NCBI GenBank assembly: GCA_963717505.1
Contig: OY970342.1
Span: 2,208,001 to 2,272,000 of the forward strand
Source: Candidatus Eiseniibacteriota bacterium
GTDB taxonomy: Bacteria; Eisenbacteria; RBG-16-71-46
Length of the DNA: 64,000 bases
Direction of reading: 5' to 3'
Below the pieces are notes generated by a model. That model was not told the DNA's origin and did no database searches. It worked only from the letters and a program-made list of their open reading frames with translations. Both the position numbers and the translations under genes were made by a program. Positions 1 to 64,000 of the stretch are shown one piece after another (positions within the stretch are counted from its first letter, which is position 1; each line of letters opens with the position of its first letter).

Positions 1-3000
1 CGTTCGCCGCACAGCACGGTCTTGTGCTCATGCGCGACTACCCACGTATCGGCGTGACCCGTTTTCGACTGCCGGCGGGAATCTCCACCGAGCAATCAAT
101 CCAGCAATTCCGCGGCGACGATCGTGTCGTGTTCGCGCAGCCGAACTTCATCTACACCGCGAGTTCCTACCCTTCCGACACAGAACTCATTCCCCAGCAA
201 TGGGGCGTGTTCTCCACCTTCCTTCCGTCCCTGTGGCGCCCCGGAACCGGGGCCAGCGGGAAGGTGATTGCCTTCTTGGACTCTGGTGTGGAGTCGGCTC
301 ACGACGAGCTGCTAGGCGGACTCTGGACGAACGGGGCAGAGGTCGCTGGCAACAACATCGATGACGATGACAATGGATACATCGACGACATCCACGGCTG
401 GAACTTCGTTGCCGAGACGGCGAACACCGCCGACGACAACGGTCACGGCACACACGTGGTGGGCATTGCCTGCGCTCGCGCTCACAATGAAGGCATCGTC
501 GGTGTGGCACACGCAGCGACCTACCTACCGCTCAAGATTCTGAATCAATTCGGGACTGGCGTGAGCAGCGATATCGCCGCGGCCCTCGAATACGCCGCTG
601 GGGAGCAGCCCAACGTCATCAACATGAGCTTCAACGTCGCAGCCACGCCGTTGGAGCCCGATGCGGACTGCATCGTGCGCGAGCAGATCGCGACGGCCCT
701 CGAGGCTGGCTGCGTGCTAGTGGGGGCGGCGGGAAATTCGGGTGGTCTAGTGCAATTGCCGGCAGCTTTTCCGGGTGTCATTTCGGTCGGAGCTTCTACC
801 CGTTTTGGAGGCGTGTGGAGTCACTCCAGCCACGGCTTCGACCTCGATGTCGTGGCGCCGGGAGTGGACATCTACAGCACATGGCTCGGCAACACGTTCA
901 AGGCCGACAGTGGTACGTCGGAGGCCGCACCGTTCGTGAGTGGAATATGTGCACTCCTGCTGGAGCAATTCCCCGAAACAAAACCATGGGAGATGGAGCG
1001 CTACATTCGGACGCTGACTCGCAACTTGGACGGCAAGCTTCCAAGCGTCACCGGGAATCTCGACGGGTACGGGCTGGTCTCTTTCGGAACGATCTCGGAC
1101 TTCAGCAATGGCCCGCTACCCGACGCCTGGAGCCTCGACGATTTTTTCGAGTTCCTTGGTTCGGACTGGAGCGGAGAGTCGGAGGTGGCCGATGACGGGA
1201 CGACCGAGAAGCCGGATTGCGCAGACCAGATTCGGGACCTCGATGGACTTATGAATTCCTCCGGGCACGATGCCTTCGACGATGGCATGTTCAACGCGTC
1301 GGTGCCCAATCTTCCGCTGCTCCATGCGCATCTCTACGCCGGCCCGCCCCCTCCGATGAAAGTCAGGGTCGGCGTCGGCGACGTAAGCGGGAACCGCTGG
1401 GACAACGACACGCAGGTCGGGTTGCGCAGTTGGGTCGACTGGAACAGCGACAACACATTCACCGACCCGGCGGAGCGCATCTTGAGCGCGGTCTCGACTC
1501 CGCGAACATGGGGCGGAGACGACACGACGCTCGCGAGACCGTGGACGCCGAGCAATGAACACCCTCGCGGCAATCCGCTGCGCGTGCGCACACGGCTGTT
1601 CGGCCCTGGTACTACCTCGGCCCTCCCGGGCGGCATGCAAGAGTTTGGCGAGGTCGAGGACCAAGCCGTACTCAATTTCGTCGAAGATTTCGACGTGCCG
1701 GTTCCGCACCCGGTGGCGTACGCCACGTTGGGCGGGGCGTGGGGCCTGGTCAACGACAACGCGCCCAGCGCCTGCCCAGCCGTGGCCCCGCCGGTCATGC
1801 CGGATCCTCCAGTGAATCGCGGTGTGTTCAAGACGGCATTCGTGCACAAGACGTTTTGCCCGGGAAGCCAGATCGATAACCTGACTCTCCCGGAGTTGCC
1901 GGCGCCCGCGTTGGACCTACGCGAGTTGACCAAATGCTACGCGCGCGTCTGGTACGCGCACGCAATCGATCAAACTTGCATGCCCGGCGCACACGACGAC
2001 TGCAAGATCGTCCTCAAGTGCTTCGACGCCAACATGAATCCCTTACCCGACGTGACGCTGTTCGACTTTCCGGATCCGTTTTGCCCCACCGCGGGATATG
2101 CCACTGGCGAGACGCCACTGCTCGATCTTTCCCCCTACGTCGGCGGATACGCGCGGCTCGACGTCGTCCACGACGCCACCGACCTCTACGACGCACTGGC
2201 GATCGACGACGTGCGCATCTGGGGCTGGGACGACGAGGTCCCGAAACCAACGAAGATTGACGCGGCGAGCATGAACAAAGTTCGCGTAGCAACGATGTCG
2301 TGGAAACATCCACTGGAGAACGGGGCGCCGATGCCATCCGACCCGAACATTGAGCTGTATGGGGCGCGCCTCTGGACTGGCGACGATAACTGGGACACCG
2401 CCTATCGACTGACGCCGCGCGACTTCGTGCCCGGCTCGAGCTTCCCGGAAGCCGGTCCTCCAGGAGGCATGGCGACCGAATCGTTCCGGGTCCCCTCGAT
2501 CTTCGTCAACTACAAGGTCGGGTTGCGCGCCCAAGACGAGGAGGCTCTCGAGGGTTCGGACCTGCCGAAGCCATTCGCGACCGGAGGCACATTCAACCCC
2601 CTCGCCATCGCACTCAGTCCCGTGGTGGGTGGACAACCTGGCGACACGGTCAAGGTTGCCGTCATGCTCGTGAACGCCGGCAACGCCCTCGATGCGATCC
2701 TAGCCGATGCTTTCGACCGGCGCAGTTGGGCGCTGTGCCCTCATCGCTGGGCTGACGTTCTGGATCCGGGCGGTGTTTCAGTGGAGTCGCTTGAAGTGGC
2801 GATTCCTATGAGTGCGACGCCCGCGGACACCGACACTGTCTTCATCGCCACAACAAGTCTATCGGACGAGACCAAGACCGGTGGCGCGTTCGCGCTGGTG
2901 ATTGTTGGCTCAGGTGGGCCGTTGCCTAGTCCGCCTGACACTGTCGCCACGCCCGTGCCGTGCGCCAACATGTACGTGACCAACGGCATCGTGTACGACA

Positions 3001-5276
3001 CGGTTCGCAAGGGGAGCAGGATCTATGTCGGTGGTTTCTTTGAATACGTCGGCCCCCCAACGGGGAACGCCGCCGCGCTGGACGCCACGACCGCTGACCT
3101 CCTCTTCCCGAGCATGATCTCCGGCCAGGTGTACGCGGTAGAGCCGGATGGAGTGGGAGGTTGGTACATCGGCGGCATCTTCCATCATGTGGCGGGATTG
3201 CCTCGTGAAAACCTCGTGCACATCCTGGCGAACAGTACGATTGACGAATGGAATCCCGGGACGAACGGAGTCGTCAACGCCTTGAAAGTCAGTGGCGGCA
3301 GGCTCTACGTGGGAGGCAACTTCTCTCAGGTCGGCGGTCAGAATCACGCTGGTCTGGCAGCGATCGAGCTTGCGACCGGCCAGGTGACGTCGTGGGGTCC
3401 GACAACGCTAACAGGAGGCGGCATCAAAGCCATTCTCGTGCTCGGATCGAGAGTGTACGTAGGTGGCTCGTTCACAAGTATCGGCGGACGGCCATCGCAA
3501 AACCTCGCCTGGGTCGACGCAACCAGTGGCGCCGTTAACCCATGGATGCCTAATCCAAACGCTGAAGTCAATCACTTGGCATTCGGAACAAGTGGTGGCG
3601 CCACCATCTATGTATCAGGCTCATTCACTATGATCGATGGTCAGCCTCGCAACTATGTCGCAGCCTTCGCTTTTGCATCACAAAACCTAACGACCTGGAA
3701 TCCCAACCCAAATGCGATCGTCGCGACAGTACTCGTGAGTGGCTCCACGGTCTACGTCGGCGGCAATTTCGGCATTATCGGCGGCCAGCCACGGGCGGGC
3801 ATCGCCGCCCTCGATGCCGGAACGGGTGCCGCTACATCTTGGAACCCAGGCACCGACGGCACGGTGTTCGCGCTGGCGTTGAATGGAGCAACTATCTTTG
3901 CTGGCGGCCTGTTCACGACCGCCGGTGGGCAGCCCCGTCGCGGGCTTGCGGCGCTCGATGCGACTACCGGGAATGCCGAAGCGTGGGTCGCCCATGCCTC
4001 GGACGAGGTCGGCTGCCTCGCCACGGCCGGGAATTCCGTCTACGTGGGAGGTCTTTTCGGCAGCATCGGAGGCGAGAACCGGAAGAACCTCATCTCCCTT
4101 GACGCGAACACCGGACGAGTGACCAGCTGGAACCCCGATGTTAGCGGTCAGGTCGCCGCGATCGTTGTCAACGACAACACCGTCTACATCGGTGGCTTGT
4201 TCGGTTTCGTGGGCTCACAGCCCCGCAACCGCATTGCATCGATCGACGCCACGACGGGAGCGGTCAACCCCTGGAACCCGAGTGCGAACGGAGCGGTGAA
4301 CACGCTGGCGCTTGGCGGTACGACGCTCTATGCGGGCGGACTCTTCACCAGCATTGGCGGGCAGGCGCGCAACCGTCTCGCTGCGCTCAACATCGGAAGC
4401 GGGCTTGCAACGCCTTGGAACCCAAACGCCAACCTCTTCGTCAACAAGATCCAGTTGGAGGGTGAAAAGCTTTATGTCTGCGGAGCATTCACGACCATCG
4501 GCGGCCAACCCCGAAATCGCATTGCGGCGCTCATCACCAGTTCCGGAAACCCCACAGCGTGGAATCCGAACGCTAACGGCACAATCTCCACGCTAAGCAC
4601 CCTCGACGGCGATGTTTACGCTGGCGGGAGCTTCACGACCATCGGCGGCGCCGCTCGCAGATACCTGGCGGCGCTGGACAGCGCGTCCGGGAATGCACTC
4701 GTTTGGAACCCTGACCCCGACGGCCCCGTCCGTTCTCTTGCGATGCGGCCCGGGATTGTAGATGTCGGTGGAAACTTCACACAAATTGCTGGCCAAGCCC
4801 GAACTTATTTCGCCGAGCTCACTGCAAGTTCTGGACTCCCCACAGAGCGGAACCCAATCCTAGACGGACCCGTGTACGCATTGGCTGCCGATCCCTATAA
4901 CATTTTCATCGGCGGCGATTTCTACACGGTGTCCGACCTCTCCCGCAGATGCTATGCGTGCCTCAACCTCTTTCCACCTCCGGTTGGTGTCCCCCGACAG
5001 ACGTCAAAGTTCGTGCAGGCCCTCTTCAGTCGTGTTTCACCGAACCCAAGCACTAGGGGAACACGAATCGAATACGCACTGCCGCTTGCCGCCGATGTCC
5101 GTATTTGCATCTTCGACATCCAGGGCCGCACGGTGGCTCGGCTAGTCGATGAGAGGAAACAGGCGGGATCGCATTCGCTGACCTGGGATGACCCGCGATG
5201 CGGCCCGGGAGTCTATCTGGTTCACTTAGAGGCTGCGGGCATGAAGTCGACGCAGCGGCTGGTGAAGATTCGCTAG
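1..5276 (+). CDS. Secreted S8 (subtilisin-like) serine peptidase with GEVED domain, long beta-propeller-like repeat region and T9SS/FlgD-like C-terminal domain; 5'-truncated by the window edge
   Basis: Frame is open from position 3. Catalytic motifs LDSG, HGTHVVG, AAGN and SGTSEAAP; FGEVED; many WNPN(A/P)NG..V.AL...G..LY.GG.FT.IGG repeats; C-terminal PNP...IFDIQGRTVARL...GVYLVHL. Confidence 0.9.
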   Translation, partial: FAAQHGLVLMRDYPRIGVTRFRLPAGISTEQSIQQFRGDDRVVFAQPNFIYTASSYPSDTELIPQQWGVFSTFLPSLWRPGTGASGKVIAFLDSGVESAHDELLGGLWTNGAEVAGNNIDDDDNGYIDDIHGWNFVAETANTADDNGHGTHVVGIACARAHNEGIVGVAHAATYLPLKILNQFGTGVSSDIAAALEYAAGEQPNVINMSFNVAATPLEPDADCIVREQIATALEAGCVLVGAAGNSGGLVQLPAAFPGVISVGASTRFGGVWSHSSHGFDLDVVAPGVDIYSTWLGNTFKADSGTSEAAPFVSGICALLLEQFPETKPWEMERYIRTLTRNLDGKLPSVTGNLDGYGLVSFGTISDFSNGPLPDAWSLDDFFEFLGSDWSGESEVADDGTTEKPDCADQIRDLDGLMNSSGHDAFDDGMFNASVPNLPLLHAHLYAGPPPPMKVRVGVGDVSGNRWDNDTQVGLRSWVDWNSDNTFTDPAERILSAVSTPRTWGGDDTTLARPWTPSNEHPRGNPLRVRTRLFGPGTTSALPGGMQEFGEVEDQAVLNFVEDFDVPVPHPVAYATLGGAWGLVNDNAPSACPAVAPPVMPDPPVNRGVFKTAFVHKTFCPGSQIDNLTLPELPAPALDLRELTKCYARVWYAHAIDQTCMPGAHDDCKIVLKCFDANMNPLPDVTLFDFPDPFCPTAGYATGETPLLDLSPYVGGYARLDVVHDATDLYDALAIDDVRIWGWDDEVPKPTKIDAASMNKVRVATMSWKHPLENGAPMPSDPNIELYGARLWTGDDNWDTAYRLTPRDFVPGSSFPEAGPPGGMATESFRVPSIFVNYKVGLRAQDEEALEGSDLPKPFATGGTFNPLAIALSPVVGGQPGDTVKVAVMLVNAGNALDAILADAFDRRSWALCPHRWADVLDPGGVSVESLEVAIPMSATPADTDTVFIATTSLSDETKTGGAFALVIVGSGGPLPSPPDTVATPVPCANMYVTNGIVYDTVRKGSRIYVGGFFEYVGPPTGNAAALDATTADLLFPSMISGQVYAVEPDGVGGWYIGGIFHHVAGLPRENLVHILANSTIDEWNPGTNGVVNALKVSGGRLYVGGNFSQVGGQNHAGLAAIELATGQVTSWGPTTLTGGGIKAILVLGSRVYVGGSFTSIGGRPSQNLAWVDATSGAVNPWMPNPNAEVNHLAFGTSGGATIYVSGSFTMIDGQPRNYVAAFAFASQNLTTWNPNPNAIVATVLVSGSTVYVGGNFGIIGGQPRAGIAALDAGTGAATSWNPGTDGTVFALALNGATIFAGGLFTTAGGQPRRGLAALDATTGNAEAWVAHASDEVGCLATAGNSVYVGGLFGSIGGENRKNLISLDANTGRVTSWNPDVSGQVAAIVVNDNTVYIGGLFGFVGSQPRNRIASIDATTGAVNPWNPSANGAVNTLALGGTTLYAGGLFTSIGGQARNRLAALNIGSGLATPWNPNANLFVNKIQLEGEKLYVCGAFTTIGGQPRNRIAALITSSGNPTAWNPNANGTISTLSTLDGDVYAGGSFTTIGGAARRYLAALDSASGNALVWNPDPDGPVRSLAMRPGIVDVGGNFTQIAGQARTYFAELTASSGLPTERNPILDGPVYALAADPYNIFIGGDFYTVSDLSRRCYACLNLFPPPVGVPRQTSKFVQALFSRVSPNPSTRGTRIEYALPLAADVRICIFDIQGRTVARLVDERKQAGSHSLTWDDPRCGPGVYLVHLEAAGMKSTQRLVKIR

Positions 5277-5280
5277 GGGA

Positions 5281-5301
5281 CTGAGGGAGTTGGCGGTGTA
5301 G
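5281..5301 (+). repeat. Shortest copy of the DUF2779-like 3'-end repeat (CTGAGGGAGTTGG, reads LRELAV*)
   Basis: CTGAGGGAGTTGG also occurs at 5527-5539 and 7210-7222; this copy starts 4 nt after the S8 stop codon. Confidence 0.6.
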
Positions 5302-5310
5302 CGCCCCACT

Positions 5311-5559
5311 GGCAGCTTCAGCATTAAGCACGTGCTCAACCCCCTGGTGCCCGACCTGACGTACAACGACCTGGTGATCGTCGACGGGCTGGTGGCGAGC
5401 GTCGAGATCGCGCGGCTGTTGTTCGTGGCGCACAAGATACCGGTCGAGGAGCGGGACCGGTTGCGGGCGGATCTGCTGGCGTATTGCGAGCGGGACACGT
5501 GGGCGATGGTGAGGTTGATGGGGAGGCTGAGGGAGTTGGCCGGGATTTCTCAGGATTGA
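5311..5559 (+). pseudogene. 3' fragment of a DUF2779-like gene (copy A)
   Basis: GSFSIKHVLNPLVPDLTYNDL...LLAYCERDTWAMVRL resembles the C-terminus of DUF2779-family proteins; no 5' part; 229 nt nearly identical to 6994-7222. Confidence 0.75.
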
Positions 5560-5635
5560 GCTTCACCTGCAAGTCTGCGAGCAGGTCACCGAAATCCAGA
5601 CAACAAACCGGCGGCCGCAGTGGCCTATCTTTGAC

Positions 5636-5664
5636 TTGACCTCCAACGATGGCAGGCCTAGCGT
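5636..5664 (+). promoter_or_regulatory. Putative sigma70 promoter for the 5862 gene
   Basis: TTGACC-N17-TAGCGT. Confidence 0.4.
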
Positions 5665-5861
5665 CCTATGCGGCAGGGATGGGCCGCCCCCACCTTTCGT
5701 CTCCTGCCTTTGGCTCCATCGCAGATCAGTCGCGCATGGCTGATTACGACGACGGGCAGAGTGGCGCTGGCGCTCAGATGCTTGGACGCGAGCTCAAGCC
5801 AATCGTGTCGTGCATGTCTTATTGCCGCCCGGCATCTGCAGTACGCAAAGGAGTGTGACCA

Positions 5862-6731
5862 ATGTGGCCTCGTACGCGAGCAAGTTGCATGTTCCTTTTC
5901 TCACTGCTGGCCATTTCGGTGAGCCCATGTGTGAGTCAGGGAGCGGAAAAACACCGGCAATCCATCAAGAACAACACTGGCGGCGACGTGAACGACCTCA
6001 AGTTGAGGTTCACAGACGACTTGAGCAGTAAGCCGAAGTTGTGGCATACGGGTGGCGCGGTCGACGTGAACGACAACGATAGGAACGATGCCAGCGAGCG
6101 AGTGGATGCGAGTTCGCAGTCCGCCAGCAACTTTCAGGCCGATTGGGCGCAAAGCACATTTGGCCGAATTCCGAACGGCGGAATAGCAGAAGTTGACTTT
6201 GAGGGAGCGCCGGAGATAGACGCGGATCACGCCAATTCCCAGTGGACACTAGACGGCGTGAACAAGGGAGCGCCTGTGGTTGTCGGCGAGCCCATGCATA
6301 TTGCGTTCAACCTAGGTACGAGCGAAGCATCCGTGACATTTGTAAACAACGGAGCGACGGCCATTACTTACTCGGACATTCAACTGTTCAAGAACAACAG
6401 CGTTGCACAGTTTGACTTGTTGCAGTTCATGGAAGCAACTGGCACGGCTGTGTCAGCGCCGAGCACGATCGTGCTCAATCCCGGCCAAGTATCGACCATC
6501 TCGCTCGGCATTGTTCAGATTGGCTCGACCTACCAACTCGCCATCGCTCGGGTTTCCGAGAACGCCAATCCGAGTGTCTTGTACAGTCTTGTTACCGGAG
6601 CGACACCGCTCGAAGCAATGCCTGCAACGTCACGATGGGGCGTAGGTGCCCTGATGGTTCTTCTCTTGTCGTCGGGCGTTTGGATGGTTGTCATGGTGCG
6701 GAAGGCGGCTACTGATACCACGACGACGTAA
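5862..6731 (+). CDS. Secreted hypothetical protein with an IPTL-CTERM-like C-terminal sorting signal
   Basis: AAGGAG upstream; N-terminal hydrophobic signal; C-terminus MPATSRWG + TM helix + basic residues, resembling IPTLSxWG-TM-RR; many A/T-ending codons. Confidence 0.7.
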   Translation: MWPRTRASCMFLFSLLAISVSPCVSQGAEKHRQSIKNNTGGDVNDLKLRFTDDLSSKPKLWHTGGAVDVNDNDRNDASERVDASSQSASNFQADWAQSTFGRIPNGGIAEVDFEGAPEIDADHANSQWTLDGVNKGAPVVVGEPMHIAFNLGTSEASVTFVNNGATAITYSDIQLFKNNSVAQFDLLQFMEATGTAVSAPSTIVLNPGQVSTISLGIVQIGSTYQLAIARVSENANPSVLYSLVTGATPLEAMPATSRWGVGALMVLLLSSGVWMVVMVRKAATDTTTT

Positions 6732-6763
6732 CTCGTAAGCGTCTGTAGTTCAGTGTCGGTGCA

Positions 6764-7254
6764 CAATTGCTTGCCGAGGGGCCGGCCGGCCGCGTCGCAA
6801 GCTGGCGGAGGCGCTGATTGCGGCGACGCGCGAGGCGCGGAAGATCGTCACCTACTCGGCGTTCGAGAAGACGCGGATTGCCGAGCTACAGCATCTGGTG
6901 CCGGAGTTGGCTGGGCCCTTGGAAGAACTGCTGGCGAAGCTCGTGGACTTGCTGCCGGTGGTGCGGGGGCATGTGTACCACCCCGGCTTCAAGGGGAGCT
7001 TCAGCATCAAGGACGTGCTGAATCCGCTGGTGCCGGACCTGACGTACAACGACCTGGTGATTGTCGACGGGCTGGTGGCGAGTGTCGAGATCGCGCGGCT
7101 GTTGTTCGTGGCGCACAAGATACCGGTCGAGGAGCGGGACCGGCTGCGGGCGGATCTGCTGGCGTATTGCGAGCGGGATACGTGGGCGATGGTGAGGCTG
7201 ATGGGGAGGCTGAGGGAGTTGGGGGCCAATTTAGCGGGGCCGGCGAGCCCTTGA
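6764..7254 (+). pseudogene. Longer 3' fragment of a DUF2779-like gene (copy B), 5'-truncated, with a probable frameshift near 6790
   Basis: LAEGPA in one frame, then PRRKLAEALIAA...IVTYSAFEKTRIAEL...YHPGFKGSFSIKDVL...YCERDTWAMV in another. Confidence 0.75.
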
Positions 7255-7269
7255 CGGATGGACCCTTCC

Positions 7270-7287
7270 TGCGTACACATGTACGCA
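7270..7287. promoter_or_regulatory. Palindromic operator candidate abutting the start codon of the HTH-nucleotidyltransferase gene
   Basis: TGCGTAC-ACAT-GTACGCA perfect inverted repeat; TTGACG at 7251-7256. Confidence 0.55.
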
Positions 7288-7976
7288 TGAAGCGTACGCG
7301 ACGTGGCGCCGACGCCCTGTTCCCAAAGGTGAGGAAGCAGATTCTGTCTGCCCTCCTCATGAGCCCCAAGCGGTCGTGGTTCCTTAGCGACCTGGCCCGC
7401 CACCTTCGAACCCCCAAGACGAGCCTCCAACGAGAGCTCGCCAATCTCGAGGGGGCCGGCATCATCGTACGCGACGTGCAGGGTCGACAGGTTTACTACC
7501 GGGCAAATCCTTCCTGTCCGTTCCTTCCGGAACTCCAGGGGCTCTTCGCCAAGACCGCGGGGCTGGTCGACGTGATCCGGGACTCTCTCGCCAAGCTCGA
7601 TGGGCGTATCCAACTCGCCTTCTTGTACGGTTCAGTTGCCAAAGGCGAGGAAGTGACGGAGAGCGACGTCGATCTCATGGTGATCGGAAAGGTCGGTCTC
7701 GCGGATCTGGCCATGCCCATGCGGGCGGCACGCGAGCAACTGTCGCGTGATGTCTACCCAACGGTGTTCTCGCTGCAGGAATTCGTTTCGAAGGCAGGGG
7801 AGGCCGGTTTCGTTAGGACCGTGCTGGATGGCCCGAAGCTCTTCATCGTGGGAAGCGAAGATGTCCTGGAAAAAGCTCTTGGAACAGCGGCGCGTGGCTC
7901 GGCAGAAGGTCACACCGTCCGAGATAAGAACGCAGCGGGAAATCGCCGCTCGCGCACTCGCCGACGCCGTAATTGA
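7287..7976 (+). CDS. Winged-HTH + minimal nucleotidyltransferase (MNT) antitoxin-like protein
   Basis: N-terminal LSDLARHL..PKTSLQRELANLEGAGII..GRQVYYRAN; MNT motif AFLYGSVAKG..SDVDLMVIG; start taken as ATG 7287, not 6753. Confidence 0.85.
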   Translation: MKRTRRGADALFPKVRKQILSALLMSPKRSWFLSDLARHLRTPKTSLQRELANLEGAGIIVRDVQGRQVYYRANPSCPFLPELQGLFAKTAGLVDVIRDSLAKLDGRIQLAFLYGSVAKGEEVTESDVDLMVIGKVGLADLAMPMRAAREQLSRDVYPTVFSLQEFVSKAGEAGFVRTVLDGPKLFIVGSEDVLEKALGTAARGSAEGHTVRDKNAAGNRRSRTRRRRN

Positions 7977-8307
7977 GGCAGTGTCCGACGACGGGCGATT
8001 CGACCGGGCCTACGATGCAGCCAGGGCTCTGGCGACCCTGGCCATCCGCGCGTCGGGTTACCGCGTGAAGGGAACGGGCGGAGGCCACTACAATACGTTC
8101 CTGGCACTCGAGGCTGTGGATCCGGCACGATTCTCCCCGTTTTCCGCCTACTTCAACCTGTGCCGTGAGAAGCGCAATGAGCTGAACTACGTGCATGCAG
8201 GAGTGGTTTCGCGCAGCGAGCTCGACGAAATCCTGGAGCAGACGCCGCTGTTCCGGGAGGCTGTCGAGGATTGGCTCCGGGAGAAGCATCCGGAATTGGC
8301 CTCATAG
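7861..8307 (+). CDS. HEPN-like partner (putative toxin) of the MNT gene
   Basis: Overlaps the MNT gene; AYDAARALA..IRASGYRV..GGHYNTF..REKRNELNY pattern of MNT-associated HEPN-like proteins. Confidence 0.7.
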   Translation: MSWKKLLEQRRVARQKVTPSEIRTQREIAARALADAVIEAVSDDGRFDRAYDAARALATLAIRASGYRVKGTGGGHYNTFLALEAVDPARFSPFSAYFNLCREKRNELNYVHAGVVSRSELDEILEQTPLFREAVEDWLREKHPELAS

Positions 8308-8382
8308 CCCGGCGTTCGGTCGTCGGCATCGAGGTTCTTGCAGGTCCGCCAGATCACGCAGTAAGCAGGGAAAGAGGAAGAC

Positions 8383-8760
8383 ATGACCACCCAGACCGAC
8401 CTCAAACTCACGCGTGTCGGCTACCTCATGATCCCCGTCCGCGACCTCGCCCGCGCGCTCGCCTTCTACCGCGACTCGCTCGGCCTGCCGGTCCACTTCG
8501 CCAACGACGAGTTCGCGTTCCTGAATGGCGGCGGCGTGGCGCTCGCGCTCCGGCACGCGAAGGACTTCAAGGCCGAGCCCGAAACCTCGGCGATCGAGGT
8601 GGTATTCGAGGTCGAGAACATCGATGCGGCCTACGAGTCGCTACGCGCCCGCGGCGTCTCGTTCCGCATTGCTCCGAAAGAGGCGACCGGCGACAAGTTC
8701 GTTGCCGACTTCCGCGACCCGGACGGGCACGTGCTCAGCATCTTTGGGCCAAAGGCTTGA
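8383..8760 (+). CDS. VOC/glyoxalase family protein
   Basis: VRDLARALAFYRDSLGL ... FEVENIDAAYESLRARGV ... FRDPDGHVL; GAGGA RBS. Confidence 0.9.
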   Translation: MTTQTDLKLTRVGYLMIPVRDLARALAFYRDSLGLPVHFANDEFAFLNGGGVALALRHAKDFKAEPETSAIEVVFEVENIDAAYESLRARGVSFRIAPKEATGDKFVADFRDPDGHVLSIFGPKA

Positions 8761-8808
8761 TCCGCGCGAGCTAATGAAAGTGCCGCGCGGGATCCGGCGC
8801 CCCGCCGT

Positions 8809-9780
8809 TCACTTCCCCAGCAGGGCGCGGGCGCGCGCCTCGCAAAACGGCCGCATCGGGCAGCGCACGCGGATCGAGGCGTTGTCGTCGAGCCCGACCG
8901 ATGCGTATCGATCGGCCGAATCGGCCCACACCGTGGCGACGGTCGCCCCGAGCGCGTGGAGCCTGAGTGCTGCGGCCATGTTGGCGCCCGAGCTGATGCC
9001 CACGCAGTAGCCGAAGTGAGCGCGGATGCGCGCGGCCGTAGCGCGTGCCTCAGCGCTGCTCACGGCGAGGATCTCGTCGACGGCCCCGAGATCCACGAGG
9101 TCGGGCACGAATCCGTCGCCGATCCCCATGATGTCGTGATCTCCGGCCGGGCCGCCGCGCATGACCTGCGACTCCTCGGGCTCGACGGCAACCAGTCGCA
9201 CGTTCGGCATGGCCGCGCGCAGCGCCTGGCCCACGCCCATCAGCGTGCCGCCGGTGCCCACGCCCGCGACGAAGTAGGCCAGCCGATCACACCCGTTCTC
9301 GCGCAGCTGTGCCACCAGCTCGACGCCCGTCGTCGTCGCATGGCACCGGGTGTTGTCGGGGTTGCCGAACTGATCGGGAACGTAGTACCCGCGCCGGCCG
9401 CGGTATTCGTCGCGCAGGCGCACCGCTCCTTCGAACCCGGATGCTTTGGGCGTGAGTCGCACTTCGGCGCCGAGTCGCTCGAGCATGCGCCGGCGCTCGA
9501 CGCTCATGTGCTCGGGCATGAAGATCATCACGCGGTGCCCGAGCGTGCGCCCGACCCAGGCGAGCGCGATGCCGGTGTTGCCCGACGTGGTTTCGACGAT
9601 GACGTCACGGGGCTTGAGATCACCGCGCGCCGCGGCTTCGATCAGCATGAACTTGGCGATGCGATCCTTGACGCTGCCCCCCGGGTTGGCGCACTCGAGC
9701 TTGGCGTAGACGCCGTCGGCGACGACCAGCGGCGTGTGGCCGATCCGGCTCAGCTCGGTCGAGGCTTCAGGAGTCGACAT
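8809..9780 (-). CDS. PLP-dependent cysteine synthase family (CysK/CysM-like) protein
   Basis: IGHTPLV, KLECANPGGSVKDR (PLP lysine), TSGNTG, DQFGNPDN, GVGTGGT, IMGIG, GISSGAN. Confidence 0.88.
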   Translation of the reverse strand: MSTPEASTELSRIGHTPLVVADGVYAKLECANPGGSVKDRIAKFMLIEAAARGDLKPRDVIVETTSGNTGIALAWVGRTLGHRVMIFMPEHMSVERRRMLERLGAEVRLTPKASGFEGAVRLRDEYRGRRGYYVPDQFGNPDNTRCHATTTGVELVAQLRENGCDRLAYFVAGVGTGGTLMGVGQALRAAMPNVRLVAVEPEESQVMRGGPAGDHDIMGIGDGFVPDLVDLGAVDEILAVSSAEARATAARIRAHFGYCVGISSGANMAAALRLHALGATVATVWADSADRYASVGLDDNASIRVRCPMRPFCEARARALLGK

Positions 9781-11188
9781 GGATCACGTCCTTTGCTCCA
9801 GAAGTGCGGTTCGCCGCGCCCAGAGGAGCGAGGCGCGCCGTGAAGTGGCGGAGGTGGGGCATCTCTTCGACGATCGCGAAGCCGCGGAGCGAGTCCTTGC
9901 GCCGGACGACGTCCTCGGCGACCTCGATCACGTAGTCCATGTGGCTCTGCGTGTAGACGCGCCTCGGGATCGCGAGACGCAGCAGCTCGAGCGGCGCCAG
10001 GCGCTCGCGCCGCGTGACCGGGTCCAGGCCGCCGAACATGAGCGACCCGACCTCGACGCCGCGGATCCCGCCCTCTTCATAGAAGGCGCACGCCAGCGCC
10101 TGGGCCGGGAACTCGGCCGGCGGGATGTGCGGGAGAAACGCTCCGGCATCGATGAAGATCGCATGGCCGCCCGGCGGCCGGACGATTGGCAAGCCCGCCG
10201 CCATCAGCCCTTCTCCCAGGTAGCGGATCGAAGCGATGCGATATCTAAGGTAGTCCTCGTCGACCACCTCCCTGAGCCCGACGGCGATCGCCTCGAGGTC
10301 GCGGCCCGCCAGGCCGCCATAGGTCGGGAAGCCTTCGGTGAGGATGAGCAACTCTTCCTCCTGGCGGGAGAGCCGGTCGTCGTTCGAAGCCAGGAAGCCG
10401 CCAATGTTGGCGAGACCGTCCTTCTTGGCGCTGAACGTGGCGCCGTCGGCGAGCGAGAACATCTCCTGCGCGATCGATTCCACGCTGCGGTTCTCGTACC
10501 CGGGTTCGCGCAGCTTGATGAAGTAGGCGTTCTCGGCGAACCGGCAGGCGTCGAGATAGAAGGGCACGCCGCGCGCGCGACTCAGGGCGCTCGCCGCGCG
10601 CAGGTTCTCGAGTGAAGCCGGCTGGCCGCCGCCCGAGTTGTTGGTGACGGTCGCGAGCACGCACGCGACGTTGCTGGTTCGATCGCCGAGGATCCGCTCG
10701 AGCGCCACGAGATCGAGGTTGCCCTTGAACGGGTGCTCCTCTGCGGTGCGCATCACCTCGGGGATCGGGATGTCGATGGCGCGCCCGCCCAGCGCTTCGA
10801 CGTTGGCGCGCGTGGTATCGAAGTGCGTGTTGGCGACCACGCTCCGGCCCGAGACGCCGAGACAGGAGAACAGGATGCGCTCCGCGGCGCGCCCCTGGTG
10901 CGTCGGAATGATGTGGCGAAACCCGGTCAGCTCCCGCACGCGCCGCTCGAACACGAACCACGATCGGGCGCCGGCGTACGACTCGTCGCCGCGCATGATC
11001 CCTGCCCATTGCTCCGACGACATGGCGCCGGTCCCCGAGTCGGTCAGGAGGTCGATCAGGATCGCCTCGGCCGGGATGCGGAACAGGTTCCAATCCGCGC
11101 GCGCGAGCAAATCGCGGCGTTCCGCCGGCGTGGTCATGCGCAGCGGCTCGACCGACTTGATGCGGAAGGGCTCGATGATGGTCTTCAT
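9767..11188 (-). CDS. tnaA: Tryptophanase (beta-eliminating lyase family)
   Basis: EPFRIKSVE, IDLLTDSGT, GDESYAG, HQGRAAE, SAKKD (PLP lysine), RLAIPRRVYTQSH. LRHFTARL carries His as in tryptophanase rather than the Phe of tyrosine phenol-lyase. Confidence 0.88.
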   Translation of the reverse strand: MKTIIEPFRIKSVEPLRMTTPAERRDLLARADWNLFRIPAEAILIDLLTDSGTGAMSSEQWAGIMRGDESYAGARSWFVFERRVRELTGFRHIIPTHQGRAAERILFSCLGVSGRSVVANTHFDTTRANVEALGGRAIDIPIPEVMRTAEEHPFKGNLDLVALERILGDRTSNVACVLATVTNNSGGGQPASLENLRAASALSRARGVPFYLDACRFAENAYFIKLREPGYENRSVESIAQEMFSLADGATFSAKKDGLANIGGFLASNDDRLSRQEEELLILTEGFPTYGGLAGRDLEAIAVGLREVVDEDYLRYRIASIRYLGEGLMAAGLPIVRPPGGHAIFIDAGAFLPHIPPAEFPAQALACAFYEEGGIRGVEVGSLMFGGLDPVTRRERLAPLELLRLAIPRRVYTQSHMDYVIEVAEDVVRRKDSLRGFAIVEEMPHLRHFTARLAPLGAANRTSGAKDVIHVDS

Positions 11189-11212
11189 GCCGGGTTCCCG
11201 AGGCGATGTGTC

Positions 11213-11228
11213 CGCAAGAGTGGTGCCA
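11213..11228 (-). promoter_or_regulatory. Sigma54 (-24/-12) promoter of tnaA
   Basis: Minus strand reads TGGCAC-CACTC-TTGCG, 24 nt upstream of the tnaA ATG. Confidence 0.75.
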
Positions 11229-11297
11229 TGGGAGCACAGCCACCCTGGCGTCGGAACCCTATGTGCCAGGCCCTCGGAGTGGCTGCGGGGACGGTCG

Positions 11298-11321
11298 TCG
11301 TGGCAGCCGGTTCTGCCACGA
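11298..11321. promoter_or_regulatory. Palindrome, candidate upstream activator sequence
   Basis: TCGTGGCAG-N6-CTGCCACGA perfect 9-bp inverted repeat about 70-95 nt upstream of the sigma54 site. Confidence 0.5.
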
Positions 11322-11609
11322 TGTCAGACCCAGCCCCCGCATCGCGTCGGCGGCCGAGATGTTCGGCTACGGCCGTAGCGCCCGACATGGCCACACCGGC
11401 GGATCAGGCGCTGGAGAAGGCCCTTGCGGCGGCACGCGCGCATTGAGGGGCCGAAGAGCGTTGGGCCCGAGGCACATTCCTCTTCTGAGTCCCCTGGATT
11501 CGCAGTAGCCTTATGGGGCTCCCGGCCGCGAGCCCGGAGCCTCGAATCGCAGCAGGCCCAACCGCGAACCCTCCGCGCTGCTCCCCGCGCGGCTGGCCTG
11601 GAGGCGCCA

Positions 11610-14390
11610 ATGAACAGACTTCTCTGTTCCCTCGGAGCGTCGCTGAGTGCAGCCATCCTTCTCTGCAGTGCGGCGCAAGCACAGTGTCCCTGGGACGATC
11701 CCGCCACATATCCCGGCGACGGGAGTCCGTTCCATGTCGTGATTGCCGATATCAACAACGACGGCATCCAGGACGTAGTCCGGACGAACAATGGGGCCAG
11801 AACGGTTAGCGTGTACTACGGGAATGGGGTCGGATCTTTCACCGGCCCGAACAATCGTCCGGTCCGCCCGGGGAATGGCCCTCTGACTGTCGCCGATTTC
11901 AACCGCGACGGTCATCTCGACATCGTGACCAACAGCACCATCGGCGACGTCGTTTCGGTGGTCTACGGGCTGGGCAACAACGCGTTCCAGGACGCGGTCT
12001 TCTACGCGACGGGGGATGCGCCCTTTGGCGTCACCCACGGAGACTTCCACGGGGATGGCATCCTCGATCTTGCCGTGACCAGTCTTGGCGAGGACGGGAT
12101 CACGATCCTCAGGGGAATCGCGACCGGCGGCTTCATTGCCGTGTTGAGTTATTCCACGGGAATGGATCCCTACGACATCAAGGTGGGCGACTTCAACGAG
12201 GACGGCATTTCCGACTTGGTCGTGACGAACTCGCAGAGCCACGACATCTCGATCCTCCGCGGGCGGGGAGCCGGTGGCGTGGGGAACGGCACGTTCGATC
12301 CTGAAGTCCGCATTGCCGCCGGTATGTTCCCCTACAGCGTCTCGATCGCAGACTTCGACGGCGACGGGATCTCCGATCTCGCGGTGGCGAATGGTGGGAG
12401 CGGGTCGGTCACGTTGTTCAAGGGTGGCGGTTCCGGTGGGGTCGGTGACGGCACCTTCCAGGAGGCGAATGTCATTGGGGGCTTGGGACAGCCTCGGTCC
12501 GTCGCTGCCGGCGACCTCAATGGCGACACGATCCCTGATCTCGCAGTCGCGGACTACTTCGGTTCGATGCATATCCTGATCGGGAATGGCAACGGAACGT
12601 TCCAGGGTCCAACGGTCGTTCCGGCCGGCCAGAACCCAACCGACGTCGCCCTCGGGGACTTCAACCTGGATGGCACGCTGGACGCCGTCGTCGCCAACTA
12701 CATGACCGACTACATGACGGTCTTCATGAGCTTCTGCCCGACGGGGCCACCGCCCGAGGTGCACTCGCTATCACCGGCGGCCGGCCTGCCGGGCGCCCAG
12801 GTGACCATCGCCGGATCGAACTTCGTGAACGTCGCGTCCGTCCGGTTCAATGGCCTGGAGGCCGCATACACGGTTCTGTCCGACTCGGAGATCCGGGCGA
12901 CCGTTCCTCCCCTGGCTCTCTCGGGGCCTGTACGGGTGCATACGGCGAACGGAACCGACCTGGGCCCCGTTTTCACTGTGGCCCCGCGGATCACGGGTTT
13001 CGCGCCTTCCCAGGCGCCAGCGGGCACCATCGTCAGCATCAACGGAGTCAACTTCATCGGGACGACGGCCGTCGAGTTCAACGGCACTCCCGCGTCGTTC
13101 GAGGTCAGCTCCGAGCTGTTGCTCAACGCCGTGGTTCCGAGCGGTGCCACGAGCGGCCCGATTTCCGTGACGAATCCTGGTGGCACGGCGCTGTCGACGC
13201 AGTCGTTCACCGTCGGGATTTCCGTCAGCGGCGGAATCAACTTGTCGTGGGACGACTGCGGGCCTGCGGGGACTTCGAACAAGAACTTCGCGTGTGATGT
13301 CAGTACCGGCGCCCCGTTCACTGCCGTCGGCTCGTTCATGCCTGCGACGCTGTTGCCGGAGTTCCTGGGCGCGTCCATCGACATCCGGATCGAAGCCGAG
13401 GGATCGGAGCTGCCCGACTGGTGGAAGCATGGGACGGGAGAGTGCCGGGGCACCACCGGACTCGCCACCAACTTCGACTTCACTACGGGCCCGTTCACTT
13501 GCGCGGACTTCAACGTCGGCCAGGCCGCCGGCGGTTTCGCGTACGACGTCGGTTTCGGCGGTCCCAACCGTGCGCGGCTCCGCATCCAGTACGCCGTACC
13601 GTTTGAGAATCGTAGCGAGGTCCTGACGGGCGTGGAGTACTACGCGTTCAAGGTCAACTTCCTGCGTTCGAAGACCACTGGGACGGGTGCGTGCTCCGGC
13701 TGCGGAGCCGCGCTGTGTATTCGCCTGGTCGAGATCCAGCTCTTCCAGCCGCCCGACCAACTCAACGATCCCAGATATTTTGATCCGATCAACAACAGCG
13801 TCGTCAGCTGGCAGAGCCCGACGGTCAACTGCGCGCTCGCGACCCCGGTCCTGGTCTCGGTGGTGACTGCCGAAGCGACCTCGGATGGCGTGCGACTCGT
13901 CTGGCAGACCGAGGATGTCGAGCACGCGACCGTCCAGCGCCGCGAGGCCGAGGGTCCGTGGCGGCAGATCGCTTCGCTCTACCCCGACGGTCAGCAGCGT
14001 GTGACCTACGAGGACACCGACGTCACGCCGGGTGCCACCTACGAATACCGACTCGGAATCCCGGCGCCGACCGGCGAGTTCTACGTGGGTGAAACCCGAG
14101 TCACGGTACCGTTGGCTGCGCCTGCGGCGCTTTCGCTGGCGCGGGTGGCGTGGAACGGCTCGGCCGGAGCGCTGACGGTGTCGTTGTCGCTGCCGCGCGC
14201 GGGCTCGGCGTCGTTCGAGGTGTTCGACATCAACGGCCGGCGAGTGGGCGAGCAGCGCCTCGAAGGGCTGGGCGCCGGGGAGCACGAACTCAGCGTGCGA
14301 CCCTCGCGAACTCTTGATCCCGGCGTGTTCTTCGCTCGGGTGACGCAGGACGGAAAGGGTGCGAGCCGGCGGTTCATCGTCGTGAAGTGA
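11610..14390 (+). CDS. Secreted FG-GAP/VCBS repeat protein with two IPT/TIG domains, a Cys-rich domain and a T9SS-like C-terminal domain
   Basis: GGAGG RBS and signal peptide; repeated DFNxDGxxDLxV; IPT-like PAAGLPGAQVTIAGSNF..SGPVRV; C-terminal FEVFDINGRRV..PGVFFARV. Confidence 0.85.
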   Translation: MNRLLCSLGASLSAAILLCSAAQAQCPWDDPATYPGDGSPFHVVIADINNDGIQDVVRTNNGARTVSVYYGNGVGSFTGPNNRPVRPGNGPLTVADFNRDGHLDIVTNSTIGDVVSVVYGLGNNAFQDAVFYATGDAPFGVTHGDFHGDGILDLAVTSLGEDGITILRGIATGGFIAVLSYSTGMDPYDIKVGDFNEDGISDLVVTNSQSHDISILRGRGAGGVGNGTFDPEVRIAAGMFPYSVSIADFDGDGISDLAVANGGSGSVTLFKGGGSGGVGDGTFQEANVIGGLGQPRSVAAGDLNGDTIPDLAVADYFGSMHILIGNGNGTFQGPTVVPAGQNPTDVALGDFNLDGTLDAVVANYMTDYMTVFMSFCPTGPPPEVHSLSPAAGLPGAQVTIAGSNFVNVASVRFNGLEAAYTVLSDSEIRATVPPLALSGPVRVHTANGTDLGPVFTVAPRITGFAPSQAPAGTIVSINGVNFIGTTAVEFNGTPASFEVSSELLLNAVVPSGATSGPISVTNPGGTALSTQSFTVGISVSGGINLSWDDCGPAGTSNKNFACDVSTGAPFTAVGSFMPATLLPEFLGASIDIRIEAEGSELPDWWKHGTGECRGTTGLATNFDFTTGPFTCADFNVGQAAGGFAYDVGFGGPNRARLRIQYAVPFENRSEVLTGVEYYAFKVNFLRSKTTGTGACSGCGAALCIRLVEIQLFQPPDQLNDPRYFDPINNSVVSWQSPTVNCALATPVLVSVVTAEATSDGVRLVWQTEDVEHATVQRREAEGPWRQIASLYPDGQQRVTYEDTDVTPGATYEYRLGIPAPTGEFYVGETRVTVPLAAPAALSLARVAWNGSAGALTVSLSLPRAGSASFEVFDINGRRVGEQRLEGLGAGEHELSVRPSRTLDPGVFFARVTQDGKGASRRFIVVK

Positions 14391-14434
14391 GTCAGGGAGG
14401 GGGCAGGGGCGCCGGAGGTGCTAGGGTCTTCGTT

Positions 14435-16042
14435 ATGCACCGCGCCCCGCCTGCCTTCCTCGCGCTGCTCTCCCTTGCGCTAATTGGCTACTCCGGCCCC
14501 GCGGACGCGGGTACGCTGTCCGCCCGTGATTCCGCGGTCATCGTCCTCAACCGCCTGGCCCACGGACCGCGCCCCGGTGACGTCGAGCGCGTCGCCTCGG
14601 CCGGCGTGATGCGCTGGGTCCATGCCCAGCTCGCCCCGCGCCAGGACGTCGCGCGTGAGCGGGTCGAAGCCGACTTCGAGATCCTGAAGCTCGATCGCGA
14701 GGAGCTGGCGGAGCGCTTCGTCGATGCGCGTAAGGCCCGTCGCGAGCAGCGCGCGGATTCGACTCGCAACCAGGCCAACGACCCCGCGATGCGCGAGATG
14801 CGCGACCTCGCCGGCCAGTTCCAGCAGCTCGCGGTCGCGCGGGCGGTGGTCGCTGAATCTCAACTCCAGGAAGTGCTGGCCGACTTCTGGATCAACCACT
14901 TCAATATCTTCCTCGGCAAGGACGCCGAGCGTTATCTGCTGCCGTCGTACGTCGAGGAGACGATTCGTCCGCGCGTGCTCGGGAGGTTCGAGGACCTGCT
15001 GATCGCGACCGCCGAGAGTCCGGCGATGATGGTCTACCTCGACAATACGTTGAGCGTGGCGTCGGGGGCCGTGCCGCCGCAGCTCGCCCGGGCGCGCGCC
15101 CGCACGCTCAGGCGGCGCTCCGCACGCGCCGACTCGATGCTGGCGCGGCTCGAGTCGCGCATGCCGGTCGGCGTCAACGAGAACTACGCCCGCGAGCTGT
15201 TCGAGCTGCACACGCTGGGCGTCGACGGCGGTTACACGCAGAACGACATCGAGGAGGCGGCGCGCGTGCTGACCGGATGGGGCGTCGAGCCGGCGGCGCG
15301 CGGCGGCGGCTTCGTGTTTCGCGACTGGGCGCACGACCGCGGCGAGAAGACCATCCTCGGCGTTCGCTTTCGCGCGGGGCGCGGCCGCGAGGAGGGCGTC
15401 GAGCTGCTGCGCATGCTGGCGCGGCATCCGTCGACCATGCTCCACGTCACCACGCGGTTGTGCCAGCGCCTGGTGAGTGATGATCCGCCGGCCGGCGCCA
15501 TCGAAGCCGGGGTTCAGGCGTGGAAGCAGAGCGACGGATCGATCCGCGAAGTGGTGCGGGCGATCGTGATGAGCCCCGAGTTCTGGGCCGAGGCCGGAGC
15601 GCGATCCAAGTTCAAGACGCCGCTCGAATTCGTGGTCAGCTCGGTGCGTGCGGTCGGCGGTTCGGTCGGCGTCGAGCCCGCACCCGCGCGGGCTGTGGCT
15701 CGGCTCGGGCAGCCTCTCTATATGCAGCCGGTGCCCACCGGCTACCAGGAGACCGAGGCCGCGTGGGCGAACAGTTCGGCCCTCTTCGAACGTATGAACG
15801 TCGCGGTCACGCTCGCGGCCGGCAAACAGCCGGGGGTCACCGTCGATCTCGATTCGGTGATTCCCCTGACGGATGACTTCAACGCGCTGGTCGATCGAGT
15901 CGATCGTGCGCTGCTGGCCGGGGCGATGTCGGAGCGCACCAGGAACGTGATCCGCCGCGAGATCGAGGGGCTCGGGCCGCGTCATGCCCGCGCGCTGGCG
16001 GTCGGCCTGAGTCTCGGCGGCCCCGAGTTCCAGGTTCAGTAG
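14435..16042 (+). CDS. DUF1800 family protein
   Basis: LNRLAHGPRPGD, QLQEVLADFWINHFNI, SPAMMVYLDN, NENYARELFELHTLGVDGGYTQ, KFKTPLEF, PEFQ. Confidence 0.9.
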   Translation: MHRAPPAFLALLSLALIGYSGPADAGTLSARDSAVIVLNRLAHGPRPGDVERVASAGVMRWVHAQLAPRQDVARERVEADFEILKLDREELAERFVDARKARREQRADSTRNQANDPAMREMRDLAGQFQQLAVARAVVAESQLQEVLADFWINHFNIFLGKDAERYLLPSYVEETIRPRVLGRFEDLLIATAESPAMMVYLDNTLSVASGAVPPQLARARARTLRRRSARADSMLARLESRMPVGVNENYARELFELHTLGVDGGYTQNDIEEAARVLTGWGVEPAARGGGFVFRDWAHDRGEKTILGVRFRAGRGREEGVELLRMLARHPSTMLHVTTRLCQRLVSDDPPAGAIEAGVQAWKQSDGSIREVVRAIVMSPEFWAEAGARSKFKTPLEFVVSSVRAVGGSVGVEPAPARAVARLGQPLYMQPVPTGYQETEAAWANSSALFERMNVAVTLAAGKQPGVTVDLDSVIPLTDDFNALVDRVDRALLAGAMSERTRNVIRREIEGLGPRHARALAVGLSLGGPEFQVQ

Positions 16043-16050
16043 GAGGGCGC

Positions 16051-17322
16051 GTGCGCGACGAGTCTTTCGCCACGGTCACGCGAAGGGCGTTCCTGCGCTC
16101 GGGCGGTCTGGCGCTCGTCAGCTTCGGCCTCGATCCGCTGTTCGTCGCGCGCGCGGCGTTCGCGCGCGATCAGGTCCAAGCGCCACGGGCCGGCCGGGTG
16201 CTGGTGTGCCTTTTCCAGCGCGGGGCGGTGGACGGACTCAGCATGATCGTCCCGCACGGTGACGCCGACTACTATCGCGAGCGCCCGCGGATCGCGATCC
16301 CACGGGGCGACGTCGTGGACCTCGACGGCCACTTCGGACTCCATCCGGCTCTCGCGAACCTGGCGCCGCACTGGCGCGAGAAGACGCTGGCGATCGTTCA
16401 CGCCGTGGGTTCCCCCGACGCGACGCGCAGCCACTTCGAGGCCCAGGACTACATGGAGAGCGGCACTCCGGGGGTCAAGAATACGCGCGACGGCTGGCTC
16501 AACCGCCACGCCCAGCACGCGCGCGAGCACAAAGAGACACCGTTCCACTCGGTGGCATTCGGCCCGCAGCTGCCACGCATCCTTGCCGGCAGCGCACCAG
16601 CGCTCGCGATCTCGGACCTGCGCGCGTTCGGGCTCCGCCCGCCACAGCCCGAAGCGCGCGACCGGCTGACGCGTGCGTTCGAAGAACTCTACGAAGCCTC
16701 GGCCACCGGGATCGTCGCGTCCTCCGCGGCGGAGGGCTTCGATGCCGTCGAGACGCTCAAGCGCGTCAAGCCGGCGGAGTACAAGCCCGAGCATGGCGCC
16801 GTGTATCCGCCCGGCCGGCTCGGGCAATCGTTGCTGCAGATCGCGCAGCTGATCAAGGCCGACATCGGGCTCGAGAACGCTTTCGCCGACGTCGGCGGTT
16901 GGGACACGCACATCGCGCAGGGTGCCGGCGAGGGGCAACTCGCCACGCGGTTGCGCCAACTAGGCGACGGGCTCGCGGCGTTTGCGCGCGATCTCGGCGA
17001 TCGCATGCAGAACGTGGTGGTGCTGACCATGTCCGAGTTCGGCCGCACGGTGGCCGAGAACGGCAGCAACGGCACCGACCACGGCCACGGCACGGCGATG
17101 TTGGTGATGGGCGGCGGCGTGCGCGGCGGACGGATGGTCGGTCGCTGGCCGGGGCTGGCGCCCGGCGATCGCTTCCAGGGTCGCGACCTCGCGGTGACCA
17201 CCGACTTTCGCGATCTGTTCGGCGAGGTCCTGGTGCGCCACGGCGGTGCTGCCAAGCTGCAGGCGGTATTCCCCGGCCACGAGTGCGACGAGCGCCGGTT
17301 CCCCGGGGTGATGAGGGCGTAG
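16051..17322 (+). CDS. DUF1501 family protein with Tat signal
   Basis: TRRAFL, FQRGAVDGLS, RSHFEAQ, GGWDTH, SEFGRT, GTDHG, GRDLAVTTDFR; canonical partner of DUF1800. Confidence 0.9.
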   Translation: MRDESFATVTRRAFLRSGGLALVSFGLDPLFVARAAFARDQVQAPRAGRVLVCLFQRGAVDGLSMIVPHGDADYYRERPRIAIPRGDVVDLDGHFGLHPALANLAPHWREKTLAIVHAVGSPDATRSHFEAQDYMESGTPGVKNTRDGWLNRHAQHAREHKETPFHSVAFGPQLPRILAGSAPALAISDLRAFGLRPPQPEARDRLTRAFEELYEASATGIVASSAAEGFDAVETLKRVKPAEYKPEHGAVYPPGRLGQSLLQIAQLIKADIGLENAFADVGGWDTHIAQGAGEGQLATRLRQLGDGLAAFARDLGDRMQNVVVLTMSEFGRTVAENGSNGTDHGHGTAMLVMGGGVRGGRMVGRWPGLAPGDRFQGRDLAVTTDFRDLFGEVLVRHGGAAKLQAVFPGHECDERRFPGVMRA

Positions 17323-17451
17323 GCAGATTCTCGCGACCGACTTGCGATTGCGCGGGACGCTTGGCGTGACAATAGAAGAGCTCCCTTTTTCTGGTGCCTC
17401 GGCCATTTCGAGGCGGTAGGCTTCTGGGGCCGCGGAGAAGGAGATCCCCCA

Positions 17452-18765
17452 ATGATGCGTTTTTGTTCTTCGCTTGCGGTCGCGCTTCTCGCGACGACCT
17501 TGGTTGGCTCTGCAGGTGCGGATTGGGTCAGCACCAACGGACCCTCCGGCTCGGTCACTCAGGCACTTACGTTCGGCGACGGCGGAACGAGACTCGTCGC
17601 CGGTACCTTCGGCGGTGGAATTCGGCTCGCCTCCGCCGACTTCACCAGCTGGACTGCGGCGAGCGACGGGCCATCGGGCTCGGTGCTTTCGCTCGCAACG
17701 GGAACGAATGAATTCGGCGGCGAGGTCGCGATCGCGGGCACCCAGGACGCCGGCGTCTACGCGTCGTGGAATGGCGGTACAACGTGGTTGGCGGTGAACA
17801 CCGGGCTGACCGAGCCCACGGTTCCTGCGCTGATTGCCATCCGCGACGCCTACTTCGGCTTCGGAATGGTGCTCCTTGCGGGATCCGAGGCGGGCGCCTT
17901 TCGTTCCAATGGTGGGGCGAACATTCAGTGGACGCCGCGCAACGGCGGATTGACGAGCCCGGTCATGCAAGCCCTGGTCTCGGTTCCAGGCGGCGACGAG
18001 AACGACGGGATCGGCGCGCGCGACGTGTTTGCCGGGACCACCGGCGGCGTGTTCTTCACCACCGACGGCGTGACCTGGCAGTCGAAGAGCAGCTCCGGCC
18101 TTACGAGCACGAATGTGGTGTCACTCGCGACCACCTCGACCGGACCGTTCGATTGGACGCTCTATGCCGGAACCTCGACCGGCGTGTTCCGCTCCACCAA
18201 TCTCTATGGCGCCTGGAGCGCCACCGGCAGCGGACTCTCGGGCGCGGTGCAGGCGATGCTGGGTGTCGGCAGCCGACTGTTCGTCGGTACGTCGAGTGGC
18301 GGTGTGTTCACGTCGACTGACGCGGGCGACACTTGGACCGCGGTCAACAGCGGACTGCCCGACCTCGAGATCACGGCACTCGCCAGCAATGGCGTCGATC
18401 TGTTTGCAGCGACTGGCGACGGAGTCTTCCGGCGTCCGCTCGCCGAGTTCGACGCGACGACGTCGGTGGAGAGCGGCGTCGCCCCGGGCGTGGCTCTCGG
18501 CGTGCCGAGCCCCAATCCGTTCACATCGTCGCTGCTGGTGAACTTCAACTTGGAATCGGCGGGCAACGTGAGCCTCGCAGTCCTCGATGCGCAGGGCCGA
18601 AGCGTGGCGCGGTTGTCCACGGGCGTCCACGCCGCGGGAACACATCAGGCGACGTGGAATGGCCGCGACGACTCCGGGGCGCCGGTCCGAGCCGGCGTGT
18701 ATTTCCTCAGGCTCGAGAGCCGGGGACAGATCGCGGCAAGCACGCGGATTGCGCTGATTCGATAG
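17452..18765 (+). CDS. Secreted BNR/WD40-YVTN-like repeat protein with FlgD/T9SS-like C-terminal domain
   Basis: AAGGAG RBS; signal peptide; repeated GVFxSxD/NxGxxWxxxNxGL; PSPNPF...WNGRDDSGAPVRAGVYFLRL. Confidence 0.85.
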   Translation: MMRFCSSLAVALLATTLVGSAGADWVSTNGPSGSVTQALTFGDGGTRLVAGTFGGGIRLASADFTSWTAASDGPSGSVLSLATGTNEFGGEVAIAGTQDAGVYASWNGGTTWLAVNTGLTEPTVPALIAIRDAYFGFGMVLLAGSEAGAFRSNGGANIQWTPRNGGLTSPVMQALVSVPGGDENDGIGARDVFAGTTGGVFFTTDGVTWQSKSSSGLTSTNVVSLATTSTGPFDWTLYAGTSTGVFRSTNLYGAWSATGSGLSGAVQAMLGVGSRLFVGTSSGGVFTSTDAGDTWTAVNSGLPDLEITALASNGVDLFAATGDGVFRRPLAEFDATTSVESGVAPGVALGVPSPNPFTSSLLVNFNLESAGNVSLAVLDAQGRSVARLSTGVHAAGTHQATWNGRDDSGAPVRAGVYFLRLESRGQIAASTRIALIR

Positions 18766-18960
18766 AGGTCCCTGGACGGGGCCCGGCAACGAGCAATAGT
18801 GGCATTCTGGCCGGAAACAGTGCTCCCTGAGAGCGAGAATTGACTCGGGCCAGGGCCGAAAACCCGCGATTACGCTAGGGTTCGCGGGTCTCCGGGGCGT
18901 AGCCTCAATCCGTCCACAACCTCCTCATAGCGCACCGCGCTCTTCCCCGGAGGGGCCGCC

Positions 18961-21900
18961 ATGAAGTCTCGTGTTCGTATAGCGCTCGCTTGTTTCCTCG
19001 TATTCGCCGCGTCGATGACACACGCCGATACCACACCACTCCCGATCCTCTCGTGGGGAAGTTTCGGCAACGCCCCCGGGCAGTTCTACAACGCGCAGGG
19101 ACTCGCGGTCGACGGCACGGGCCGCGTCTACGTGGTCGACGTGAACCTCAATCGCGTCCAGGTATTCAGCCGCACCGGCTTCTTCCTCTTTCAGTGGGGT
19201 GTTTCCGGCTCGGGGAACGGTCAGTTCCAGGGCCCGATCGGTGTTGCAGTCGATCCCGCCGGCAACGTCTACATCACCGATGGCTCCAATCAACGCGTGC
19301 AGAAGTTCACCGGCGAAGGCGAGTACATCACGCAATGGGGTGTGTCGGGGTCCGGACCGGGAGAGTTCTCTCAGCCGACCGGAATCGCGACTGACGACGA
19401 TGGCCACGTCTTCGTGGCCGACATGTACAACTACCGCATCCAGAAATTCACCGACACCGGCGACTTCCTCGCGCAATGGGGCGCCTACGGCGGCGGTCCG
19501 GGCGAGTTCGCCAATCCCAACGGCATTGCCACCGACCCCGATGGCAACGTCTATGTCACCGATACATACAGCTATCGCGTCCAGAAATTCGACAACGCGG
19601 GAACATTCCTGACTCAGTGGGGGTCGTACGGCGCGGGCGAGGGGCAGTTCTCCTCGCCGATTGGCATTGCGGCTGACGACAGCGCCGTCTACGTCGTGGA
19701 GCAACAAAACCAACGAGCCCAGAAGTTCTCGCACGACGGGGAGTTCATTCTCAAATGGGGATCGCCGGGCAGCTCCCTGGGCCGCTTCAACTATCCCTAC
19801 GGCCTGGCACTTGACGACTCGAGCAACGTGTACATCACCGATTCGGGCTACCGCATACAGAAGTTCGGTCGACGGGTGACCGCGCGGATTTCCGTCCCCG
19901 GCGATTTCAGCACTATTGGCCAGGCGATTCTTGCCGCGGGCTTTGGGGACACCATCGTGGTCGATCCGGGCGTCTACTACGAGCAGGTCAATACCCAGGG
20001 TAAGGCGATGGTGCTCGCGAGTCGGTTCGTCGATACGGGCGATCCGGCCGACATCGACAACACCGTAATCGACGGCCAGGGCTACGGGACGCCGCTGACC
20101 TGTTCTTCAAACGAAGACCTGGGAACGCACGTCGTCGGCTTCACGCTTCGCAATGGCCAGGGCTACTACGGAGGCGGAATCGCGTGCAATTCGGGCAGCC
20201 CGCGGCTCGAGCATCTGATCGTCCGAGGCAACGGAGCCTATCTCGGGGGTGGGGTCTTCATCGGGTTCAGCAGCGCTCCGGAGTTTCTGTCGTGCACCAT
20301 CGCCGGCAATCGGGCGAACACCGGAGGCGGAATCTTCAACTTCAGTTCGTCCGTCGTGGGCACTCCGACCCAGCGCTGCAACATCTACGACAACCGGAAT
20401 ATCTCCGGTCCGGACCTGGGCGCCGACCTCTACGGTCAGGGCTATCCCTCGACCGTGTACGTCGACACGTTCACGACCACGCGCTTCGACGAGGCTCAGG
20501 TCCATCCGACCGGGATCACCACCATCGACGCGTTGCACTCCCACTATCCCGAGATCTCGGCGCACGACATCTATGTCTCGCCCTCGGGCGACAACGGCAA
20601 CGACGGGCTCACGCCGGGATCCGCCCTCAGGAACATCTTCGCCGCGATCTTGCGCGCCGCGCCACTTCCAGGTGATTCGATCACCATCCACGTGGCGGCC
20701 GGACTCTACAGCCCATCTGCGAACGAGGAAAGGACGTTACATCCACGCAGCTTCGTGTCGGTGGCCGGCGAGGACAGCGGCACGACCATCGTCGACGGCG
20801 ACTCGCAGATCGGGATGGTCTACTGCGATCGGGACAGCGTCTTCGATCTGTCGAATCTCACGTTCCGAAACGGCATCATGGCCGGCGGCGCGATTCACGT
20901 CGAGCGGTCGAGCCCACGCATCACGCGCTGCGTCATCCGGGCGCACATCTCCTATTCGACGAACCCAGGCGACGCCGGGATCTACTGCGTGAACGCGTCG
21001 AATCCCACCATCCAGGAATGCACGTTCGCCGAAAACTATGGCCCCGGCATCTGGTGCGAGCAGTCGAGTCATCCCACGATCCGAGACAACCTGTTCGTGG
21101 CCAATGCCCGCGGCGGCGTGATGTGTGGTTCGGGGTCGTCCCCCGTGATCGAAGGGAACACGATCATTGGCGCACCCGGGGGGTATGGTAGCGGCATCGA
21201 GGTCAGGGACTTTTCCAACGCGTGGATCTACGGCAACACCATCGTCGGGAACAGCGCCGCGCGTGGTGGCGGTATTGCGGTCAACTATGCCGACCCGGTG
21301 ATTCGCGGCAACACGCTCGTGGGGAACGTGGCCTCCAGCGGGTTCGGCGACCACGGCGGGGGCGGGATCTGGTGCCAGGATTCGCACGCGGTCATCGACT
21401 CGAATCGATTCGAGGGGAATCGCGCGACCGGGTCGCTGCCCGAGGGCGGGGCCGTGTTCTGCAAGTACCAGGGTCCGACGATCACGCGCAACACCTTCGT
21501 CGACAACGTGGCGCAGGACACGGTGGGATATCTGTTCGCGATTGGCCGTGGCGGCGCGATCTTCATCCAGTTGTCGAACCCGGTGATCGGTGGCGGGCCG
21601 GGCCTGGGAAACACGTTCTCCGGAAACTTCGCCGTCGTCGGCGCCGACCTCTATTGGACCTCGAGCTTCGCCGAAGCGCAGCACGCTCCAATCGCAAGCG
21701 AAGCCCATCACCCGTCGGAGTTCGTCACGGCGGCGCCCGTCGCGGCGTCGGCGCTGAACGGGGTTTCGATCGATGCGACCTTCAACCACTTCCGCGTCTA
21801 CCCCGTCACGGCCTACTACGCAACACCGCTCTCGGCCTTCAACCTGAGCGACGGTACCGGCGACGTGGCTCCATTCGCAGAAGATGCCTATGTCTCGCCG

Positions 21901-23454
21901 ACCGGGGACGATGGCAATACGGGAACCAGCCCCGACTCTCCCCTCCGAACGATCCAATCGGCGTTGAGTCGCATGCTGACGACGTCGGGCACGCCGCACG
22001 CCGTCCACGTGGCGGCCGGAACGTACTCGCCGTCGTTGACCGGTGAGCGATTCCCGGTGCCGATGCCGAGCTATGCCTCATTGCGCGGCGCAGGCTCGCG
22101 GGAGTCGATCCTGGATGCCGAGGGCACCGCCACCGTCGTCGTGCTGGACGGGGTCACCGACGTCACGATCTCAGGCCTGCGTATGCAAGGTGGCAGGGCC
22201 GGTGCGGGCGGCGGAGTCTTCTGCCGCGCCAGCGCGTGCAGCCTGCTCGACAACGCGATTCGCGGGAACACGGCGAGCCTGGGCGGCGGCATCTACTGCA
22301 CTCAGGGCGGAGCCGCGATCGTCGCCAACAATCAAATCGTCATGAATCGGGCCAGCGGCCCGAGCGGCTATGCGCGAGTCGGCGGTGGGCTCACGGCCAA
22401 CGACCACGCGAATGTCGAGCTGACCAACAATGTGATCGCGCTCAACATCGCGGGCGAACAGGGCGGCGGGCTGGTGATCTGGAACCAGTCGACCGCCAGG
22501 ATGGTGAACAACACGGTCGCGTTCAATCTGGCCAATGTCAACGGCGGCGCCCTCAACATCTTCGATTCACCGGTCGAGATCCGGAACAGCATCCTGCACA
22601 GCAATGTGTCGGGGGTCGGCGGTCAGATCTCGGGAGCAGCACCGAACGTTACCTATTCGAACGTGGAAGGCGGTTGGCCCGGCACCGGCAACTTGAATGT
22701 CGATCCGCTGTTCGACGAGGCGGCGTTCCTGCATCTCGGGCCCGGCTCGCCGTGCATCGACGCCGGCGACCCCACGGCCACCGAGAACGATCCGGAGGAT
22801 CCATCGCTGCCGGGCATGGCGCGACTTCCGGCACTCGGCACGGTGTGCAACGACATGGGCGCCTTCGGCGGACCTGGAGCGGGAGGGAATCGAGGGGACG
22901 TCCCGACCGCGACGCTGCTTTCGCTGACTTCGGCTTCGGCCGGGCCCGAAGGGGTGAGCCTCACGTGGTATGGCGCCTTCGGGATGTTCTCCGACGTCGT
23001 TGTTCAGCGCCGCGCGCTCGACTCCGAGTGGATCGAGTTGGGACCGGCCACGGTCGAAGGCACAGGCGCGATCCGCTTCGTCGACACCGACGTCGAGGTC
23101 GGTGCGACGTTCCTCTATCGCCTCGAATACCAGATGGGCGGATACCGGCAAGTCACGGACGAAGTGTTGATCCGGATTCCGGCGGCTTCGACTTTCGCGC
23201 TGCGAGGGCTACGTCCCAATCCCGCGGTGGATGGGTTGGTGGTCGACTTCACGTTGCCGACGCGCGAGTCGGCGCGCATCGAGCTGCTCGATATCACGGG
23301 CCGGCGCGTGTTGTCGCGTGACGTGGGCCAGCTGGGCGCCGGGCGCCATTTGGTCGAGATCGGCAGGGTGGACCGTATGGCGCCGGGACTCTACTTCCTG
23401 CGCCTGCAGCAGGGGGGACGCTTCAAGACGGCGAAGGCGATTGTGGCTCGTTAG
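18961..23454 (+). CDS. Secreted protein: NHL repeats + DUF1565-like/right-handed beta-helix modules + T9SS-like C-terminal domain
   Basis: Six WG..G...GQF..P.GIAVD..GNVY..D..N.RVQKF repeats; two YVSPxGDxGNxG..P..LRxI modules; many N.A..GGGI repeats; PNP..LLDITGRRV..PGLYFLRL. Confidence 0.88.
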   Translation: MKSRVRIALACFLVFAASMTHADTTPLPILSWGSFGNAPGQFYNAQGLAVDGTGRVYVVDVNLNRVQVFSRTGFFLFQWGVSGSGNGQFQGPIGVAVDPAGNVYITDGSNQRVQKFTGEGEYITQWGVSGSGPGEFSQPTGIATDDDGHVFVADMYNYRIQKFTDTGDFLAQWGAYGGGPGEFANPNGIATDPDGNVYVTDTYSYRVQKFDNAGTFLTQWGSYGAGEGQFSSPIGIAADDSAVYVVEQQNQRAQKFSHDGEFILKWGSPGSSLGRFNYPYGLALDDSSNVYITDSGYRIQKFGRRVTARISVPGDFSTIGQAILAAGFGDTIVVDPGVYYEQVNTQGKAMVLASRFVDTGDPADIDNTVIDGQGYGTPLTCSSNEDLGTHVVGFTLRNGQGYYGGGIACNSGSPRLEHLIVRGNGAYLGGGVFIGFSSAPEFLSCTIAGNRANTGGGIFNFSSSVVGTPTQRCNIYDNRNISGPDLGADLYGQGYPSTVYVDTFTTTRFDEAQVHPTGITTIDALHSHYPEISAHDIYVSPSGDNGNDGLTPGSALRNIFAAILRAAPLPGDSITIHVAAGLYSPSANEERTLHPRSFVSVAGEDSGTTIVDGDSQIGMVYCDRDSVFDLSNLTFRNGIMAGGAIHVERSSPRITRCVIRAHISYSTNPGDAGIYCVNASNPTIQECTFAENYGPGIWCEQSSHPTIRDNLFVANARGGVMCGSGSSPVIEGNTIIGAPGGYGSGIEVRDFSNAWIYGNTIVGNSAARGGGIAVNYADPVIRGNTLVGNVASSGFGDHGGGGIWCQDSHAVIDSNRFEGNRATGSLPEGGAVFCKYQGPTITRNTFVDNVAQDTVGYLFAIGRGGAIFIQLSNPVIGGGPGLGNTFSGNFAVVGADLYWTSSFAEAQHAPIASEAHHPSEFVTAAPVAASALNGVSIDATFNHFRVYPVTAYYATPLSAFNLSDGTGDVAPFAEDAYVSPTGDDGNTGTSPDSPLRTIQSALSRMLTTSGTPHAVHVAAGTYSPSLTGERFPVPMPSYASLRGAGSRESILDAEGTATVVVLDGVTDVTISGLRMQGGRAGAGGGVFCRASACSLLDNAIRGNTASLGGGIYCTQGGAAIVANNQIVMNRASGPSGYARVGGGLTANDHANVELTNNVIALNIAGEQGGGLVIWNQSTARMVNNTVAFNLANVNGGALNIFDSPVEIRNSILHSNVSGVGGQISGAAPNVTYSNVEGGWPGTGNLNVDPLFDEAAFLHLGPGSPCIDAGDPTATENDPEDPSLPGMARLPALGTVCNDMGAFGGPGAGGNRGDVPTATLLSLTSASAGPEGVSLTWYGAFGMFSDVVVQRRALDSEWIELGPATVEGTGAIRFVDTDVEVGATFLYRLEYQMGGYRQVTDEVLIRIPAASTFALRGLRPNPAVDGLVVDFTLPTRESARIELLDITGRRVLSRDVGQLGAGRHLVEIGRVDRMAPGLYFLRLQQGGRFKTAKAIVAR

Positions 23455-24388
23455 CCTGTTCCGCGAAGAACTCGACGTGAACCGGCTTTCCGTCCACGAG
23501 TAGCGCCGCGCCCTTGAGGTTATCGGCCGTGAGGCGGACGTCCTCGCCGGTGCCTGGCGACTGGAATTGCTCCGTCTTGGCTTCCTGCAACCTGCGAAGC
23601 CAGTCTGCGATTGCCTGGCGATCGACCGTCTTCGACGAGTCCTGCGGTTCTTCGAGCGCATCGATGGCGTACGAGCGAATCAGCTTGGGCCACAGCTTGA
23701 CCAAGGTCTCGGGCGAGTCGAAGAGATCACCTCCCACGATGCGGTCCCCGATGGCGAACACGACCCCGTAGGCGTCGTCCGGAGCAGAAAACCGATCCTC
23801 GATCTCCTTCAGGAGCTTCTCGTGATCCTCGAAGACCTGGTGCAGAGCCTGGGACGCCGACGGCGACTTCATGGCTAACATCTTGCGCGACACCTCGCTC
23901 CAGACACCGAGCTGGTCAGACTTGGGTGTTCCCCCGACCTTGTACGCCAAAGTCGCGGAGTCATGAACCATGGATCGCAGCTTGCTGTGCGATGAATAGC
24001 CGGATGACTTCAGGTGTCGGGATAGATACGACCAGCGTCCCTGCTCGACGCAACTCACGGGGATCGGCAGCTCCTGTTCCGCCGGCACCATGATGCTGAC
24101 GTTGATGATGCGGTTCTGCTTGGCTCCGATCAGCTCCTCGCCGGCCATGACGAAGATCGGTCGGGGGCTGTTGTTCTTCACCAGCAAGTCGGGGACGCTG
24201 CCGCCGGTCGAGACCTCGGTGATCTCGATCGAATTGGTCTCCAGGGCCTCGTCGAGCGTCATGTAGTCGACGGCCTTCGAGCCCTTCCAACGAATCGCGA
24301 AGCATTGGAGGCCACTGGCCTCTTTCGGGTCGCTGGACTCGAGTGTCGAGAGACTCTCGAGAAGCTGATCGATCTGTGCGGTAGGCAT
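23423..24388 (-). CDS. DUF6569 / ARPP-1-like family protein
   Basis: YMTLDEAL..ITEVSTGGSVPDLLVKN..GEELIGAKQNRIIN..IPVSCVEQGRW..Q..VW..LIRSYAIDA; family recalled from motif pattern. Confidence 0.7.
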   Translation of the reverse strand: MPTAQIDQLLESLSTLESSDPKEASGLQCFAIRWKGSKAVDYMTLDEALETNSIEITEVSTGGSVPDLLVKNNSPRPIFVMAGEELIGAKQNRIINVSIMVPAEQELPIPVSCVEQGRWSYLSRHLKSSGYSSHSKLRSMVHDSATLAYKVGGTPKSDQLGVWSEVSRKMLAMKSPSASQALHQVFEDHEKLLKEIEDRFSAPDDAYGVVFAIGDRIVGGDLFDSPETLVKLWPKLIRSYAIDALEEPQDSSKTVDRQAIADWLRRLQEAKTEQFQSPGTGEDVRLTADNLKGAALLVDGKPVHVEFFAEQANEPQSPSPS

Positions 24389-24425
24389 GGGCGGGAGGAT
24401 ACCGCAAGTGGCGTGGTGAAGTCCC

Positions 24426-25310
24426 CTACTTTGGGCCCGCCTCGGGGTGGGTTTCCAGGCCAATGGGCAGCGTGATCGCGAGGGCGACCACCAGCACCGC
24501 ATAGGCCGCCGCGATGATCAGCCGCTGAGTGCCGGAGATCGCGTCGTATCCCGGAATCGGGTTTCGCCAGCGCTGCCAGAGCGTGAAGAGCCCGACGGCG
24601 AGCACGATCAACAGCAGGGCCGACTGAGTCACGACGAACGCGAGCACGCCGAGCGCGTAACCCGCGATCCAGAACGCCCGGCTGAAGGCCCCCGCAATGC
24701 GGCCGCCGTCGAGTGGCGAGACCGGAATCAGGTTGAACAGATTGAGCATGATGCCCGCATGGCCGAGCGTGACGAGCATCGGCTGTTGCGCCACGAGTCC
24801 GGCCGCGAGCACCGCCCATGCGCCGAGCGAACCCAGAATGGGCCCGCCGATTGCGACCTTGGCTTCGACGTACGCATCGCGCGGCTGCCCGCGCATCGCG
24901 ATGAACGCCCCGAGGAAGGGAATGAACACCGGCGCACCGGCGGGAATGCCCTCTCGACGAAGCACGATCCAGTGCCCGAGTTCGTGAACGAAGATCAGGA
25001 GGACGATGCCGACCGCAAACGGCCAGCCCCATTCGAGTCCGTAAAGACCGATGCTCAGCAGCATCGTCCCCAGGGTCTTGAGTTTCAGGACCCCGGCGAG
25101 AATCCCGAGGAACTTGAACTTCGAGAGCAGGAACACGAGTGCCGCGCCGGCGCCGCCGAGCAGGGTGTTGCGGGTGCGATGGTGGGCGTCTGCCTTGGGC
25201 TGCTCGGCGCTCGCGGGTCGACCTGGCGCCTTGGCGCTCGACGCCGCGAGCAATGCGCGGAGGTTCTCGATGCGCTTCTGTTGTTCCGCTTCCGTGTTCG
25301 GGTCGCTCAT
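24426..25310 (-). CDS. Site-2 protease (peptidase M50) membrane protein
   Basis: HELGH zinc motif, FIPFLGA, GGP, NLFNLIPVSPLDGGR; start ATG 25310. Confidence 0.9.
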   Translation of the reverse strand: MSDPNTEAEQQKRIENLRALLAASSAKAPGRPASAEQPKADAHHRTRNTLLGGAGAALVFLLSKFKFLGILAGVLKLKTLGTMLLSIGLYGLEWGWPFAVGIVLLIFVHELGHWIVLRREGIPAGAPVFIPFLGAFIAMRGQPRDAYVEAKVAIGGPILGSLGAWAVLAAGLVAQQPMLVTLGHAGIMLNLFNLIPVSPLDGGRIAGAFSRAFWIAGYALGVLAFVVTQSALLLIVLAVGLFTLWQRWRNPIPGYDAISGTQRLIIAAAYAVLVVALAITLPIGLETHPEAGPK

Positions 25311-25921
25311 GCCGCGGGGCTGGGCGGAAGCTTGAAGGGCTTGGGAATCTTCCAGGCTTCGTAGACCACGATCGCGAGGAACACCAGGTCCATCACCCCG
25401 AATCCGACCCCGATCACGCGAATCAACTGGTCGAGGCTCTGGGGTGGGAAGCCGATGCGGTACGCCTCGCCTTCTGCAGCAAACGCCCGGTTGACGAACG
25501 TGGCATTCACGAAATAGGTCGCGCCGGCGTAGCTGGCGAGCGCGACGATGATGGAGAGGATCTGCAGTCCGCCCGAGCGCTTGCCACCGGCGAATCGGAC
25601 CGCCCCGTGCCCGACCAGGAACCCGATCACCACCGCCAACAGGCCGACCGACCAGTTGGTGGCCACGGTGAATCCCCACCACGCCGCGCCACCAACGGCG
25701 CCGCCCAGGACGGCTCCGGCCGTGGCGTTGATGTAGTTGATGTCCGAGGATTGGGCGGCAACCGCCTGCTCCAGTTCCGCACGGAGGGACGCATGGCACG
25801 TGCGGCAGAACGCGCGGTCCCCGACGGCGACGCGGTCGTCGGGAGTCAGGGTCTTCGAACATTGCGCGCACGTCGCCAAGCCCGCGTCGGGCACGCTGGT
25901 TTCGTTCACCTGTTCGCTCAC
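25307..25921 (-). CDS. Membrane protein with N-terminal CxxC-CxxC zinc-finger-like motif
   Basis: CAQC..CRTC followed by about four TM segments; AAGGGAG RBS before GTG; stop overlaps the M50 start. Confidence 0.7.
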   Translation of the reverse strand: MSEQVNETSVPDAGLATCAQCSKTLTPDDRVAVGDRAFCRTCHASLRAELEQAVAAQSSDINYINATAGAVLGGAVGGAAWWGFTVATNWSVGLLAVVIGFLVGHGAVRFAGGKRSGGLQILSIIVALASYAGATYFVNATFVNRAFAAEGEAYRIGFPPQSLDQLIRVIGVGFGVMDLVFLAIVVYEAWKIPKPFKLPPSPAA

Positions 25922-26086
25922 GAGGAACTCCCTTCCGTGGGGCCGCGATCGAGCGGTTCGCTGCACTGCCGATCCGCGCGGCCGGGGTCGCAGTGTCGTT
26001 CAGGGCGAGCGAGAGGGTATTCGCCGGACGCGCGCGGTACAATCGAATTCGCGAGGCCGGTCGTAGGGGTAAATAGGAGGCGCTTC

Positions 26087-26383
26087 ATGACGTCCACCAT
26101 CGTGATCCAGCATCCAGTAGCCGATTTCCAGACGTGGAAGAAGATGTTCGACAGTGATCCGCTCGGTCGGGCGCAGAACGGTGTCACCGGGCACTCGATC
26201 TATCGGACGGCGGACTCCAACCTGGTCGTCATCCACCTCGAGTTCGCATCGCGCCAGCAGGCGGAGGTCTATCTTCCGAAACTGCGAGAGCTGTGGAAAC
26301 GAGTGGGCGACAAGGTCGGCTTTGCTGACGCCGGAGGTGTTCAGGCGGGGATCTTCGACCAGGTGGAGAGGGTGGCCTACTGA
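26087..26383 (+). CDS. Small dimeric alpha/beta-barrel-like hypothetical protein
   Basis: AGGAGG RBS; HPVADFQTWKKMFDSDPLGR..GV..IYR..LVVIHLEF. Confidence 0.7.
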   Translation: MTSTIVIQHPVADFQTWKKMFDSDPLGRAQNGVTGHSIYRTADSNLVVIHLEFASRQQAEVYLPKLRELWKRVGDKVGFADAGGVQAGIFDQVERVAY

Positions 26384-26443
26384 ATGACGCGGTCATCCTC
26401 CGTCTGGGGGATGGCCGCGCCAGTCCTACGACGTCACCTCGTC

Positions 26444-28852
26444 CTAAGGCACCGCTACGACGTTCCCCGACGTTCCCGTGACGCCACTCGGCGCAGCACC
26501 CGATCCGCCCACGCCGCCCGGTCCGCCGATCCCCGGTCCGCCGATCAGATAGGTCGGACCCACGATTGACGGGGCCGAGGCGATGGCGCGCGCGATTCCA
26601 GCGCTCCAGCCGCCGGCTCCGCCCGATCCGCCGCCGCCCGTGCCACCGTTCCCTCCGCGTCCACCCGCGCCACCGGCCCCAGAATCACCGGCACCCAGGC
26701 CACCGGGTCCGCCATTGCCGCCGGCGCCGCCTGCACCGCCGGCTCCACCACCGCCGCCAGTTCCGCCGGTCCCCGTCGCAAACGAGCACGCGTTGAAGAT
26801 GGGTGAGGAGCTGACGAGGAAGACCGCGAATGACGCACCGCCACCAGTGCCGCCCGATCCGCCCGTGCCGTACCCGCCGCCGCCGCCGCCACCGCCACCA
26901 CCGCCGCCCATATCTGGCAGGCAGGGTCCTGCGCCGCTGTTGAGGCCGCCGCCACCACCGCCGCCGCCCGAAGCACCCTGGCCGCCGGTGCCTGAGCCAC
27001 CGATATTTCCAGCACCCGGAGTCCAGTTGCCGCCCATCACCGAGCCGGCTGCTCCAACCGGGCCGGCCGATCCGGGGCTCCCCGCGCAACCTGCCATGCC
27101 GACTCCGCCGTTACCGGCGACCACGAAGCACGCGCTCGATTTGGCGCCTCCCGCGCCGCCAGTGCCGCAACCGAGGGGGGGGTGCAGGACGACCGCACTC
27201 TCTCCGGGAAGACCCGCATTGTTGTAACCACCCTGGCCGCCCTGTACGCCCCTGGTTCCCCCGGGAGAACCAAGGTCGCCGCCACCCGCGGGGCCACCGC
27301 CGCTAGGGCTATCCGAGGCCCCGTTTCCTCCCGCGGGCGCGTTTGGTGCCGCGCCGCCTGGGATTCCGGCTGCGCCGACAGTGCCTGGTGCGCCGTTGCC
27401 CGCCACGAACTTGCAGTCGACGAATCGCAGGGCGTTGGAGCTGTTCTGTGTACGCAGCGCGATCGAGTTTGCGCCCGGCGCCACCGCGTTCGCGGCGCGC
27501 ACGTCGAGCCCGCTGATGATGGTCTGCACCACGATGTTGTTTGCGGCCGCCGGCACGCTGCCGACGTTGACGATGCTGTACGCACCGGGCGTTCGCACCC
27601 AGGTCGCCGGGTTGAAGCCGCCGTGCACCTCGATGCCGCCGGTGAAGGTCGGCACCTCGCCATACGAGTCGTTGGAAACCAGAACCTTGGGGGCGCACGA
27701 TGAGCTCACCGCCGCGGTGGCGGCATTGATTCCCGCCGCGATGGTCAGGAACGGGGAGGCCTTGCTGCCGTTGCCCACGGCCGAGCCGGTCGACGCCGAC
27801 ACATAGAAGGTGTCGGGGTCGTAGATCGTGAAGTTCACGACCGCGAAGCCGAATCCGCCGTCGTCGTCCCGCACGGTGAGCCGCGCACGGTAGGCGCCCG
27901 CCGAATAGAGATGGGTCGTGTTGCCGCTGACGGCGCTGCTGTAGTCGTTGATACCGTCGTCCTCGAAATCCCAGTCGTAGCGGACGATCGATCCGTCGGG
28001 ATCGCTACCCGTTCCGTTGAGCGAGACCGGGTCGAGCGCGCACGAGCCGACGACGTTTGCGCTCGCCGTCGGCGGGATGTTGCGGTTGAGCAGTAGTTCC
28101 ATGGAGCCGACGTCCACCGAGTCGCCGGCGAAGCTCAGCGTGCCACCGCTCGTGGCGTCGAGGAATCCGCCGTGTATGCCGGTGAGAACATGCGTTCCAA
28201 TCGGCACGTCGGTCATCACCCAATCGCCCGCGGCGTCGGTCACCGCCAGGAACGAGGTGCCATCCACATAGACCACGATTCCGGAATGGGACGCTTCGCC
28301 TTCGAGTGTCGCGACGCCCGAAAACGTGCCGGTCGGGAGCAGGCTGATGTTGACGAACGTGGTGTCGGCGGTGATCGTCGGAATGCCGATGCGCTCGAAG
28401 CCCGCCTGATGGTGGCGCGTGGTGCCGGTGACCAGGTAGTCGCCGACCGGCACGTCGTTGAAGGCGAACCGGCCCTGGCCGTCGGACACGGTCACGCGGA
28501 GGTTCTCGGAGTCGACGCCGGGGTCGAGGCCGGGCTTGCCGGCCGACAACGCGCTCGAGCCTGTGCCCACGACCTGCGGCCGCACGCTGAACGGCGCGTC
28601 GATCGTGCGACGCACCGCCGCCGATAGGCCGTTCACGACCGGCTCGAGAGTCACCACCACGCCCGCGCCGGGAGCATTGTTCTGGAGCCGGATGACCCCC
28701 GCGACCACGGCGCCGTTCGGCGTTTCGGCGATCGGTTCCAGAACACTCTGGCGACCGCAACCCGCGGCGAAGAACAGCGCCGCGATCAGGAGCGATCCGG
28801 CAGCTCCCCACGAAACCAGCAACGATGTCGAGCGGCGATGCGCGTGCGTCAT
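26444..28852 (-). CDS. Lipoprotein with carboxypeptidase-regulatory-like domains, PKD domain, DUF1565-like module and Gly-rich (PGRS-like) C-terminus
   Basis: Lipobox FAAGC; SDPDGSIVRYDWDF..YRARLTVRDDDG (PKD); FYVSASTG..GSKASPFLTIAAGI; long GGxGG tracts. Confidence 0.82.
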   Translation of the reverse strand: MTHAHRRSTSLLVSWGAAGSLLIAALFFAAGCGRQSVLEPIAETPNGAVVAGVIRLQNNAPGAGVVVTLEPVVNGLSAAVRRTIDAPFSVRPQVVGTGSSALSAGKPGLDPGVDSENLRVTVSDGQGRFAFNDVPVGDYLVTGTTRHHQAGFERIGIPTITADTTFVNISLLPTGTFSGVATLEGEASHSGIVVYVDGTSFLAVTDAAGDWVMTDVPIGTHVLTGIHGGFLDATSGGTLSFAGDSVDVGSMELLLNRNIPPTASANVVGSCALDPVSLNGTGSDPDGSIVRYDWDFEDDGINDYSSAVSGNTTHLYSAGAYRARLTVRDDDGGFGFAVVNFTIYDPDTFYVSASTGSAVGNGSKASPFLTIAAGINAATAAVSSSCAPKVLVSNDSYGEVPTFTGGIEVHGGFNPATWVRTPGAYSIVNVGSVPAAANNIVVQTIISGLDVRAANAVAPGANSIALRTQNSSNALRFVDCKFVAGNGAPGTVGAAGIPGGAAPNAPAGGNGASDSPSGGGPAGGGDLGSPGGTRGVQGGQGGYNNAGLPGESAVVLHPPLGCGTGGAGGAKSSACFVVAGNGGVGMAGCAGSPGSAGPVGAAGSVMGGNWTPGAGNIGGSGTGGQGASGGGGGGGGLNSGAGPCLPDMGGGGGGGGGGGGYGTGGSGGTGGGASFAVFLVSSSPIFNACSFATGTGGTGGGGGAGGAGGAGGNGGPGGLGAGDSGAGGAGGRGGNGGTGGGGSGGAGGWSAGIARAIASAPSIVGPTYLIGGPGIGGPGGVGGSGAAPSGVTGTSGNVVAVP

Positions 28853-28880
28853 GACAGTGCCTCCGGCTTAGGCATCGGGG

Positions 28881-29483
28881 TCATTGGGTTCGGACCATTC
28901 GTTGAACGAGGAGCAGGTGGTCGGTTTGGAAACGAATGAAGTAGAGACCAGGCGCGGTCGCCGCACCGGCGGCGTCGAGCAGATTCCATTCGACGCTGTG
29001 TTCGCCGGGTGGCAATGTGGCGCTGCCCCAGCCGCGCACGAACCGACCCTGCAGGTCGTGAATCGAGATCTCGACGCGTGCGGGCGCCAACAGCGTCCAG
29101 CGGATCGTGGTTCGTTCCCGCGCTGGGTTGGGCGATGGCGGCGCCAACTTGAGAAGTCCCGGCGAGGCGCCAACCTCGACGTCGGTCGTGCCGGTCACCA
29201 CCACGCCGCGCAGGTAGGCGACCTGGTAGTCGTCGACGCGCACCTCGAGGTCGTAGGTCGCGGGCGGAACGTTCGCGATGCAGAAGGCGCCGGCCACGTC
29301 GGTTGCCCCGTAGATCCCGGTGTAGACGCCGGACGGAGTGCGCAGGAAGACGCCGGCGTGCGCGACCGGGGCGCTGGTCTGACGGTCGGTGACCGTCCCG
29401 CACAGAGTGCCCGCGGCTCCGACGGCCGGGGTGAGAGCGGCGAACAGGAAGGCGAGAATCGTGTTGCGTCGATGCCGCGGCAT
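28881..29483 (-). CDS. Small secreted protein: carboxypeptidase-regulatory-like domain + T9SS/FlgD-like C-terminal domain
   Basis: Signal peptide; GTLCGTVTD..TDVAGAFCIANVPPATYDL; PSPNP..IHDLQGRFVR..PGLYFIRF. Confidence 0.75.
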   Translation of the reverse strand: MPRHRRNTILAFLFAALTPAVGAAGTLCGTVTDRQTSAPVAHAGVFLRTPSGVYTGIYGATDVAGAFCIANVPPATYDLEVRVDDYQVAYLRGVVVTGTTDVEVGASPGLLKLAPPSPNPARERTTIRWTLLAPARVEISIHDLQGRFVRGWGSATLPPGEHSVEWNLLDAAGAATAPGLYFIRFQTDHLLLVQRMVRTQ

Positions 29484-29579
29484 ACGGTCTCGGAGGTGGT
29501 GCGTCAGGCAGCAGCAACGTCGAATACGAGGTAATAGTTTGAGTTTGGCCGGCGCGCTCGTCAAGCTATCATTCGCGGC

Positions 29580-30677
29580 GTGAATCCCGCCCTGACCCGC
29601 CTTCCCAGGTTTTTCGTGATCGTGCTGTTCGCGCTGCTCGTGCTCGCGAGCGTCGCTCACACGCAACCGGCGCCGCCCCGCGAGGGCGACTTCGTCGCTC
29701 GTGACTTCCGCTTCCAGTCGGGCGAGACGATTCCCGAGCTGCGGCTTCACTACCTGACGCTCGGCAAGCCCGCGCGCGACACGCAGGGCCAGGTCACGAA
29801 CGCGGTACTCGTGCTGCACGGGACCGGCGGTTCGGGCCGTCAGTTCCTGTCGCCTCAGTTCGCCGGCGTGCTCTACGCGCCTGGGGCGCCGCTCGACACC
29901 ACGCGCATGTACATCATCCTGCCCGACGGCATCGGCCATGGACGCTCGAGCAAGCCGAGCGACGGCCTGCGCATGAAGTTCCCGAAGTATGACTACGACG
30001 ACATGGTGCTCGCGCACTATCGGTTGATCACCGAGCACTTGGGCGTTCGCCACCTACGGCTGGTGATGGGCACGTCGATGGGCGGGATGCACTCCTGGGT
30101 GTGGGGTGAGACCTACCCTGAGTTCATGGACGCGTTGATGCCGCTCGCCTGCCAGCCGGTCGCGATCGTCGGTCGCAATCGCCTGTGGCGCAGCATGGTG
30201 ATCGATGCGATCCAGAAGGATCCGGCGTGGCAGGGGGGCGACTACACGACTCAGCCGATGGCCGGGCTGCGCACCGCGACCGATCTATTGATCCTGGCCG
30301 GCTCGGCACCGATGTACATGCAGAAGACGCTCGGCACGCGCGACACGGTCGATCGCTTCCTCGACCGTCAGCTCCAGACGCGCATGGCGACACTCGATGC
30401 CAACGACTTGATCTACCAGGTCGAAGCGTCGCGCAACTACGATCCGTCGCCCAAGCTCGGAGCAATCAAGGCGCCGGTCACGTTCGTGAACTCGGCCGAT
30501 GACTTCATCAACCCGCCCGAGCTGGGGATCGCCGAGCGCGAGATCAAGAAGGTCGCGCGCATCAAGTTCGTGCTGATCCCGGCGAGCGACGAGACGCGCG
30601 GGCACGGGACGCACACCTGGGCCAAGTTCTGGGTGGGGCGTTTGGAGGAGCTGCTGAAGGAGTCGGCCCAGAGGTAG
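29580..30677 (+). CDS. Secreted alpha/beta hydrolase, homoserine O-acetyltransferase-like family
   Basis: LRLHYLTLG, LVLHGTGGSG, DGIGHGRSS, GTSMGGM nucleophile, SADDFINPP, RGHGTH. Confidence 0.85.
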   Translation: MNPALTRLPRFFVIVLFALLVLASVAHTQPAPPREGDFVARDFRFQSGETIPELRLHYLTLGKPARDTQGQVTNAVLVLHGTGGSGRQFLSPQFAGVLYAPGAPLDTTRMYIILPDGIGHGRSSKPSDGLRMKFPKYDYDDMVLAHYRLITEHLGVRHLRLVMGTSMGGMHSWVWGETYPEFMDALMPLACQPVAIVGRNRLWRSMVIDAIQKDPAWQGGDYTTQPMAGLRTATDLLILAGSAPMYMQKTLGTRDTVDRFLDRQLQTRMATLDANDLIYQVEASRNYDPSPKLGAIKAPVTFVNSADDFINPPELGIAEREIKKVARIKFVLIPASDETRGHGTHTWAKFWVGRLEELLKESAQR

Positions 30678-30775
30678 CGGTTTCGGTCTCATCGGGCCAT
30701 TGCGTCTTACGGGCGTCAGGCGCAGTATTCATGAACTGCGGAGGCGCACGAACGGCCCCCGCGGCCCAAACCGCC

Positions 30776-33433
30776 ATGGCCGCTTCCCGGTTCTCGCTTG
30801 TTCAGGGCTTGGGGCTTCTTGCGCTGCTGCTCACTTCCCCGGCGGGCGCGCAGGAGGTCGGCGGAGCCATCGAAGGAACCGTCCGTGACCCCTCGGGCGC
30901 GGTCATTCCCCAGGCGCGTGTGGTCGTGACCGCCCGCGCGCTTCAGGGCCAGCGCTCCTCCGTCTCCGACGACCGTGGACGCTTCCATCTGCCGGCTCTA
31001 CCCGTAGGCGTCTATGAAGTCCGCATTTCACGTCTGGGCCTCCGCGAGTTGGTGCTCGAAGGGATCGTCGTTTCGCTTGGGCGCACGACCGAACTGGGTG
31101 ATGTCCAACTCGAATCCGAGGCGATCGAAATCTCGGGCACCACGGTCGTGGCACCGGCTCCAACCCCCACGTCGCGACCGACGACCATGGGTGGGAGTCT
31201 GTCGTCGAGCATGTTTCGCGCCCTGCCAACCGATCGCGACTACCAATCCATCGTCACGCTCCTGCCGCATGCCAGCGTTTCGTACTTTGGCGATCGCGCC
31301 AATCTGTCGGGCACGAGCGGCCCGGAGTCCAACTACTACGTCGACGGGCTCAACGTCGTCGAGCCTCCGGCCAACTCCCGGAGCACGAGCCTGCCGTACA
31401 ACCTGATCGAAGCCGTCGAGGTTCGCGCCGGTGGCTACCAGGCCGAATACGGCGGCGCGGGCGGCGGCATTGTGAACGCGGTGACGGCGTCCGGCGGCAA
31501 TACGTTCAAGAGTCAGCTCTTTGGTTTTTACGCCAACCGGCTCTTCACCACCGGGAGTTCGAGCGTGTCGGCAAAATCGGTGGACCTCGATTCATGGGAT
31601 GTGGGCGGCAGTGTCGAGGGGCCGATCGTGAAGGATCGACTGTGGTTCTTCGTTGCCTACGATCCAGCCCAGGAGCGAGAGTCGCTCGAGATGCCGGGTT
31701 TCGGCACCGTGACCGACGAGAGCTGGTCGCACCGTTTCGCGGCCAAGCTGACGGGCCGCCCCGACGACCGAACGCAGGTGGTGCTCTCGGCGCAGGGCGA
31801 CCCGGGTTCCCACGACCAGGTCGGTGGCCTGGTGCTCACGACCGCGCAGTCGCTCGGCAACCTGGACCCGGTCCTGGTCGAACAGAGCCTTGGCGGCGGC
31901 AGCATTTCGTTGCGACTCACTCGGACGCTGGGTGAGCGAGCGTTTGCCGAAATCGGCGGCGGGTACTTCACGTCGCGCTTTACGTTCGAACCGCGCACCG
32001 TACGCGGCGCCGAGGAGCCACTCTACGTCGATACGCGCACGGGCTACGTCGAGGGGGGCGTGGGCTCGGCCACCAACCGCAGCACGGGGCGCGCTTCGGT
32101 GCGGGGCTCAGTGGCCTTTGCGGTCCGCGACCACGCGCTCAAGACGGGCGTGGTCTATGAGGACGAGTTCTTCGAGGAGCAACTGTCCTACGACCAGGTC
32201 TGGAGGCAGCAGTTCTACTACCAGACCATCACGCTCGTGGGCCGCGACGTTCGCGGTCACATCCGTGCGCCGGCGCTATTTGTTCAGGATGCGTGGCAGG
32301 CCACGCGCGCTCTGCGGCTCGACGTCGGACTGCGCTGGTCCGAGGAATACTGGGTGGCTTCCGGCGGCGACGTCGGCCAGCGGATCGCCAACCAGTGGCA
32401 GCCGAGGGCGGGTTCAGCTGGCGCATGGATCAGACGCCGGGCGTCGGTGTTCGGTTCGCTCGGGCGGTTCTACCAACGCACGCGGCTCGCGGTGCCGGGG
32501 CTCTTCCTTCAGGACCTGCCGAGCACATATGAGGTGAGGATCTACCCCAACGATCCACGCAGCGACCCCTCGGGGGGAACGACGGTGTTCACCCAGACGC
32601 TGGGTCACCAGCCCGAGGTCGACGGTTTGCGCGGCGCGGCATTCGACGAGGTCCAGATCGGGGCCGATCGCGTCTTTGCCGGTCGTGTCCACGTGGTCGC
32701 GCGCGGTGTGTACCGCACCCAGCAGAGCGGCATCGTTGCGGTCGAATCGCCGATTACCGGCCAGGCGGTCTATGGCAACCCCGGCTCGGGCGAGCTGGCG
32801 CCCTATCCCGGGATCTCGAGAGTCTATCGAGCTCTCGAACTCACGGCCGACGTCCAGGGTGCGGACGGTAGCGTCTTCGGCGCCAGCTACGTGCTGTCGT
32901 CCATCCGCGGGAACTACGAGGGCTACTGGGGGCAGTCCGCGGGCGTCAACGACCCGGTCGGGGCAGCGGCATTCGTTACCGATCTGTCGGGCGTTGCCTT
33001 CATCCAGGGACAGCTGCCGAACGATCGTCCGCACCAGTTCAAGCTGCACGGCCAGGGGGCGCTCGGGCACGGCGTCTCGGTTGGCGCCACGCTGTTCTGG
33101 CTCTCGGGCACGCCGATCAGCGAGCTGGGAGTGACCCAGTATGGCGCGCCGTACTACACGTTCTTGAGCCCGCGCGGCAGCCTCGGGCGCACGCCGTCGA
33201 TCTATGACCTGAGCTTGCGAATTGCCTACGATCCTCCACTGGGGAGCGTAGCGCGGGCCCGGCCGCGGATGCTGCTGGACGTGTACCACGTCGGGAACCC
33301 GCGGCGTCCGGTGGTCATCGACCAGGTCCGCTTCTTCGACGCTGCGCAGACGTCGCCCAATCCCAACTACGGGCAGACGCTCTTCTTCCAGCCGTCAGTC
33401 GCGTATCGGGTGGGTGTCGAGGCGAGCTGGTGA
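30776..33433 (+). CDS. TonB-dependent receptor (Oar-like) with N-terminal carboxypeptidase-regulatory-like domain
   Basis: Signal peptide; GTVRDPSGAVIP; NYYVDG, GGYQAEYG..GGIVNAVT.SG, GPIVKDRLWFF, FVQDAW, DRPHQFKL; terminal Trp. Confidence 0.88.
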   Translation: MAASRFSLVQGLGLLALLLTSPAGAQEVGGAIEGTVRDPSGAVIPQARVVVTARALQGQRSSVSDDRGRFHLPALPVGVYEVRISRLGLRELVLEGIVVSLGRTTELGDVQLESEAIEISGTTVVAPAPTPTSRPTTMGGSLSSSMFRALPTDRDYQSIVTLLPHASVSYFGDRANLSGTSGPESNYYVDGLNVVEPPANSRSTSLPYNLIEAVEVRAGGYQAEYGGAGGGIVNAVTASGGNTFKSQLFGFYANRLFTTGSSSVSAKSVDLDSWDVGGSVEGPIVKDRLWFFVAYDPAQERESLEMPGFGTVTDESWSHRFAAKLTGRPDDRTQVVLSAQGDPGSHDQVGGLVLTTAQSLGNLDPVLVEQSLGGGSISLRLTRTLGERAFAEIGGGYFTSRFTFEPRTVRGAEEPLYVDTRTGYVEGGVGSATNRSTGRASVRGSVAFAVRDHALKTGVVYEDEFFEEQLSYDQVWRQQFYYQTITLVGRDVRGHIRAPALFVQDAWQATRALRLDVGLRWSEEYWVASGGDVGQRIANQWQPRAGSAGAWIRRRASVFGSLGRFYQRTRLAVPGLFLQDLPSTYEVRIYPNDPRSDPSGGTTVFTQTLGHQPEVDGLRGAAFDEVQIGADRVFAGRVHVVARGVYRTQQSGIVAVESPITGQAVYGNPGSGELAPYPGISRVYRALELTADVQGADGSVFGASYVLSSIRGNYEGYWGQSAGVNDPVGAAAFVTDLSGVAFIQGQLPNDRPHQFKLHGQGALGHGVSVGATLFWLSGTPISELGVTQYGAPYYTFLSPRGSLGRTPSIYDLSLRIAYDPPLGSVARARPRMLLDVYHVGNPRRPVVIDQVRFFDAAQTSPNPNYGQTLFFQPSVAYRVGVEASW

Positions 33434-33549
33434 TCGGAACCGTCCTCGGCCCGTTCACGATCCTCGAAGAGCCGGGTGCACTCGGCGCCAAGCTCCACGA
33501 AGCGAAAGTCGGCTCCGCGAACGTGGAGTCCAAACGCCACTCGGGATGA
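33430..33549 (+). pseudogene. Probable vestige of a Ser/Thr protein kinase N-terminus
   Basis: GTG overlaps the receptor stop codon; VIGTVLGPFTILEEPGALG resembles MIGxxLGPYxIxExLGxGG of Hanks-type kinases, then diverges and stops at 39 aa. Confidence 0.45.
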
Positions 33550-33672
33550 GATGGCTTGCTGGTCATGACGCGAGCCCAATGCTGCACCGTAACTCGCAAC
33601 CTCATGTCCCGCTTCAACGTGATCCGACTCCGTGCGCCGCCACGGGACGCCACGACCCCTCTCTCCGGGCGG

Positions 33673-33688
33673 CGGCACACGACCTGCA
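33673..33688 (+). promoter_or_regulatory. Sigma54-type promoter upstream of the lipoprotein hydrolase
   Basis: CGGCAC-ACGAC-CTGCA (GG-N10-GC). Confidence 0.5.
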
Positions 33689-33769
33689 ATGACTCCGCCT
33701 CTCACGATGTCGCCGGTCGCCGCCCCACCTTGGAGGCGTGGCTTGCGCCGCGGGAACGAGGAGGTCGTC

Positions 33770-35023
33770 ATGTCGAGGTTCAACACCAGGCATTCGCACG
33801 GCAACACGGGACCGCCGTTTGCAGGATTGCGTCGGGTCGCGCCGGCCGTGCTGTTATTGGCCGCAATCGCGCTCGCGGGCTGCGATAGCCAAAAGCTCGT
33901 GTCGCCGACGCTCTCGCCCACGGCTTCGAACTCGGCCGCGGCTCTGAGCGGCGGCAATGGAATCCTCTCGGCGGGCGAGGCACTGCATCTCGAAGGCAGT
34001 ATTGGACGCGGGGCTCTGTGGTCGATCGACCGGCCGGCCGACTGGAACGGTGATCTCGTCGTCTACCTGCACGGCTATACCGATCCGGCGCTGCCGGTCG
34101 CACTTCCCGCGTTCGGGCCGATCCGCGACGCCCTTCTGCAGCGAGGCTACGCGGTGGTGGCGTCGAGCTACTCGGAGAACGGCTATGCCGCGAAGGACGG
34201 GGTGCAGCGCTCGCACCAGCTGCGAGGGGTGTTTGCCTCGAAGGTGGGACAGCCGGAGCGCACCTACCTCTTCGGCCAGTCGCTGGGCGGACTCGTTGGC
34301 TTGCTCATGACCCAGAAGTATCCCGAGCAGTACGACGGGAGCCTGCTGGTGTGCGGAATCGTCGGCGGCAGCGACGACGAGATCCAGTACATGGGCGACA
34401 TCCGTGTGTTGTTCGACGCCGTCTACCCCGGGGTGATGCCCGGCGACCTCGAGCATCCGCCCGCGAATCCGAACTACGGAGCACTCACGGGCGCCATCGC
34501 CACCGCAGTCACCGCCAACCCTCAGGGTCTCGGCATCATCCAGTGTCTGGCTCGCCGGCCGCTGCCCGGAGCCAACGGCCAGGAACTGGTGACTTCGCTG
34601 GTCACAGTGCTGCTGTTCGGAGTGCAGGGGGGTGGGGACCTGTTCGACCGGACTCACGGGCACTCGTTCTACGACAACGCGGATTGGCAATACTCGTGCT
34701 CGGCGCTGCCCGCGGCGATGGTCGCCGACATCAATGCGCGCGTGGCACGCTTCGACGCTGCGCCCGATGCCCAGGCGTACCTGGCTCACTACGGTGAGCC
34801 CGCAGGGAATCTCCAGGACCCCGTGCTCGCGCTCCACACGTCGCGCGACCCGGTCGTGCCGGTGTTTCACGAGGATCTCTTCGGCCAGGTGGCGGCAGGC
34901 CCCCAACTGCTGCAGCGCGCCGTCAGCCGGTACGGTCACTGCACCTTCACCATTGCCGAACTGATGTCGAATTTCGAATCTCTGGTGGGTTGGGTGGAAA
35001 CCGGTATCAAACCGGCCAGCTGA
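33770..35023 (+). CDS. Lipoprotein alpha/beta hydrolase
   Basis: GAGGAGG RBS; lipobox LAGC; WNGDLVVYLHGY, GQSLGG, DPVVP, GHC catalytic-triad pattern. Confidence 0.82.
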   Translation: MSRFNTRHSHGNTGPPFAGLRRVAPAVLLLAAIALAGCDSQKLVSPTLSPTASNSAAALSGGNGILSAGEALHLEGSIGRGALWSIDRPADWNGDLVVYLHGYTDPALPVALPAFGPIRDALLQRGYAVVASSYSENGYAAKDGVQRSHQLRGVFASKVGQPERTYLFGQSLGGLVGLLMTQKYPEQYDGSLLVCGIVGGSDDEIQYMGDIRVLFDAVYPGVMPGDLEHPPANPNYGALTGAIATAVTANPQGLGIIQCLARRPLPGANGQELVTSLVTVLLFGVQGGGDLFDRTHGHSFYDNADWQYSCSALPAAMVADINARVARFDAAPDAQAYLAHYGEPAGNLQDPVLALHTSRDPVVPVFHEDLFGQVAAGPQLLQRAVSRYGHCTFTIAELMSNFESLVGWVETGIKPAS

Positions 35024-35156
35024 ACCGCCGTGCTTGGCGCGCTCGCGGGTTTCGGCCCGCGGGCGCGCCGCCGGAAGGAGCCCAGGTATAATGGCGCCCG
35101 TTTGCAATGACGATCCGCATGGCTGGGTCGTGCTGCGCGAACTCGAGGTGCGCCGA

Positions 35157-36737
35157 ATGACCTCTGATTCCGAGCGATTGTCGCAACAGCTGATCGAATC
35201 CCTGCGAGCAGTGCTCTGCCAGGTGGCGGAGCCCGACGCGGTGCTCCGGGCCATCCTCGATCAGGCCGTCGCCTTCACGCAGGCCGAGCGTGGGCTGTTC
35301 GTCGAGGTTGCCGAGCAAGGGGAGATCGTCTATCGGGTGCTGCACGGTTTCGAGCCCAAGAACCTCGAGGGCGAGCGAGGCCGCTTCAGTCGCAATCTGT
35401 TCAAGCGGGTGCTGGAAGGCGGCACCGAGATCGTGATTGCCGACGCTCGAGATGACGTGTTCTATCAGGTGTTCGCGTCGTTCCGGGCCTTGCGCACTTC
35501 GTCGATCCTGTGCGTTCCGATCCGCACGTCCCGCGGCATCGCCGCGATCGTCCACCTCGAGCATCGCAGCATCGGGCACTTTGGACGCGATCACGTCCAG
35601 ATGCTGCAGTACCTCGTGGACCTTGCCGGCCCGGTGCTCGAATCGCTGAGGGCCGGACGCGAGATGATGCAGGAGCGCGATCGGCTGCGACTGTCCGAGA
35701 CGCAGTATCGCTCCGAGGCCGAGGAGAACCGGCGGTTGCTCGCGTCCGAATGGTCGTTCGGGCGCTTCGTCGGCCGCTCGGCGTCGGTGCGCAGCCTCGA
35801 GGACACCGTTCGCAAGGCCGCCGCAACCGACTTCCCCATCCTGATCCTGGGCGAGACCGGCACCGGCAAGAGCATTCTCGCGCGCGTGCTGCACTACGGT
35901 GGGCCCCGGGCCGCGGGGCCGCTGGTCACGGTGTTCTGCCCTTCGCTCGAACGCAGCATGGTCGAGCCCGAGCTGTTCGGCCACAAGCGTGGCGCGTTCA
36001 CCGGTGCGGTGAGCGATCGTCTGGGCAAGGTCCCGGCGGCCGAGAAGGGCACGCTGTTCCTCGACGAGATCGGGGAGCTGCCCCTGGAGATCCAGCCCAA
36101 GCTCTTACGACTCCTCCAGGAACGAACCTACGAGCGCATTGGCGAGGCCGAAGAGCGGCGCGCCGATGTTCGCGTGATCGCTGCCACCAACCGCGACCTC
36201 GAGGCGGAAGTGCGTGCGGGCCGATTTCGTCGCGACCTGTTCGAGCGCATTCACTACATCCCGATCCGGATCCCGCCCCTGCGCGAGCGGGTCGAGGACA
36301 TTCCGTTGCTGCTGCGCCACTCCCTGGATCAGACGGATTCCGGGCGCTGGATCGAGCCGTCGCCCGAGGTCTGCGATTACCTCAAGGGTCTGGCGTTCTC
36401 CTGGCCCGGGAACGTGCGCCATCTCGAACAACTGGCGGCGCGCATGACGATGGAGGGGTGGAAAGGAGCGGTTCGGGTCGACGACGTCGTCCGTCTGCTG
36501 GGTGCCGGCATCGCCGGCGAAGGCGAGCCACTTGCAGCTGGCGATGGGGAGCGTGTCGAACTCGACGCGGGGCTGCCCAGGCTCCTGGAAGCCGCGGAGC
36601 GCAAGTGGATCGAGGAGGCGATTCGTCGCTACCCCGACCTTACGCGCGCCGAGGTCGCCGCCAAGCTCAAGATCAGCGAGTCGGCGTTCTACAAGAAGCT
36701 TCGCCACCTTGGGCTGGGAGGGCCGGCCTCCACCTGA
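35157..36737 (+). CDS. GAF-domain sigma54-dependent enhancer-binding protein
   Basis: GAF-like N-terminus (AERG..SILCVPI); [43 protein letters not shown]-terminal HTH; TATAAT at 35087-35092. Confidence 0.92.
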
Positions 36738-36899
36738 TGACGAGCTGTCGCGAACGACAGCTCGCTTCTCCATCGACGAGCCGCTGAGCGCATTTGCGCT
36801 TCTGCACCTCGCGACATCCCGCAACAGTCCAGCCCGCCTATTCTCTGCCAGGAACGCAGTTGCGAGCCCATCGCCCTTCGGCGTCTCGAGGACATCCGA

Positions 36900-36915
36900 C
36901 GGCACGACTTCTGCC
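36900..36915 (+). promoter_or_regulatory. Sigma54-type motif with no obvious target gene
   Basis: CGGCAC-GACTT-CTGCC (GG-N10-GC). Confidence 0.35.
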
Positions 36916-37032
36916 ATGGGTAATGCCCGAAGCCGAGTGGCGCTGATCGGCGGGCCAATTGGCACCGCCGCCATCGTCGCCTAACTCGGATTCGGGGGAG
37001 TTGTACCGCCCAGGCGGCGGGCCGCACGCCGC

Positions 37033-37066
37033 TCCAGGGCGCCTGCCCCCACGGAGGCGCCCTGGA
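37033..37066. terminator. 12-bp stem hairpin between convergent units
   Basis: TCCAGGGCGCCT-N10-AGGCGCCCTGGA; no U-tract, so a terminator role is uncertain. Confidence 0.45.
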
Positions 37067-37086
37067 AACGGGCGGAACTGGCGGCC

Positions 37087-38310
37087 CTAGAAATACTCCT
37101 GAGTTCCCAGGTACAACCCCTTGGACGCGGACTGCCCCCAGCCGTAGTCGACAGTCAGGTTGGTCTTCGTGCGCTTGATGAACTTGATGCGGAGGCCAAG
37201 GCCAATACCGGGGTCGAACTTGCTGAAGGTTCCGGAATCGAGCGTGCTGCTCGTGCCGTTCACGAACACGGTCGCGCCGAGCAGGCCATTCTTGGTCAGC
37301 ACCTTTCGGTACTCGCACTCGACGTAGACCTGATTGGGTGCTCGCAAGCGACCCTGCACGTACCCGCGCCCACTCTTGGTGAAGGTGTCCCAGCCGATCG
37401 CGGGCGTGTCCAGGTAGGGCGCCGGCCCGTACGTGGTCCACAACGTGACCCAGATCGCGAGCACGTCCTCGGGTCCGCTCGGCATGCGCGGATAGGCGCG
37501 AAAGTCGCTCCACAACTCCTGCCAGTTCCGGTCGTCACCCAAACCCGTCGAATACGCGCGAAAACTCGCATTCCAGTGAAGTCCGAGGGTCGGATAGATG
37601 GGACTCTCCCGGCTGTCGATCAGGATGTTGGCCGACACGCCTGACGCCATGGTGCGCGTCACGTCGCCGCTGTAGGCCGTGAACGGAGTGGACTCGCCGG
37701 CAAGCGCGCGCTCGTCCTCGATCTGGTCGTGAATGTTCAAATGGTAGCCGGGTCCGGCGTAGATGTTGTTACCCACGCGCAAGTAGGCCGTCTGATAGAG
37801 ACGCCACATGACGAAGTTCATCGGGTACTTGCCGGTCTGTTCGCTCAGGGGACCCAGGCCGTAGGTCGGCTGCGAGGTGTCGAGGTAGCGCCAGTCGCCC
37901 TTGAAGTTCCATCGATTGCCCGGAACCCACGCGTCGGACTTGAACTGAAGGCTCAACTGGTGCGACGTCGAATAGGTGAAGTTGAGGGCGAACACGGAGA
38001 CACGAGTCCTATCGGGATCGCCCAGCCAGCCACCCGCACTGGCCCCGATTCCGATGTAGGCGCCAAACGCCGGGTTGTAGCCGATCGAGGGCAACGCAAC
38101 GATCGCGAGCCCCGGCCTGGGCCGCATCGTCGCTTCGGTGTTCACGCGATCCTTCCCCAGGAGTTGGGCGATGACGTCCCCGATGTCGCGCTGGGGAACC
38201 TGTGTAGTCGTGTCGGCGACCGTCGAATCGGCGGGGACCTGTGCGACAGCAGTTGTCGTCACAGCACAGCTCATCGCGGTGATGAGGGCGGCGACGATGG
38301 CGCGCGACAT
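37087..38310 (-). CDS. BamA/TamA (Omp85)-like outer-membrane beta-barrel lacking POTRA domains
   Basis: Signal peptide; LPSIGYNP, DSRESPIYPTLG, GRGYVQGRLR, GIGLGLR, NLTVDYGWG, terminal Phe. Confidence 0.82.
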   Translation of the reverse strand: MSRAIVAALITAMSCAVTTTAVAQVPADSTVADTTTQVPQRDIGDVIAQLLGKDRVNTEATMRPRPGLAIVALPSIGYNPAFGAYIGIGASAGGWLGDPDRTRVSVFALNFTYSTSHQLSLQFKSDAWVPGNRWNFKGDWRYLDTSQPTYGLGPLSEQTGKYPMNFVMWRLYQTAYLRVGNNIYAGPGYHLNIHDQIEDERALAGESTPFTAYSGDVTRTMASGVSANILIDSRESPIYPTLGLHWNASFRAYSTGLGDDRNWQELWSDFRAYPRMPSGPEDVLAIWVTLWTTYGPAPYLDTPAIGWDTFTKSGRGYVQGRLRAPNQVYVECEYRKVLTKNGLLGATVFVNGTSSTLDSGTFSKFDPGIGLGLRIKFIKRTKTNLTVDYGWGQSASKGLYLGTQEYF

Positions 38311-38502
38311 TCGAAGGTCCTCGGGGTGTCCAATGAACCACGGCGAACGCGTGAGAATCGCGGACCGGCGCTCATGGCGCAAGGAGTCGCCGAAAGGTGA
38401 GCGGACATCGCACCGCGGCCGGTGGACTTGCCGCGAGGGTATCGCCCGAATACGGTAGGGGCCTTCCGCCGACCCTTTCACCCAGTTTCGAAGGGAAGAA
38501 CC

Positions 38503-38814
38503 ATGTTGCTGATCCGAGAAATCATGTACTGCAAGCCCGGCAAAGTTCGCCCCATGGTCGAGAAGTTCCTCGCGATGTCCAAGATCATGGAGAAGGGGGG
38601 CATGGGAAAGATGCGGGTCATGACCGACTTCAGCGGCGAGCGCTACTGGACCCTGGTTGCCGAGTTCGAAGTGCCCAACATGAAGGCGTTCGAGGACATG
38701 TCTCAAGGCCAGGGTCATAGCGAGGCCGAAATGAAGCAAATGGAAGAAATCATGAAGGGCTACCACGACCTCGTGGAGCAGGGGCGCCGGGAGATCTACA
38801 AGATCGAAGGCTAG
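38503..38814 (+). CDS. Small NIPSNAP-like / dimeric alpha-beta barrel protein
   Basis: MLLIREIMYCKPGKVRPMVEKF..TDFSGERYWTLVAEFEV..GRREIYKIE. Confidence 0.65.
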   Translation: MLLIREIMYCKPGKVRPMVEKFLAMSKIMEKGGMGKMRVMTDFSGERYWTLVAEFEVPNMKAFEDMSQGQGHSEAEMKQMEEIMKGYHDLVEQGRREIYKIEG

Positions 38815-38868
38815 GACGCGGGCGTTCCGCGCCTGCCGCGGCCATCCAAGCCACAACGACGAGCACTC

Positions 38869-40125
38869 ATGCAGGTTGAAGTCATCACCATCGGCAACGA
38901 AGTGTTGTCGGGCCGCACCCTCGACACCAACTTCGCGTGGCTGGCGCGCGCGCTCGAAGAAGTGAGCGTGCGCGTCGGTTGGCACTCGACCGTCGGCGAT
39001 TCGGCCGATCGGATCGGCGACGCGCTGCGCCGGGCACTCGATCGTGCCGACGCGGTGGTGACCACCGGCGGCCTCGGACCCACGCCCGACGACCTGACGC
39101 GCAAGGCCGTGGCCACCGTGCTCAGTCGTCCGCTGCGGCTCGACGAAGACGTGCTGCAGAGCATTCGCGAGCGGGTGAAGAAGTTCGGCCGTGCGATGCC
39201 GGCATCGGTCGAGGCCCAGGCGCTGCTGCCCAAAGGGGCGCAGGCGTGGCCAAACCGTCAGGGCACGGCCCCGGGGCTTCTGATTCTCGAGCGCGACAAG
39301 CCGCTGATTCTGCTCCCCGGCGTGCCCTACGAAATGGAAGGGCTCGCAAGCGAGTTCGTCGTGCCCTACCTGCGCGAGCGCGCCGGCCGGCGGGTGGAGG
39401 TATTCACGCTGCGCACCGCCGGTGTTGCCGAGAGTCATCTGCACGAGAAGATCGGTCCCATGCCGCAGACCTGGCCCGGTGCGGCACTCGCCTACCTGCC
39501 GAGCTTTTTTGGCGTCGACCTGCGCGTGACGGTGACCGGCGACGACCGGGCGCAGGTCGAAGCGGTCGCCGGGCGCGCCTACGACGAGCTGCGCGCGCGC
39601 GTGGCGTCGGTGATGTACGCCGAAGGCTCGACTCCGATCGAGCAGGTCGTGGCCGAGACGCTGATCGAGCAGGGACGAAAGCTGGCGGTGGCCGAGTCGT
39701 GCACCGGCGGGCTCATGGCCAAGCGCATCACCGATTTCTCGGGCTCGTCCAAGTACTTCGAGCGGGGCTTCGTGACCTATTCCAACGAGTCCAAGGTGCA
39801 ATTGCTCGGCGTGCGCGCCGAGGACATAGCCGCCCACGGCGCGGTGAGCGCGGTGGTCGCCGAGCAGATGGCGCGCGGTGCGGCGGAACGCGCGGGCGTC
39901 GAAGCCGGGGTCGGCATCACCGGCATCGCCGGGCCCGAGGGTGGCTCGGCCGAGAAGCCGGTGGGCACCGTGTTCATTGCCGTCCACACGCCGGGGGGCA
40001 CGGCGGTGCGGCCGTACCGCTTCGTCGGCACGCGCAACACGATTCGCGAGCGCGCGGCGCAGACCGCCCTCGACTTGCTCAGGCGGCACCTGAAGGGATT
40101 GCCGCTCGATCCGCGTCTCGGTTAG
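38869..40125 (+). CDS. cinA: Competence/damage-inducible protein A (MoCF-like + NMN deamidase PncC domains)
   Basis: IGNEVLSG..DTN, TGGLGPTPDDLT, GTAPG, LPGVPYEM, AESCTGG, YSNESK, GAVS, GIAGP. Confidence 0.95.
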   Translation: MQVEVITIGNEVLSGRTLDTNFAWLARALEEVSVRVGWHSTVGDSADRIGDALRRALDRADAVVTTGGLGPTPDDLTRKAVATVLSRPLRLDEDVLQSIRERVKKFGRAMPASVEAQALLPKGAQAWPNRQGTAPGLLILERDKPLILLPGVPYEMEGLASEFVVPYLRERAGRRVEVFTLRTAGVAESHLHEKIGPMPQTWPGAALAYLPSFFGVDLRVTVTGDDRAQVEAVAGRAYDELRARVASVMYAEGSTPIEQVVAETLIEQGRKLAVAESCTGGLMAKRITDFSGSSKYFERGFVTYSNESKVQLLGVRAEDIAAHGAVSAVVAEQMARGAAERAGVEAGVGITGIAGPEGGSAEKPVGTVFIAVHTPGGTAVRPYRFVGTRNTIRERAAQTALDLLRRHLKGLPLDPRLG

Positions 40126-40157
40126 GCCCATGCATTCGGCCGTGCGAGGTATGTGAC

Positions 40158-40757
40158 GTGGGTGAACCGAAGGCAGCGCACCGCGTGTTTCTCGCGGTGT
40201 TCCCGCCGGAAGGCGTACAGCGCGCCGCGCACGCCTTGGGCGAGTCGCTGCGGCGCGACGGTGACGGCGTGTCGTGGGTCAAGCGCGACAACCTGCACTA
40301 CACGATGCGTTTCATCGGCGATGTTGGCGACGACGGATTGCGACGCGTGGCCGAGGCCGCGGCGACCACTGCCGAGCGCCATGAGGCATTCGACGCCGAG
40401 CTGGGCGGCATCGGCGCGTTTCCGAACACAAGGAAGGCGCGCGTGATTTGGCTAGGGATGACGGCGGGCGAGCGGGCGATGATGGAACTCGGGCGCGACC
40501 TCGAGGCGGAACTCCGGCGGCGCGGATTCGAGAAGGCCGAGCGGCCGTTCACTCCGCACCTGACACTCGGGCGCGCGCGAGTGCCCGGCCGCGACTGGAC
40601 GGAGGAGCTGGAATTGGCACGAGTCGCAGGCGCGGTGCCACGCTTCCGAGTCGATCGGCTGCTGGTGGTCGAGAGTCAGTTGTCGCCAAAGGGATCGATT
40701 TACACGGTCAAGGGCGAGGGAAAGTTGGGAGTATCGGGCAGCCAGCCCGTGCGGTAA
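40158..40757 (+). CDS. thpR: RNA 2',3'-cyclic phosphodiesterase (2H family)
   Basis: RVFLAV, LHYTMRF, FTPHLTLGR (two HxT motifs); follows cinA. Confidence 0.9.
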   Translation: MGEPKAAHRVFLAVFPPEGVQRAAHALGESLRRDGDGVSWVKRDNLHYTMRFIGDVGDDGLRRVAEAAATTAERHEAFDAELGGIGAFPNTRKARVIWLGMTAGERAMMELGRDLEAELRRRGFEKAERPFTPHLTLGRARVPGRDWTEELELARVAGAVPRFRVDRLLVVESQLSPKGSIYTVKGEGKLGVSGSQPVR

Positions 40758-40766
40758 CCTCGTTGC

Positions 40767-42497
40767 ATGCCATTCGTCGCCCGTGCAATCGCGACGAGCC
40801 TCCTCGCTTCGTCCCTCGCGACACCGGTTGCGGCCGCCTGGCCGCCGCTCGGCGGCCTCGGCGTCACGGTGTGTGACACGACCGGCTTCCGAAATGGACT
40901 GGCTAGCGTCGGGGATGGTTCCGGCGGCGCCTATTTCATGTGGCTCGACTGGCGTGATGAGGCGAACCGACGGTTCTTCGCCCAACGCGTGAGTGGATCC
41001 GGCGTCGCGTTGTGGCTGGCCAACGGCATCTCGGTGGGCTCTACGATGGCGTTCATCCACCCTTCCGTTGGTGGCGGCCCCCCGGTCATCGTCAGCGACG
41101 ACCAAGGCGGCGCGCTCGTTCTTTGGAGCGACTTTCGCGCCGACACGGCCGGCAACCTCTATGCGCAGCGGCTCGCCCCCGACGGCACGCTGCTCTGGGG
41201 GCCGGACGCTGTTCCCGTGAATCTCGGGCCCCGCCACGAAGTCAGCTTCGTGGCCGAGAGCGATGGCGCGGGCGGGATGTTTGTGGTGTGGCGCGATGAC
41301 CGTGACAGCATTTTCACGACACGCGCGCAGCGGGTGGATGCGGCAGGCAGTCTGCTTTGGGGCGAGGACGGCGTCGTCGTGTGCCCCAACCATTTGTCGC
41401 AAACGAGTCAGAGGCTCGCATCGGACGGTTTGGGCGGCGCGCTGGTCGCCTGGACGGAGGTTCGGGGTGGCCAGATTCATGGGTTCGCTCAGCGATTGAA
41501 CGCAGGAGGCGAGCCGCAGTGGGCCACACTGGGCGTTCAACTCTCGACCTCGCCACACGGGACCTTCGTGAATGACATCGAAGCCGACGGTAGCGGCGGA
41601 ATGGTGGTCGCATGGCTCGACTATCGGTCGCTGAACACCTGGACACAGGCCTTTGCACAGCGGGTGACCGCAGACGGCAATGTCGCATGGGCTCCCGACG
41701 GCGTGAGCCTGAGCGGGACCACTTGGTACGTCAATGAGACGTTCGTGCTGGGTGACGGCAATGGCGGCGCGATCGTCGGGTGGCAGGACTACAGGAACAA
41801 CGGGTGGAATGCCGCTATGGCTCAACGACTCTCGCCGACGGGAGCGAAGCTGTGGACGCTGCCGGCGGTCGAAGTTGGGCAGAGTTTCGGCGGCAGCGGC
41901 GTCAACCAGGTGAGGATGCTCGCCGACGGCGCCGACGGAGCGGTGTTCGTATGGAATTCAGACGACGGCGGCGACGTTAGCGACGAATATTCCATTTACG
42001 CACAGCGGGTCGGTTCGACCGGTGCGCCGATCTGGTCGAGTGGCGGGGTGGTGCTCGCCTCCCTACACCGGCTCGCCGGCCAGTTGGTTGCGGTTCCAGA
42101 TGGCAGCGGAGGTGTGGTCGCCGGATGGCTCGACCAAGCCGGATTCGGGGGCCCGCCCAGATACGCGGCCCAACGCGTTGCGGGCAGTGGCACGTTGAGC
42201 GTGCCGCAACGTGAGGAGTCGAGTTTGACGCTGGCATGCGTGCCGACGCCCGCCCGCGCGAGCGAAGGCGTGGAATTGCGCCTTGCGCCGGTGGTGGGCT
42301 CGCGCGTTGGCGTGGGGATTTACGACCTCGGTGGACGGTTGGTGCGCTCGTTCGACGAGCCGATGGTCGGAGCCACGGGCCGGCTGCGATGGGACGGACG
42401 GGACGCTGAGGGCCGCTCGAGCCCGCCGGGCCTTTACTTTGTAACGGTGCGCTCGGGCATTGGGGTTGGCCGGGCGAGAATCGTGATCGTGGAGTAG
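40767..42497 (+). CDS. Secreted repeat protein (DGxGGAxVxWxDxR...YAQR...G...W repeats) with T9SS/FlgD-like C-terminal domain
   Basis: Signal peptide; about eight DG.GG repeats; IYDLGGRLVR..WDGRDAEGR..PGLYFV. Confidence 0.82.
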   Translation: MPFVARAIATSLLASSLATPVAAAWPPLGGLGVTVCDTTGFRNGLASVGDGSGGAYFMWLDWRDEANRRFFAQRVSGSGVALWLANGISVGSTMAFIHPSVGGGPPVIVSDDQGGALVLWSDFRADTAGNLYAQRLAPDGTLLWGPDAVPVNLGPRHEVSFVAESDGAGGMFVVWRDDRDSIFTTRAQRVDAAGSLLWGEDGVVVCPNHLSQTSQRLASDGLGGALVAWTEVRGGQIHGFAQRLNAGGEPQWATLGVQLSTSPHGTFVNDIEADGSGGMVVAWLDYRSLNTWTQAFAQRVTADGNVAWAPDGVSLSGTTWYVNETFVLGDGNGGAIVGWQDYRNNGWNAAMAQRLSPTGAKLWTLPAVEVGQSFGGSGVNQVRMLADGADGAVFVWNSDDGGDVSDEYSIYAQRVGSTGAPIWSSGGVVLASLHRLAGQLVAVPDGSGGVVAGWLDQAGFGGPPRYAAQRVAGSGTLSVPQREESSLTLACVPTPARASEGVELRLAPVVGSRVGVGIYDLGGRLVRSFDEPMVGATGRLRWDGRDAEGRSSPPGLYFVTVRSGIGVGRARIVIVE

Positions 42498-42534
42498 CCC
42501 CTAGGGCCTTCGGGCTCCGATCCGGTTTTTCCGC

Positions 42535-42563
42535 TTGCCCGCGGCCTGGGGTAGGCCTAGCCT
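42535..42563 (+). promoter_or_regulatory. Putative sigma70 promoter for the peptide/regulator unit
   Basis: TTGCCC-N17-TAGCCT. Confidence 0.4.
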
Positions 42564-42761
42564 TGACGGGCGTTCCGTTAGCCCCCGACCCCTAAGCCGG
42601 GATGCCACATGGCCGAATCCCCTCATCCCACACGGAACCTGTTCGCGACCCCATCGGGGCAGACTCGTGCTGCCCGGGCGGGGTCTCGGTTTCTTCCGGC
42701 GGCTCTGCCCCCGAAGCCGAGCCGCGCAGCACGGAGAGGGGATCTCCGAAGGAGCGAGGCG

Positions 42762-43052
42762 ATGAAGAAGCATGGCCGGCCGTGGTGGCTGGCGGTCGTG
42801 GTCGCGGTGGGGATGACCGTGATGGCGGCGGGGGTGGTGCAGGCGGGGCGGATCCCACTTCCGGAACGAGGTGGCTGGAAGTTGGGTGATCCGGATGATC
42901 CTCCGTCCCAGGTTCGACGGTCTCCTGCAATGGAAGTTGTGGTTCCTGTGGAAGGACGTCCGTACGGTGGACTTCTTCTGTGGCTCTCCAGGTGGGGTGT
43001 CTTGCCCAATCCAGTCTTGAAGAGGCTTGGTGAGAATGATCGTTGGCACTAA
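42762..43052 (+). CDS. Small secreted protein (96 aa): signal peptide + GDPDDP motif; candidate signalling propeptide
   Basis: AAGGAG/GAGG RBS; MKK..hydrophobic core..VQA cleavage site; overlaps the start of the TPR-sigma54 gene. Confidence 0.65.
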   Translation: MKKHGRPWWLAVVVAVGMTVMAAGVVQAGRIPLPERGGWKLGDPDDPPSQVRRSPAMEVVVPVEGRPYGGLLLWLSRWGVLPNPVLKRLGENDRWH

Positions 43053-45490
43053 GGCCCAAGTCAGCGCACTTCGCGAGCTGATCAGGTCCAATCATTGGTC
43101 AGCCGACAAGAGTGCAGTCGACGGGGCAGTTTTGGCTTGCAGCGAAGGACTCTGTGACCGCGGCGAACCCGAGGTCGCAATCGAGCTCATTACTGATTGG
43201 ACCGACCGAAACCCAATCGGGCTTGGGTCGGTCCAGCTAATGTCGACTTTGGCGCGGGCTCACCTCCTTCTGGCCCAGAATGACGATGCACTCCTCATTG
43301 TGAGGAGAGTCCAGAACGACATCGGTGATGAATTGGTACACAGTTCCGCTGAATCCGCGTACTTGCGAATCTGGGAGGGAGTAGCGCTGCGGGGCCTGAG
43401 TCGCACCGACGAATCGGAGTCGGTACTAATGGCGGTGCAAAGGGAACTCATTGCGAGGCCGGACTCGCGGGCACTGGGGACCTGCGCGTATCAGCTTGCA
43501 GCAACTCTTCTAGTTGGCGGCAATCGCGTTGCTGCCAAACGGTGGCTGTTGGACGCCATAGTGTCTGCCCGTCGTTGCCGCGATCCACTACTCGAGGCGA
43601 ACGCTTTGCTCGCCCTTGCGATGATTGAGAGATTCCATTGTCGCTGGCCCAACGCCATCGAGGCGGCGACTGAAGCGGCTACTCTGGCTCGGGGAATTGA
43701 TGGTGGCTTGGCGGAATGTCATTCGGCGAGAGCGCTGGCCATCACCGCTTGGAAGCGCGGGCGCCTAGAGGAGGCAGAAAGAGCCGCGGCTGCGTATCTG
43801 TCTGCAACGCGCAGTGCTGGAGCGCAAGACATCAAGTGGGAGCAGTTCGGCGCTCTGCTGATTGGAATGATTGCACTTCATGCCGGTCGGACTTCAGAGG
43901 CTGCTCTTGTGTTTGGATCGATCGATGGGCTGCCAACCGGGGGCCTTGAGTCCCGTCCGTCCCTCCTCACCTCCGAATTCCTCGGCGACGTCCATCTCGA
44001 ACAAGGCCAAGCCGCCGAAGCCCTGCGCTACTACGACGAAGTCTTCCCCAAAGCCATGGCGTTGGTGCCCAAGGGCGACATCGTCGCCGAGCTGCGCCGC
44101 CGCCGTGCCGAGTGCTACCTGCTCCTCGGCCGCAACGAAGACGCGTACGACGAAGCCAAGACCGGCCTCGAGCACTGTCGCGAGCTGGGCGATCGCTACG
44201 AAGAGGCGGCGACCTATCGCGTGCTGGCACTGAGTGCCGCGGCAATGGGCAACGCGACCGAGGCCCACCGCTGGTTCGAGCAGGGTTTCGCCTACTACGA
44301 CGACATCGAGACGCCGTACGAGTGGGGCAAGTTGTGGCTCGCGTACGGCGATTGGCTCATCGGACCGAATGCCGGCGAGTACACGAACGCCGCTTCGGCG
44401 CACGAAGCCTGGCACGCGGCGCGCGACCACTTCGAGCGCATGGGAGCCAAGGCCAAGCTGGCCGAAGCCGAGGCTCGCATCGCCACCATCCCGGCGGCGC
44501 GCGCTGCGACGAACAGCCACCCACGCCGCCGCCCGCGGGGAACCGCCGAGATCGAGCGGCGATCAAACTGGGGGTTCGAGACTTTCGGCCTGGTCACCGA
44601 ACACCGGCCGATGCTCCATTTGCTCGAGCAGGTCGCGAAGCTCGCCAAGTCGCAACTCGCCGGTGCTGATTCTCGGCGAATCGGGAACCGGCAAGGAGCT
44701 GATCGCCCACGGCATCCACAAGCTCTCGGTGCGCGCGGGCACGTTCATGCCCATCAACTGCGCCGCCCTGCCGCGTGAGGTGATCGAGAGCGAGCTGTTC
44801 GGCTACGTCGCCGGTGCTTTCACCGGCGCAACGCGCGAGAAGGCGGGGCTCCTCGAAGTCTGCCAGGACGGCACCGTGTTTCTCGACGAGATCGGGGAGA
44901 TGCCGTTCGAGCTTCAGGCGCGCCTCCTGCGATTCCTCGAGACCGGCGAGCTGCGTCGCGTGGGTGCGACGCGCAACCTCAAGGTGCAGACGCGGGTCGT
45001 TGCAGCGACCAATCGCGATCAATTGGCGCTCGAGAAGGGCGAACACCTGCGGCGCGACCTCTACTACCGTCTCGCGCACGGAGTGGTGGCGCTCCCGCCG
45101 CTCCGGCAGCGCGGCGACGACATCGGGCTGCTGATCGCCCACTTCCTCGACGAAGCATGCGCCGAAGCGGGGCGCGAAGTTCGGCTGAGCCTCGAGGCCG
45201 AAGAGATTCTGCGCGAGCACTCGTGGCCTGGGAACGTTCGTGAGCTGAAGGGCGTGCTCCAGCGCCTCGTGATCTTTGCGGTGGATGGGCACGAGATCAC
45301 TCCCGCCGAGCTGGAGCTGGGTACGGCCACCGCTCCCTCGACGCTGCTCGAGGAACTGGCCGAAAGCGAGAAGTTGCGAATCGCTGAAGCACTCAAGCAG
45401 GCCCGGAACTCCCGGACCGACGCGGCCAAAGCACTTGGAATTCCCCGAACGACTCTGCTCAACAAGATGAAGCGTTACGGGCTGAGTTGA
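43036..45490 (+). CDS. TPR-repeat sigma54-dependent activator, split by a +1 frameshift at about 44653
   Basis: Frame 1 gives TPR-like helical repeats up to AKLAKS; frame 2 continues NSPVLILGESGTGKE, ELFGYVAGAFTGA, FLDEIGE, AATNR, WPGNVREL, AAKALGIPRTTL. May be a sequencing error or a pseudogene. Confidence 0.88.
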
Positions 45491-45521
45491 GTTCGACATC
45501 CGGCCGCAGCGGGAGGGAGCC

Positions 45522-47570
45522 TTGAAGCAGTTTCTATCGGCTCTGATGGGAGCTGCTGTGTTGGTGCCGTGGCTGACCGCCACGTCGGCGGGCGCAGCGT
45601 GTCCGGGGATCGATCTTCTTGGCCAGCCCTCTTTCTACTTCGTTGGCGAGAATCCTTTTCACACGATAGTTGCTGACTTCAACGGCGACGACATTCAGGA
45701 TTTGGCAGTCACCGTAAATGGCACGAGCCACATCGGCATCCTGATCGGTCAAGGAGACGGAACTTTCGAGAACGTGGTTCTTTACTCAGTGCTGCCGGGA
45801 AGCGGCCACCTTGTGGCCAAGGATTTCAACCTCGATGGATACCTGGATATCGCCACGAACAGCGGGGCGACGAACTCCATCACCGTGCTTCCTGGCAACG
45901 GCGATGGCACATTCGCCGCTCCTTCATCTGTTCCGGTGCACGGCCAGGCGCCCTACGGAGTCACGAGTGGCGATTTCAACAACGACGGCATCCCCGATCT
46001 GGCTTCTGCCGACCTTCTCTCCGACGCGGTCTCCGTGATCCTCGGTCAGCCCGGCGGTGGATTCTCGGCGCCCTTGAGTTTCGGCGCCGGTGTCCACCCG
46101 TACGACATCCAGACCGGCGATTTCAACGAGGACGGAAATGCCGACTTGGTGGTCTCGAATCAAAACAGCCAGAATATTTCGATTCTGCGCGGGGTGGGCG
46201 ACGGCACGTTCGACAATACGCTGAACTACCCGGTGGGGATCTATCCGTACAAGATCGCGCTCGGGGACGTCAACGGCGACGGCACCTTGGACCTCGCGGT
46301 AGCCAACGGTGGCAACGCGACACTCACGATTGTCAGGGGCAACGGTAGCGGCGGTGTTGGGAACGGGACCTTCGCTCAGCCTCTCCACGTCTACGCGGGA
46401 GGCGTGCCGCGCAGCGTCAGCATCGGGTTTTTCGACGACGACCCGATCCTCGACCTCGTGGTTGCCGATTCCGATGGCACCGTAGGGATTCTGACTGGTT
46501 TCGGGAACGGCCTCTTCCTGGGTCCCTACACTTTTCGGGTTGGCGGGCACCCTACGGATGTTGCCGTCGGGGATTTCAATGGCGATTTGAAGCTTGACGT
46601 GGCAGTTGTGCGGTACCCCGAATCGATGGAAATCGCGATTCTGCTGAACCAGTGCGACAATCCGCCGCCCGGTCCCGAGCCGGTCCTGACTGAGGTGCGC
46701 GACGTTCAGAACGACCAAGGCAAACGCGTACTCCTCTTGTGGCAACGCAGCGCGCTCGATTTGCCTGGGTACTCAACGATCACCGGCTATCGCGTTTGGC
46801 GCCTCAACGGAACGACCGCCATTTGGGAGGAGCAGGCCACTGTGCCCGCGGTGCAGCTCCCAGAATATAGCTTTGAGGCTGCGACCACCCAGGACTCTTT
46901 GTCCTCGAGCAACCCCTACACGGCCTTCTTCATCTCAGCACTCACCACCGACCCCGACACGTTCTACGAATCCAACGTCGACAGTGGCTACTCAATAGAC
47001 AATCTGCCGCCGGACGCCCCAGTAGGATTGAGCGCCATCACCACGGCGGGTGGGGTAGAGCTGACGTGGACGCCGAACTCCGAAGAAGACCTGGATGGCT
47101 ATCATGTCTATCGCGGGCTGACACCCGACTTCGTGCCAGGTCCCGGGAGTCTGATCGGTCCTTCCACGATCACGACGTTCGTCGACTCAGAGGGCAATTC
47201 CTCGCACTTCTACAAAGTCACCGCAATCGACTCCCAGGGCAACGAGGGTTCAACGGCGCTCGCGGCCGCCGGTCCGTACACCGGAGTAGGCGATGCCCCA
47301 TTCTTGTTCGCCCTGCGCGGCGCGATGCCCAACCCTTCGCGTGACGGCAGGTTCTCGGTCTCGTTCAGCCTGGCGAATTCGTCTCCGGCAAAGATCGAGT
47401 TGATCGATGCCGCGGGACGGCGAGTTCTCGAGAAAGCCCTTCACGGACTCGGCGCCGGGACGCACACGATCGACCTGGGGCGGCAGCGGTCGCTCCCCGA
47501 GGGGCTCTACGTCTTGCGTCTGTCGCAGGCAGGAAGTGCGGCTTCGTCGAAGGTCGTGGTCCTGAAGTAG
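45522..47570 (+). CDS. Secreted FG-GAP/VCBS repeat protein with FN3-like domain and T9SS-like C-terminal domain
   Basis: GGAGG RBS, TTG start; DFNxDGxxD repeats; [14 protein letters not shown]; [19 protein letters not shown]; [19 protein letters not shown]. Confidence 0.87.
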
Positions 47571-47595
47571 GCGGGCGACCGCTCCAGACGCCCTC

Positions 47596-47623
47596 TTGAC
47601 GCCAGTGCACATCCGTGTATCAT
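47596..47623 (+). promoter_or_regulatory. recA promoter with an overlapping candidate SOS box
   Basis: TTGACG-N16-TATCAT; TGCAC-ATCC-GTGTA at 47606-47619. Confidence 0.6.
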
Positions 47624-47691
47624 GGCGCCACCCGAAGGAACGGGACCCCGTCCCGGCACATGACGAAGCCCCTGCGAAGGAGACGCAGACC

Positions 47692-48831
<1,140 letters not shown>

Positions 48832-48890
48832 ACCAAATGCTTCATTGCCCCCTGAGAATGGACCTAGGCCAGAGCCAAGGGAGGGTCCCA

Positions 48891-49475
48891 GTGGGTGATC
48901 TGAGTCGAGAAGCCGTTGAAGTGGCGGTTACGCTTCTCCCCGGATTCCTTTCCGTCAAGGTGAAGGACTTCTTCCGTCCACCAAGGGAGCTGCCGACTTC
49001 TGACATGTTTCTCGAAGTTGTTGCGTTCTCGGTCGCGAACTATGTGATCGCCTCGATCGTGCTTTCCCTCTTCAACTCCAGGGTGGGGGTGTTCCCCGAA
49101 TCGCTCGTGAACCTCGGTTTGTCGTCCCTGGTTCTAGGTATGGCGAGCGGGATTGTCGTGGGGAATGACCTCCATTACCGTTGGGCGAGGTGGTTCAAGC
49201 TGACAACGAGGACGGGGAGAGACGATGTCTGGCAGGATGCCTTGGGAGACATCAGCGGCAACTGGATGCTCATTCATCTCGCAGATAGTCGGCGTGTCAT
49301 GGGGTGGGCTCGGTACTATTCAGACAATGGCAAGTCGTCTTCTGTGTTCTTGAAGGACGCGTCGTGGGTTGAAGACGACGACAGTATGATTCCAATTGAA
49401 GGTGAGGGTGTCCTGGTCACGGAGGCATCCCAAATCCGATACGTAGAGTTTCTGGGTCAAGGAGTCGACGAATGA
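48891..49475 (+). CDS. DUF6338-like membrane protein
   Basis: LLPGF, three TM segments, VWQDA..W.LIHLAD..GW..YSD..VFL..A.W; atypical codon usage; family recalled from pattern. Confidence 0.7.
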   Translation: MGDLSREAVEVAVTLLPGFLSVKVKDFFRPPRELPTSDMFLEVVAFSVANYVIASIVLSLFNSRVGVFPESLVNLGLSSLVLGMASGIVVGNDLHYRWARWFKLTTRTGRDDVWQDALGDISGNWMLIHLADSRRVMGWARYYSDNGKSSSVFLKDASWVEDDDSMIPIEGEGVLVTEASQIRYVEFLGQGVDE

Positions 49476-49636
49476 AGAACCAGCGCGAAGACCAACACAA
49501 CGCAGTCAAGGGCACGACGCGTACTCCAGCCAAGGTCAACCGGGGGGGGCTTGGCATACCTCCCAAAGGCAAGTTACCGCCGCGACCAACTCCAAAGCCT
49601 GGGCGTGGAAACCATCAGGCAGAGAGCACCGGTTAA
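49472..49636 (+). CDS. Pro/Lys-rich 54-aa micro-ORF translationally coupled to the DUF6338-like gene
   Basis: AAGGAG RBS at 49459, ATGA overlap; MKNQREDQHNAVKGTTRTPAKVNRGGLGIPPKGKLPPRPTPKPGRGNHQAESTG*. Confidence 0.6.
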   Translation: MKNQREDQHNAVKGTTRTPAKVNRGGLGIPPKGKLPPRPTPKPGRGNHQAESTG

Positions 49637-49674
49637 GGGCTCCTGACTGCTGAAGCGCCGCCCGTGCAGATGAA

Positions 49675-50154
49675 ATGAGCAATTCCTCTCCCGATCCGTG
49701 TCGTGAAGCGGCGCTCAAGCTGCTCGAACGCACCCGCCGCACGCGTGGCGAGCTGGTCCGCAAGCTGCGCGAGAAGGGCTTTGCGGCGCCCGCGATCAAC
49801 GAGGTGCTCGATCGCCTCGCGGGCGTCGGGCTGGTCGACGACGCCGAGTACGCCCGGGCGTGGCTGCGCGGACGTTGGGGGCGCCGTGCCGCTGGCTGGC
49901 GCAAGCTCGAGATGGGTCTGCGGGGGCGGGGCATTCACCCTGAGGACATCGCGCGTGGCCGCGCCCTGCTCGAGGCCGAGATGGGCCCGGCTGACGAGGT
50001 CACGGCTGCGCGCCGAGTGCTCGGTCAGGTCGAGCGCCGCTACGCCAAGCTCGATCCCCGGGTTCGTCAGCAAAGGCTCTACGCGCTGCTCGCCCGGCGC
50101 GGCTTCGACGGCGACGTGATCCGTGCGGCTCTAAAAGAAGGGGCGCCGGAGTAG
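49675..50154 (+). CDS. recX: Regulatory protein RecX
   Basis: ALKLL..RRTRGELVRKL..KGF, GLVDDAEYA, LARRGF; lies between recA and alaS. Confidence 0.9.
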   Translation: MSNSSPDPCREAALKLLERTRRTRGELVRKLREKGFAAPAINEVLDRLAGVGLVDDAEYARAWLRGRWGRRAAGWRKLEMGLRGRGIHPEDIARGRALLEAEMGPADEVTAARRVLGQVERRYAKLDPRVRQQRLYALLARRGFDGDVIRAALKEGAPE

Positions 50155-50197
50155 CGCTTCCCCGGGGCACCGGGACCCATTATCTTTGCCGGCCGTC

Positions 50198-52894
50198 ATG
50201 CCCACGACCTCTTCCGTCCGCACCGCGGCCGAGCTGCGCCGCGCCTTCCTCGATTTCTTCCAGCGCCAGGGGCACGTCGAGGTGCCGTCGTCACCGCTGG
50301 TGCCCAGCGATCCGACCATGCTGTTCACCACCGCCGGCATGGTGCAGTTCAAGCCCTACTACACCGCCGCCGGCGACGTGCCCTACACGCGTGCGGTCTC
50401 GGTGCAGAAGTGTCTGCGGCTCACCGACCTCGAGAACGTCGGCCTGACCCCGCGGCACGACACGTTCTTCGAGATGCTCGGCAACTTCTCGTTCGGTCCG
50501 CGCGAGAAGGGCGCCTACTTCAAGGCCGAAGCGATCGCGTTCGCCTGGGAGTTCGTCACCAAGACGCTCGGGCTGCCGAAGGATCGCCTGTACGCGTCGA
50601 TCTTCGAAGGCGAGGGCAAGCTGCCGCGCGACGACGAGGCGATCGAGCTGTGGAAGAAGATCGGGCTTCCGGCGGACCGCATCGTGCCGCTCGGGCGCAA
50701 GGACAACTTCTGGGGGCCGGCCGGCGGCGCGGGCGCCTGCGGGCCGTGCAGCGAGATCTACTTCGACCTGGGCGAGAAGCGTCCCGACTATTTGCCGGCC
50801 GGCACGTTCTGGGGCGAGCGTCCCGGAGATCCGGGCGATCGCTACATGGAGTTCTGGAACCTGGTGTTCCCGCAGTTCGACGCGGCCCCCGACGGCACGC
50901 TGACGCCGCTCGCGCGCCCGGGCATCGACACCGGCATGGGGATCGAGCGTCTGGCGTTGATCGTCCAGGGCAAGAGCACGATCTTCGAGACGGACGTGTT
51001 CGAGCCAGTCGTGAATGCTGCTCTTATGCACTTCGGGAGCCCGGGACCTGAGCACGTTCGGGCGGCGCGAATAATGGCCGACCATGTTCGAGCGCTCACG
51101 TTCGCCATGACCGAAGGTGTGCTGCCGGGGAACGAGGGTGCTGGCTATGTCTTGAGGCGGCTGTTAAGGAGAGCGATCGCCCGCTACAAGCTTGTCGGAG
51201 GAACGGGGTATCCGGTTCTTGCGGTCCTCTCTTCAATCGTTGTGGATGTTTTCGAGTCCCACTACCCACAACTTCGTTTTCGCGAGCAGTTTGTACAGGC
51301 GGCTCTCAGAAGCGAGGAAGAGTACTTCAATCGAGCATTCGAGTCCGGATTGGCGAGGCTTGAGGAGTACTTGACTAGAAGCCAGTCTGTCGCCGGCGAC
51401 GTTGCGTTCGAGCTGCACGACACCTACGGCTTCCCGATCGAGCTGACCGAGGAGATCGCGGCGGCGCGCGAGGTGGCGGTCGATCGCGAGGGCTTCGAGC
51501 GCGCAATGGACGAGCAGCGCGAGCGCGCACGCGCGGCCAGCAAGTTCGGCCGCACCGGCGAGGCACGCCCGTGGACGACGGCCATTTCGGGCGCCGATTC
51601 CGTATTCCTGGGCTGGACGTCGACGCGTGCCGAGGGCCTCGCCGTCCGCCGCTGGCGGGAGTCCGATGCGGGTACGTTCGAGGTCGTGCTCGATCGCACG
51701 CCGGTCTATGCGGAGTCGGGCGGGCAGGTCGCCGACCGAGGGACGCTGGAAGCTGGCGGCGCGGTTGCCGACCTGGTCCACGTCTACAAAGACGGCGAGT
51801 CGGTCGTCCACCGACTGAAAATGGCCTCGGGGAGTCGCGAAGCGTTCCTGGCCGCGGGCGCCAAGTCCGACGTGGTGGCCGAGGTTCCCGCGGCGCATCG
51901 GCTCCCGACCATGCGCCACCACACGGCGACGCATCTGCTGCACGCCGCACTGCGTACCGTGCTCGGCGATCACGTGCACCAGGCGGGTTCACTGGTCGCG
52001 CCCGATCGGCTGCGCTTCGACTACGCGCATTTCGAGGCGCCGAACCGCGATCAGCTCGACCGGATCGAGCGCCGCGTCGCCGAATGGATCCTGCGCGACC
52101 GCGAAGTGCGCTGGGAGATCCTGCCGATCGACCAGGCGCGCGCCAAGGGCGCGATGGCGCTGTTCGGCGAGAAGTACGGGGCTCAGGTACGGGTGGTCAC
52201 GGTCGACGGCGTCGCCGACGTCGGGATCGAACCCAGCCTCGAGCTGTGCGGCGGTACCCACGTGTCGCGCACCGGCGAAATCGGCGCATTCGCGATCGTC
52301 GACGAGTCGGCGATCGCGAGTGGCGTGCGCCGGGTCGAGGCGTTGTGCGGGCACGAAGCACTCGCGTATTTCAAGGCCCAGGGCCAGACGTTGGCGCGCG
52401 CGGCAGCCGCGCTGCAAGCGGCGCCCGCGCAACTGGTGGAGCAAATCGAAAAGCAGAAGGCTGAACTCGAGCGTCTGCGAAAGGAGCAAGCCGATGCCAA
52501 GCGCGGCGGACTCGAGGCCGAAATGACCGGCCTGGTCGCCGGCGCGAGTGCCGCGGCCAACGGTCGCTGGGTGGTGGCGGAGCTTCAGTCCGAGGCCGAC
52601 GCCAACGCCGCGCGCGACGCGGCCGACCGGCTGCGCGGGGCCCTCGGCCGTGGTGCGGCGGTGCTCGCCATCAAGAACCAGGGCAAGACCACGTTTCTGG
52701 CCGCGGTGTCGGACGATCTGGTCGCCGAGAAGAAGATGAACGCGTCCGATCTGGTCAAGCGCGTAGCGCAGGTGACCGGCGGCTCGGGCGGCGGCAAGCC
52801 GCACCTGGCGCTCGCCGGGGCCAAGGATCAGGGCAAGGTGGCCGAGGCGCTCGACGAGGCGCGCCGACTGCTCGCCGAGGCGCTCGGTTCGTGA
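50198..52894 (+). CDS. alaS: Alanine--tRNA ligase
   Basis: DPTMLFTTAGMVQFK, FFEMLGNFSFG, IDTGMG, GYVLRRLLRRA, DTYGFP, HTATHLLH, ELCGGTH, GGGKPHLA. Confidence 0.99.
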   Translation: MPTTSSVRTAAELRRAFLDFFQRQGHVEVPSSPLVPSDPTMLFTTAGMVQFKPYYTAAGDVPYTRAVSVQKCLRLTDLENVGLTPRHDTFFEMLGNFSFGPREKGAYFKAEAIAFAWEFVTKTLGLPKDRLYASIFEGEGKLPRDDEAIELWKKIGLPADRIVPLGRKDNFWGPAGGAGACGPCSEIYFDLGEKRPDYLPAGTFWGERPGDPGDRYMEFWNLVFPQFDAAPDGTLTPLARPGIDTGMGIERLALIVQGKSTIFETDVFEPVVNAALMHFGSPGPEHVRAARIMADHVRALTFAMTEGVLPGNEGAGYVLRRLLRRAIARYKLVGGTGYPVLAVLSSIVVDVFESHYPQLRFREQFVQAALRSEEEYFNRAFESGLARLEEYLTRSQSVAGDVAFELHDTYGFPIELTEEIAAAREVAVDREGFERAMDEQRERARAASKFGRTGEARPWTTAISGADSVFLGWTSTRAEGLAVRRWRESDAGTFEVVLDRTPVYAESGGQVADRGTLEAGGAVADLVHVYKDGESVVHRLKMASGSREAFLAAGAKSDVVAEVPAAHRLPTMRHHTATHLLHAALRTVLGDHVHQAGSLVAPDRLRFDYAHFEAPNRDQLDRIERRVAEWILRDREVRWEILPIDQARAKGAMALFGEKYGAQVRVVTVDGVADVGIEPSLELCGGTHVSRTGEIGAFAIVDESAIASGVRRVEALCGHEALAYFKAQGQTLARAAAALQAAPAQLVEQIEKQKAELERLRKEQADAKRGGLEAEMTGLVAGASAAANGRWVVAELQSEADANAARDAADRLRGALGRGAAVLAIKNQGKTTFLAAVSDDLVAEKKMNASDLVKRVAQVTGGSGGGKPHLALAGAKDQGKVAEALDEARRLLAEALGS

Positions 52895-52919
52895 GCCGGC
52901 GCTGCGCAGGGAGGCGCAC

Positions 52920-54044
52920 GTGAAGGCGCTGGTTCTCGCCGGCGGTCGCGGCACGCGGCTCCGCCCGATCACGCACACCAGCGCCAAGCAGTTGGTTCCC
53001 GTGGCCAACAAGCCCGTCCTCTTCTACGGGCTCGAAGCGATTCGCGACGCCGGCATCCGCGAGGTCGGCATCGTGGTCAGCGATCCGCGCGAGATGCTGC
53101 GCCCCGATCATCGCACCGGCGAGATGGTCACGGTCATGGTCAACAGCCAGGCCGAGATCCGCGCCGCGGTCGGCGACGGCTCGAAGTTCGACATGAAGGT
53201 GACCTACATCGAGCAGGAATCCCCGCTCGGCCTCGCGCACGCGGTCAAGATCTCCGAGAGTTACATGGCGGGAGAGCCGTTCGTCATGTATTTGGGCGAC
53301 AACCTGATCAAGGACGGCATCGCCCCATTCGTCCGCGAGTTCACCGAAGAGAAGCCCAATGCCCAGATCCTGTTGGCGCAGGTCAAGACGCCCGAGGACT
53401 TCGGGGTCGCCGAGCTGGAGGGCGATCGGGTGGTGCGACTCGAGGAAAAGCCGAAGCACCCGAAAAGCGATCTGGCGCTGGTCGGCGTCTACCTGTTCGA
53501 CGCCACGGTATTCGACGCCGTGCGCGCGATCCAGCCGTCGAAGCGCGGCGAGCTCGAGATCACCGATGCGATCCAGCAGTTGATCGACTCCGGCCGGCGG
53601 GTGCGCTCGCACGTGATCCGCGGCTGGTGGAAGGACACCGGCAAGGTCGAAGACATGCTCGAGGGCAATCGCATGATGTTGGGCGCGATCGAGACCGCGA
53701 TCGCCGGCACGGTCGACGCCGCGAGCGCGATCGAGGGCCGGGTCGTGATCGGCGAGGGCGCGGTGGTCGAGCGCTCGCGACTGCGCGGGCCGCTAATCAT
53801 CGGTCGCAATGCTCGGGTGATCGACTCTTACGTAGGTCCATTCACCTCGATCGGTGATGGCGTGAGCGTGGTGCACAGCGAAATCGAGCACTCGATCGTG
53901 CTCGAGCGCAGCCGGATCGAGCACGTTCCGCACCGGATCGAGTCGAGCCTGATCGGCAAGGAAGCGGTGGTGTGCCGGAGCGACGCGCGCCCGCGTACGC
54001 ATCGGCTGGTGCTCGGCGACTCGAGCCGGGTGGAACTGCCGTGA
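52920..54044 (+). CDS. rmlA: Glucose-1-phosphate thymidylyltransferase, long form
   Basis: LAGGRGTRLRPITHTSAKQLVPVANKP, GLAHAV, YLGDN, LEEKP, RGELEITDA, WWKDTG; beta-helix-like tail. Confidence 0.9.
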   Translation: MKALVLAGGRGTRLRPITHTSAKQLVPVANKPVLFYGLEAIRDAGIREVGIVVSDPREMLRPDHRTGEMVTVMVNSQAEIRAAVGDGSKFDMKVTYIEQESPLGLAHAVKISESYMAGEPFVMYLGDNLIKDGIAPFVREFTEEKPNAQILLAQVKTPEDFGVAELEGDRVVRLEEKPKHPKSDLALVGVYLFDATVFDAVRAIQPSKRGELEITDAIQQLIDSGRRVRSHVIRGWWKDTGKVEDMLEGNRMMLGAIETAIAGTVDAASAIEGRVVIGEGAVVERSRLRGPLIIGRNARVIDSYVGPFTSIGDGVSVVHSEIEHSIVLERSRIEHVPHRIESSLIGKEAVVCRSDARPRTHRLVLGDSSRVELP

Positions 54045-54922
54045 GGGTCGTGATCACCGGTGCACGCGGCATGCTGGCGCGTGCCGTGCTGCGGGCACTC
54101 GAGCGCGCCGGGCACGAAGCCCTGCCGCTCGCCCGCGCCGACGCCGACGTCACGCGGCCCGAGGCGCTCGATCACGCGCTCGCGACCTTCAAGGCCGATT
54201 GGATCTTCCACCTGGCCGGGTTCGTCCGGGTCGACGACTGCGAGTCGCAGGTCGACGAGACGTTTCGAGTGAACGGCTTCGGCTCCCGGAACGTCGCCCT
54301 GGCGTCGGTCCGTCACGACGTGCCCCTGCTCGCGATCTCGAGCGACTACGTGTTCGACGGCCGGTCGCGCCGGCCGTATCGCGAGTACGATCCGGCGGCA
54401 CCGCTCTCGGTGTACGGCGCTTCGAAGTGGGCGGGTGAGCAGGCGATCCGCGAGCTGCAGCCGCGCCACACGATCGTGCGCACTTCGTGGCTCTACGGTC
54501 GCGGGGGCGCCAACTTCGTCGACACCATTCTGGCGAAAGCCCGCGCCGGCGAGGCCTTGCGCGTGGTCGACGACCAGCACGGCTCGCCGACCTGGACCTC
54601 GGACCTGGCGCCGGCGCTGATCGCGCTCGCCACGCGGGGAGCGCTCGGCACCTTCCACGTCACCAACACCGGCGGCTGCACGTGGCATGATCTGGCGGTG
54701 CGCGTGTGCGCGGGCGCACGGCTCGAGGTGGCGATCGAGCGCATCTCGAGTCGCGACCTGGCTCGGGCGGCGCCGCGGCCGGCCTACTCGGTGCTCGACG
54801 GCCGGTTGTTCCGCGAGGTCACGGGGACCACGATGCCGTCGTGGGACGACGCGCTGGACCGCTACCTGGCTTCGCTCGAGGTGCGCGAGGTCGAACCGTT
54901 GGCCAAGGAGGCACGACGATGA
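54041..54922 (+). CDS. rfbD: dTDP-4-dehydrorhamnose reductase
   Basis: ITGARGML, VDDCES, ISSDYVFDG, YGASKWAGE, VDDQHGSPT, APRPAYS. Confidence 0.95.
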   Translation: MRVVITGARGMLARAVLRALERAGHEALPLARADADVTRPEALDHALATFKADWIFHLAGFVRVDDCESQVDETFRVNGFGSRNVALASVRHDVPLLAISSDYVFDGRSRRPYREYDPAAPLSVYGASKWAGEQAIRELQPRHTIVRTSWLYGRGGANFVDTILAKARAGEALRVVDDQHGSPTWTSDLAPALIALATRGALGTFHVTNTGGCTWHDLAVRVCAGARLEVAIERISSRDLARAAPRPAYSVLDGRLFREVTGTTMPSWDDALDRYLASLEVREVEPLAKEARR

Positions 54923-55635
54923 CGGCACGCCGCAAGCAGGGGGTTCTTCGGCGATCGGCGCGCAGAAAGTCCGGTCCGCTCGAGCGCGAGGCGCGAGCCG
55001 CGCTGGCCGCGTCGTCGCGGGCACTGCGCCTGATCGAACGCACGGCGGGCGACGTCGCCGCCGCGGCGGAAACCATGATCGCGTGTCTCGGCGGGGGCGG
55101 CACGGTGTTCTTCTGCGGCAACGGGGGCAGCGCAGCCGATGCCCAGCACTTCGCCGCCGAGCTGGCCGGCCGCTATCTGATCGACCGACCGTCGCTGCCG
55201 GCGTTGGCGCTGACCACCAACACTTCGTCGCTGACTGCGATCGGCAACGACTTCGGCTTCGACCAGGTGTTCGAGCGCCAGCTCGAGGCGCTCGGTTCAC
55301 CGGGCGACGTGTTGGTCGCGATCACCACCAGCGGACGATCGGCCAACGTGCTGCGCGCGGTGGCGACCGCGCATCGGTTGGGGATGGGCGTGATCGGGTT
55401 CACCGGGCTGCCCGGGCGCGCGTTTGCCGCCCAGTGCGACGTGGCCCTGGTCACGCCGCACGCGGCGACCCCGCGAATTCAGGAAGGCCATCTGGCGATG
55501 GGCCACGCACTGTGCGAGCTGGTCGAGCGCGGGATGTTCGGCGCGCGCCGCCAGGGCCGTGCGGCCGGAGCCCGCCGCACCCGGAAGGCGGCCCGGTCCG
55601 TCGGGGCTGCCCGAGCTTCGACCCGCCACCGATGA
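54919..55635 (+). CDS. gmhA: D-sedoheptulose-7-phosphate isomerase
   Basis: CGNGGSAADAQHFAAE, IGNDFG, TSGRSANV, RIQEGH; Arg-rich N- and C-terminal extensions. Confidence 0.93.
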   Translation: MTARRKQGVLRRSARRKSGPLEREARAALAASSRALRLIERTAGDVAAAAETMIACLGGGGTVFFCGNGGSAADAQHFAAELAGRYLIDRPSLPALALTTNTSSLTAIGNDFGFDQVFERQLEALGSPGDVLVAITTSGRSANVLRAVATAHRLGMGVIGFTGLPGRAFAAQCDVALVTPHAATPRIQEGHLAMGHALCELVERGMFGARRQGRAAGARRTRKAARSVGAARASTRHR

Positions 55636-56519
55636 TCGACTTCGTTCGCGCGCTGAGACCGCGGCAATGGACCAAGAACCTGCTGGTCTTTGCCGGCGTC
55701 GTGTTCTCGCGCAACGTCACCGACCTCGATCTGATGACGCGGGCGGCGGCGGGATTCCTCGCCTTTTCGCTGCTCTCGAGCTGCGTCTACGTGGTCAACG
55801 ACGTCCGCGACATCGCCGTCGACCGCATGCACCCCAAGAAGCGCAAGCGCGCAATCGCTTCCGGGCGCCTGCGTCCCGAGGTCGCGCTCGCCGGCACCGG
55901 GCCACTGCTCGCGCTGGTGGTCGCCCTGGCGCTGTGGCTGGGCACCGGGTTCTCGATCGTCCTCGCCGTCTACCTGGCCCTGAATCTCGCGTACACCTTC
56001 ATCTTCAAGAATGTGGTCCTGATCGACGTGTTCCTGATCGCGACCGGGTTCGTGCTGCGCGCGATCGCCGGGGTCGAGCTGCTGCAGCCGGTCGCACCCG
56101 ACACGTCGCTGTCGCCGTGGCTCCTGGTGTGCACGTTCTTCGGGGCCTTGTTCCTGGCGCTGGCCAAGCGCCGGCGCGAGATCACCAATGCCGGCGAGAC
56201 CGCCGCCCAGCAGCGCGAGGTGCTGGCGTCGTACACGGCCGAGTTCCTCGACGGCCTGCTGATCGCCTCGGCCGCGACCAGCATGATGAGCTACGCGCTC
56301 TACACGATCTGGCCGGGAACGGTCGAGAAGTTCGGCACCGAGCGGCTGCTCTACACGGTTCCGATCGTCGCCTACGGCATCTTCCGCTACCTGTTCCTGG
56401 TCCATCGCTCGGCCTCGAGCGAGGATCCCTCGCTGGTCCTGCTCACCGATCGTCCGATGCAGATCTGCGTGCTCAGCTATCTCGCTGCGGTGCTGGTGGT
56501 TCTGTACGGGCCGTGGTGA
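55632..56519 (+). CDS. UbiA-family polyprenyl-phosphate phosphoribosyltransferase (DPPR synthase-like)
   Basis: LRPRQWTKNLLVF, YVVND..D..HPKKRKRAIASG, GFVLRAIAG, SPWL, KRRREI, YGIFRY, EDP. Confidence 0.9.
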   Translation: MIDFVRALRPRQWTKNLLVFAGVVFSRNVTDLDLMTRAAAGFLAFSLLSSCVYVVNDVRDIAVDRMHPKKRKRAIASGRLRPEVALAGTGPLLALVVALALWLGTGFSIVLAVYLALNLAYTFIFKNVVLIDVFLIATGFVLRAIAGVELLQPVAPDTSLSPWLLVCTFFGALFLALAKRRREITNAGETAAQQREVLASYTAEFLDGLLIASAATSMMSYALYTIWPGTVEKFGTERLLYTVPIVAYGIFRYLFLVHRSASSEDPSLVLLTDRPMQICVLSYLAAVLVVLYGPW

Positions 56520-57487
56520 TCCGCCGATCACCCGGGCTCGGCCGTGTCGTGATCGAGGCCCGGGCCAAGCTCAACCTTGGGCTCCAGGTCGGTCCCAAGC
56601 GGCCCGACGGATTCCACGACCTATTTACCGTCTTTCAGTCGGTCAGCCTTGCCGACACGCTCGTGATCGAGCGAGCGCGGCGAGGGTTCACCCTGGCCGT
56701 GCGCTACCAGGACGCGAGTCTGCCGAGGGTTGCGCGGCTGCCCGCCGAACGAGGCCGGCCCCGAAAGTCGCCAACGCGCGGGGTTCCCACCGGGGCCGAC
56801 AATCTCGTCCTGCGTGCGGCGCACCTCGTGGCCGGCGAACTCGGAATCCGGGGTGGCGCCCGCTTCACGCTGATCAAGCGCATCCCGGCAATGGCCGGGA
56901 TGGGCGGCGGCAGCGCCGATGCCGCGGCGGTGCTTCACGGTCTGCCGGCGTTATTCGGGGCGCGGCTGACGCCGCGTCGCCGCATGGCGCTCGCGCTCGA
57001 GCTCGGCTCCGACGTGCCGTTCGCCTGCGTCGGCGGCACCGCGATCGGCCTCGGCCGCGGCGAGCGACTCACGGGCAAACGGCTGACGTCGCCCTTCCGC
57101 GCCCTGGTGGCCATGCCGCCATGGCGGGTTTCGACCGCTCAGGCGTTCGCTCGGATCGACCGTGGAAGAATGGGCTTGACAGCGCGGCGGCTGACTCTAC
57201 TATCCGGCCAACTCTTTGGGCGCGAGCGACTAAGCGCGACAACGTGCGTGCGCCTTGGCAACACCTTTGAAGGGGTGTTGGGGAACAGGTCGCGAGAGTT
57301 TCGCGAGCTTCGCGAACGGATGCGAGCTGCGGGACTGATCGATGTCCGCATGACCGGAAGCGGTTCTGCGGTCTTCGGGATCCTCCGACCGGGGTTCCCT
57401 GCGCACCGAGTCGCAGGTCGATTCGCGGGTAGCGAGCCGCTGTATCTGGTGCGCTCGGTCGCGAGCGGAGTGCGACTGGCAACTTGA
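56516..57487 (+). CDS. ispE: 4-diphosphocytidyl-2-C-methyl-D-erythritol kinase
   Basis: AKLNLGL, RPDGFHDL, KRIPAMAGMGGGSADAA, LGSDVPF, GRGE, MTGSGSAVF. Confidence 0.93.
   Translation: MIRRSPGLGRVVIEARAKLNLGLQVGPKRPDGFHDLFTVFQSVSLADTLVIERARRGFTLAVRYQDASLPRVARLPAERGRPRKSPTRGVPTGADNLVLRAAHLVAGELGIRGGARFTLIKRIPAMAGMGGGSADAAAVLHGLPALFGARLTPRRRMALALELGSDVPFACVGGTAIGLGRGERLTGKRLTSPFRALVAMPPWRVSTAQAFARIDRGRMGLTARRLTLLSGQLFGRERLSATTCVRLGNTFEGVLGNRSREFRELRERMRAAGLIDVRMTGSGSAVFGILRPGFPAHRVAGRFAGSEPLYLVRSVASGVRLAT
57176..57203 (+). promoter_or_regulatory. Putative internal promoter within ispE
   Basis: TTGACA-N16-TACTAT within a stretch of atypical codons. Confidence 0.5.
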
Positions 57488-57597
57488 GTGGAGGCATGGA
57501 TGCAGACTGCTCAAGACCCCGACAGTTCCCCCGACCGGGGAGACCGCGCGTTTGGCCGCCGCGATCCGATTCCGGGTCGCCTCATGGAGGCTCGCCC

Positions 57598-57894
57598 ATG
57601 ATCGAGATCACGGAAGTCCGCGTATCCCTGCGCAGTGACGAAAAACTGAAAGCGTTCGTCAGCATCACGCTGAACAACGCGTTCGTCATTCGGGGACTCA
57701 AGGTCATCCACGGCAACAACGGCCTGTTCGTCGCCATGCCGAGCCGCAAGCGGCCCGACGGCCAGCACCAGGACCTCGCCCACCCGATCAACGACGCCAC
57801 CCGCAAGTACCTGACGCAGAAGGTCCTGTCGGAGTACGAGCGCGAGCTGGCGACGCCGAGCCGCGACGAGGCCCACGCGCGCGAGACCTACTGA
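57598..57894 (+). CDS. spoVG: SpoVG family nucleic-acid-binding protein
   Basis: EITEVRV..KLKAFVSIT..FVIRGLKVI..GLFVAMPSRK..DLAHPIN. Confidence 0.95.
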   Translation: MIEITEVRVSLRSDEKLKAFVSITLNNAFVIRGLKVIHGNNGLFVAMPSRKRPDGQHQDLAHPINDATRKYLTQKVLSEYERELATPSRDEAHARETY

Positions 57895-57973
57895 GGCCAG
57901 CCGGCAGAGGCCGGTCTTCCGCGGCCCGCATGCGGGGCCGCCCGCCGGGACCAGGCCGAAGCGGGCGCCGGGT

Positions 57974-58002
57974 TTGACGCCGCGGCGCGAAACCCCTAGA
58001 TT
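57974..58002 (+). promoter_or_regulatory. Sigma70 promoter for the tRNA-Gln/prs operon
   Basis: TTGACG-N17-TAGATT. Confidence 0.6.
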
Positions 58003-58117
58003 CCGCGGGCTTTTTCAGGGCCAGCAGCCATCACCCCGGCTCGCGTCTCGACCGAGGTTTTCTCACTCGGTTCCGGTATCGTCGAGCGGTCCGTGACGGA
58101 ATACCCGTTCCTGTTGG

Positions 58118-58192
58118 TGGGGCGTGGCCAAGCGGTAAGGCACGAGACTTTGGATCTCGCATCCGGAGGTTCGAATCCTCCCGCCCCAGCCA
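58118..58192 (+). tRNA. tRNA-Gln (anticodon TTG)
   Basis: Acceptor stem TGGGGCG/CGCCCCA, D-arm GCCAAGCGGTAAGGC, anticodon arm CGAGA-CTTTGGA-TCTCG, T-arm GGAGG-TTCGAAT-CCTCC, encoded CCA. Confidence 0.97.
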
Positions 58193-58358
58193 ACCGGCGG
58201 CGCGGGGGAGACGGGCCCGCGGCCTCGTAGGGCCGCGCCACCGGGCGCCCGACACGGATCCAAACCGGCCACCGCCTGGGCCCCGCGCAGGCAGGGAATC
58301 CGTCGCGCGGTGTGAGTGCTTCCCTGGCCGTTCGTCCGATCACTCGGAGGTGCCCTGC

Positions 58359-59285
58359 ATGGACCCGTGTCGCGTGTTCGCCGGCAACGCCAGCCGCAAG
58401 CTCGCCCAGTCCATCTGCGAGAAGCTCAAGGTGCCGCTCGGCGACGTCGAGGTCGACCGTTTCGAAGACGGCGAGGTCTCGGTGCGCTTCAACGAGAACA
58501 TTCGCGGCAGTGACGTGTTCATCGTCCAGGCGACGCATGCCCCGTCGGACAACCTGATGGAGCTGCTGGTCATGCTCGACGCCGCCAAGCGCGCGTCGGC
58601 CCGGCGCGTGACCGCCGTGATGCCGTACTTCGGCTATGCGCGCCAGGATCGCAAGGACCAGCCGCGAGCCCCGATCACCGCCAAGCTGGTCGCCAACCTG
58701 ATCACCGTGGCCGGCGCCGACCGGGCGCTGACCATGGATCTGCACAGCGCCCAGATCCAGGGCTTCTTCGACATCCCGTTCGACCACCTCTACGCCGCAC
58801 CGGTGCTGATCGAGTACTTCAGCAAGAAGAAGATTCCGGACCTGGTGGTCGTGGCCCCCGACATCGGCAGCGTCAAGATGGCGCGGGCTTACGCCAAGCG
58901 GCTCGGCGCCGACCTGGCGCTGGTCGACAAGCGCCGGCCGCGCGCCGATGCGGTCGAGCTGATGAACATCATCGGCGACGTCAAGGGCCGGAACTGCGTG
59001 CTGTTCGACGACATGATCTCGACCGCGCGCACGTTGTGCCAGGCGGCCGAGGCCATCAAGGAGCGCGGGGCGCTTCGCGTGTTCGCCGGCGCTTCGCACG
59101 GCGTCCTGTGCGACGGCGCCTACGAGCGGCTCACGGCGTCGGCGATCGAAGAAGTGGTGGTGACCGACACGCTGCACCACGAGCGGATGCCGCCACGCTT
59201 CGTCGAGTTGTCGATCGCCGGCTTGATCGGCGAGGCCCTGCAGCGGATTCACGAAGAGCGTTCACTCAGTTCCCTGTTCGTCTGA
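58359..59285 (+). CDS. prs: Ribose-phosphate pyrophosphokinase
   Basis: FEDGE, DNLMELL, PYFGYARQDRK, DLHSAQIQGFFD, VAPDIG, DDMIST. Confidence 0.98.
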   Translation: MDPCRVFAGNASRKLAQSICEKLKVPLGDVEVDRFEDGEVSVRFNENIRGSDVFIVQATHAPSDNLMELLVMLDAAKRASARRVTAVMPYFGYARQDRKDQPRAPITAKLVANLITVAGADRALTMDLHSAQIQGFFDIPFDHLYAAPVLIEYFSKKKIPDLVVVAPDIGSVKMARAYAKRLGADLALVDKRRPRADAVELMNIIGDVKGRNCVLFDDMISTARTLCQAAEAIKERGALRVFAGASHGVLCDGAYERLTASAIEEVVVTDTLHHERMPPRFVELSIAGLIGEALQRIHEERSLSSLFV

Positions 59286-59367
59286 CCCGGGTGGTCGCGC
59301 ACGGCGCGGCCATCCTTCACCGGCCCTCCGGAGATCCGGAGGCCGATAGGCAAGAAGGAGGAGACTC

Positions 59368-60051
59368 ATGGCAGTGATCCAGCTCCCCGCCGACCGTCGC
59401 GCGGCGCTCGGCAAGGGCGGGGCGCGCAAGACGCGGGCGGCCGGCAGCATTCCGGCGATTCTCTACGGGCACGGCGAGACGCCGGTGCCGCTCAACATCG
59501 GCGCCCGGACGTTCGAGCTCGCCTTGCGCCACCACAAGGGCGGCAACGCGATCGTCAACCTGGCGGTCAGCGGCAGCGAATACACTGCGCTGATGCGCGC
59601 CGTCCAATACGATCCGGTGACCCACAACATCCTGCACCTCGACTTCCAGCACATTTCGCTGACCGAGAAGATCGAAGTCGAGGTCGCGGTGCACCTGGTC
59701 GGGCTGCCGCTCGGTGTCAAGGACAGCGGCGGCATTCTCGAGCACATCACCCGCCACATTCGCGTGCGCTGTCTGCCGACCGCGATTCCGGCGTCGGTCG
59801 ACGTCGACGTCTCCGCACTCAACATCGGAGACTCGGTGCACGTCAGTGATCTGCCGATCGGCGATCTCGATCTGCTGACCGATTCCGATGTCACCGTGGC
59901 GACCGTGGTGCCGCCGAGCGTGATCGAGGAGCCGGTTGCGGCCGAGGCAGCGGTGGCGGCAGCGGTGGAGGGCGCACCGGCCGAGCCCGAAGTCATCGCC
60001 AAGGGCAAGAAGGAGGAGGGGGCTCCTGCCGAGGAGAAGGAGAAGAAGTAG
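59368..60051 (+). CDS. rplY: 50S ribosomal protein L25 / Ctc
   Basis: GKGGARKTR..IPAILYG, HLDF, GVKDSGG, IGDSVHVSD, EPEVIAKGKK. Confidence 0.96.
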   Translation: MAVIQLPADRRAALGKGGARKTRAAGSIPAILYGHGETPVPLNIGARTFELALRHHKGGNAIVNLAVSGSEYTALMRAVQYDPVTHNILHLDFQHISLTEKIEVEVAVHLVGLPLGVKDSGGILEHITRHIRVRCLPTAIPASVDVDVSALNIGDSVHVSDLPIGDLDLLTDSDVTVATVVPPSVIEEPVAAEAAVAAAVEGAPAEPEVIAKGKKEEGAPAEEKEKK

Positions 60052-60054
60052 TCC

Positions 60055-60636
60055 GTGGCCCTCGTCCTGGGTCTTGGCAATCCGGGCCGACGCTACGAGC
60101 GCACGCGACACAACGCGGGCTTCCGCGTGGTCGCTGAGCTGGCTCGGCGCTGGCCGGTTCGCGAGCTGCCGAAGCACGCCCGGTATCGGGCGTGGCACGC
60201 GGAGCCGCGCGAGCGGAGTGTCTACCTGATGACGCCGACCACCTACATGAACCTGAGCGGGGAAGCCCTGATGGACTGGCGGGCCGAGCATCCGGATACC
60301 GGCGAGCTGCTGGTGGTCGCGGACGACGTCTACCTGCCGGTCGGCACGCTGCGGATCCGCGAGCGCGGGTCGAGTGGAGGGCATCGTGGACTCGACAGCG
60401 TCGAGGCGGCGCTCGGGACCAAGGAGTACGCGCGGTTGCGCATCGGCGTCGGAGTAGCTTCGGGCGCCGAGCTGCGCGAGCACGTGTTGGATGAACCCGC
60501 GGCCGATGAAGCCGCGGCGTACGAAGAATCCATTGTCGCCGCGGCTGACGCGATCGAGTGCTGGCTGAGCGACGGGCTGACGGCGGCCATGAACCGCTAC
60601 AACAAGCGAGTACGCAAGGAGGTCAACGAACCGTGA
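60055..60636 (+). CDS. pth: Peptidyl-tRNA hydrolase
   Basis: GLGNPG..YERTRHNAGF, PTTYMNLSG, GSSGGHRG, RLRIGVG. Confidence 0.96.
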   Translation: MALVLGLGNPGRRYERTRHNAGFRVVAELARRWPVRELPKHARYRAWHAEPRERSVYLMTPTTYMNLSGEALMDWRAEHPDTGELLVVADDVYLPVGTLRIRERGSSGGHRGLDSVEAALGTKEYARLRIGVGVASGAELREHVLDEPAADEAAAYEESIVAAADAIECWLSDGLTAAMNRYNKRVRKEVNEP

Positions 60637-60983
60637 CCAAGTACGAAACCACCTTCATCCTGGAGCCCGGCTTCGACGAGAACCGGGTGAACGCGGAGGT
60701 CGACAAGCTGTCGCAATGGGTCAAGGACCTCGGCGGCGAAGTGCTCGAAGTCCAGCGCTGGGGCAAGCGGCGCATGTCCTACGAGATCCGCAAGAAGCGC
60801 GACGGCGTGTACACCTGGGTCCTGTGGAACGGGAGCGCCGACATGGTCAAGGACCTGGAGCGCCGGTTGCGGCTCAACGAGTCGGTGATGCGTCTGCTGA
60901 CCGTCATGCACGTGGCGCCGGAGCTGACTCGGGGCAATGCCGAGGCCGCCTTGGCGGCCGCAGAGGCGGACGGCGACGACTGA
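60633..60983 (+). CDS. rpsF: 30S ribosomal protein S6
   Basis: AAGGAGG RBS; KYETTFIL, WGKRRMSYEIRK..G.Y, VMR. Confidence 0.95.
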   Translation: MTKYETTFILEPGFDENRVNAEVDKLSQWVKDLGGEVLEVQRWGKRRMSYEIRKKRDGVYTWVLWNGSADMVKDLERRLRLNESVMRLLTVMHVAPELTRGNAEAALAAAEADGDD

Positions 60984-60995
60984 TCCGAGTCGAGC

Positions 60996-61376
60996 GTGAC
61001 CGAGCTCAAGCTGCCGGAGATCAACCGCGTCCTGCTCAGCGGGCGCCTGACGCGCGACCCGGATCACCGGTACGCGGCCGATGGCACCGAGATCACGGCG
61101 CTGGCGATCGCGTTCCACCGGCACTACCGGGGGCGCGACGGCAAGCTGGCGGAGCACACGGGCTACGTGACGGTGATGACGTATCAACGACTCGCGCAGG
61201 TGTGTGCGCAGTATCTGAAGAAGGGCAGCGCGGTCCTGGTCGAGGGCCGGTTGCAGATGCGGGAATCCCCGGCTCCACAGGGGGGAACGCGGCAGCGGAT
61301 CGAGGTGCGCGGCGAATCCGTGCACTTCCTCGAGAAACTGCCGCCCGCGCCCAAAGACGAAGGCTCGCTGTTCTGA
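60996..61376 (+). CDS. ssb: Single-stranded DNA-binding protein (short form)
   Basis: NRVLLSGRLTRDP, LKKGSAVLVEGRLQ; lies between rpsF and rpsR. Confidence 0.88.
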   Translation: MTELKLPEINRVLLSGRLTRDPDHRYAADGTEITALAIAFHRHYRGRDGKLAEHTGYVTVMTYQRLAQVCAQYLKKGSAVLVEGRLQMRESPAPQGGTRQRIEVRGESVHFLEKLPPAPKDEGSLF

Positions 61377-61407
61377 AGGACCCTAGACGGAGGTGAAACG
61401 CACCACC

Positions 61408-61650
61408 ATGGCCAGAGATCGAGAAGCACGAGGACTGAAGAAGAAGTACTGCAAGCTGTGCCTGGAGAAGGTCGGATTCGTCGACTACAAGGATGAGAAG
61501 CGGCTCGGACGGTTCGTGAACGACCGCGGCAAGATCGTGCCGCGCCGGGTCTCGGGAACCTGCGCCCGCCACCAGAAGCAGCTGACCACCGCGATCAAGC
61601 GCGCGCGCGTGCTCGCGCTGATGCCGTTTACGAGTGACGTCTACCGCTGA
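61408..61650 (+). CDS. rpsR: 30S ribosomal protein S18
   Basis: [34 protein letters not shown]. Confidence 0.97.
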
Positions 61651-62620
61651 ACCTCTGCGCCCTGCGACCCACACGTCGTGGCGGCGCGCGATCCTGCTGA
61701 TCGCACTGCTCGGGCTGTTCGCAGTCCAGTCGCCGATGCCGTGGGGCGGACTGTGGCTGCTGGTCCCGGCGGCGGTGGCAGTGTCGCTGCTGGCCGGTTG
61801 GCGCTTCGGCGCCTGGGGCGTGCTGGTTCCGGTCGTGATGTTCGGGGTCGCGATGGCGGCCGCCGGCCCGCAAAGTCTGTGGGCGTGGTGGGTGCCGGTC
61901 GCGGCGCTGACCGGGGCCTGGATGGGGCTGCGCGAGGAGTCGGAGGGTGGCTTCGCCGGCCGGCGCGCGGCGGCTCTGCTGCCGTTGCTCGTGCTCGCGG
62001 CCGGCCTGCCGTGGATGCTCCAGTATCCGGACCTGCTGAGCCACATGGAAACCCGGCTGCGCGACGGCGACCGTCAGTTCATCGCCATGTGGTCCGAGAT
62101 GGGGACCGCCGGCGAGCGTCTGGCCAGCATGCAGCGCGTGGTCGAAGACAACGCCAAGCTGCGTGCGCGCGCGCTGCCCTACCTGGTGCCGAGCCTGATC
62201 TTCCTGTGGGTCGCGGTCCTGGTCGCGGCCGGGCGGGCGATCGCGTCGCGCTGCGCGGGAATCCTGCGCTGGCCGGCGCTGGCCCGGGCGGCGTTCGCGC
62301 GCTGGCGTTTGCCGGACGGCGCCCTGGCGCTGTTCCTGGTCGGGCTGGGCGCGGTCGTCCTCGAGTGGCGCGCCGGGCTGCCGGCGGCGTGGACACTGCT
62401 GATCAACACCGGGCTCGGTTATTGTATCCAGGGAATTGCGGTCGTAGAATCCCTGTTGCTCGCACGAGGTGTGCCTCCCTCCATCATCGTCGTCACCATG
62501 GTGTTCGTGTTCGCGCTCGCGATGCCGGTCTTTCTGCTCATGACCGTGGCCGTCGGACTGAGCGACGTATGGCTGGACTATCGGCGCCTGGAAGCAACGC
62601 CGGACCAGGACTCAACCTAG
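61634..62620 (+). CDS. DUF2232 (YybS-like) membrane protein
   Basis: Multiple TM helices; [24 protein letters not shown]; lies between rpsR and rplI. Confidence 0.8.
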
Positions 62621-62630
62621 GAGCGATTGC

Positions 62631-63074
62631 ATGCAAGTGATTCTGCTCGAAGATCTGAAGGGTGTGGGCGACAAGGGGGCGACGATCAACGTCAAGCCCG
62701 GTTTCGCCCGGAACTACCTGTTGCCGCGCAAGCTGGCGATTTCGGCCGGCACCAAGGCGGCCGGGCTCTACCAGGAGCTGGAACGCCAGCGCGAGATGCG
62801 CGCCCAGAAGCTGGTGGCTCAGGCGCGGATCGAAGCCGCCAAGCTGGACGGCGTCGAGATCAACATTCCGGCGCAGGCGAACGAAGAAGACACTTTGTTC
62901 GGCTCGGTGACCAACGCCGACGTGGCCGACGCCCTGGCCAAGGCCGGCCACACGGTCGACAAGCGCGCAATCGATCTGGAAGACCACATCAAGCAGCTCG
63001 GCAAGTACGACCTCCCGGTTCGCTTCCACGGCGGAGTGACCGCAACCGTCAAGGTCTGGGTGGTCCGCGCATGA
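62631..63074 (+). CDS. rplI: 50S ribosomal protein L9
   Basis: MQVILLED..G..G..VKPGFARNYLLP, LFGSVT, IKQLG. Confidence 0.97.
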   Translation: MQVILLEDLKGVGDKGATINVKPGFARNYLLPRKLAISAGTKAAGLYQELERQREMRAQKLVAQARIEAAKLDGVEINIPAQANEEDTLFGSVTNADVADALAKAGHTVDKRAIDLEDHIKQLGKYDLPVRFHGGVTATVKVWVVRA

Positions 63075-64000
63075 GCCGGCGGTCGTGGTTCGAACGGGGC
63101 GTGGTGGCAGCACTCGCGCTCGGATGCGTCCTCGCGCTCGCGGCCGTCGATCCGGCGGCGGCGCAGAAGTCGTCCGGTAAGGCCACCCAGAAGACCGCGA
63201 AGAAGTCGTCGCGTTCGGCCAAGACGCCAGCGATCGACGACTCGAATCGCGTGCTGGTCACCGTCGGCAAGGAGTCGATCACGCGGGGCGACGTCCAGCG
63301 TCGAATCGACCAGCTTCCCGATCAGTACCGCGCCAACTACTCAACGCCTGATGGCCGCAAGCAGATCCTCGACCGCATGATCGAGGAGCGGGTGTGGATG
63401 CAGATGGCGACCAAGGCCGGCGTGCCCGCTCGGCCGGCGATCCAGCAGCAACTCGATCAGCAGCGCCGCGACCTGATCATCCGCACGCACTTGAACGAGG
63501 TCATGGCCACGAGTCCGGCGGCGTCGGACTCCGAGGCGCACGCCTACTACGACGCCCACATCGAGGAGTACCGCGTTCCGGCGACCGTCAGTCTGCGTCA
63601 CATCCTGACCAAGAAGGAGAAGGATGCGAATTCGGCGCTGAAGGCGGTGAAGGGCAAGAACGCCGACTGGGACAAGCTGGTCACCAAGTGGTCGGTGGAC
63701 ACGCTCACCCGTGCCAACGGCGGCAACCTGGGCACCGTGACCCTCGAGGGGCAGTTCTCGGGCATGGGCGCCCAGCCGGCGCTCGCCGAGTCCGCGTTCA
63801 AGATCCCGGCCGGCGGCATCGGCGGGCCGTTCCAGACCGATCGCGGCTGGCACGTGATCAAGGTCGACGCGGTCAAGGAAGAGTCGGTCCGTCCGTTCGA
63901 GCAGGTACGCGCGGTGATCAACCGCCAGCTCAACTCGCAGCGCCAGCAGAGCTACTACCAGGAGGTGCTGCAGGAGTCGAAGGACGCGGTCAAGGTCAAG
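63071..64000 (+). CDS. PpiC/parvulin-type peptidyl-prolyl isomerase (SurA/PrsA-like), 3'-truncated by the window edge
   Basis: ATGA overlap with rplI; signal peptide; VLVTVGKESIT, LRHIL, GGNLG, GPFQTDRGWHVIKV; frame is open to the window end. Confidence 0.88.
   Translation, partial: MSRRSWFERGVVAALALGCVLALAAVDPAAAQKSSGKATQKTAKKSSRSAKTPAIDDSNRVLVTVGKESITRGDVQRRIDQLPDQYRANYSTPDGRKQILDRMIEERVWMQMATKAGVPARPAIQQQLDQQRRDLIIRTHLNEVMATSPAASDSEAHAYYDAHIEEYRVPATVSLRHILTKKEKDANSALKAVKGKNADWDKLVTKWSVDTLTRANGGNLGTVTLEGQFSGMGAQPALAESAFKIPAGGIGGPFQTDRGWHVIKVDAVKEESVRPFEQVRAVINRQLNSQRQQSYYQEVLQESKDAVKVK

Follow-up and report, generated by a model that had tools for sequence, protein, structure and literature searches.

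Relics of a DUF2779 gene end alternating with unrelated cargo in a Candidatus Eiseniibacteriota genome: probable footprints of sequential displacement

Among the closest described counterparts of the locus reported here are the rhs loci, in which direct repeats of varying length and dissimilar tips are made by homologous excision and re-integration of circles, according to the part of PMC2935791 that treats them. For the effector-immunity arrays of the Vibrio T6SS, homology-facilitated illegitimate recombination (HFIR) has been proposed, and in the same part of PMC5361080 the authors also remark on a resemblance to integrons without an integrase.

The window analyzed here is the whole stretch of 64,000 nucleotides taken from contig OY970342.1 of assembly GCA_963717505.1. 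In it, an S8 peptidase, an IPTL-CTERM-like protein, and an MNT/HEPN pair are interspersed with three 3' relics of a DUF2779 gene (13, 229, and ~455 nt). Like the rhs arrays portrayed in that part of PMC2935791, the locus contains variable-length repeats of the conserved part of a gene, each followed by unrelated sequence and some of them frameshifted, and no integrase was matched among the window ORFs scanned. The payload differs, since in rhs it is an in-frame tip fused to the core, whereas the window copies vary in just a few tail residues, have unrelated genes past the stop codon as payload, and are anchored in a nuclease gene. As in the Vibrio T6SS arrays, sequential insertion would move older genes to the back of the array, but those arrays, as treated in that portion of PMC5361080, retain immunity genes under clear selection, whereas the cargo of the window is mixed. 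Rapid gene turnover beside an anchor gene with no recognizable mobile element is shared with the horizontal transfer hotspots described in the pertinent part of PMC5635113, where recombination occurs at flanking genes. In contrast to these hotspots, the anchor in the window is an accessory gene, the neighbors are variable on both sides, and duplicated fragments are left behind. In short, the window holds co-oriented 3' fragments of one gene that vary in length and are followed by dissimilar sequence, as in rhs/CDI loci, but its tails are only 2-11 residues long and its cargo (S8, IPTL-like, MNT/HEPN) does not form an in-frame variable tip with an immunity gene. The locus thus works like an rhs/T6SS displacement array and falls outside that class on payload.

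The features of the array and its right boundary are, in order:

1..5276, + strand: S8 peptidase (Pfam Peptidase_S8) that also has GEVED, beta-propeller repeats and, at the C-terminus, a weak domain of FlgD/T9SS type
5281..5301, + strand: shortest DUF2779 3' relic (13 nt, 5281-5293) with its own tail (AV, stop)
5294..5310, + strand: joint of 17 nt between the short relic and copy A (sequence comparison)
5311..5559, + strand: copy A, DUF2779 residues ~408-484 (5311-5539) plus tail, stop at 5559 (sequence match)
5862..6731, + strand: 289-aa protein, probably secreted, with an IPTL-CTERM-like end (a lead only)
6766..7254, + strand: copy B, DUF2779 residues ~333-484 (6766-7222) plus tail, stop at 7254 (Pfam, DNA profile)
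7262..7295, no strand: imperfect palindrome of 34 nt over the MNT start (self-BLAST, 82% self-complementary)
7287..7976, + strand: HTH-MNT nucleotidyltransferase, antitoxin-like (PADLOC PDC-M05A, E 3e-61)
7861..8307, + strand: HEPN SAV_6107-like protein (PADLOC PDC-M05B, E 5.5e-38)
8383..11188, both strands: VOC/glyoxalase gene (+), then convergent PALP (cysK-like) and beta-eliminating lyase (tnaA-like) genes (-)

The S8 peptidase reading frame, the most proximal cargo in view, runs off the window edge at position 1, and the genes at 8383..11188, with host-like GC, form the right boundary of the array. The gene for the 289-aa protein has a GC content of 55.5%, against ~66% elsewhere in the window. 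Its product had no match in the Pfam scan, and its IPTL-CTERM label derives from a first Atlas match of 0.86 to a family found on 18% of members. The palindrome at 7262..7295 is likely an autoregulatory operator. Promoter and terminator scans of 5200-8850 were uninformative, finding 1 and 4 sites where shuffled sequence gave 0.7 and 2.5.

Comparison of the sequences bore out the initial observation of three copies of one gene end between unrelated cargo, with small corrections to their bounds: the short copy ends at 5293 and not at 5294, since base 5294 matches copy A only, and copy B begins at 6766. The 13-mer CTGAGGGAGTTGG occurs at exactly three places in the 64 kb on either strand (5281, 5527, and 7210), against a chance expectation of 0.003 per window, and self-comparison of the window, with minima of 28 nt and 84% identity, yielded a single direct repeat, the 229-nt A/B pair. 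Copy A was assigned to the family by 99% tblastn identity to P0001, the best match (89% identical) among the best 120 of 1914 proteins matched. Copy B matched Pfam DUF2779 (PF11074) with an E value of 8.5e-16 and 58.8 bits (cut-off 23.3), and a DNA profile placed it at 6766-7222, starting near residue 333 of the 487-aa gene. Past the shared end the tails differ, consisting of AV and a stop codon in the short relic, six residues in copy A, and eleven residues in copy B, and two residues beyond the supposed end point are common to copy A and P0001. The gap from the preceding stop codon is 4 nt for the short relic and ~35 nt for copy B. Such relics, beginning close behind preceding stop codons, are consistent with trimming to whole genes.

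Copy A (5311-5539) and the corresponding stretch of copy B (6994-7222) differ at 12 of 229 nucleotides, 11 of them synonymous, exactly as counted in the sequence-only reading. The synonymous share is far above the neutral expectation of 29% (p=9e-6), and the sole nonsynonymous difference (H/D) lies at a position that is variable among homologues. Because 11 of the 12 differences are synonymous, the relics derive from functional alleles, different ones as that reading had proposed, and a decaying local duplication is ruled out. The differences are also unevenly spread: the first 45 nt contain seven, among them five C/G transversions, and the last 180 nt, over which the copies are 97% identical, contain five, all C/T (Fisher p=0.003; p=0.001 against a 16% share in 72 pairs of relatives). 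A mosaic of this kind is expected where the 5' part of a relic comes from a donor and its 3' part from the resident. Since natural alleles also show uneven divergence (e.g. L004/L002 and L027/L017), the mosaic may predate displacement. Copy B carries five rare residues in its 5' 67 codons, where 118 homologues average 1.7, and also a one-base frameshift near 6790; its 3' 75 codons are free of rare residues. The identity of its 5' part to P0001 (0.84) is no outlier, 52 of 144 comparable pairs being as low. The joint at 5294-5310 weakly resembles the DUF2779 sequence just upstream of the start of copy A (25 of 1000 random 17-mers score as well) and is a possible microhomology joint.

Outside the window, a frameshifted 5' half of a DUF2779 gene was found on a contig of the same length as the source. 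The reading frame of copy B corresponds to P0122, from a 4,162,540-bp contig, and P0249, also from a 4,162,540-bp contig, covers DUF2779 residues 1-197 at 88% identity and is absent from the window. It continues in a shifted frame, where 15 of 22 residues match the shifted frame of relatives, against at most five in frame. As P0249 lies outside the window on a contig of the same size, a 5' half of DUF2779 exists beyond the window. No matching C-terminal reading frame from the contig of P0249 was present among the best 120 matches of each protein search. The tail of copy B occurs in two of the 360 fetched proteins, P0122 and P0342. The tail of P0342 is exactly that of copy B, and, its start residue aside, it departs from copy B at seven positions in 150 aa. 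Residues 100 to ~270 are covered by P0327, whose contig, like that of P0342, measures 28,605 bp. If the equal contig sizes link these two proteins, the gene with tail B is apparently full-length in a close relative, and the simplest reading, resting on the same equality of sizes, is that tail B once belonged to a full-length resident gene; P0342 could itself be a relic.

Full-length DUF2779 relatives are ~487 aa long (1914 matches among 8000 candidates scored, of which the best 120 were examined). In the relevant part of PMC3985635 and in section 10 of PMC13621843, DUF2779/PF11074 is a PD-(D/E)XK/Cas4-like domain fused to a DEDD exonuclease. Residues D101/E114/K116 and D292/E294/D392/D469 were invariant in 30 of 30 aligned proteins. 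Compared with these nucleases the window relics are 3' parts of the fusion and lack catalytic motif I. Copy A is without the first two DEDD acidic residues, so it cannot be an active nuclease, and since both long relics start after residue 330, neither can be active. Those portions of the two papers are silent on arrays or relics, and no report of DUF2779 arrays was found in the open-access papers searched. Short DUF2779 proteins from the protein search were kept out of the relic count, contig ends and frameshifts explaining most of them. P0121, which has an unrelated N-terminus, is present on four contigs, and scored at most 6 of 15 in the frameshift test, may be a relic. The family is present on 31 plasmid records, and none of the 10 plasmid loci examined contained a relic of the gene.

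To survey related loci, we scanned GTDB, where 177 of 269 stretches were confirmed, and used the best 79 loci, from Gemmatimonadota taxa plus one 'bacterium HR33'. Ranking was by full-length query, which disfavors relic-only loci such as that of the window; neighbor families came from our own ORF calls, and all 79 loci were chosen for DUF2779, without control loci. The sequence-only reading had held that constant gene content downstream of DUF2779 in relatives would speak against it; instead, the first downstream genes fell into 63 families among 75, and the first upstream genes into 51 families among 71. Even in 19 non-independent allele pairs (at least 88% nucleotide identity), the two alleles shared the family of the next gene in 4 of 19 cases and that of the previous gene in 6 of 17. 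Applied to ~1 Mb (66 of the 79 loci have at least 2 kb downstream), a weight matrix built on the 3' end found a DUF2779 3' relic in one locus, L054; the matrix misses the window's own 13-nt copy, so equally short relics escape it. In L054 the intact gene is followed by a 238-aa cargo protein and, 21 nt after the preceding stop codon, by a 3' relic of 32 nt whose tail is new (score 32.7, against 18.2 for the runner-up). L054 has the intact upstream gene of rhs/CDI loci; for the array of the window, what was observed is the frameshifted 5' half on a contig of equal size. Weak 3'-end self-matches in L004, L017, L030, and L073 (E 0.006-0.03) were dropped as chance, and the two that were inspected (L004 and L030) fall within coding sequence.

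Self-comparison revealed repeats in 21 of the 79 loci. By inspection, seven of these hold relics of some gene end or start (L005, L007, L008, L009, L052, L053, and L054), the other 14 having been excluded on visual inspection, their repeats being low-complexity, REP-like, or of paralogues. Two are mirror cases: in L007 a 462-nt DUF2779 5' relic lies upstream, followed by AbiEii and then the intact gene, and in L053 a pafB-like start relic is followed by a HipA pair and the intact gene. L052 has two pafC-like 3' relics that stop at one point and have different tails. The relic is a Uma2 start in L008 and an amidohydrolase end in L009, and these two loci together with L005 (3 of 7) lack simple bracket geometry. 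Tandem whole DUF2779 copies were present in two of the 79 loci, L001 (72% identical) and L031 (81% identical, with its promoter). The pattern is therefore not special to the DUF2779 end, since other gene ends and 5' ends show it too, and accessory regions of these bacteria seem to be generally prone to relic formation, as far as loci all chosen for DUF2779 can represent them.

Tandem cargo punctuated by repeats is also known from integrons, from tandem att-site islands, which occur at tRNA or rlmH ends, and from the repeated 3'-CS associated with ISCR elements. These differ from the window, in which the scans revealed neither IntI nor an attC-like site, a constant att length, or a rolling-circle transposase. 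As originally noted, no integrase or transposase is in view: none was matched among the window ORFs scanned (14, 32, and 28 ORFs in three scans), and these ORFs included no IntI. No attC-like pattern was found in 5201-8400 on either strand, nor any GTTRRRY on the + strand, and Rfam gave 0 matches at E<=1 in 1-12000. Two other candidates were rejected: the sole tRNA of the window lies at 58118, and phage carriage had no match. Membership in the integrons fails on the tests run here. The idea of a fixed 3' anchor point fared no better, because what follows the REL motif is variable both in the 120 proteins and in the GTDB loci examined; the common 3' stop is the end of protein conservation, with no demonstrated att site. 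Of the proposed hotspot of tandem addition, the tandem growth is supported and the integron-like, special 3' anchor is not, a DUF2779 3' relic having been found in only one of the 79 loci.

We consider it probable that the relics are footprints of sequential displacement through homologous recombination within DUF2779, for which no dedicated recombinase would be needed. DNA from a related strain, comprising a DUF2779 3' part and its own downstream genes, would recombine by homology into the resident gene, making it whole again with a different tail and different neighbors, and pushing the former resident 3' end, with its former neighbors, one step downstream. The order of events, oldest first, would be copy B with MNT/HEPN, copy A with the IPTL-like gene, and then the 13-nt relic, the S8 peptidase being the newest cargo in view. 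The incoming DNA may have integrated as a circle by a single crossover, as in the rhs model, or through a homologous anchor and an illegitimate far joint, as in HFIR. The mosaic relics slightly favor the circle, and the weak likeness at the 5294-5310 joint slightly favors HFIR; the two routes give the same picture and are inseparable at this locus. Toxin-antitoxin cargo (MNT/HEPN, AbiEii, HipA) may help such arrays to resist looping out.

In place of displacement, whole DUF2779 genes, each bringing its promoter, might come in time and again as mobile cargo, redundant copies then being eroded from the 5' side by deletions. The tandem whole copies in L001 and L031, the plasmid records, and the variability of both flanks are in line with such arrivals, but copies A and B are far closer over their last 180 nt than the tandem whole copies are, show no nonsynonymous decay there, and share one end with the third relic, so that we find this course of events rather unlikely. 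We regard as very unlikely a series of site-specific integrative elements with an att site in the 3' end of DUF2779 and a replacement fragment carried in by each of them. Their integrase could lie upstream of the window, and they would account for the common 3' end point, the different tails, and the tandem cargo, but the 5' boundaries of the relics are inconstant (unlike an att core), tails vary in all homologues, and the residues shared by copy A and P0001 extend past the supposed end point. No integrase was found among the window ORFs scanned or among representatives of the 59 commonest neighbor clusters of the 79 loci; a tyrosine recombinase lay near DUF2779 in 1 of 8 annotated plasmid loci.

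A chimeric assembly of strain variants, which the sequence-only reading had raised against itself, deserves next to no credence. The source does seem to contain indel errors or recent frameshifts (P0249), but its contig is 4.16 Mb long, the repeats are short, with a divergence of 5%, the 5' junctions join non-homologous sequence, which assemblers do not do, and the same geometry recurs in independent assemblies (L054, L052, and L007). It is also hard to believe that the DUF2779 nuclease (Cas4-like plus DEDD, under WYL/PafBC control) itself promotes DNA capture beside its gene or regulon. Its catalytic residues are kept in all 30 aligned proteins, a PafBC-type motif and pafBC-like genes accompany it in some loci (given below), and several relics involve DUF2779 or pafB/C; against this, the loci were preselected for DUF2779, relics of unrelated genes occur as well, the plasmid loci held no relic, and there is no evidence for action in cis.

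Using the PafBC consensus from the pertinent part of PMC8635444 as a motif, we found it upstream of 12 of 78 DUF2779 starts, compared with 20 of 707 other genes (p=1.8e-5; shuffle mean 0.3). WYL genes of the pafBC-like type were present in 16 of the 79 loci and directly upstream of DUF2779 in 7 of 71, and WYL genes adjoin DUF2779 in 3 of 8 annotated plasmid loci. Together, the motif and the WYL neighbors suggest that DUF2779 may be a DNA-damage-inducible nuclease.

Displacement through DUF2779 would make this locus a clean, single-contig record of accessory-gene addition without a mobile element, and a model known from toxin loci would then also apply to an ordinary nuclease gene whose cargo is arbitrary. 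Relics of gene ends could serve as a computable signature for ordering acquisitions and gauging their route across uncultured phyla. Apart from this, the DUF2779-WYL/PafBC link offers a lead on what a widespread uncharacterized nuclease does. It is a very doubtful but larger idea that, in Gemmatimonadota and related uncultured phyla, WYL/PafBC damage-regulon genes (DUF2779, pafBC, Uma2) act as landing pads for integrase-free capture, with the DUF2779 nuclease processing the incoming DNA. If true, this would couple damage induction to the accretion of defense and secreted-protein genes.

DUF2779 genes, which encode a Cas4-like and DEDD nuclease, occur in several copies in some relatives. Two of the related loci, L030 and L031, share 94% identity over 5.7 kb. 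Beyond the matching stretch L031 carries a second DUF2779 gene (81% identical) that has a promoter of its own. The order of the DUF4153 and AbiEii units is swapped between the two loci. Loci L001 and L007 belong to one MAG and between them contain DUF2779 at full length three times and once as a 5' fragment; SNF2 helicase/DUF499 and type III restriction-modification genes lie alongside.

A protein homologue found on four contigs, P0121, has an unrelated N-terminus followed by the C-terminal 90 amino acids of DUF2779. The join falls a few codons upstream of the point at which copy A, the relic at window 5311-5539, starts, and P0121 is possibly another DUF2779 relic. At locus L052, DUF2779 and three further genes are bracketed by two relics of a different gene, which have a common end and differing tails:

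L052:9714-9929, pafC-like 3' relic
L052:13691-13730, pafC-like 3' relic

No intact pafC-like gene was predicted in the 21 kb of sequence that this locus comprises.

An imperfect inverted repeat (window 6769-6802) lies at the 5' junction of copy B, the longest relic, with the frameshift falling inside it. A palindrome at window 7262-7295 spans the MNT start and is probably an autoregulation site. REP-like palindromes flank DUF2779 on both sides at locus L056:

L056:2014-2126, REP-like palindrome
L056:3684-3713, REP-like palindrome
L056:10933-10963, REP-like palindrome

Elsewhere in the window, sigma-54 regulator, TPR and FG-GAP genes intervene between cinA/2'-5' RNA ligase and recA-recX (38869-50154), and a DUF6338 gene lies between recA and recX. 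Two other genes were recorded, one in the window and one at locus L036:

window 26444-28852, minus strand, PKD-domain protein of 802 aa with a long Gly-rich low-complexity stretch (~26500-27000)
L036:20042-20551, bacterial Ras/Roc-family small GTPase, with genes for an OmpA-domain protein and a PP2C on its two sides

Among upstream regions of the related loci, a PafBC-type promoter motif preceded 12 of 78 DUF2779 starts, compared with 20 of 707 other genes. The motif lies upstream of DUF2779 at these loci:

L015, L026, L028, L030, L031, L036, L043, L051, L053, L057, L060

In related loci DUF2779 is also often adjoined by a pafBC-like operon. Together, the motif excess and the neighbouring operon suggest a WYL-controlled DNA-damage regulon in Gemmatimonadota.

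Follow-up and report, generated by a model that had tools for sequence, protein, structure and literature searches.

The window analysed here, a stretch of 64,000 nucleotides of DNA from a Candidatus Eiseniibacteriota bacterium, contains a two-gene module on the + strand, on which all the features of the locus described below are also located. The first gene is a small ORF at 42762..43052 (96 amino acid residues plus stop), preceded by the Shine-Dalgarno sequence GAAGGAG at 42748-42754, 7 nt before the ATG. Residues 1–28 (42762-42845) resemble a signal peptide, with a basic start, a hydrophobic core and a VQA end; the best 11-residue Kyte-Doolittle mean of the N-terminus was 2.65, and the call for this protein and its relatives is a hydrophobicity and charge heuristic. 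A pro-region leads to the GDPD motif at residues 42–45 (42885-42896; GDPDDP at 42–47), and comparison of related modules of the same class (class A, see below) delimited a variable basic tail at 42897-43049, in which a weakly hydrophobic stretch was present. The small ORF overlaps the adjoining regulator gene by 17 nt, given a regulator start at ATG 43036, the start favoured by alignment with orthologue N-termini. The ORF with its good ribosome-binding site, the 28-residue signal, the motif and tail and, for this start, the overlap had all been described in the earlier note and were confirmed.

The regulator comprises a receptor region of about 540 residues and an AAA+/HTH part of about 280. 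Comparison within class A divided the receptor region into the hypervariable N-terminal half of a TPR solenoid (residues 1 to ~295, 43036..43920) and a conserved TPR core with the linker to AAA+ (residues ~300–540, 43933..44655), recognised by TPR_12 and by invariant columns. The AAA+ sigma54-interaction domain, the AAA lid and a Fis-type HTH follow at 44660..45490, with a frame offset of +1 from the TPR part. Pfam assigned only TPR families to the N-terminal part, then Sigma54_activat (PF00158, 6.5e-56, matched from profile position 20), AAA_lid_14 and a C-terminal Fis-type HTH_8 (2.2e-10), and both Walker A (GESGTGKE) and the GAFTGA loop were readable. Sigma54 activators sense via receiver, GAF, PAS and similar domains; in agreement with the earlier note, the Pfam search of the regulator found no receiver and no GAF domain.

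The earlier note described these domains as fused in one regulator. The domains and GAFTGA held; what the note did not mention is that the window copy lies in two frames. The TPR part is read in one frame from 43027/43036 to a stop at 44778, and the AAA+/HTH part in the next, which is open from 44234, with homology from ~44660, to 45490. The break, one extra base as compared with the orthologues, maps to 44650..44662, just upstream of Walker A, and the reading frame is uninterrupted here in all the orthologues listed (13/13). Short low-depth contigs matched parts of the stretch, none spanning 44620-44700 at high identity; the contig pieces over that interval were conserved AAA+ segments with 4–7 differences. 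Seven DNA sequencing runs contained this DNA in small shares (≤0.21), and no RNA runs were listed. The frameshift is probably an assembly error, the alternative being a pseudogene.

The small protein belongs to a family of 280 database clusters (E ≤ 1e-3), and the named clusters were from Candidatus Eisenbacteria without exception; an ESM Atlas search likewise returned Eiseniibacteriota clusters only. In the alignment G42 and P44 were invariant and D45 was present in at least 90% of the sequences, G[DE]PD occurred in 162 of the 169 retrieved database relatives, and the wider form of the motif was GDPDxPxG. Propeptide length ranged from 86 to 135 residues. The small protein matched no family in Pfam or NCBIfam, and none of 10 members scored above cut-off in NCBIfam. 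A PEP-CTERM or other C-terminal sorting signal was considered and rejected, as those 10 members matched no NCBIfam sorting model and a transmembrane helix after the motif was mostly too weak. A two-transmembrane hairpin was discarded on account of the mostly too weak second hydrophobic stretch: the best 17-residue hydrophobicity after the motif had a median of 1.0, and only 13% of members reached 1.6.

The check proposed in the earlier note, a recurrent signal-bearing ORF with a GDPD-type motif ahead of TPR-sigma54 paralogues, gave a positive result. All three TPR-sigma54 activators of this genome (3/3) are preceded by such a small ORF, and of the 90 TPR-sigma54 activator genes that could be evaluated across 41 related genomes, an automatic screen placed a signal-peptide ORF carrying G[DE]P[DEV] ahead of 77. 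Beyond the screen, eight loci with a variant motif and four with a degraded copy raised the count to 89/90. In a species-representative collection 31 of 37 activators were paired, and three more were found by eye. The same screen applied to open frames of at least 500 residues in this genome was positive for 9 of 1977, three of these nine being the TPR activators themselves, and none of its 24 non-TPR sigma54 activators had an upstream GDPD-type ORF. The modules fall into three paralogue classes, A, B and C, with several paralogous pairs per genome; the window carries class A.

The stop/start overlap was 4 or 8 nt in 14/21 class A modules, and the small ORF stayed open up to the regulator start in all 21 (21/21) despite unrelated tails, the chance of which was estimated at ~0.34 per locus. 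Downstream of the class C modules there are genes for envelope proteins (fn3, DUF4384, an outer-membrane-like protein of the UPF0164 type, and a PDZ protease of the HtrA type). The FlgD_ig and FG-GAP/T9SS genes flanking the window module were not found beside its class A orthologues. The C-termini of the small proteins differ by class: classes B and C conserve a W/R-rich C-terminus, the last residues of class B tails being aromatic-x-basic-Phe (LRF 18, FRF 18, FHF 8, IRF 7 of 169), and class A proteins lack any conserved C-terminal motif.

Ahead of the module, a sigma70-type promoter-like box at 42535..42562 (TTGCCC, 16 nt, CTAGCC) aligned with the class A consensus cgTTGACcc-N17-TAg, derived from the aligned upstream regions of 20 class A modules. 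In the window itself the -35 fits this consensus poorly, and function of the box there is suggested with low confidence. A sigma70 scan of 42000-46000 gave 0 sites. Matches to the sigma54 promoter consensus numbered 91 in the window, against 98.75 expected, and none lay ahead of the module or its neighbours. Conserved alignment blocks defined a class A 5′ leader at 42563..42761, in which the class A alignment placed an ATG (at 42609) with a CCCCUC box. Next, alignment and RNAalifold identified a terminator-like hairpin (42644-42688), with a U-rich run behind it as far as 42697; a second hairpin and a GGAG-loop-CUCC hairpin come after. The upstream ATG was in frame with the small ORF at only 2/15 loci, and is therefore not the start of an N-terminal extension. 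RNAalifold retained the terminator-like hairpin with compensatory changes in 7/9 pairs, and a sequence scan flagged 42674-42689. The GGAG/CUCC hairpin was found in 11/21 class A leaders and a strong Shine-Dalgarno sequence in 21/21. The single-sequence fold of the leader (z = -1.42) was not significant alone, and an Rfam search of 42400-43100 returned chance-level matches only.

Six pairwise comparisons of class A DNA showed three zones. Between about -250 and the motif the pairs ranged over 64–100% identity, with L117/L118 reaching 100%. Identity dropped to ~40–55% (about 45% as a round figure) between the motif and about +1180, and rose to 80–100% past that point. At the protein level, class A regulators shared 20–37% identity before residue ~300 and ~60% further on, a step seen in class A only. 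Since the tail and regulator residues 1–300 diverge between near-identical flanks, one cassette spans both genes. Third-position GC in the N-terminal half of the regulator was 0.63 vs 0.82, and in the class A tail 0.61 vs 0.81 ahead of the motif, the tail showing no coding-type GC3 signal. Co-inheritance of the two cassette parts is exemplified by L117, whose cassette is closer to that of L004 (tail 0.42, TPR-N 0.52–0.74) and whose flanks are closer to those of L118 (0.94–0.95); as L117 and L118 were binned together from a metagenome, they might represent two strains.

The tail of the small protein, taken together with TPR-region residues up to ~300, thus forms what resembles a pherotype cassette, an arrangement that fits a cognate ligand/receptor pair. 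The earlier note had placed the TPR-binding peptide around GDPDDP; this was not borne out, because GDPD is invariant and the variable part begins directly after it, so that any specificity-carrying peptide lies after GDPD and not around it. The co-variation of peptide and TPR proposed there as a check was found as the shared class A cassette, whereas at the residue level the signal was weak (rho 0.40, p 0.03, for 29 close, non-independent pairs; about 0.1 over all 210 pairs). In classes B and C the pairing is kept and the hypervariable cassette is absent, and therefore a pherotype logic cannot be general to the family. The class A tail could also be an unconstrained spacer, kept open solely for coupling.

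The TPR sensor was modelled as all-helical with confidence (pLDDT 87). Its nearest solved folds in Foldseek were the peptide-binding TPR superhelices of LGN/Pins and TONSOKU and the MalT sensor domain (MalT domain III, TM 0.76 on target), and RRNPP chains were absent among the top matches listed. Profile searches of the TPR region matched NprR and RapJ/F (E 6e-6 to 4e-3), AfsR and PH0952, with LGN, kinesin light chain and other generic TPR proteins outscoring NprR/Rap. The invariant columns of the regulator cluster from residue 282 on: R305, E312, D346 and E350 (L002 numbering) were identical in 69/69 regulators of classes A, B and C, and P343, G345, R354, D384, E387 and R393 (same numbering) were conserved in 94–99% of the 69. 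These charged residues conserved across classes sit right at the right border of the cassette.

Taken as a unit, the two genes and the leader would constitute a self-contained module in which a Sec-type pro-protein is translationally coupled to a sigma54 activator with a TPR sensor. GDPDxPxG may dock on, or be processed beside, some part of the system shared by every member, and the TPR solenoid would use its variable N-terminal half to recognise the variable basic tail. Sensor occupancy would then release (or impose) control of AAA+ oligomerisation and so gate sigma54 transcription. In the exported-peptide form of this scheme the pro-protein would be exported and cut near GDPD, its tail fragment would be re-imported to bind the cytoplasmic TPR sensor, and distinct cassettes would act as private channels (pherotypes). 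The sequences establish that the gene pairing is conserved, as well as the motif, the coupling, the domain make-up and the shared hypervariable cassette. What we infer for the pair is that the partners bind, that the small protein is exported, cut and taken up again, and whether it turns transcription on or off; quorum or kin sensing by the module may be supposed in the same way. From the comparative sequence evidence, the reading tentatively preferred is that ligand and sensor form a cognate pair which gates sigma54 transcription, with RRNPP-like exported-peptide signalling as the likeliest route; the probability of this reading is put somewhat below an even chance. The more specific proposal of a peptide pheromone system of Eisenbacteria, with a Sec-exported pro-peptide, a TPR-sigma54 receptor and exchangeable cassettes over the tail and the first 300 residues of the receptor, is possible and on the doubtful side. 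Counted against the exported-peptide reading are the diderm host, in which the peptide would cross two membranes twice, the long propeptides encoded ahead of the receptor, at variance with typical RRNPP pairs, and the frame break in the window's own regulator as assembled. Peptide-binding-protein genes of the SBP_bac_5 type, needed for uptake and not specific, are present in the genome, which also contains 27 paralogous AAA+ matches and encodes sigma54, whose Sigma54_DBD match (G000:C1:3872746-3873223) falls in two frames.

The small protein might instead bind the TPR sensor before export and be removed from it by Sec, the activator then reporting export capacity or envelope state, and the co-diversification of tail and sensor would insulate paralogous pairs inside one cell. 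Such logic is that of FlgM/sigma28 and of T3SS TPR chaperones that co-activate once their substrate is secreted. Translational coupling yielding matched amounts of both proteins, the multiple pairs per genome and the envelope genes after class C modules would suit it, as would the class B C-termini, since aromatic-x-basic-Phe ends recall those of outer-membrane proteins, and the re-import step in a diderm becomes unnecessary. However, cassettes so deeply diverged between near-identical flanks exceed the insulation needs of two or three paralogues, Sec export of a 96-residue protein is normally fast, and the invariant GDPD would have no obvious role; this secretion-coupled control is considered rather unlikely. 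It is also conceivable that the two products never meet, the small ORF having its own envelope function or serving as a leader that sets activator level by termination-reinitiation, with the variability due to relaxed constraint and recombination. The 4–8 nt overlaps, a class A tail whose GC content hardly differs between codon positions, the weak tail/TPR co-variation and a class A leader already equipped with candidate regulatory RNA elements are compatible with this. But the variable block continues through 300 structured sensor residues and ends at a sharp conserved core, relaxed constraint cannot yield saturated divergence beside 100% identical flanks, GDPD and the class B/C C-terminal helix are strongly conserved as protein, and the pairing is kept across three old paralogue classes, so that absence of contact is judged improbable.

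A monitoring substrate of the SecM/VemP/MifM type, in which a C-terminal ribosome stall relieved by export controls downstream translation, would likewise carry an N-terminal signal and lie directly upstream of, and overlapping, the controlled gene, and might explain the W/R-rich extreme C-terminus conserved in classes B and C. The downstream gene here is nevertheless a transcription activator and not part of the Sec or YidC machinery, class A lacks a conserved C-terminal motif, and the sole motif common to all classes lies mid-protein; this explanation is very unlikely. Long overlapping open frames on both strands of the region would permit the small ORF to be a chance frame in a 68% GC genome, but the ORF recurs with motif, length and position all conserved, where the background is 0.3–0.5%. 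This refutes the chance reading, whose probability is negligible.

Searches covering the main text of freely accessible papers found no description of a small-protein/TPR-sigma54 module. The family represents a whole group of sigma54 activators with a TPR sensor, partnered by an uncharacterised and putatively exported mini-protein. If the pair binds, sigma54 transcription would gain an input of a new type, an uncultured soil phylum would have a candidate system for communication or envelope sensing, and a compact two-gene module with natural orthogonal variants would be at hand. If the pheromone reading is true, RRNPP-style private-channel peptide signalling would here have its first example from a diderm phylum, and also its first with sigma54 as the output.

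In PMC10075063, cytoplasmic TPR receptors for secreted peptides are presented as a speciality of Firmicutes and their phages, and the RRNPP pairs Rap/Phr, NprR/NprX, PlcR/PapR and AimR/AimP are defined there. The module resembles these pairs in having a TPR receptor gene adjoined by a small ORF whose product bears a secretion signal, in a propeptide with a conserved N-terminal and a variable C-terminal part in cassettes that diversify, and in the weak profile matches to NprR, RapJ and RapF. It differs in its sigma54 AAA+ output, in place of an HTH alone or a phosphatase/anti-activator, in the architecture of its receptor (TPR of ~540 residues plus AAA+/HTH of ~280), in an 86–135-residue propeptide placed upstream with a stop/start overlap, and in its diderm candidate-phylum host; nor does it show specific receptor homology to Rap, NprR, PlcR, PrgX or AimR, generic TPR proteins scoring better. 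In ComQXPA the polymorphism covers the gene for the signal together with the neighbouring part of the receptor gene that does the sensing. The contiguous hypervariable block over these two parts, with conserved flanks, is common to ComQXPA and class A, whereas the proteins are unrelated (isoprenylated ComX and a histidine kinase receptor), sensing is extracellular, and neither TPR nor sigma54 is involved. ComQXPA is treated as a pherotype locus of Bacillus in PMC4408185.

Enhancer-binding proteins controlled by a separate small partner are exemplified by PspA-PspF and HrpV/HrpG-HrpS. There, as proposed here, a sigma54 AAA+ activator is set by a separately encoded binding protein; however, the target of those partners is the AAA+ domain, they are not known to be exported by Sec, and the activators are not known to carry a TPR sensor. 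The class of monitoring substrates is defined in PMC7897499 and bioRxiv 10.1101/2023.09.02.556018, according to which known members feedback-regulate genes of the Sec or YidC machinery. A signal-bearing upstream ORF coupled to the next gene is shared with SecM/VemP/MifM; the differences are a downstream gene outside the secretion machinery and the lack of a conserved arrest motif in class A. With the STAND proteins MalT, AfsR and PH0952 the regulator shares the linkage of a long TPR/SUPR sensor with both an oligomerising ATPase and a DNA-binding domain, but its sensor is N-terminal and not C-terminal, and its ATPase is a sigma54-type AAA+ and not a NOD. To our knowledge, no small-protein ligand of MalT has been described. 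The Pfam model TPR_MalT matched the class C paralogue.

The small ORF at positions 42762–43052 of the window encodes, as the earlier note had it, 96 amino acid residues and is preceded by a good ribosome-binding site (GAAGGAG, 7 nt ahead of the ATG). The deduced protein showed a signal-like N-terminus (residues 1–28, with a basic start, a hydrophobic core and VQA at the end) and a GDPD motif at residues 42–45. The regulator gene follows on the same (+) strand, and its N-terminus could be aligned to orthologues from the ATG at 43036, in agreement with the proposed 17-nt overlap. In a Pfam search the first part of the regulator matched TPR families and nothing else, with Sigma54_activat, AAA_lid_14 and HTH_8 after it; neither a receiver nor a GAF domain was found, as had been read from the sequence. 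The fusion of a TPR N-terminus to an AAA+/HTH module was also proposed in the earlier note; the domains are present but they lie in two reading frames in the window. The frame of the TPR part is terminated at 44778; that of the AAA+/HTH part is the next one, in which the sigma54-domain match begins only at profile position 20. In the 13 orthologues displayed the stretch ...AKLAxSxxP-L-LGESGTGK was read in a single frame in every case, and compared with them the window regulator carries a single additional base, located between 44650 and 44662.

We lean towards an assembly error as the origin of this frameshift, since G000, the genome of the window, has a completeness score of only 86.7% despite being a single 4.16-Mb contig, since its sigma54 gene (rpoN) is also split over two frames (break at G000:C1:3873095–3873099), as are two further of its 27 sigma54 activators (at about G000:C1:3980416–3980421 and 2994704–2994733), and since the break at three of the four split sites was, by reading, an extra C before G, twice within CCGAG. 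Intact rpoB, gyrA and secA genes in G000 count against an assembly error, and an early decay of the sigma54 system is a possible alternative cause of the split frames. The public contigs searched for coverage of the frameshift site did not cover it.

The two genes, one for a mini-protein that looks exported and one for a sigma54 activator with a TPR sensor, form a self-contained and conserved pair. Three TPR-type activators were found among the 27 AAA+ matches of G000, each preceded directly by a signal-peptide ORF that carries G[DE]PD. TPR-domain matches were obtained in all members of a sample of 41 genomes from six families of one class, and 98 gene clusters were retrieved, of which 90 were evaluable after removal of one duplicate and seven abutting contig ends. 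These were screened automatically for an ORF of 45–230 aa ending no more than 400 nt from the open frame of the regulator and combining a basic N-terminus with a hydrophobic core and a G[DE]P[DEV] motif. Of the 90 loci, 77 passed the screen, and in 75 of these the motif was strictly G[DE]PD. At eight further loci the ORF was present with an altered form of the motif (SEPD, GGPDEP, GGPDDPDD, GDSDQY or GDADKV), and a degraded or mis-started but recognisable copy at four of the remaining five; L098 was the sole evaluable locus with no upstream copy. As a control, the same screen was positive for 9 of the 1977 open frames of at least 500 aa in G000, three of the nine being the TPR activators, and for none of its 24 non-TPR sigma54 activators. 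The recurrence of a signal peptide and GDPD-type motif upstream of the paralogues, which the earlier note had proposed as a check, was therefore confirmed. The unpublished genome G026, two more places of which were left out of the 98 clusters, contributed one positive (L028) and a share of the 41- and 201-genome tallies, and is absent from the alignments and models.

The mini-protein is a family with an invariant motif in mid-protein. With a profile of 21 members and a cut-off of E ≤ 1e-3, 280 representative clusters were retrieved, each of about 90–130 aa, and 23 further matches came from a word-indexed collection. G[DE]PD was present in 162 of 169 retrieved sequences; in two alignments of the protein the G and P of the motif were invariant and the second D was found in at least 90%, within the logo [P/G][P/G]xx-G-D/E-P-D-x-P-x-G. 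The protein is acidic before the motif and Arg-rich after it. For ten members nothing above cut-off was found in Pfam and NCBIfam. A six-frame profile search matched 83 of 201 genomes sampled across the phylum (65/86 in family f1, 9/9 in f3, 2/3 in f2) and none in eleven other families of that sample; these absence calls are soft, since the search overlooks real copies (G011, G020 and G021 scored zero yet possess the ORF).

The TPR-sigma54 activators fall into three classes, as assigned to 73 regulators of at least 700 aa by best BLASTP match to three references (A, 10; B, 33; C, 30). Class A, that of the window, is TPR-AAA+-HTH of about 820–850 aa; class B shares this architecture in about 800–840 aa (800 aa in G000); class C carries an extra GAF domain in about 1030–1090 aa (1052 aa in G000). 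In the genomes inspected classes B and C were syntenic, with CysRS upstream of B and Ppx/GppA upstream of C in G000, and in the 41 genomes they were more widely distributed than class A, orthologues of which (E ≤ 1e-70) were found in 16 of 24 relatives of the same family and in none of 16 genomes of other families. Class A modules occupy unrelated contexts, their flanks being unalignable beyond −250, and the neighbour genes of the window were not found beside class A orthologues. In species-representative genomes class A relatives occurred at 53 loci; among the 37 with enough upstream DNA, 31 were positive in the screen, and inspection by eye revealed a degraded copy or a GDPxD variant at three others. 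All source names and taxon labels seen were Candidatus Eisenbacteria or Eiseniibacteriota, save for four of the 53 (L136, L173, L175 and L176), third-party assemblies labelled Limnocylindria, Methylomirabilota, Udaeobacter or Verrucomicrobiia. These are likely mis-binned or mislabelled, since their identity to the window TPR region (42–50%) is that of Eisenbacteria loci. At L104:1174–2017 (G044) two near-identical small-ORF copies are 526 nt apart, and about 25 codons of a regulator start come after the first; this is either a tandem duplication within the class A module or an assembly artefact.

In class A the mini-protein tail after GDPD and the first half of the sensor form a single hypervariable block, or cassette, between recombining conserved flanks. 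The N-terminal half of the small protein is common to close relatives, whose tails are unrelated. The DNA of L117 and L118, two loci of the same bin, was 97–100% identical from about −210 to +60, 85% at +63, 28–62% from about +93 to +1150, 75–83% at +1148 to +1178, and mostly 88–100% from +1208 to about +1690. This three-part pattern was repeated in five more pairs from four genera, one of them two copies in one genome on 0.9-Mb and 1.2-Mb contigs. Mean pairwise identity of class A regulators was 20–37% over residues 1–300 versus about 60% over residues 301–450, a step not found at residue ~300 in classes B and C. In all 29 pairs with a conserved TPR part at least 70% identical, N-terminal identity was far lower (0.30–0.68). 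The left border falls at the GDPD motif (at 45-nt resolution) and the right border at a residue block conserved in all three classes; in L002 numbering, all 69 regulators compared have the same residue at R305, E312, D346 and E350, and 94–99% of them at P343, G345, R354, D384, E387 and R393. GC3 is low within the cassette (tail 0.61, regulator codons 1–290 0.63) and 0.81–0.82 on either side. The two genes are tightly coupled translationally: despite unrelated sequence the small ORF is open up to the regulator start in all 21 class A modules, 14 of them with a stop/start overlap of 4 or 8 nt. In one triad tail and N-terminal TPR half were co-inherited, the L117 cassette being like that of L004 and its flanks like those of L118; their statistical co-variation was weak, with a rho of 0.40 among the 29 close pairs and of about 0.1 when all 210 were taken, in both cases over non-independent pairs. 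Classes B and C have no cassette and conserve a W/R-rich C-terminal helix, often with an aromatic-x-basic-Phe end, and may act somewhat differently from class A.

An AlphaFold2 model of the TPR region was a confident (pLDDT 87, pTM 0.81) all-helical solenoid of about 26 helices. The closest solved folds were TPR superhelices with long extended peptides in the channel, namely LGN/Pins (holding NuMA, Inscuteable and Frmpd) and TONSOKU (holding the H3 tail); MalT sensor domain III matched at rank 38 (TM 0.76 on target). Sequence profiles matched kinesin light chain, PH0952, AfsR, NprR and RapJ/F. These resemblances are generic TPR likeness, not membership of the RRNPP receptors. Apart from its unusual sensor, the activator is an ordinary sigma54 enhancer-binding protein. 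The module is most alike to RRNPP pairs in its presumed way of working and to the ComQXPA pherotype locus in its polymorphism, and belongs to neither. In the open literature that was searched, we found no description of a sigma54 activator with a TPR sensor whose partner is an exported mini-protein, and no functional work on Eisenbacteria regulators.

In the proposed mechanism, the tail would contact the N-terminal TPR half, the invariant motif would meet an element common to all members (either the universally conserved charged TPR core beside the border of the cassette or a processing enzyme that they share), and sensor occupancy would gate AAA+ assembly. We tentatively rank first a route of export, cutting and re-import, RRNPP-like with pherotype-like cassettes, because class A is accessory, variable in copy number and non-syntenic, with deeply diverged cassettes between near-identical flanks. 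Secretion-coupled control, in which the precursor is bound to the sensor before export, appears rather unlikely and comes second; it does not need re-import across two membranes, and it agrees with the genes behind the class C activator. In L103 (G000:C1:482500–490600) the genes that come after this activator, in the same orientation, encode fn3, DUF4384 and UPF0164 (outer-membrane-like) proteins and a protease of the HtrA type that has two PDZ domains; this envelope theme may hint at its regulon. Translational coupling alone, with proteins that make no contact, is improbable and ranks third, and an arrest-peptide mechanism seems very doubtful. The small ORF as a chance ORF was excluded.

In the window, the module and two flanking genes for secreted proteins lie between cinA-thpR and recA (38869–48831). 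One of these proteins (576 aa) has a weak FlgD_ig C-terminus, and the other (682 aa) is of the FG-GAP type and carries a T9SS sorting domain. The low GC of this stretch (0.56–0.62 versus 0.68 in the genome) suggests that module and flanking genes are an insertion into a conserved neighbourhood. Class A modules have a common leader (window 42535–42761; about 250 nt elsewhere, e.g., L002:954–1201 and L003:915–1162), which contains a conserved promoter-like box (TTGACC-N17-TAG), an ATG followed by a CCCCUC box (M-x-x-S-P-H/R-P in the frame of that ATG), a hairpin of terminator type and a U-run, with compensatory changes in seven of nine pairs and, at 11 of 21 loci, a GGAG-loop-CUCC hairpin right ahead of the Shine-Dalgarno sequence. 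The leader matched no Rfam family and may act as an RNA switch or attenuator. A second sigma54-type AAA+ match, over query residues 1–205 only, was observed some 7 kb upstream of the module at G000:C1:2243835–2244452 (about 35835–36452 of the window).
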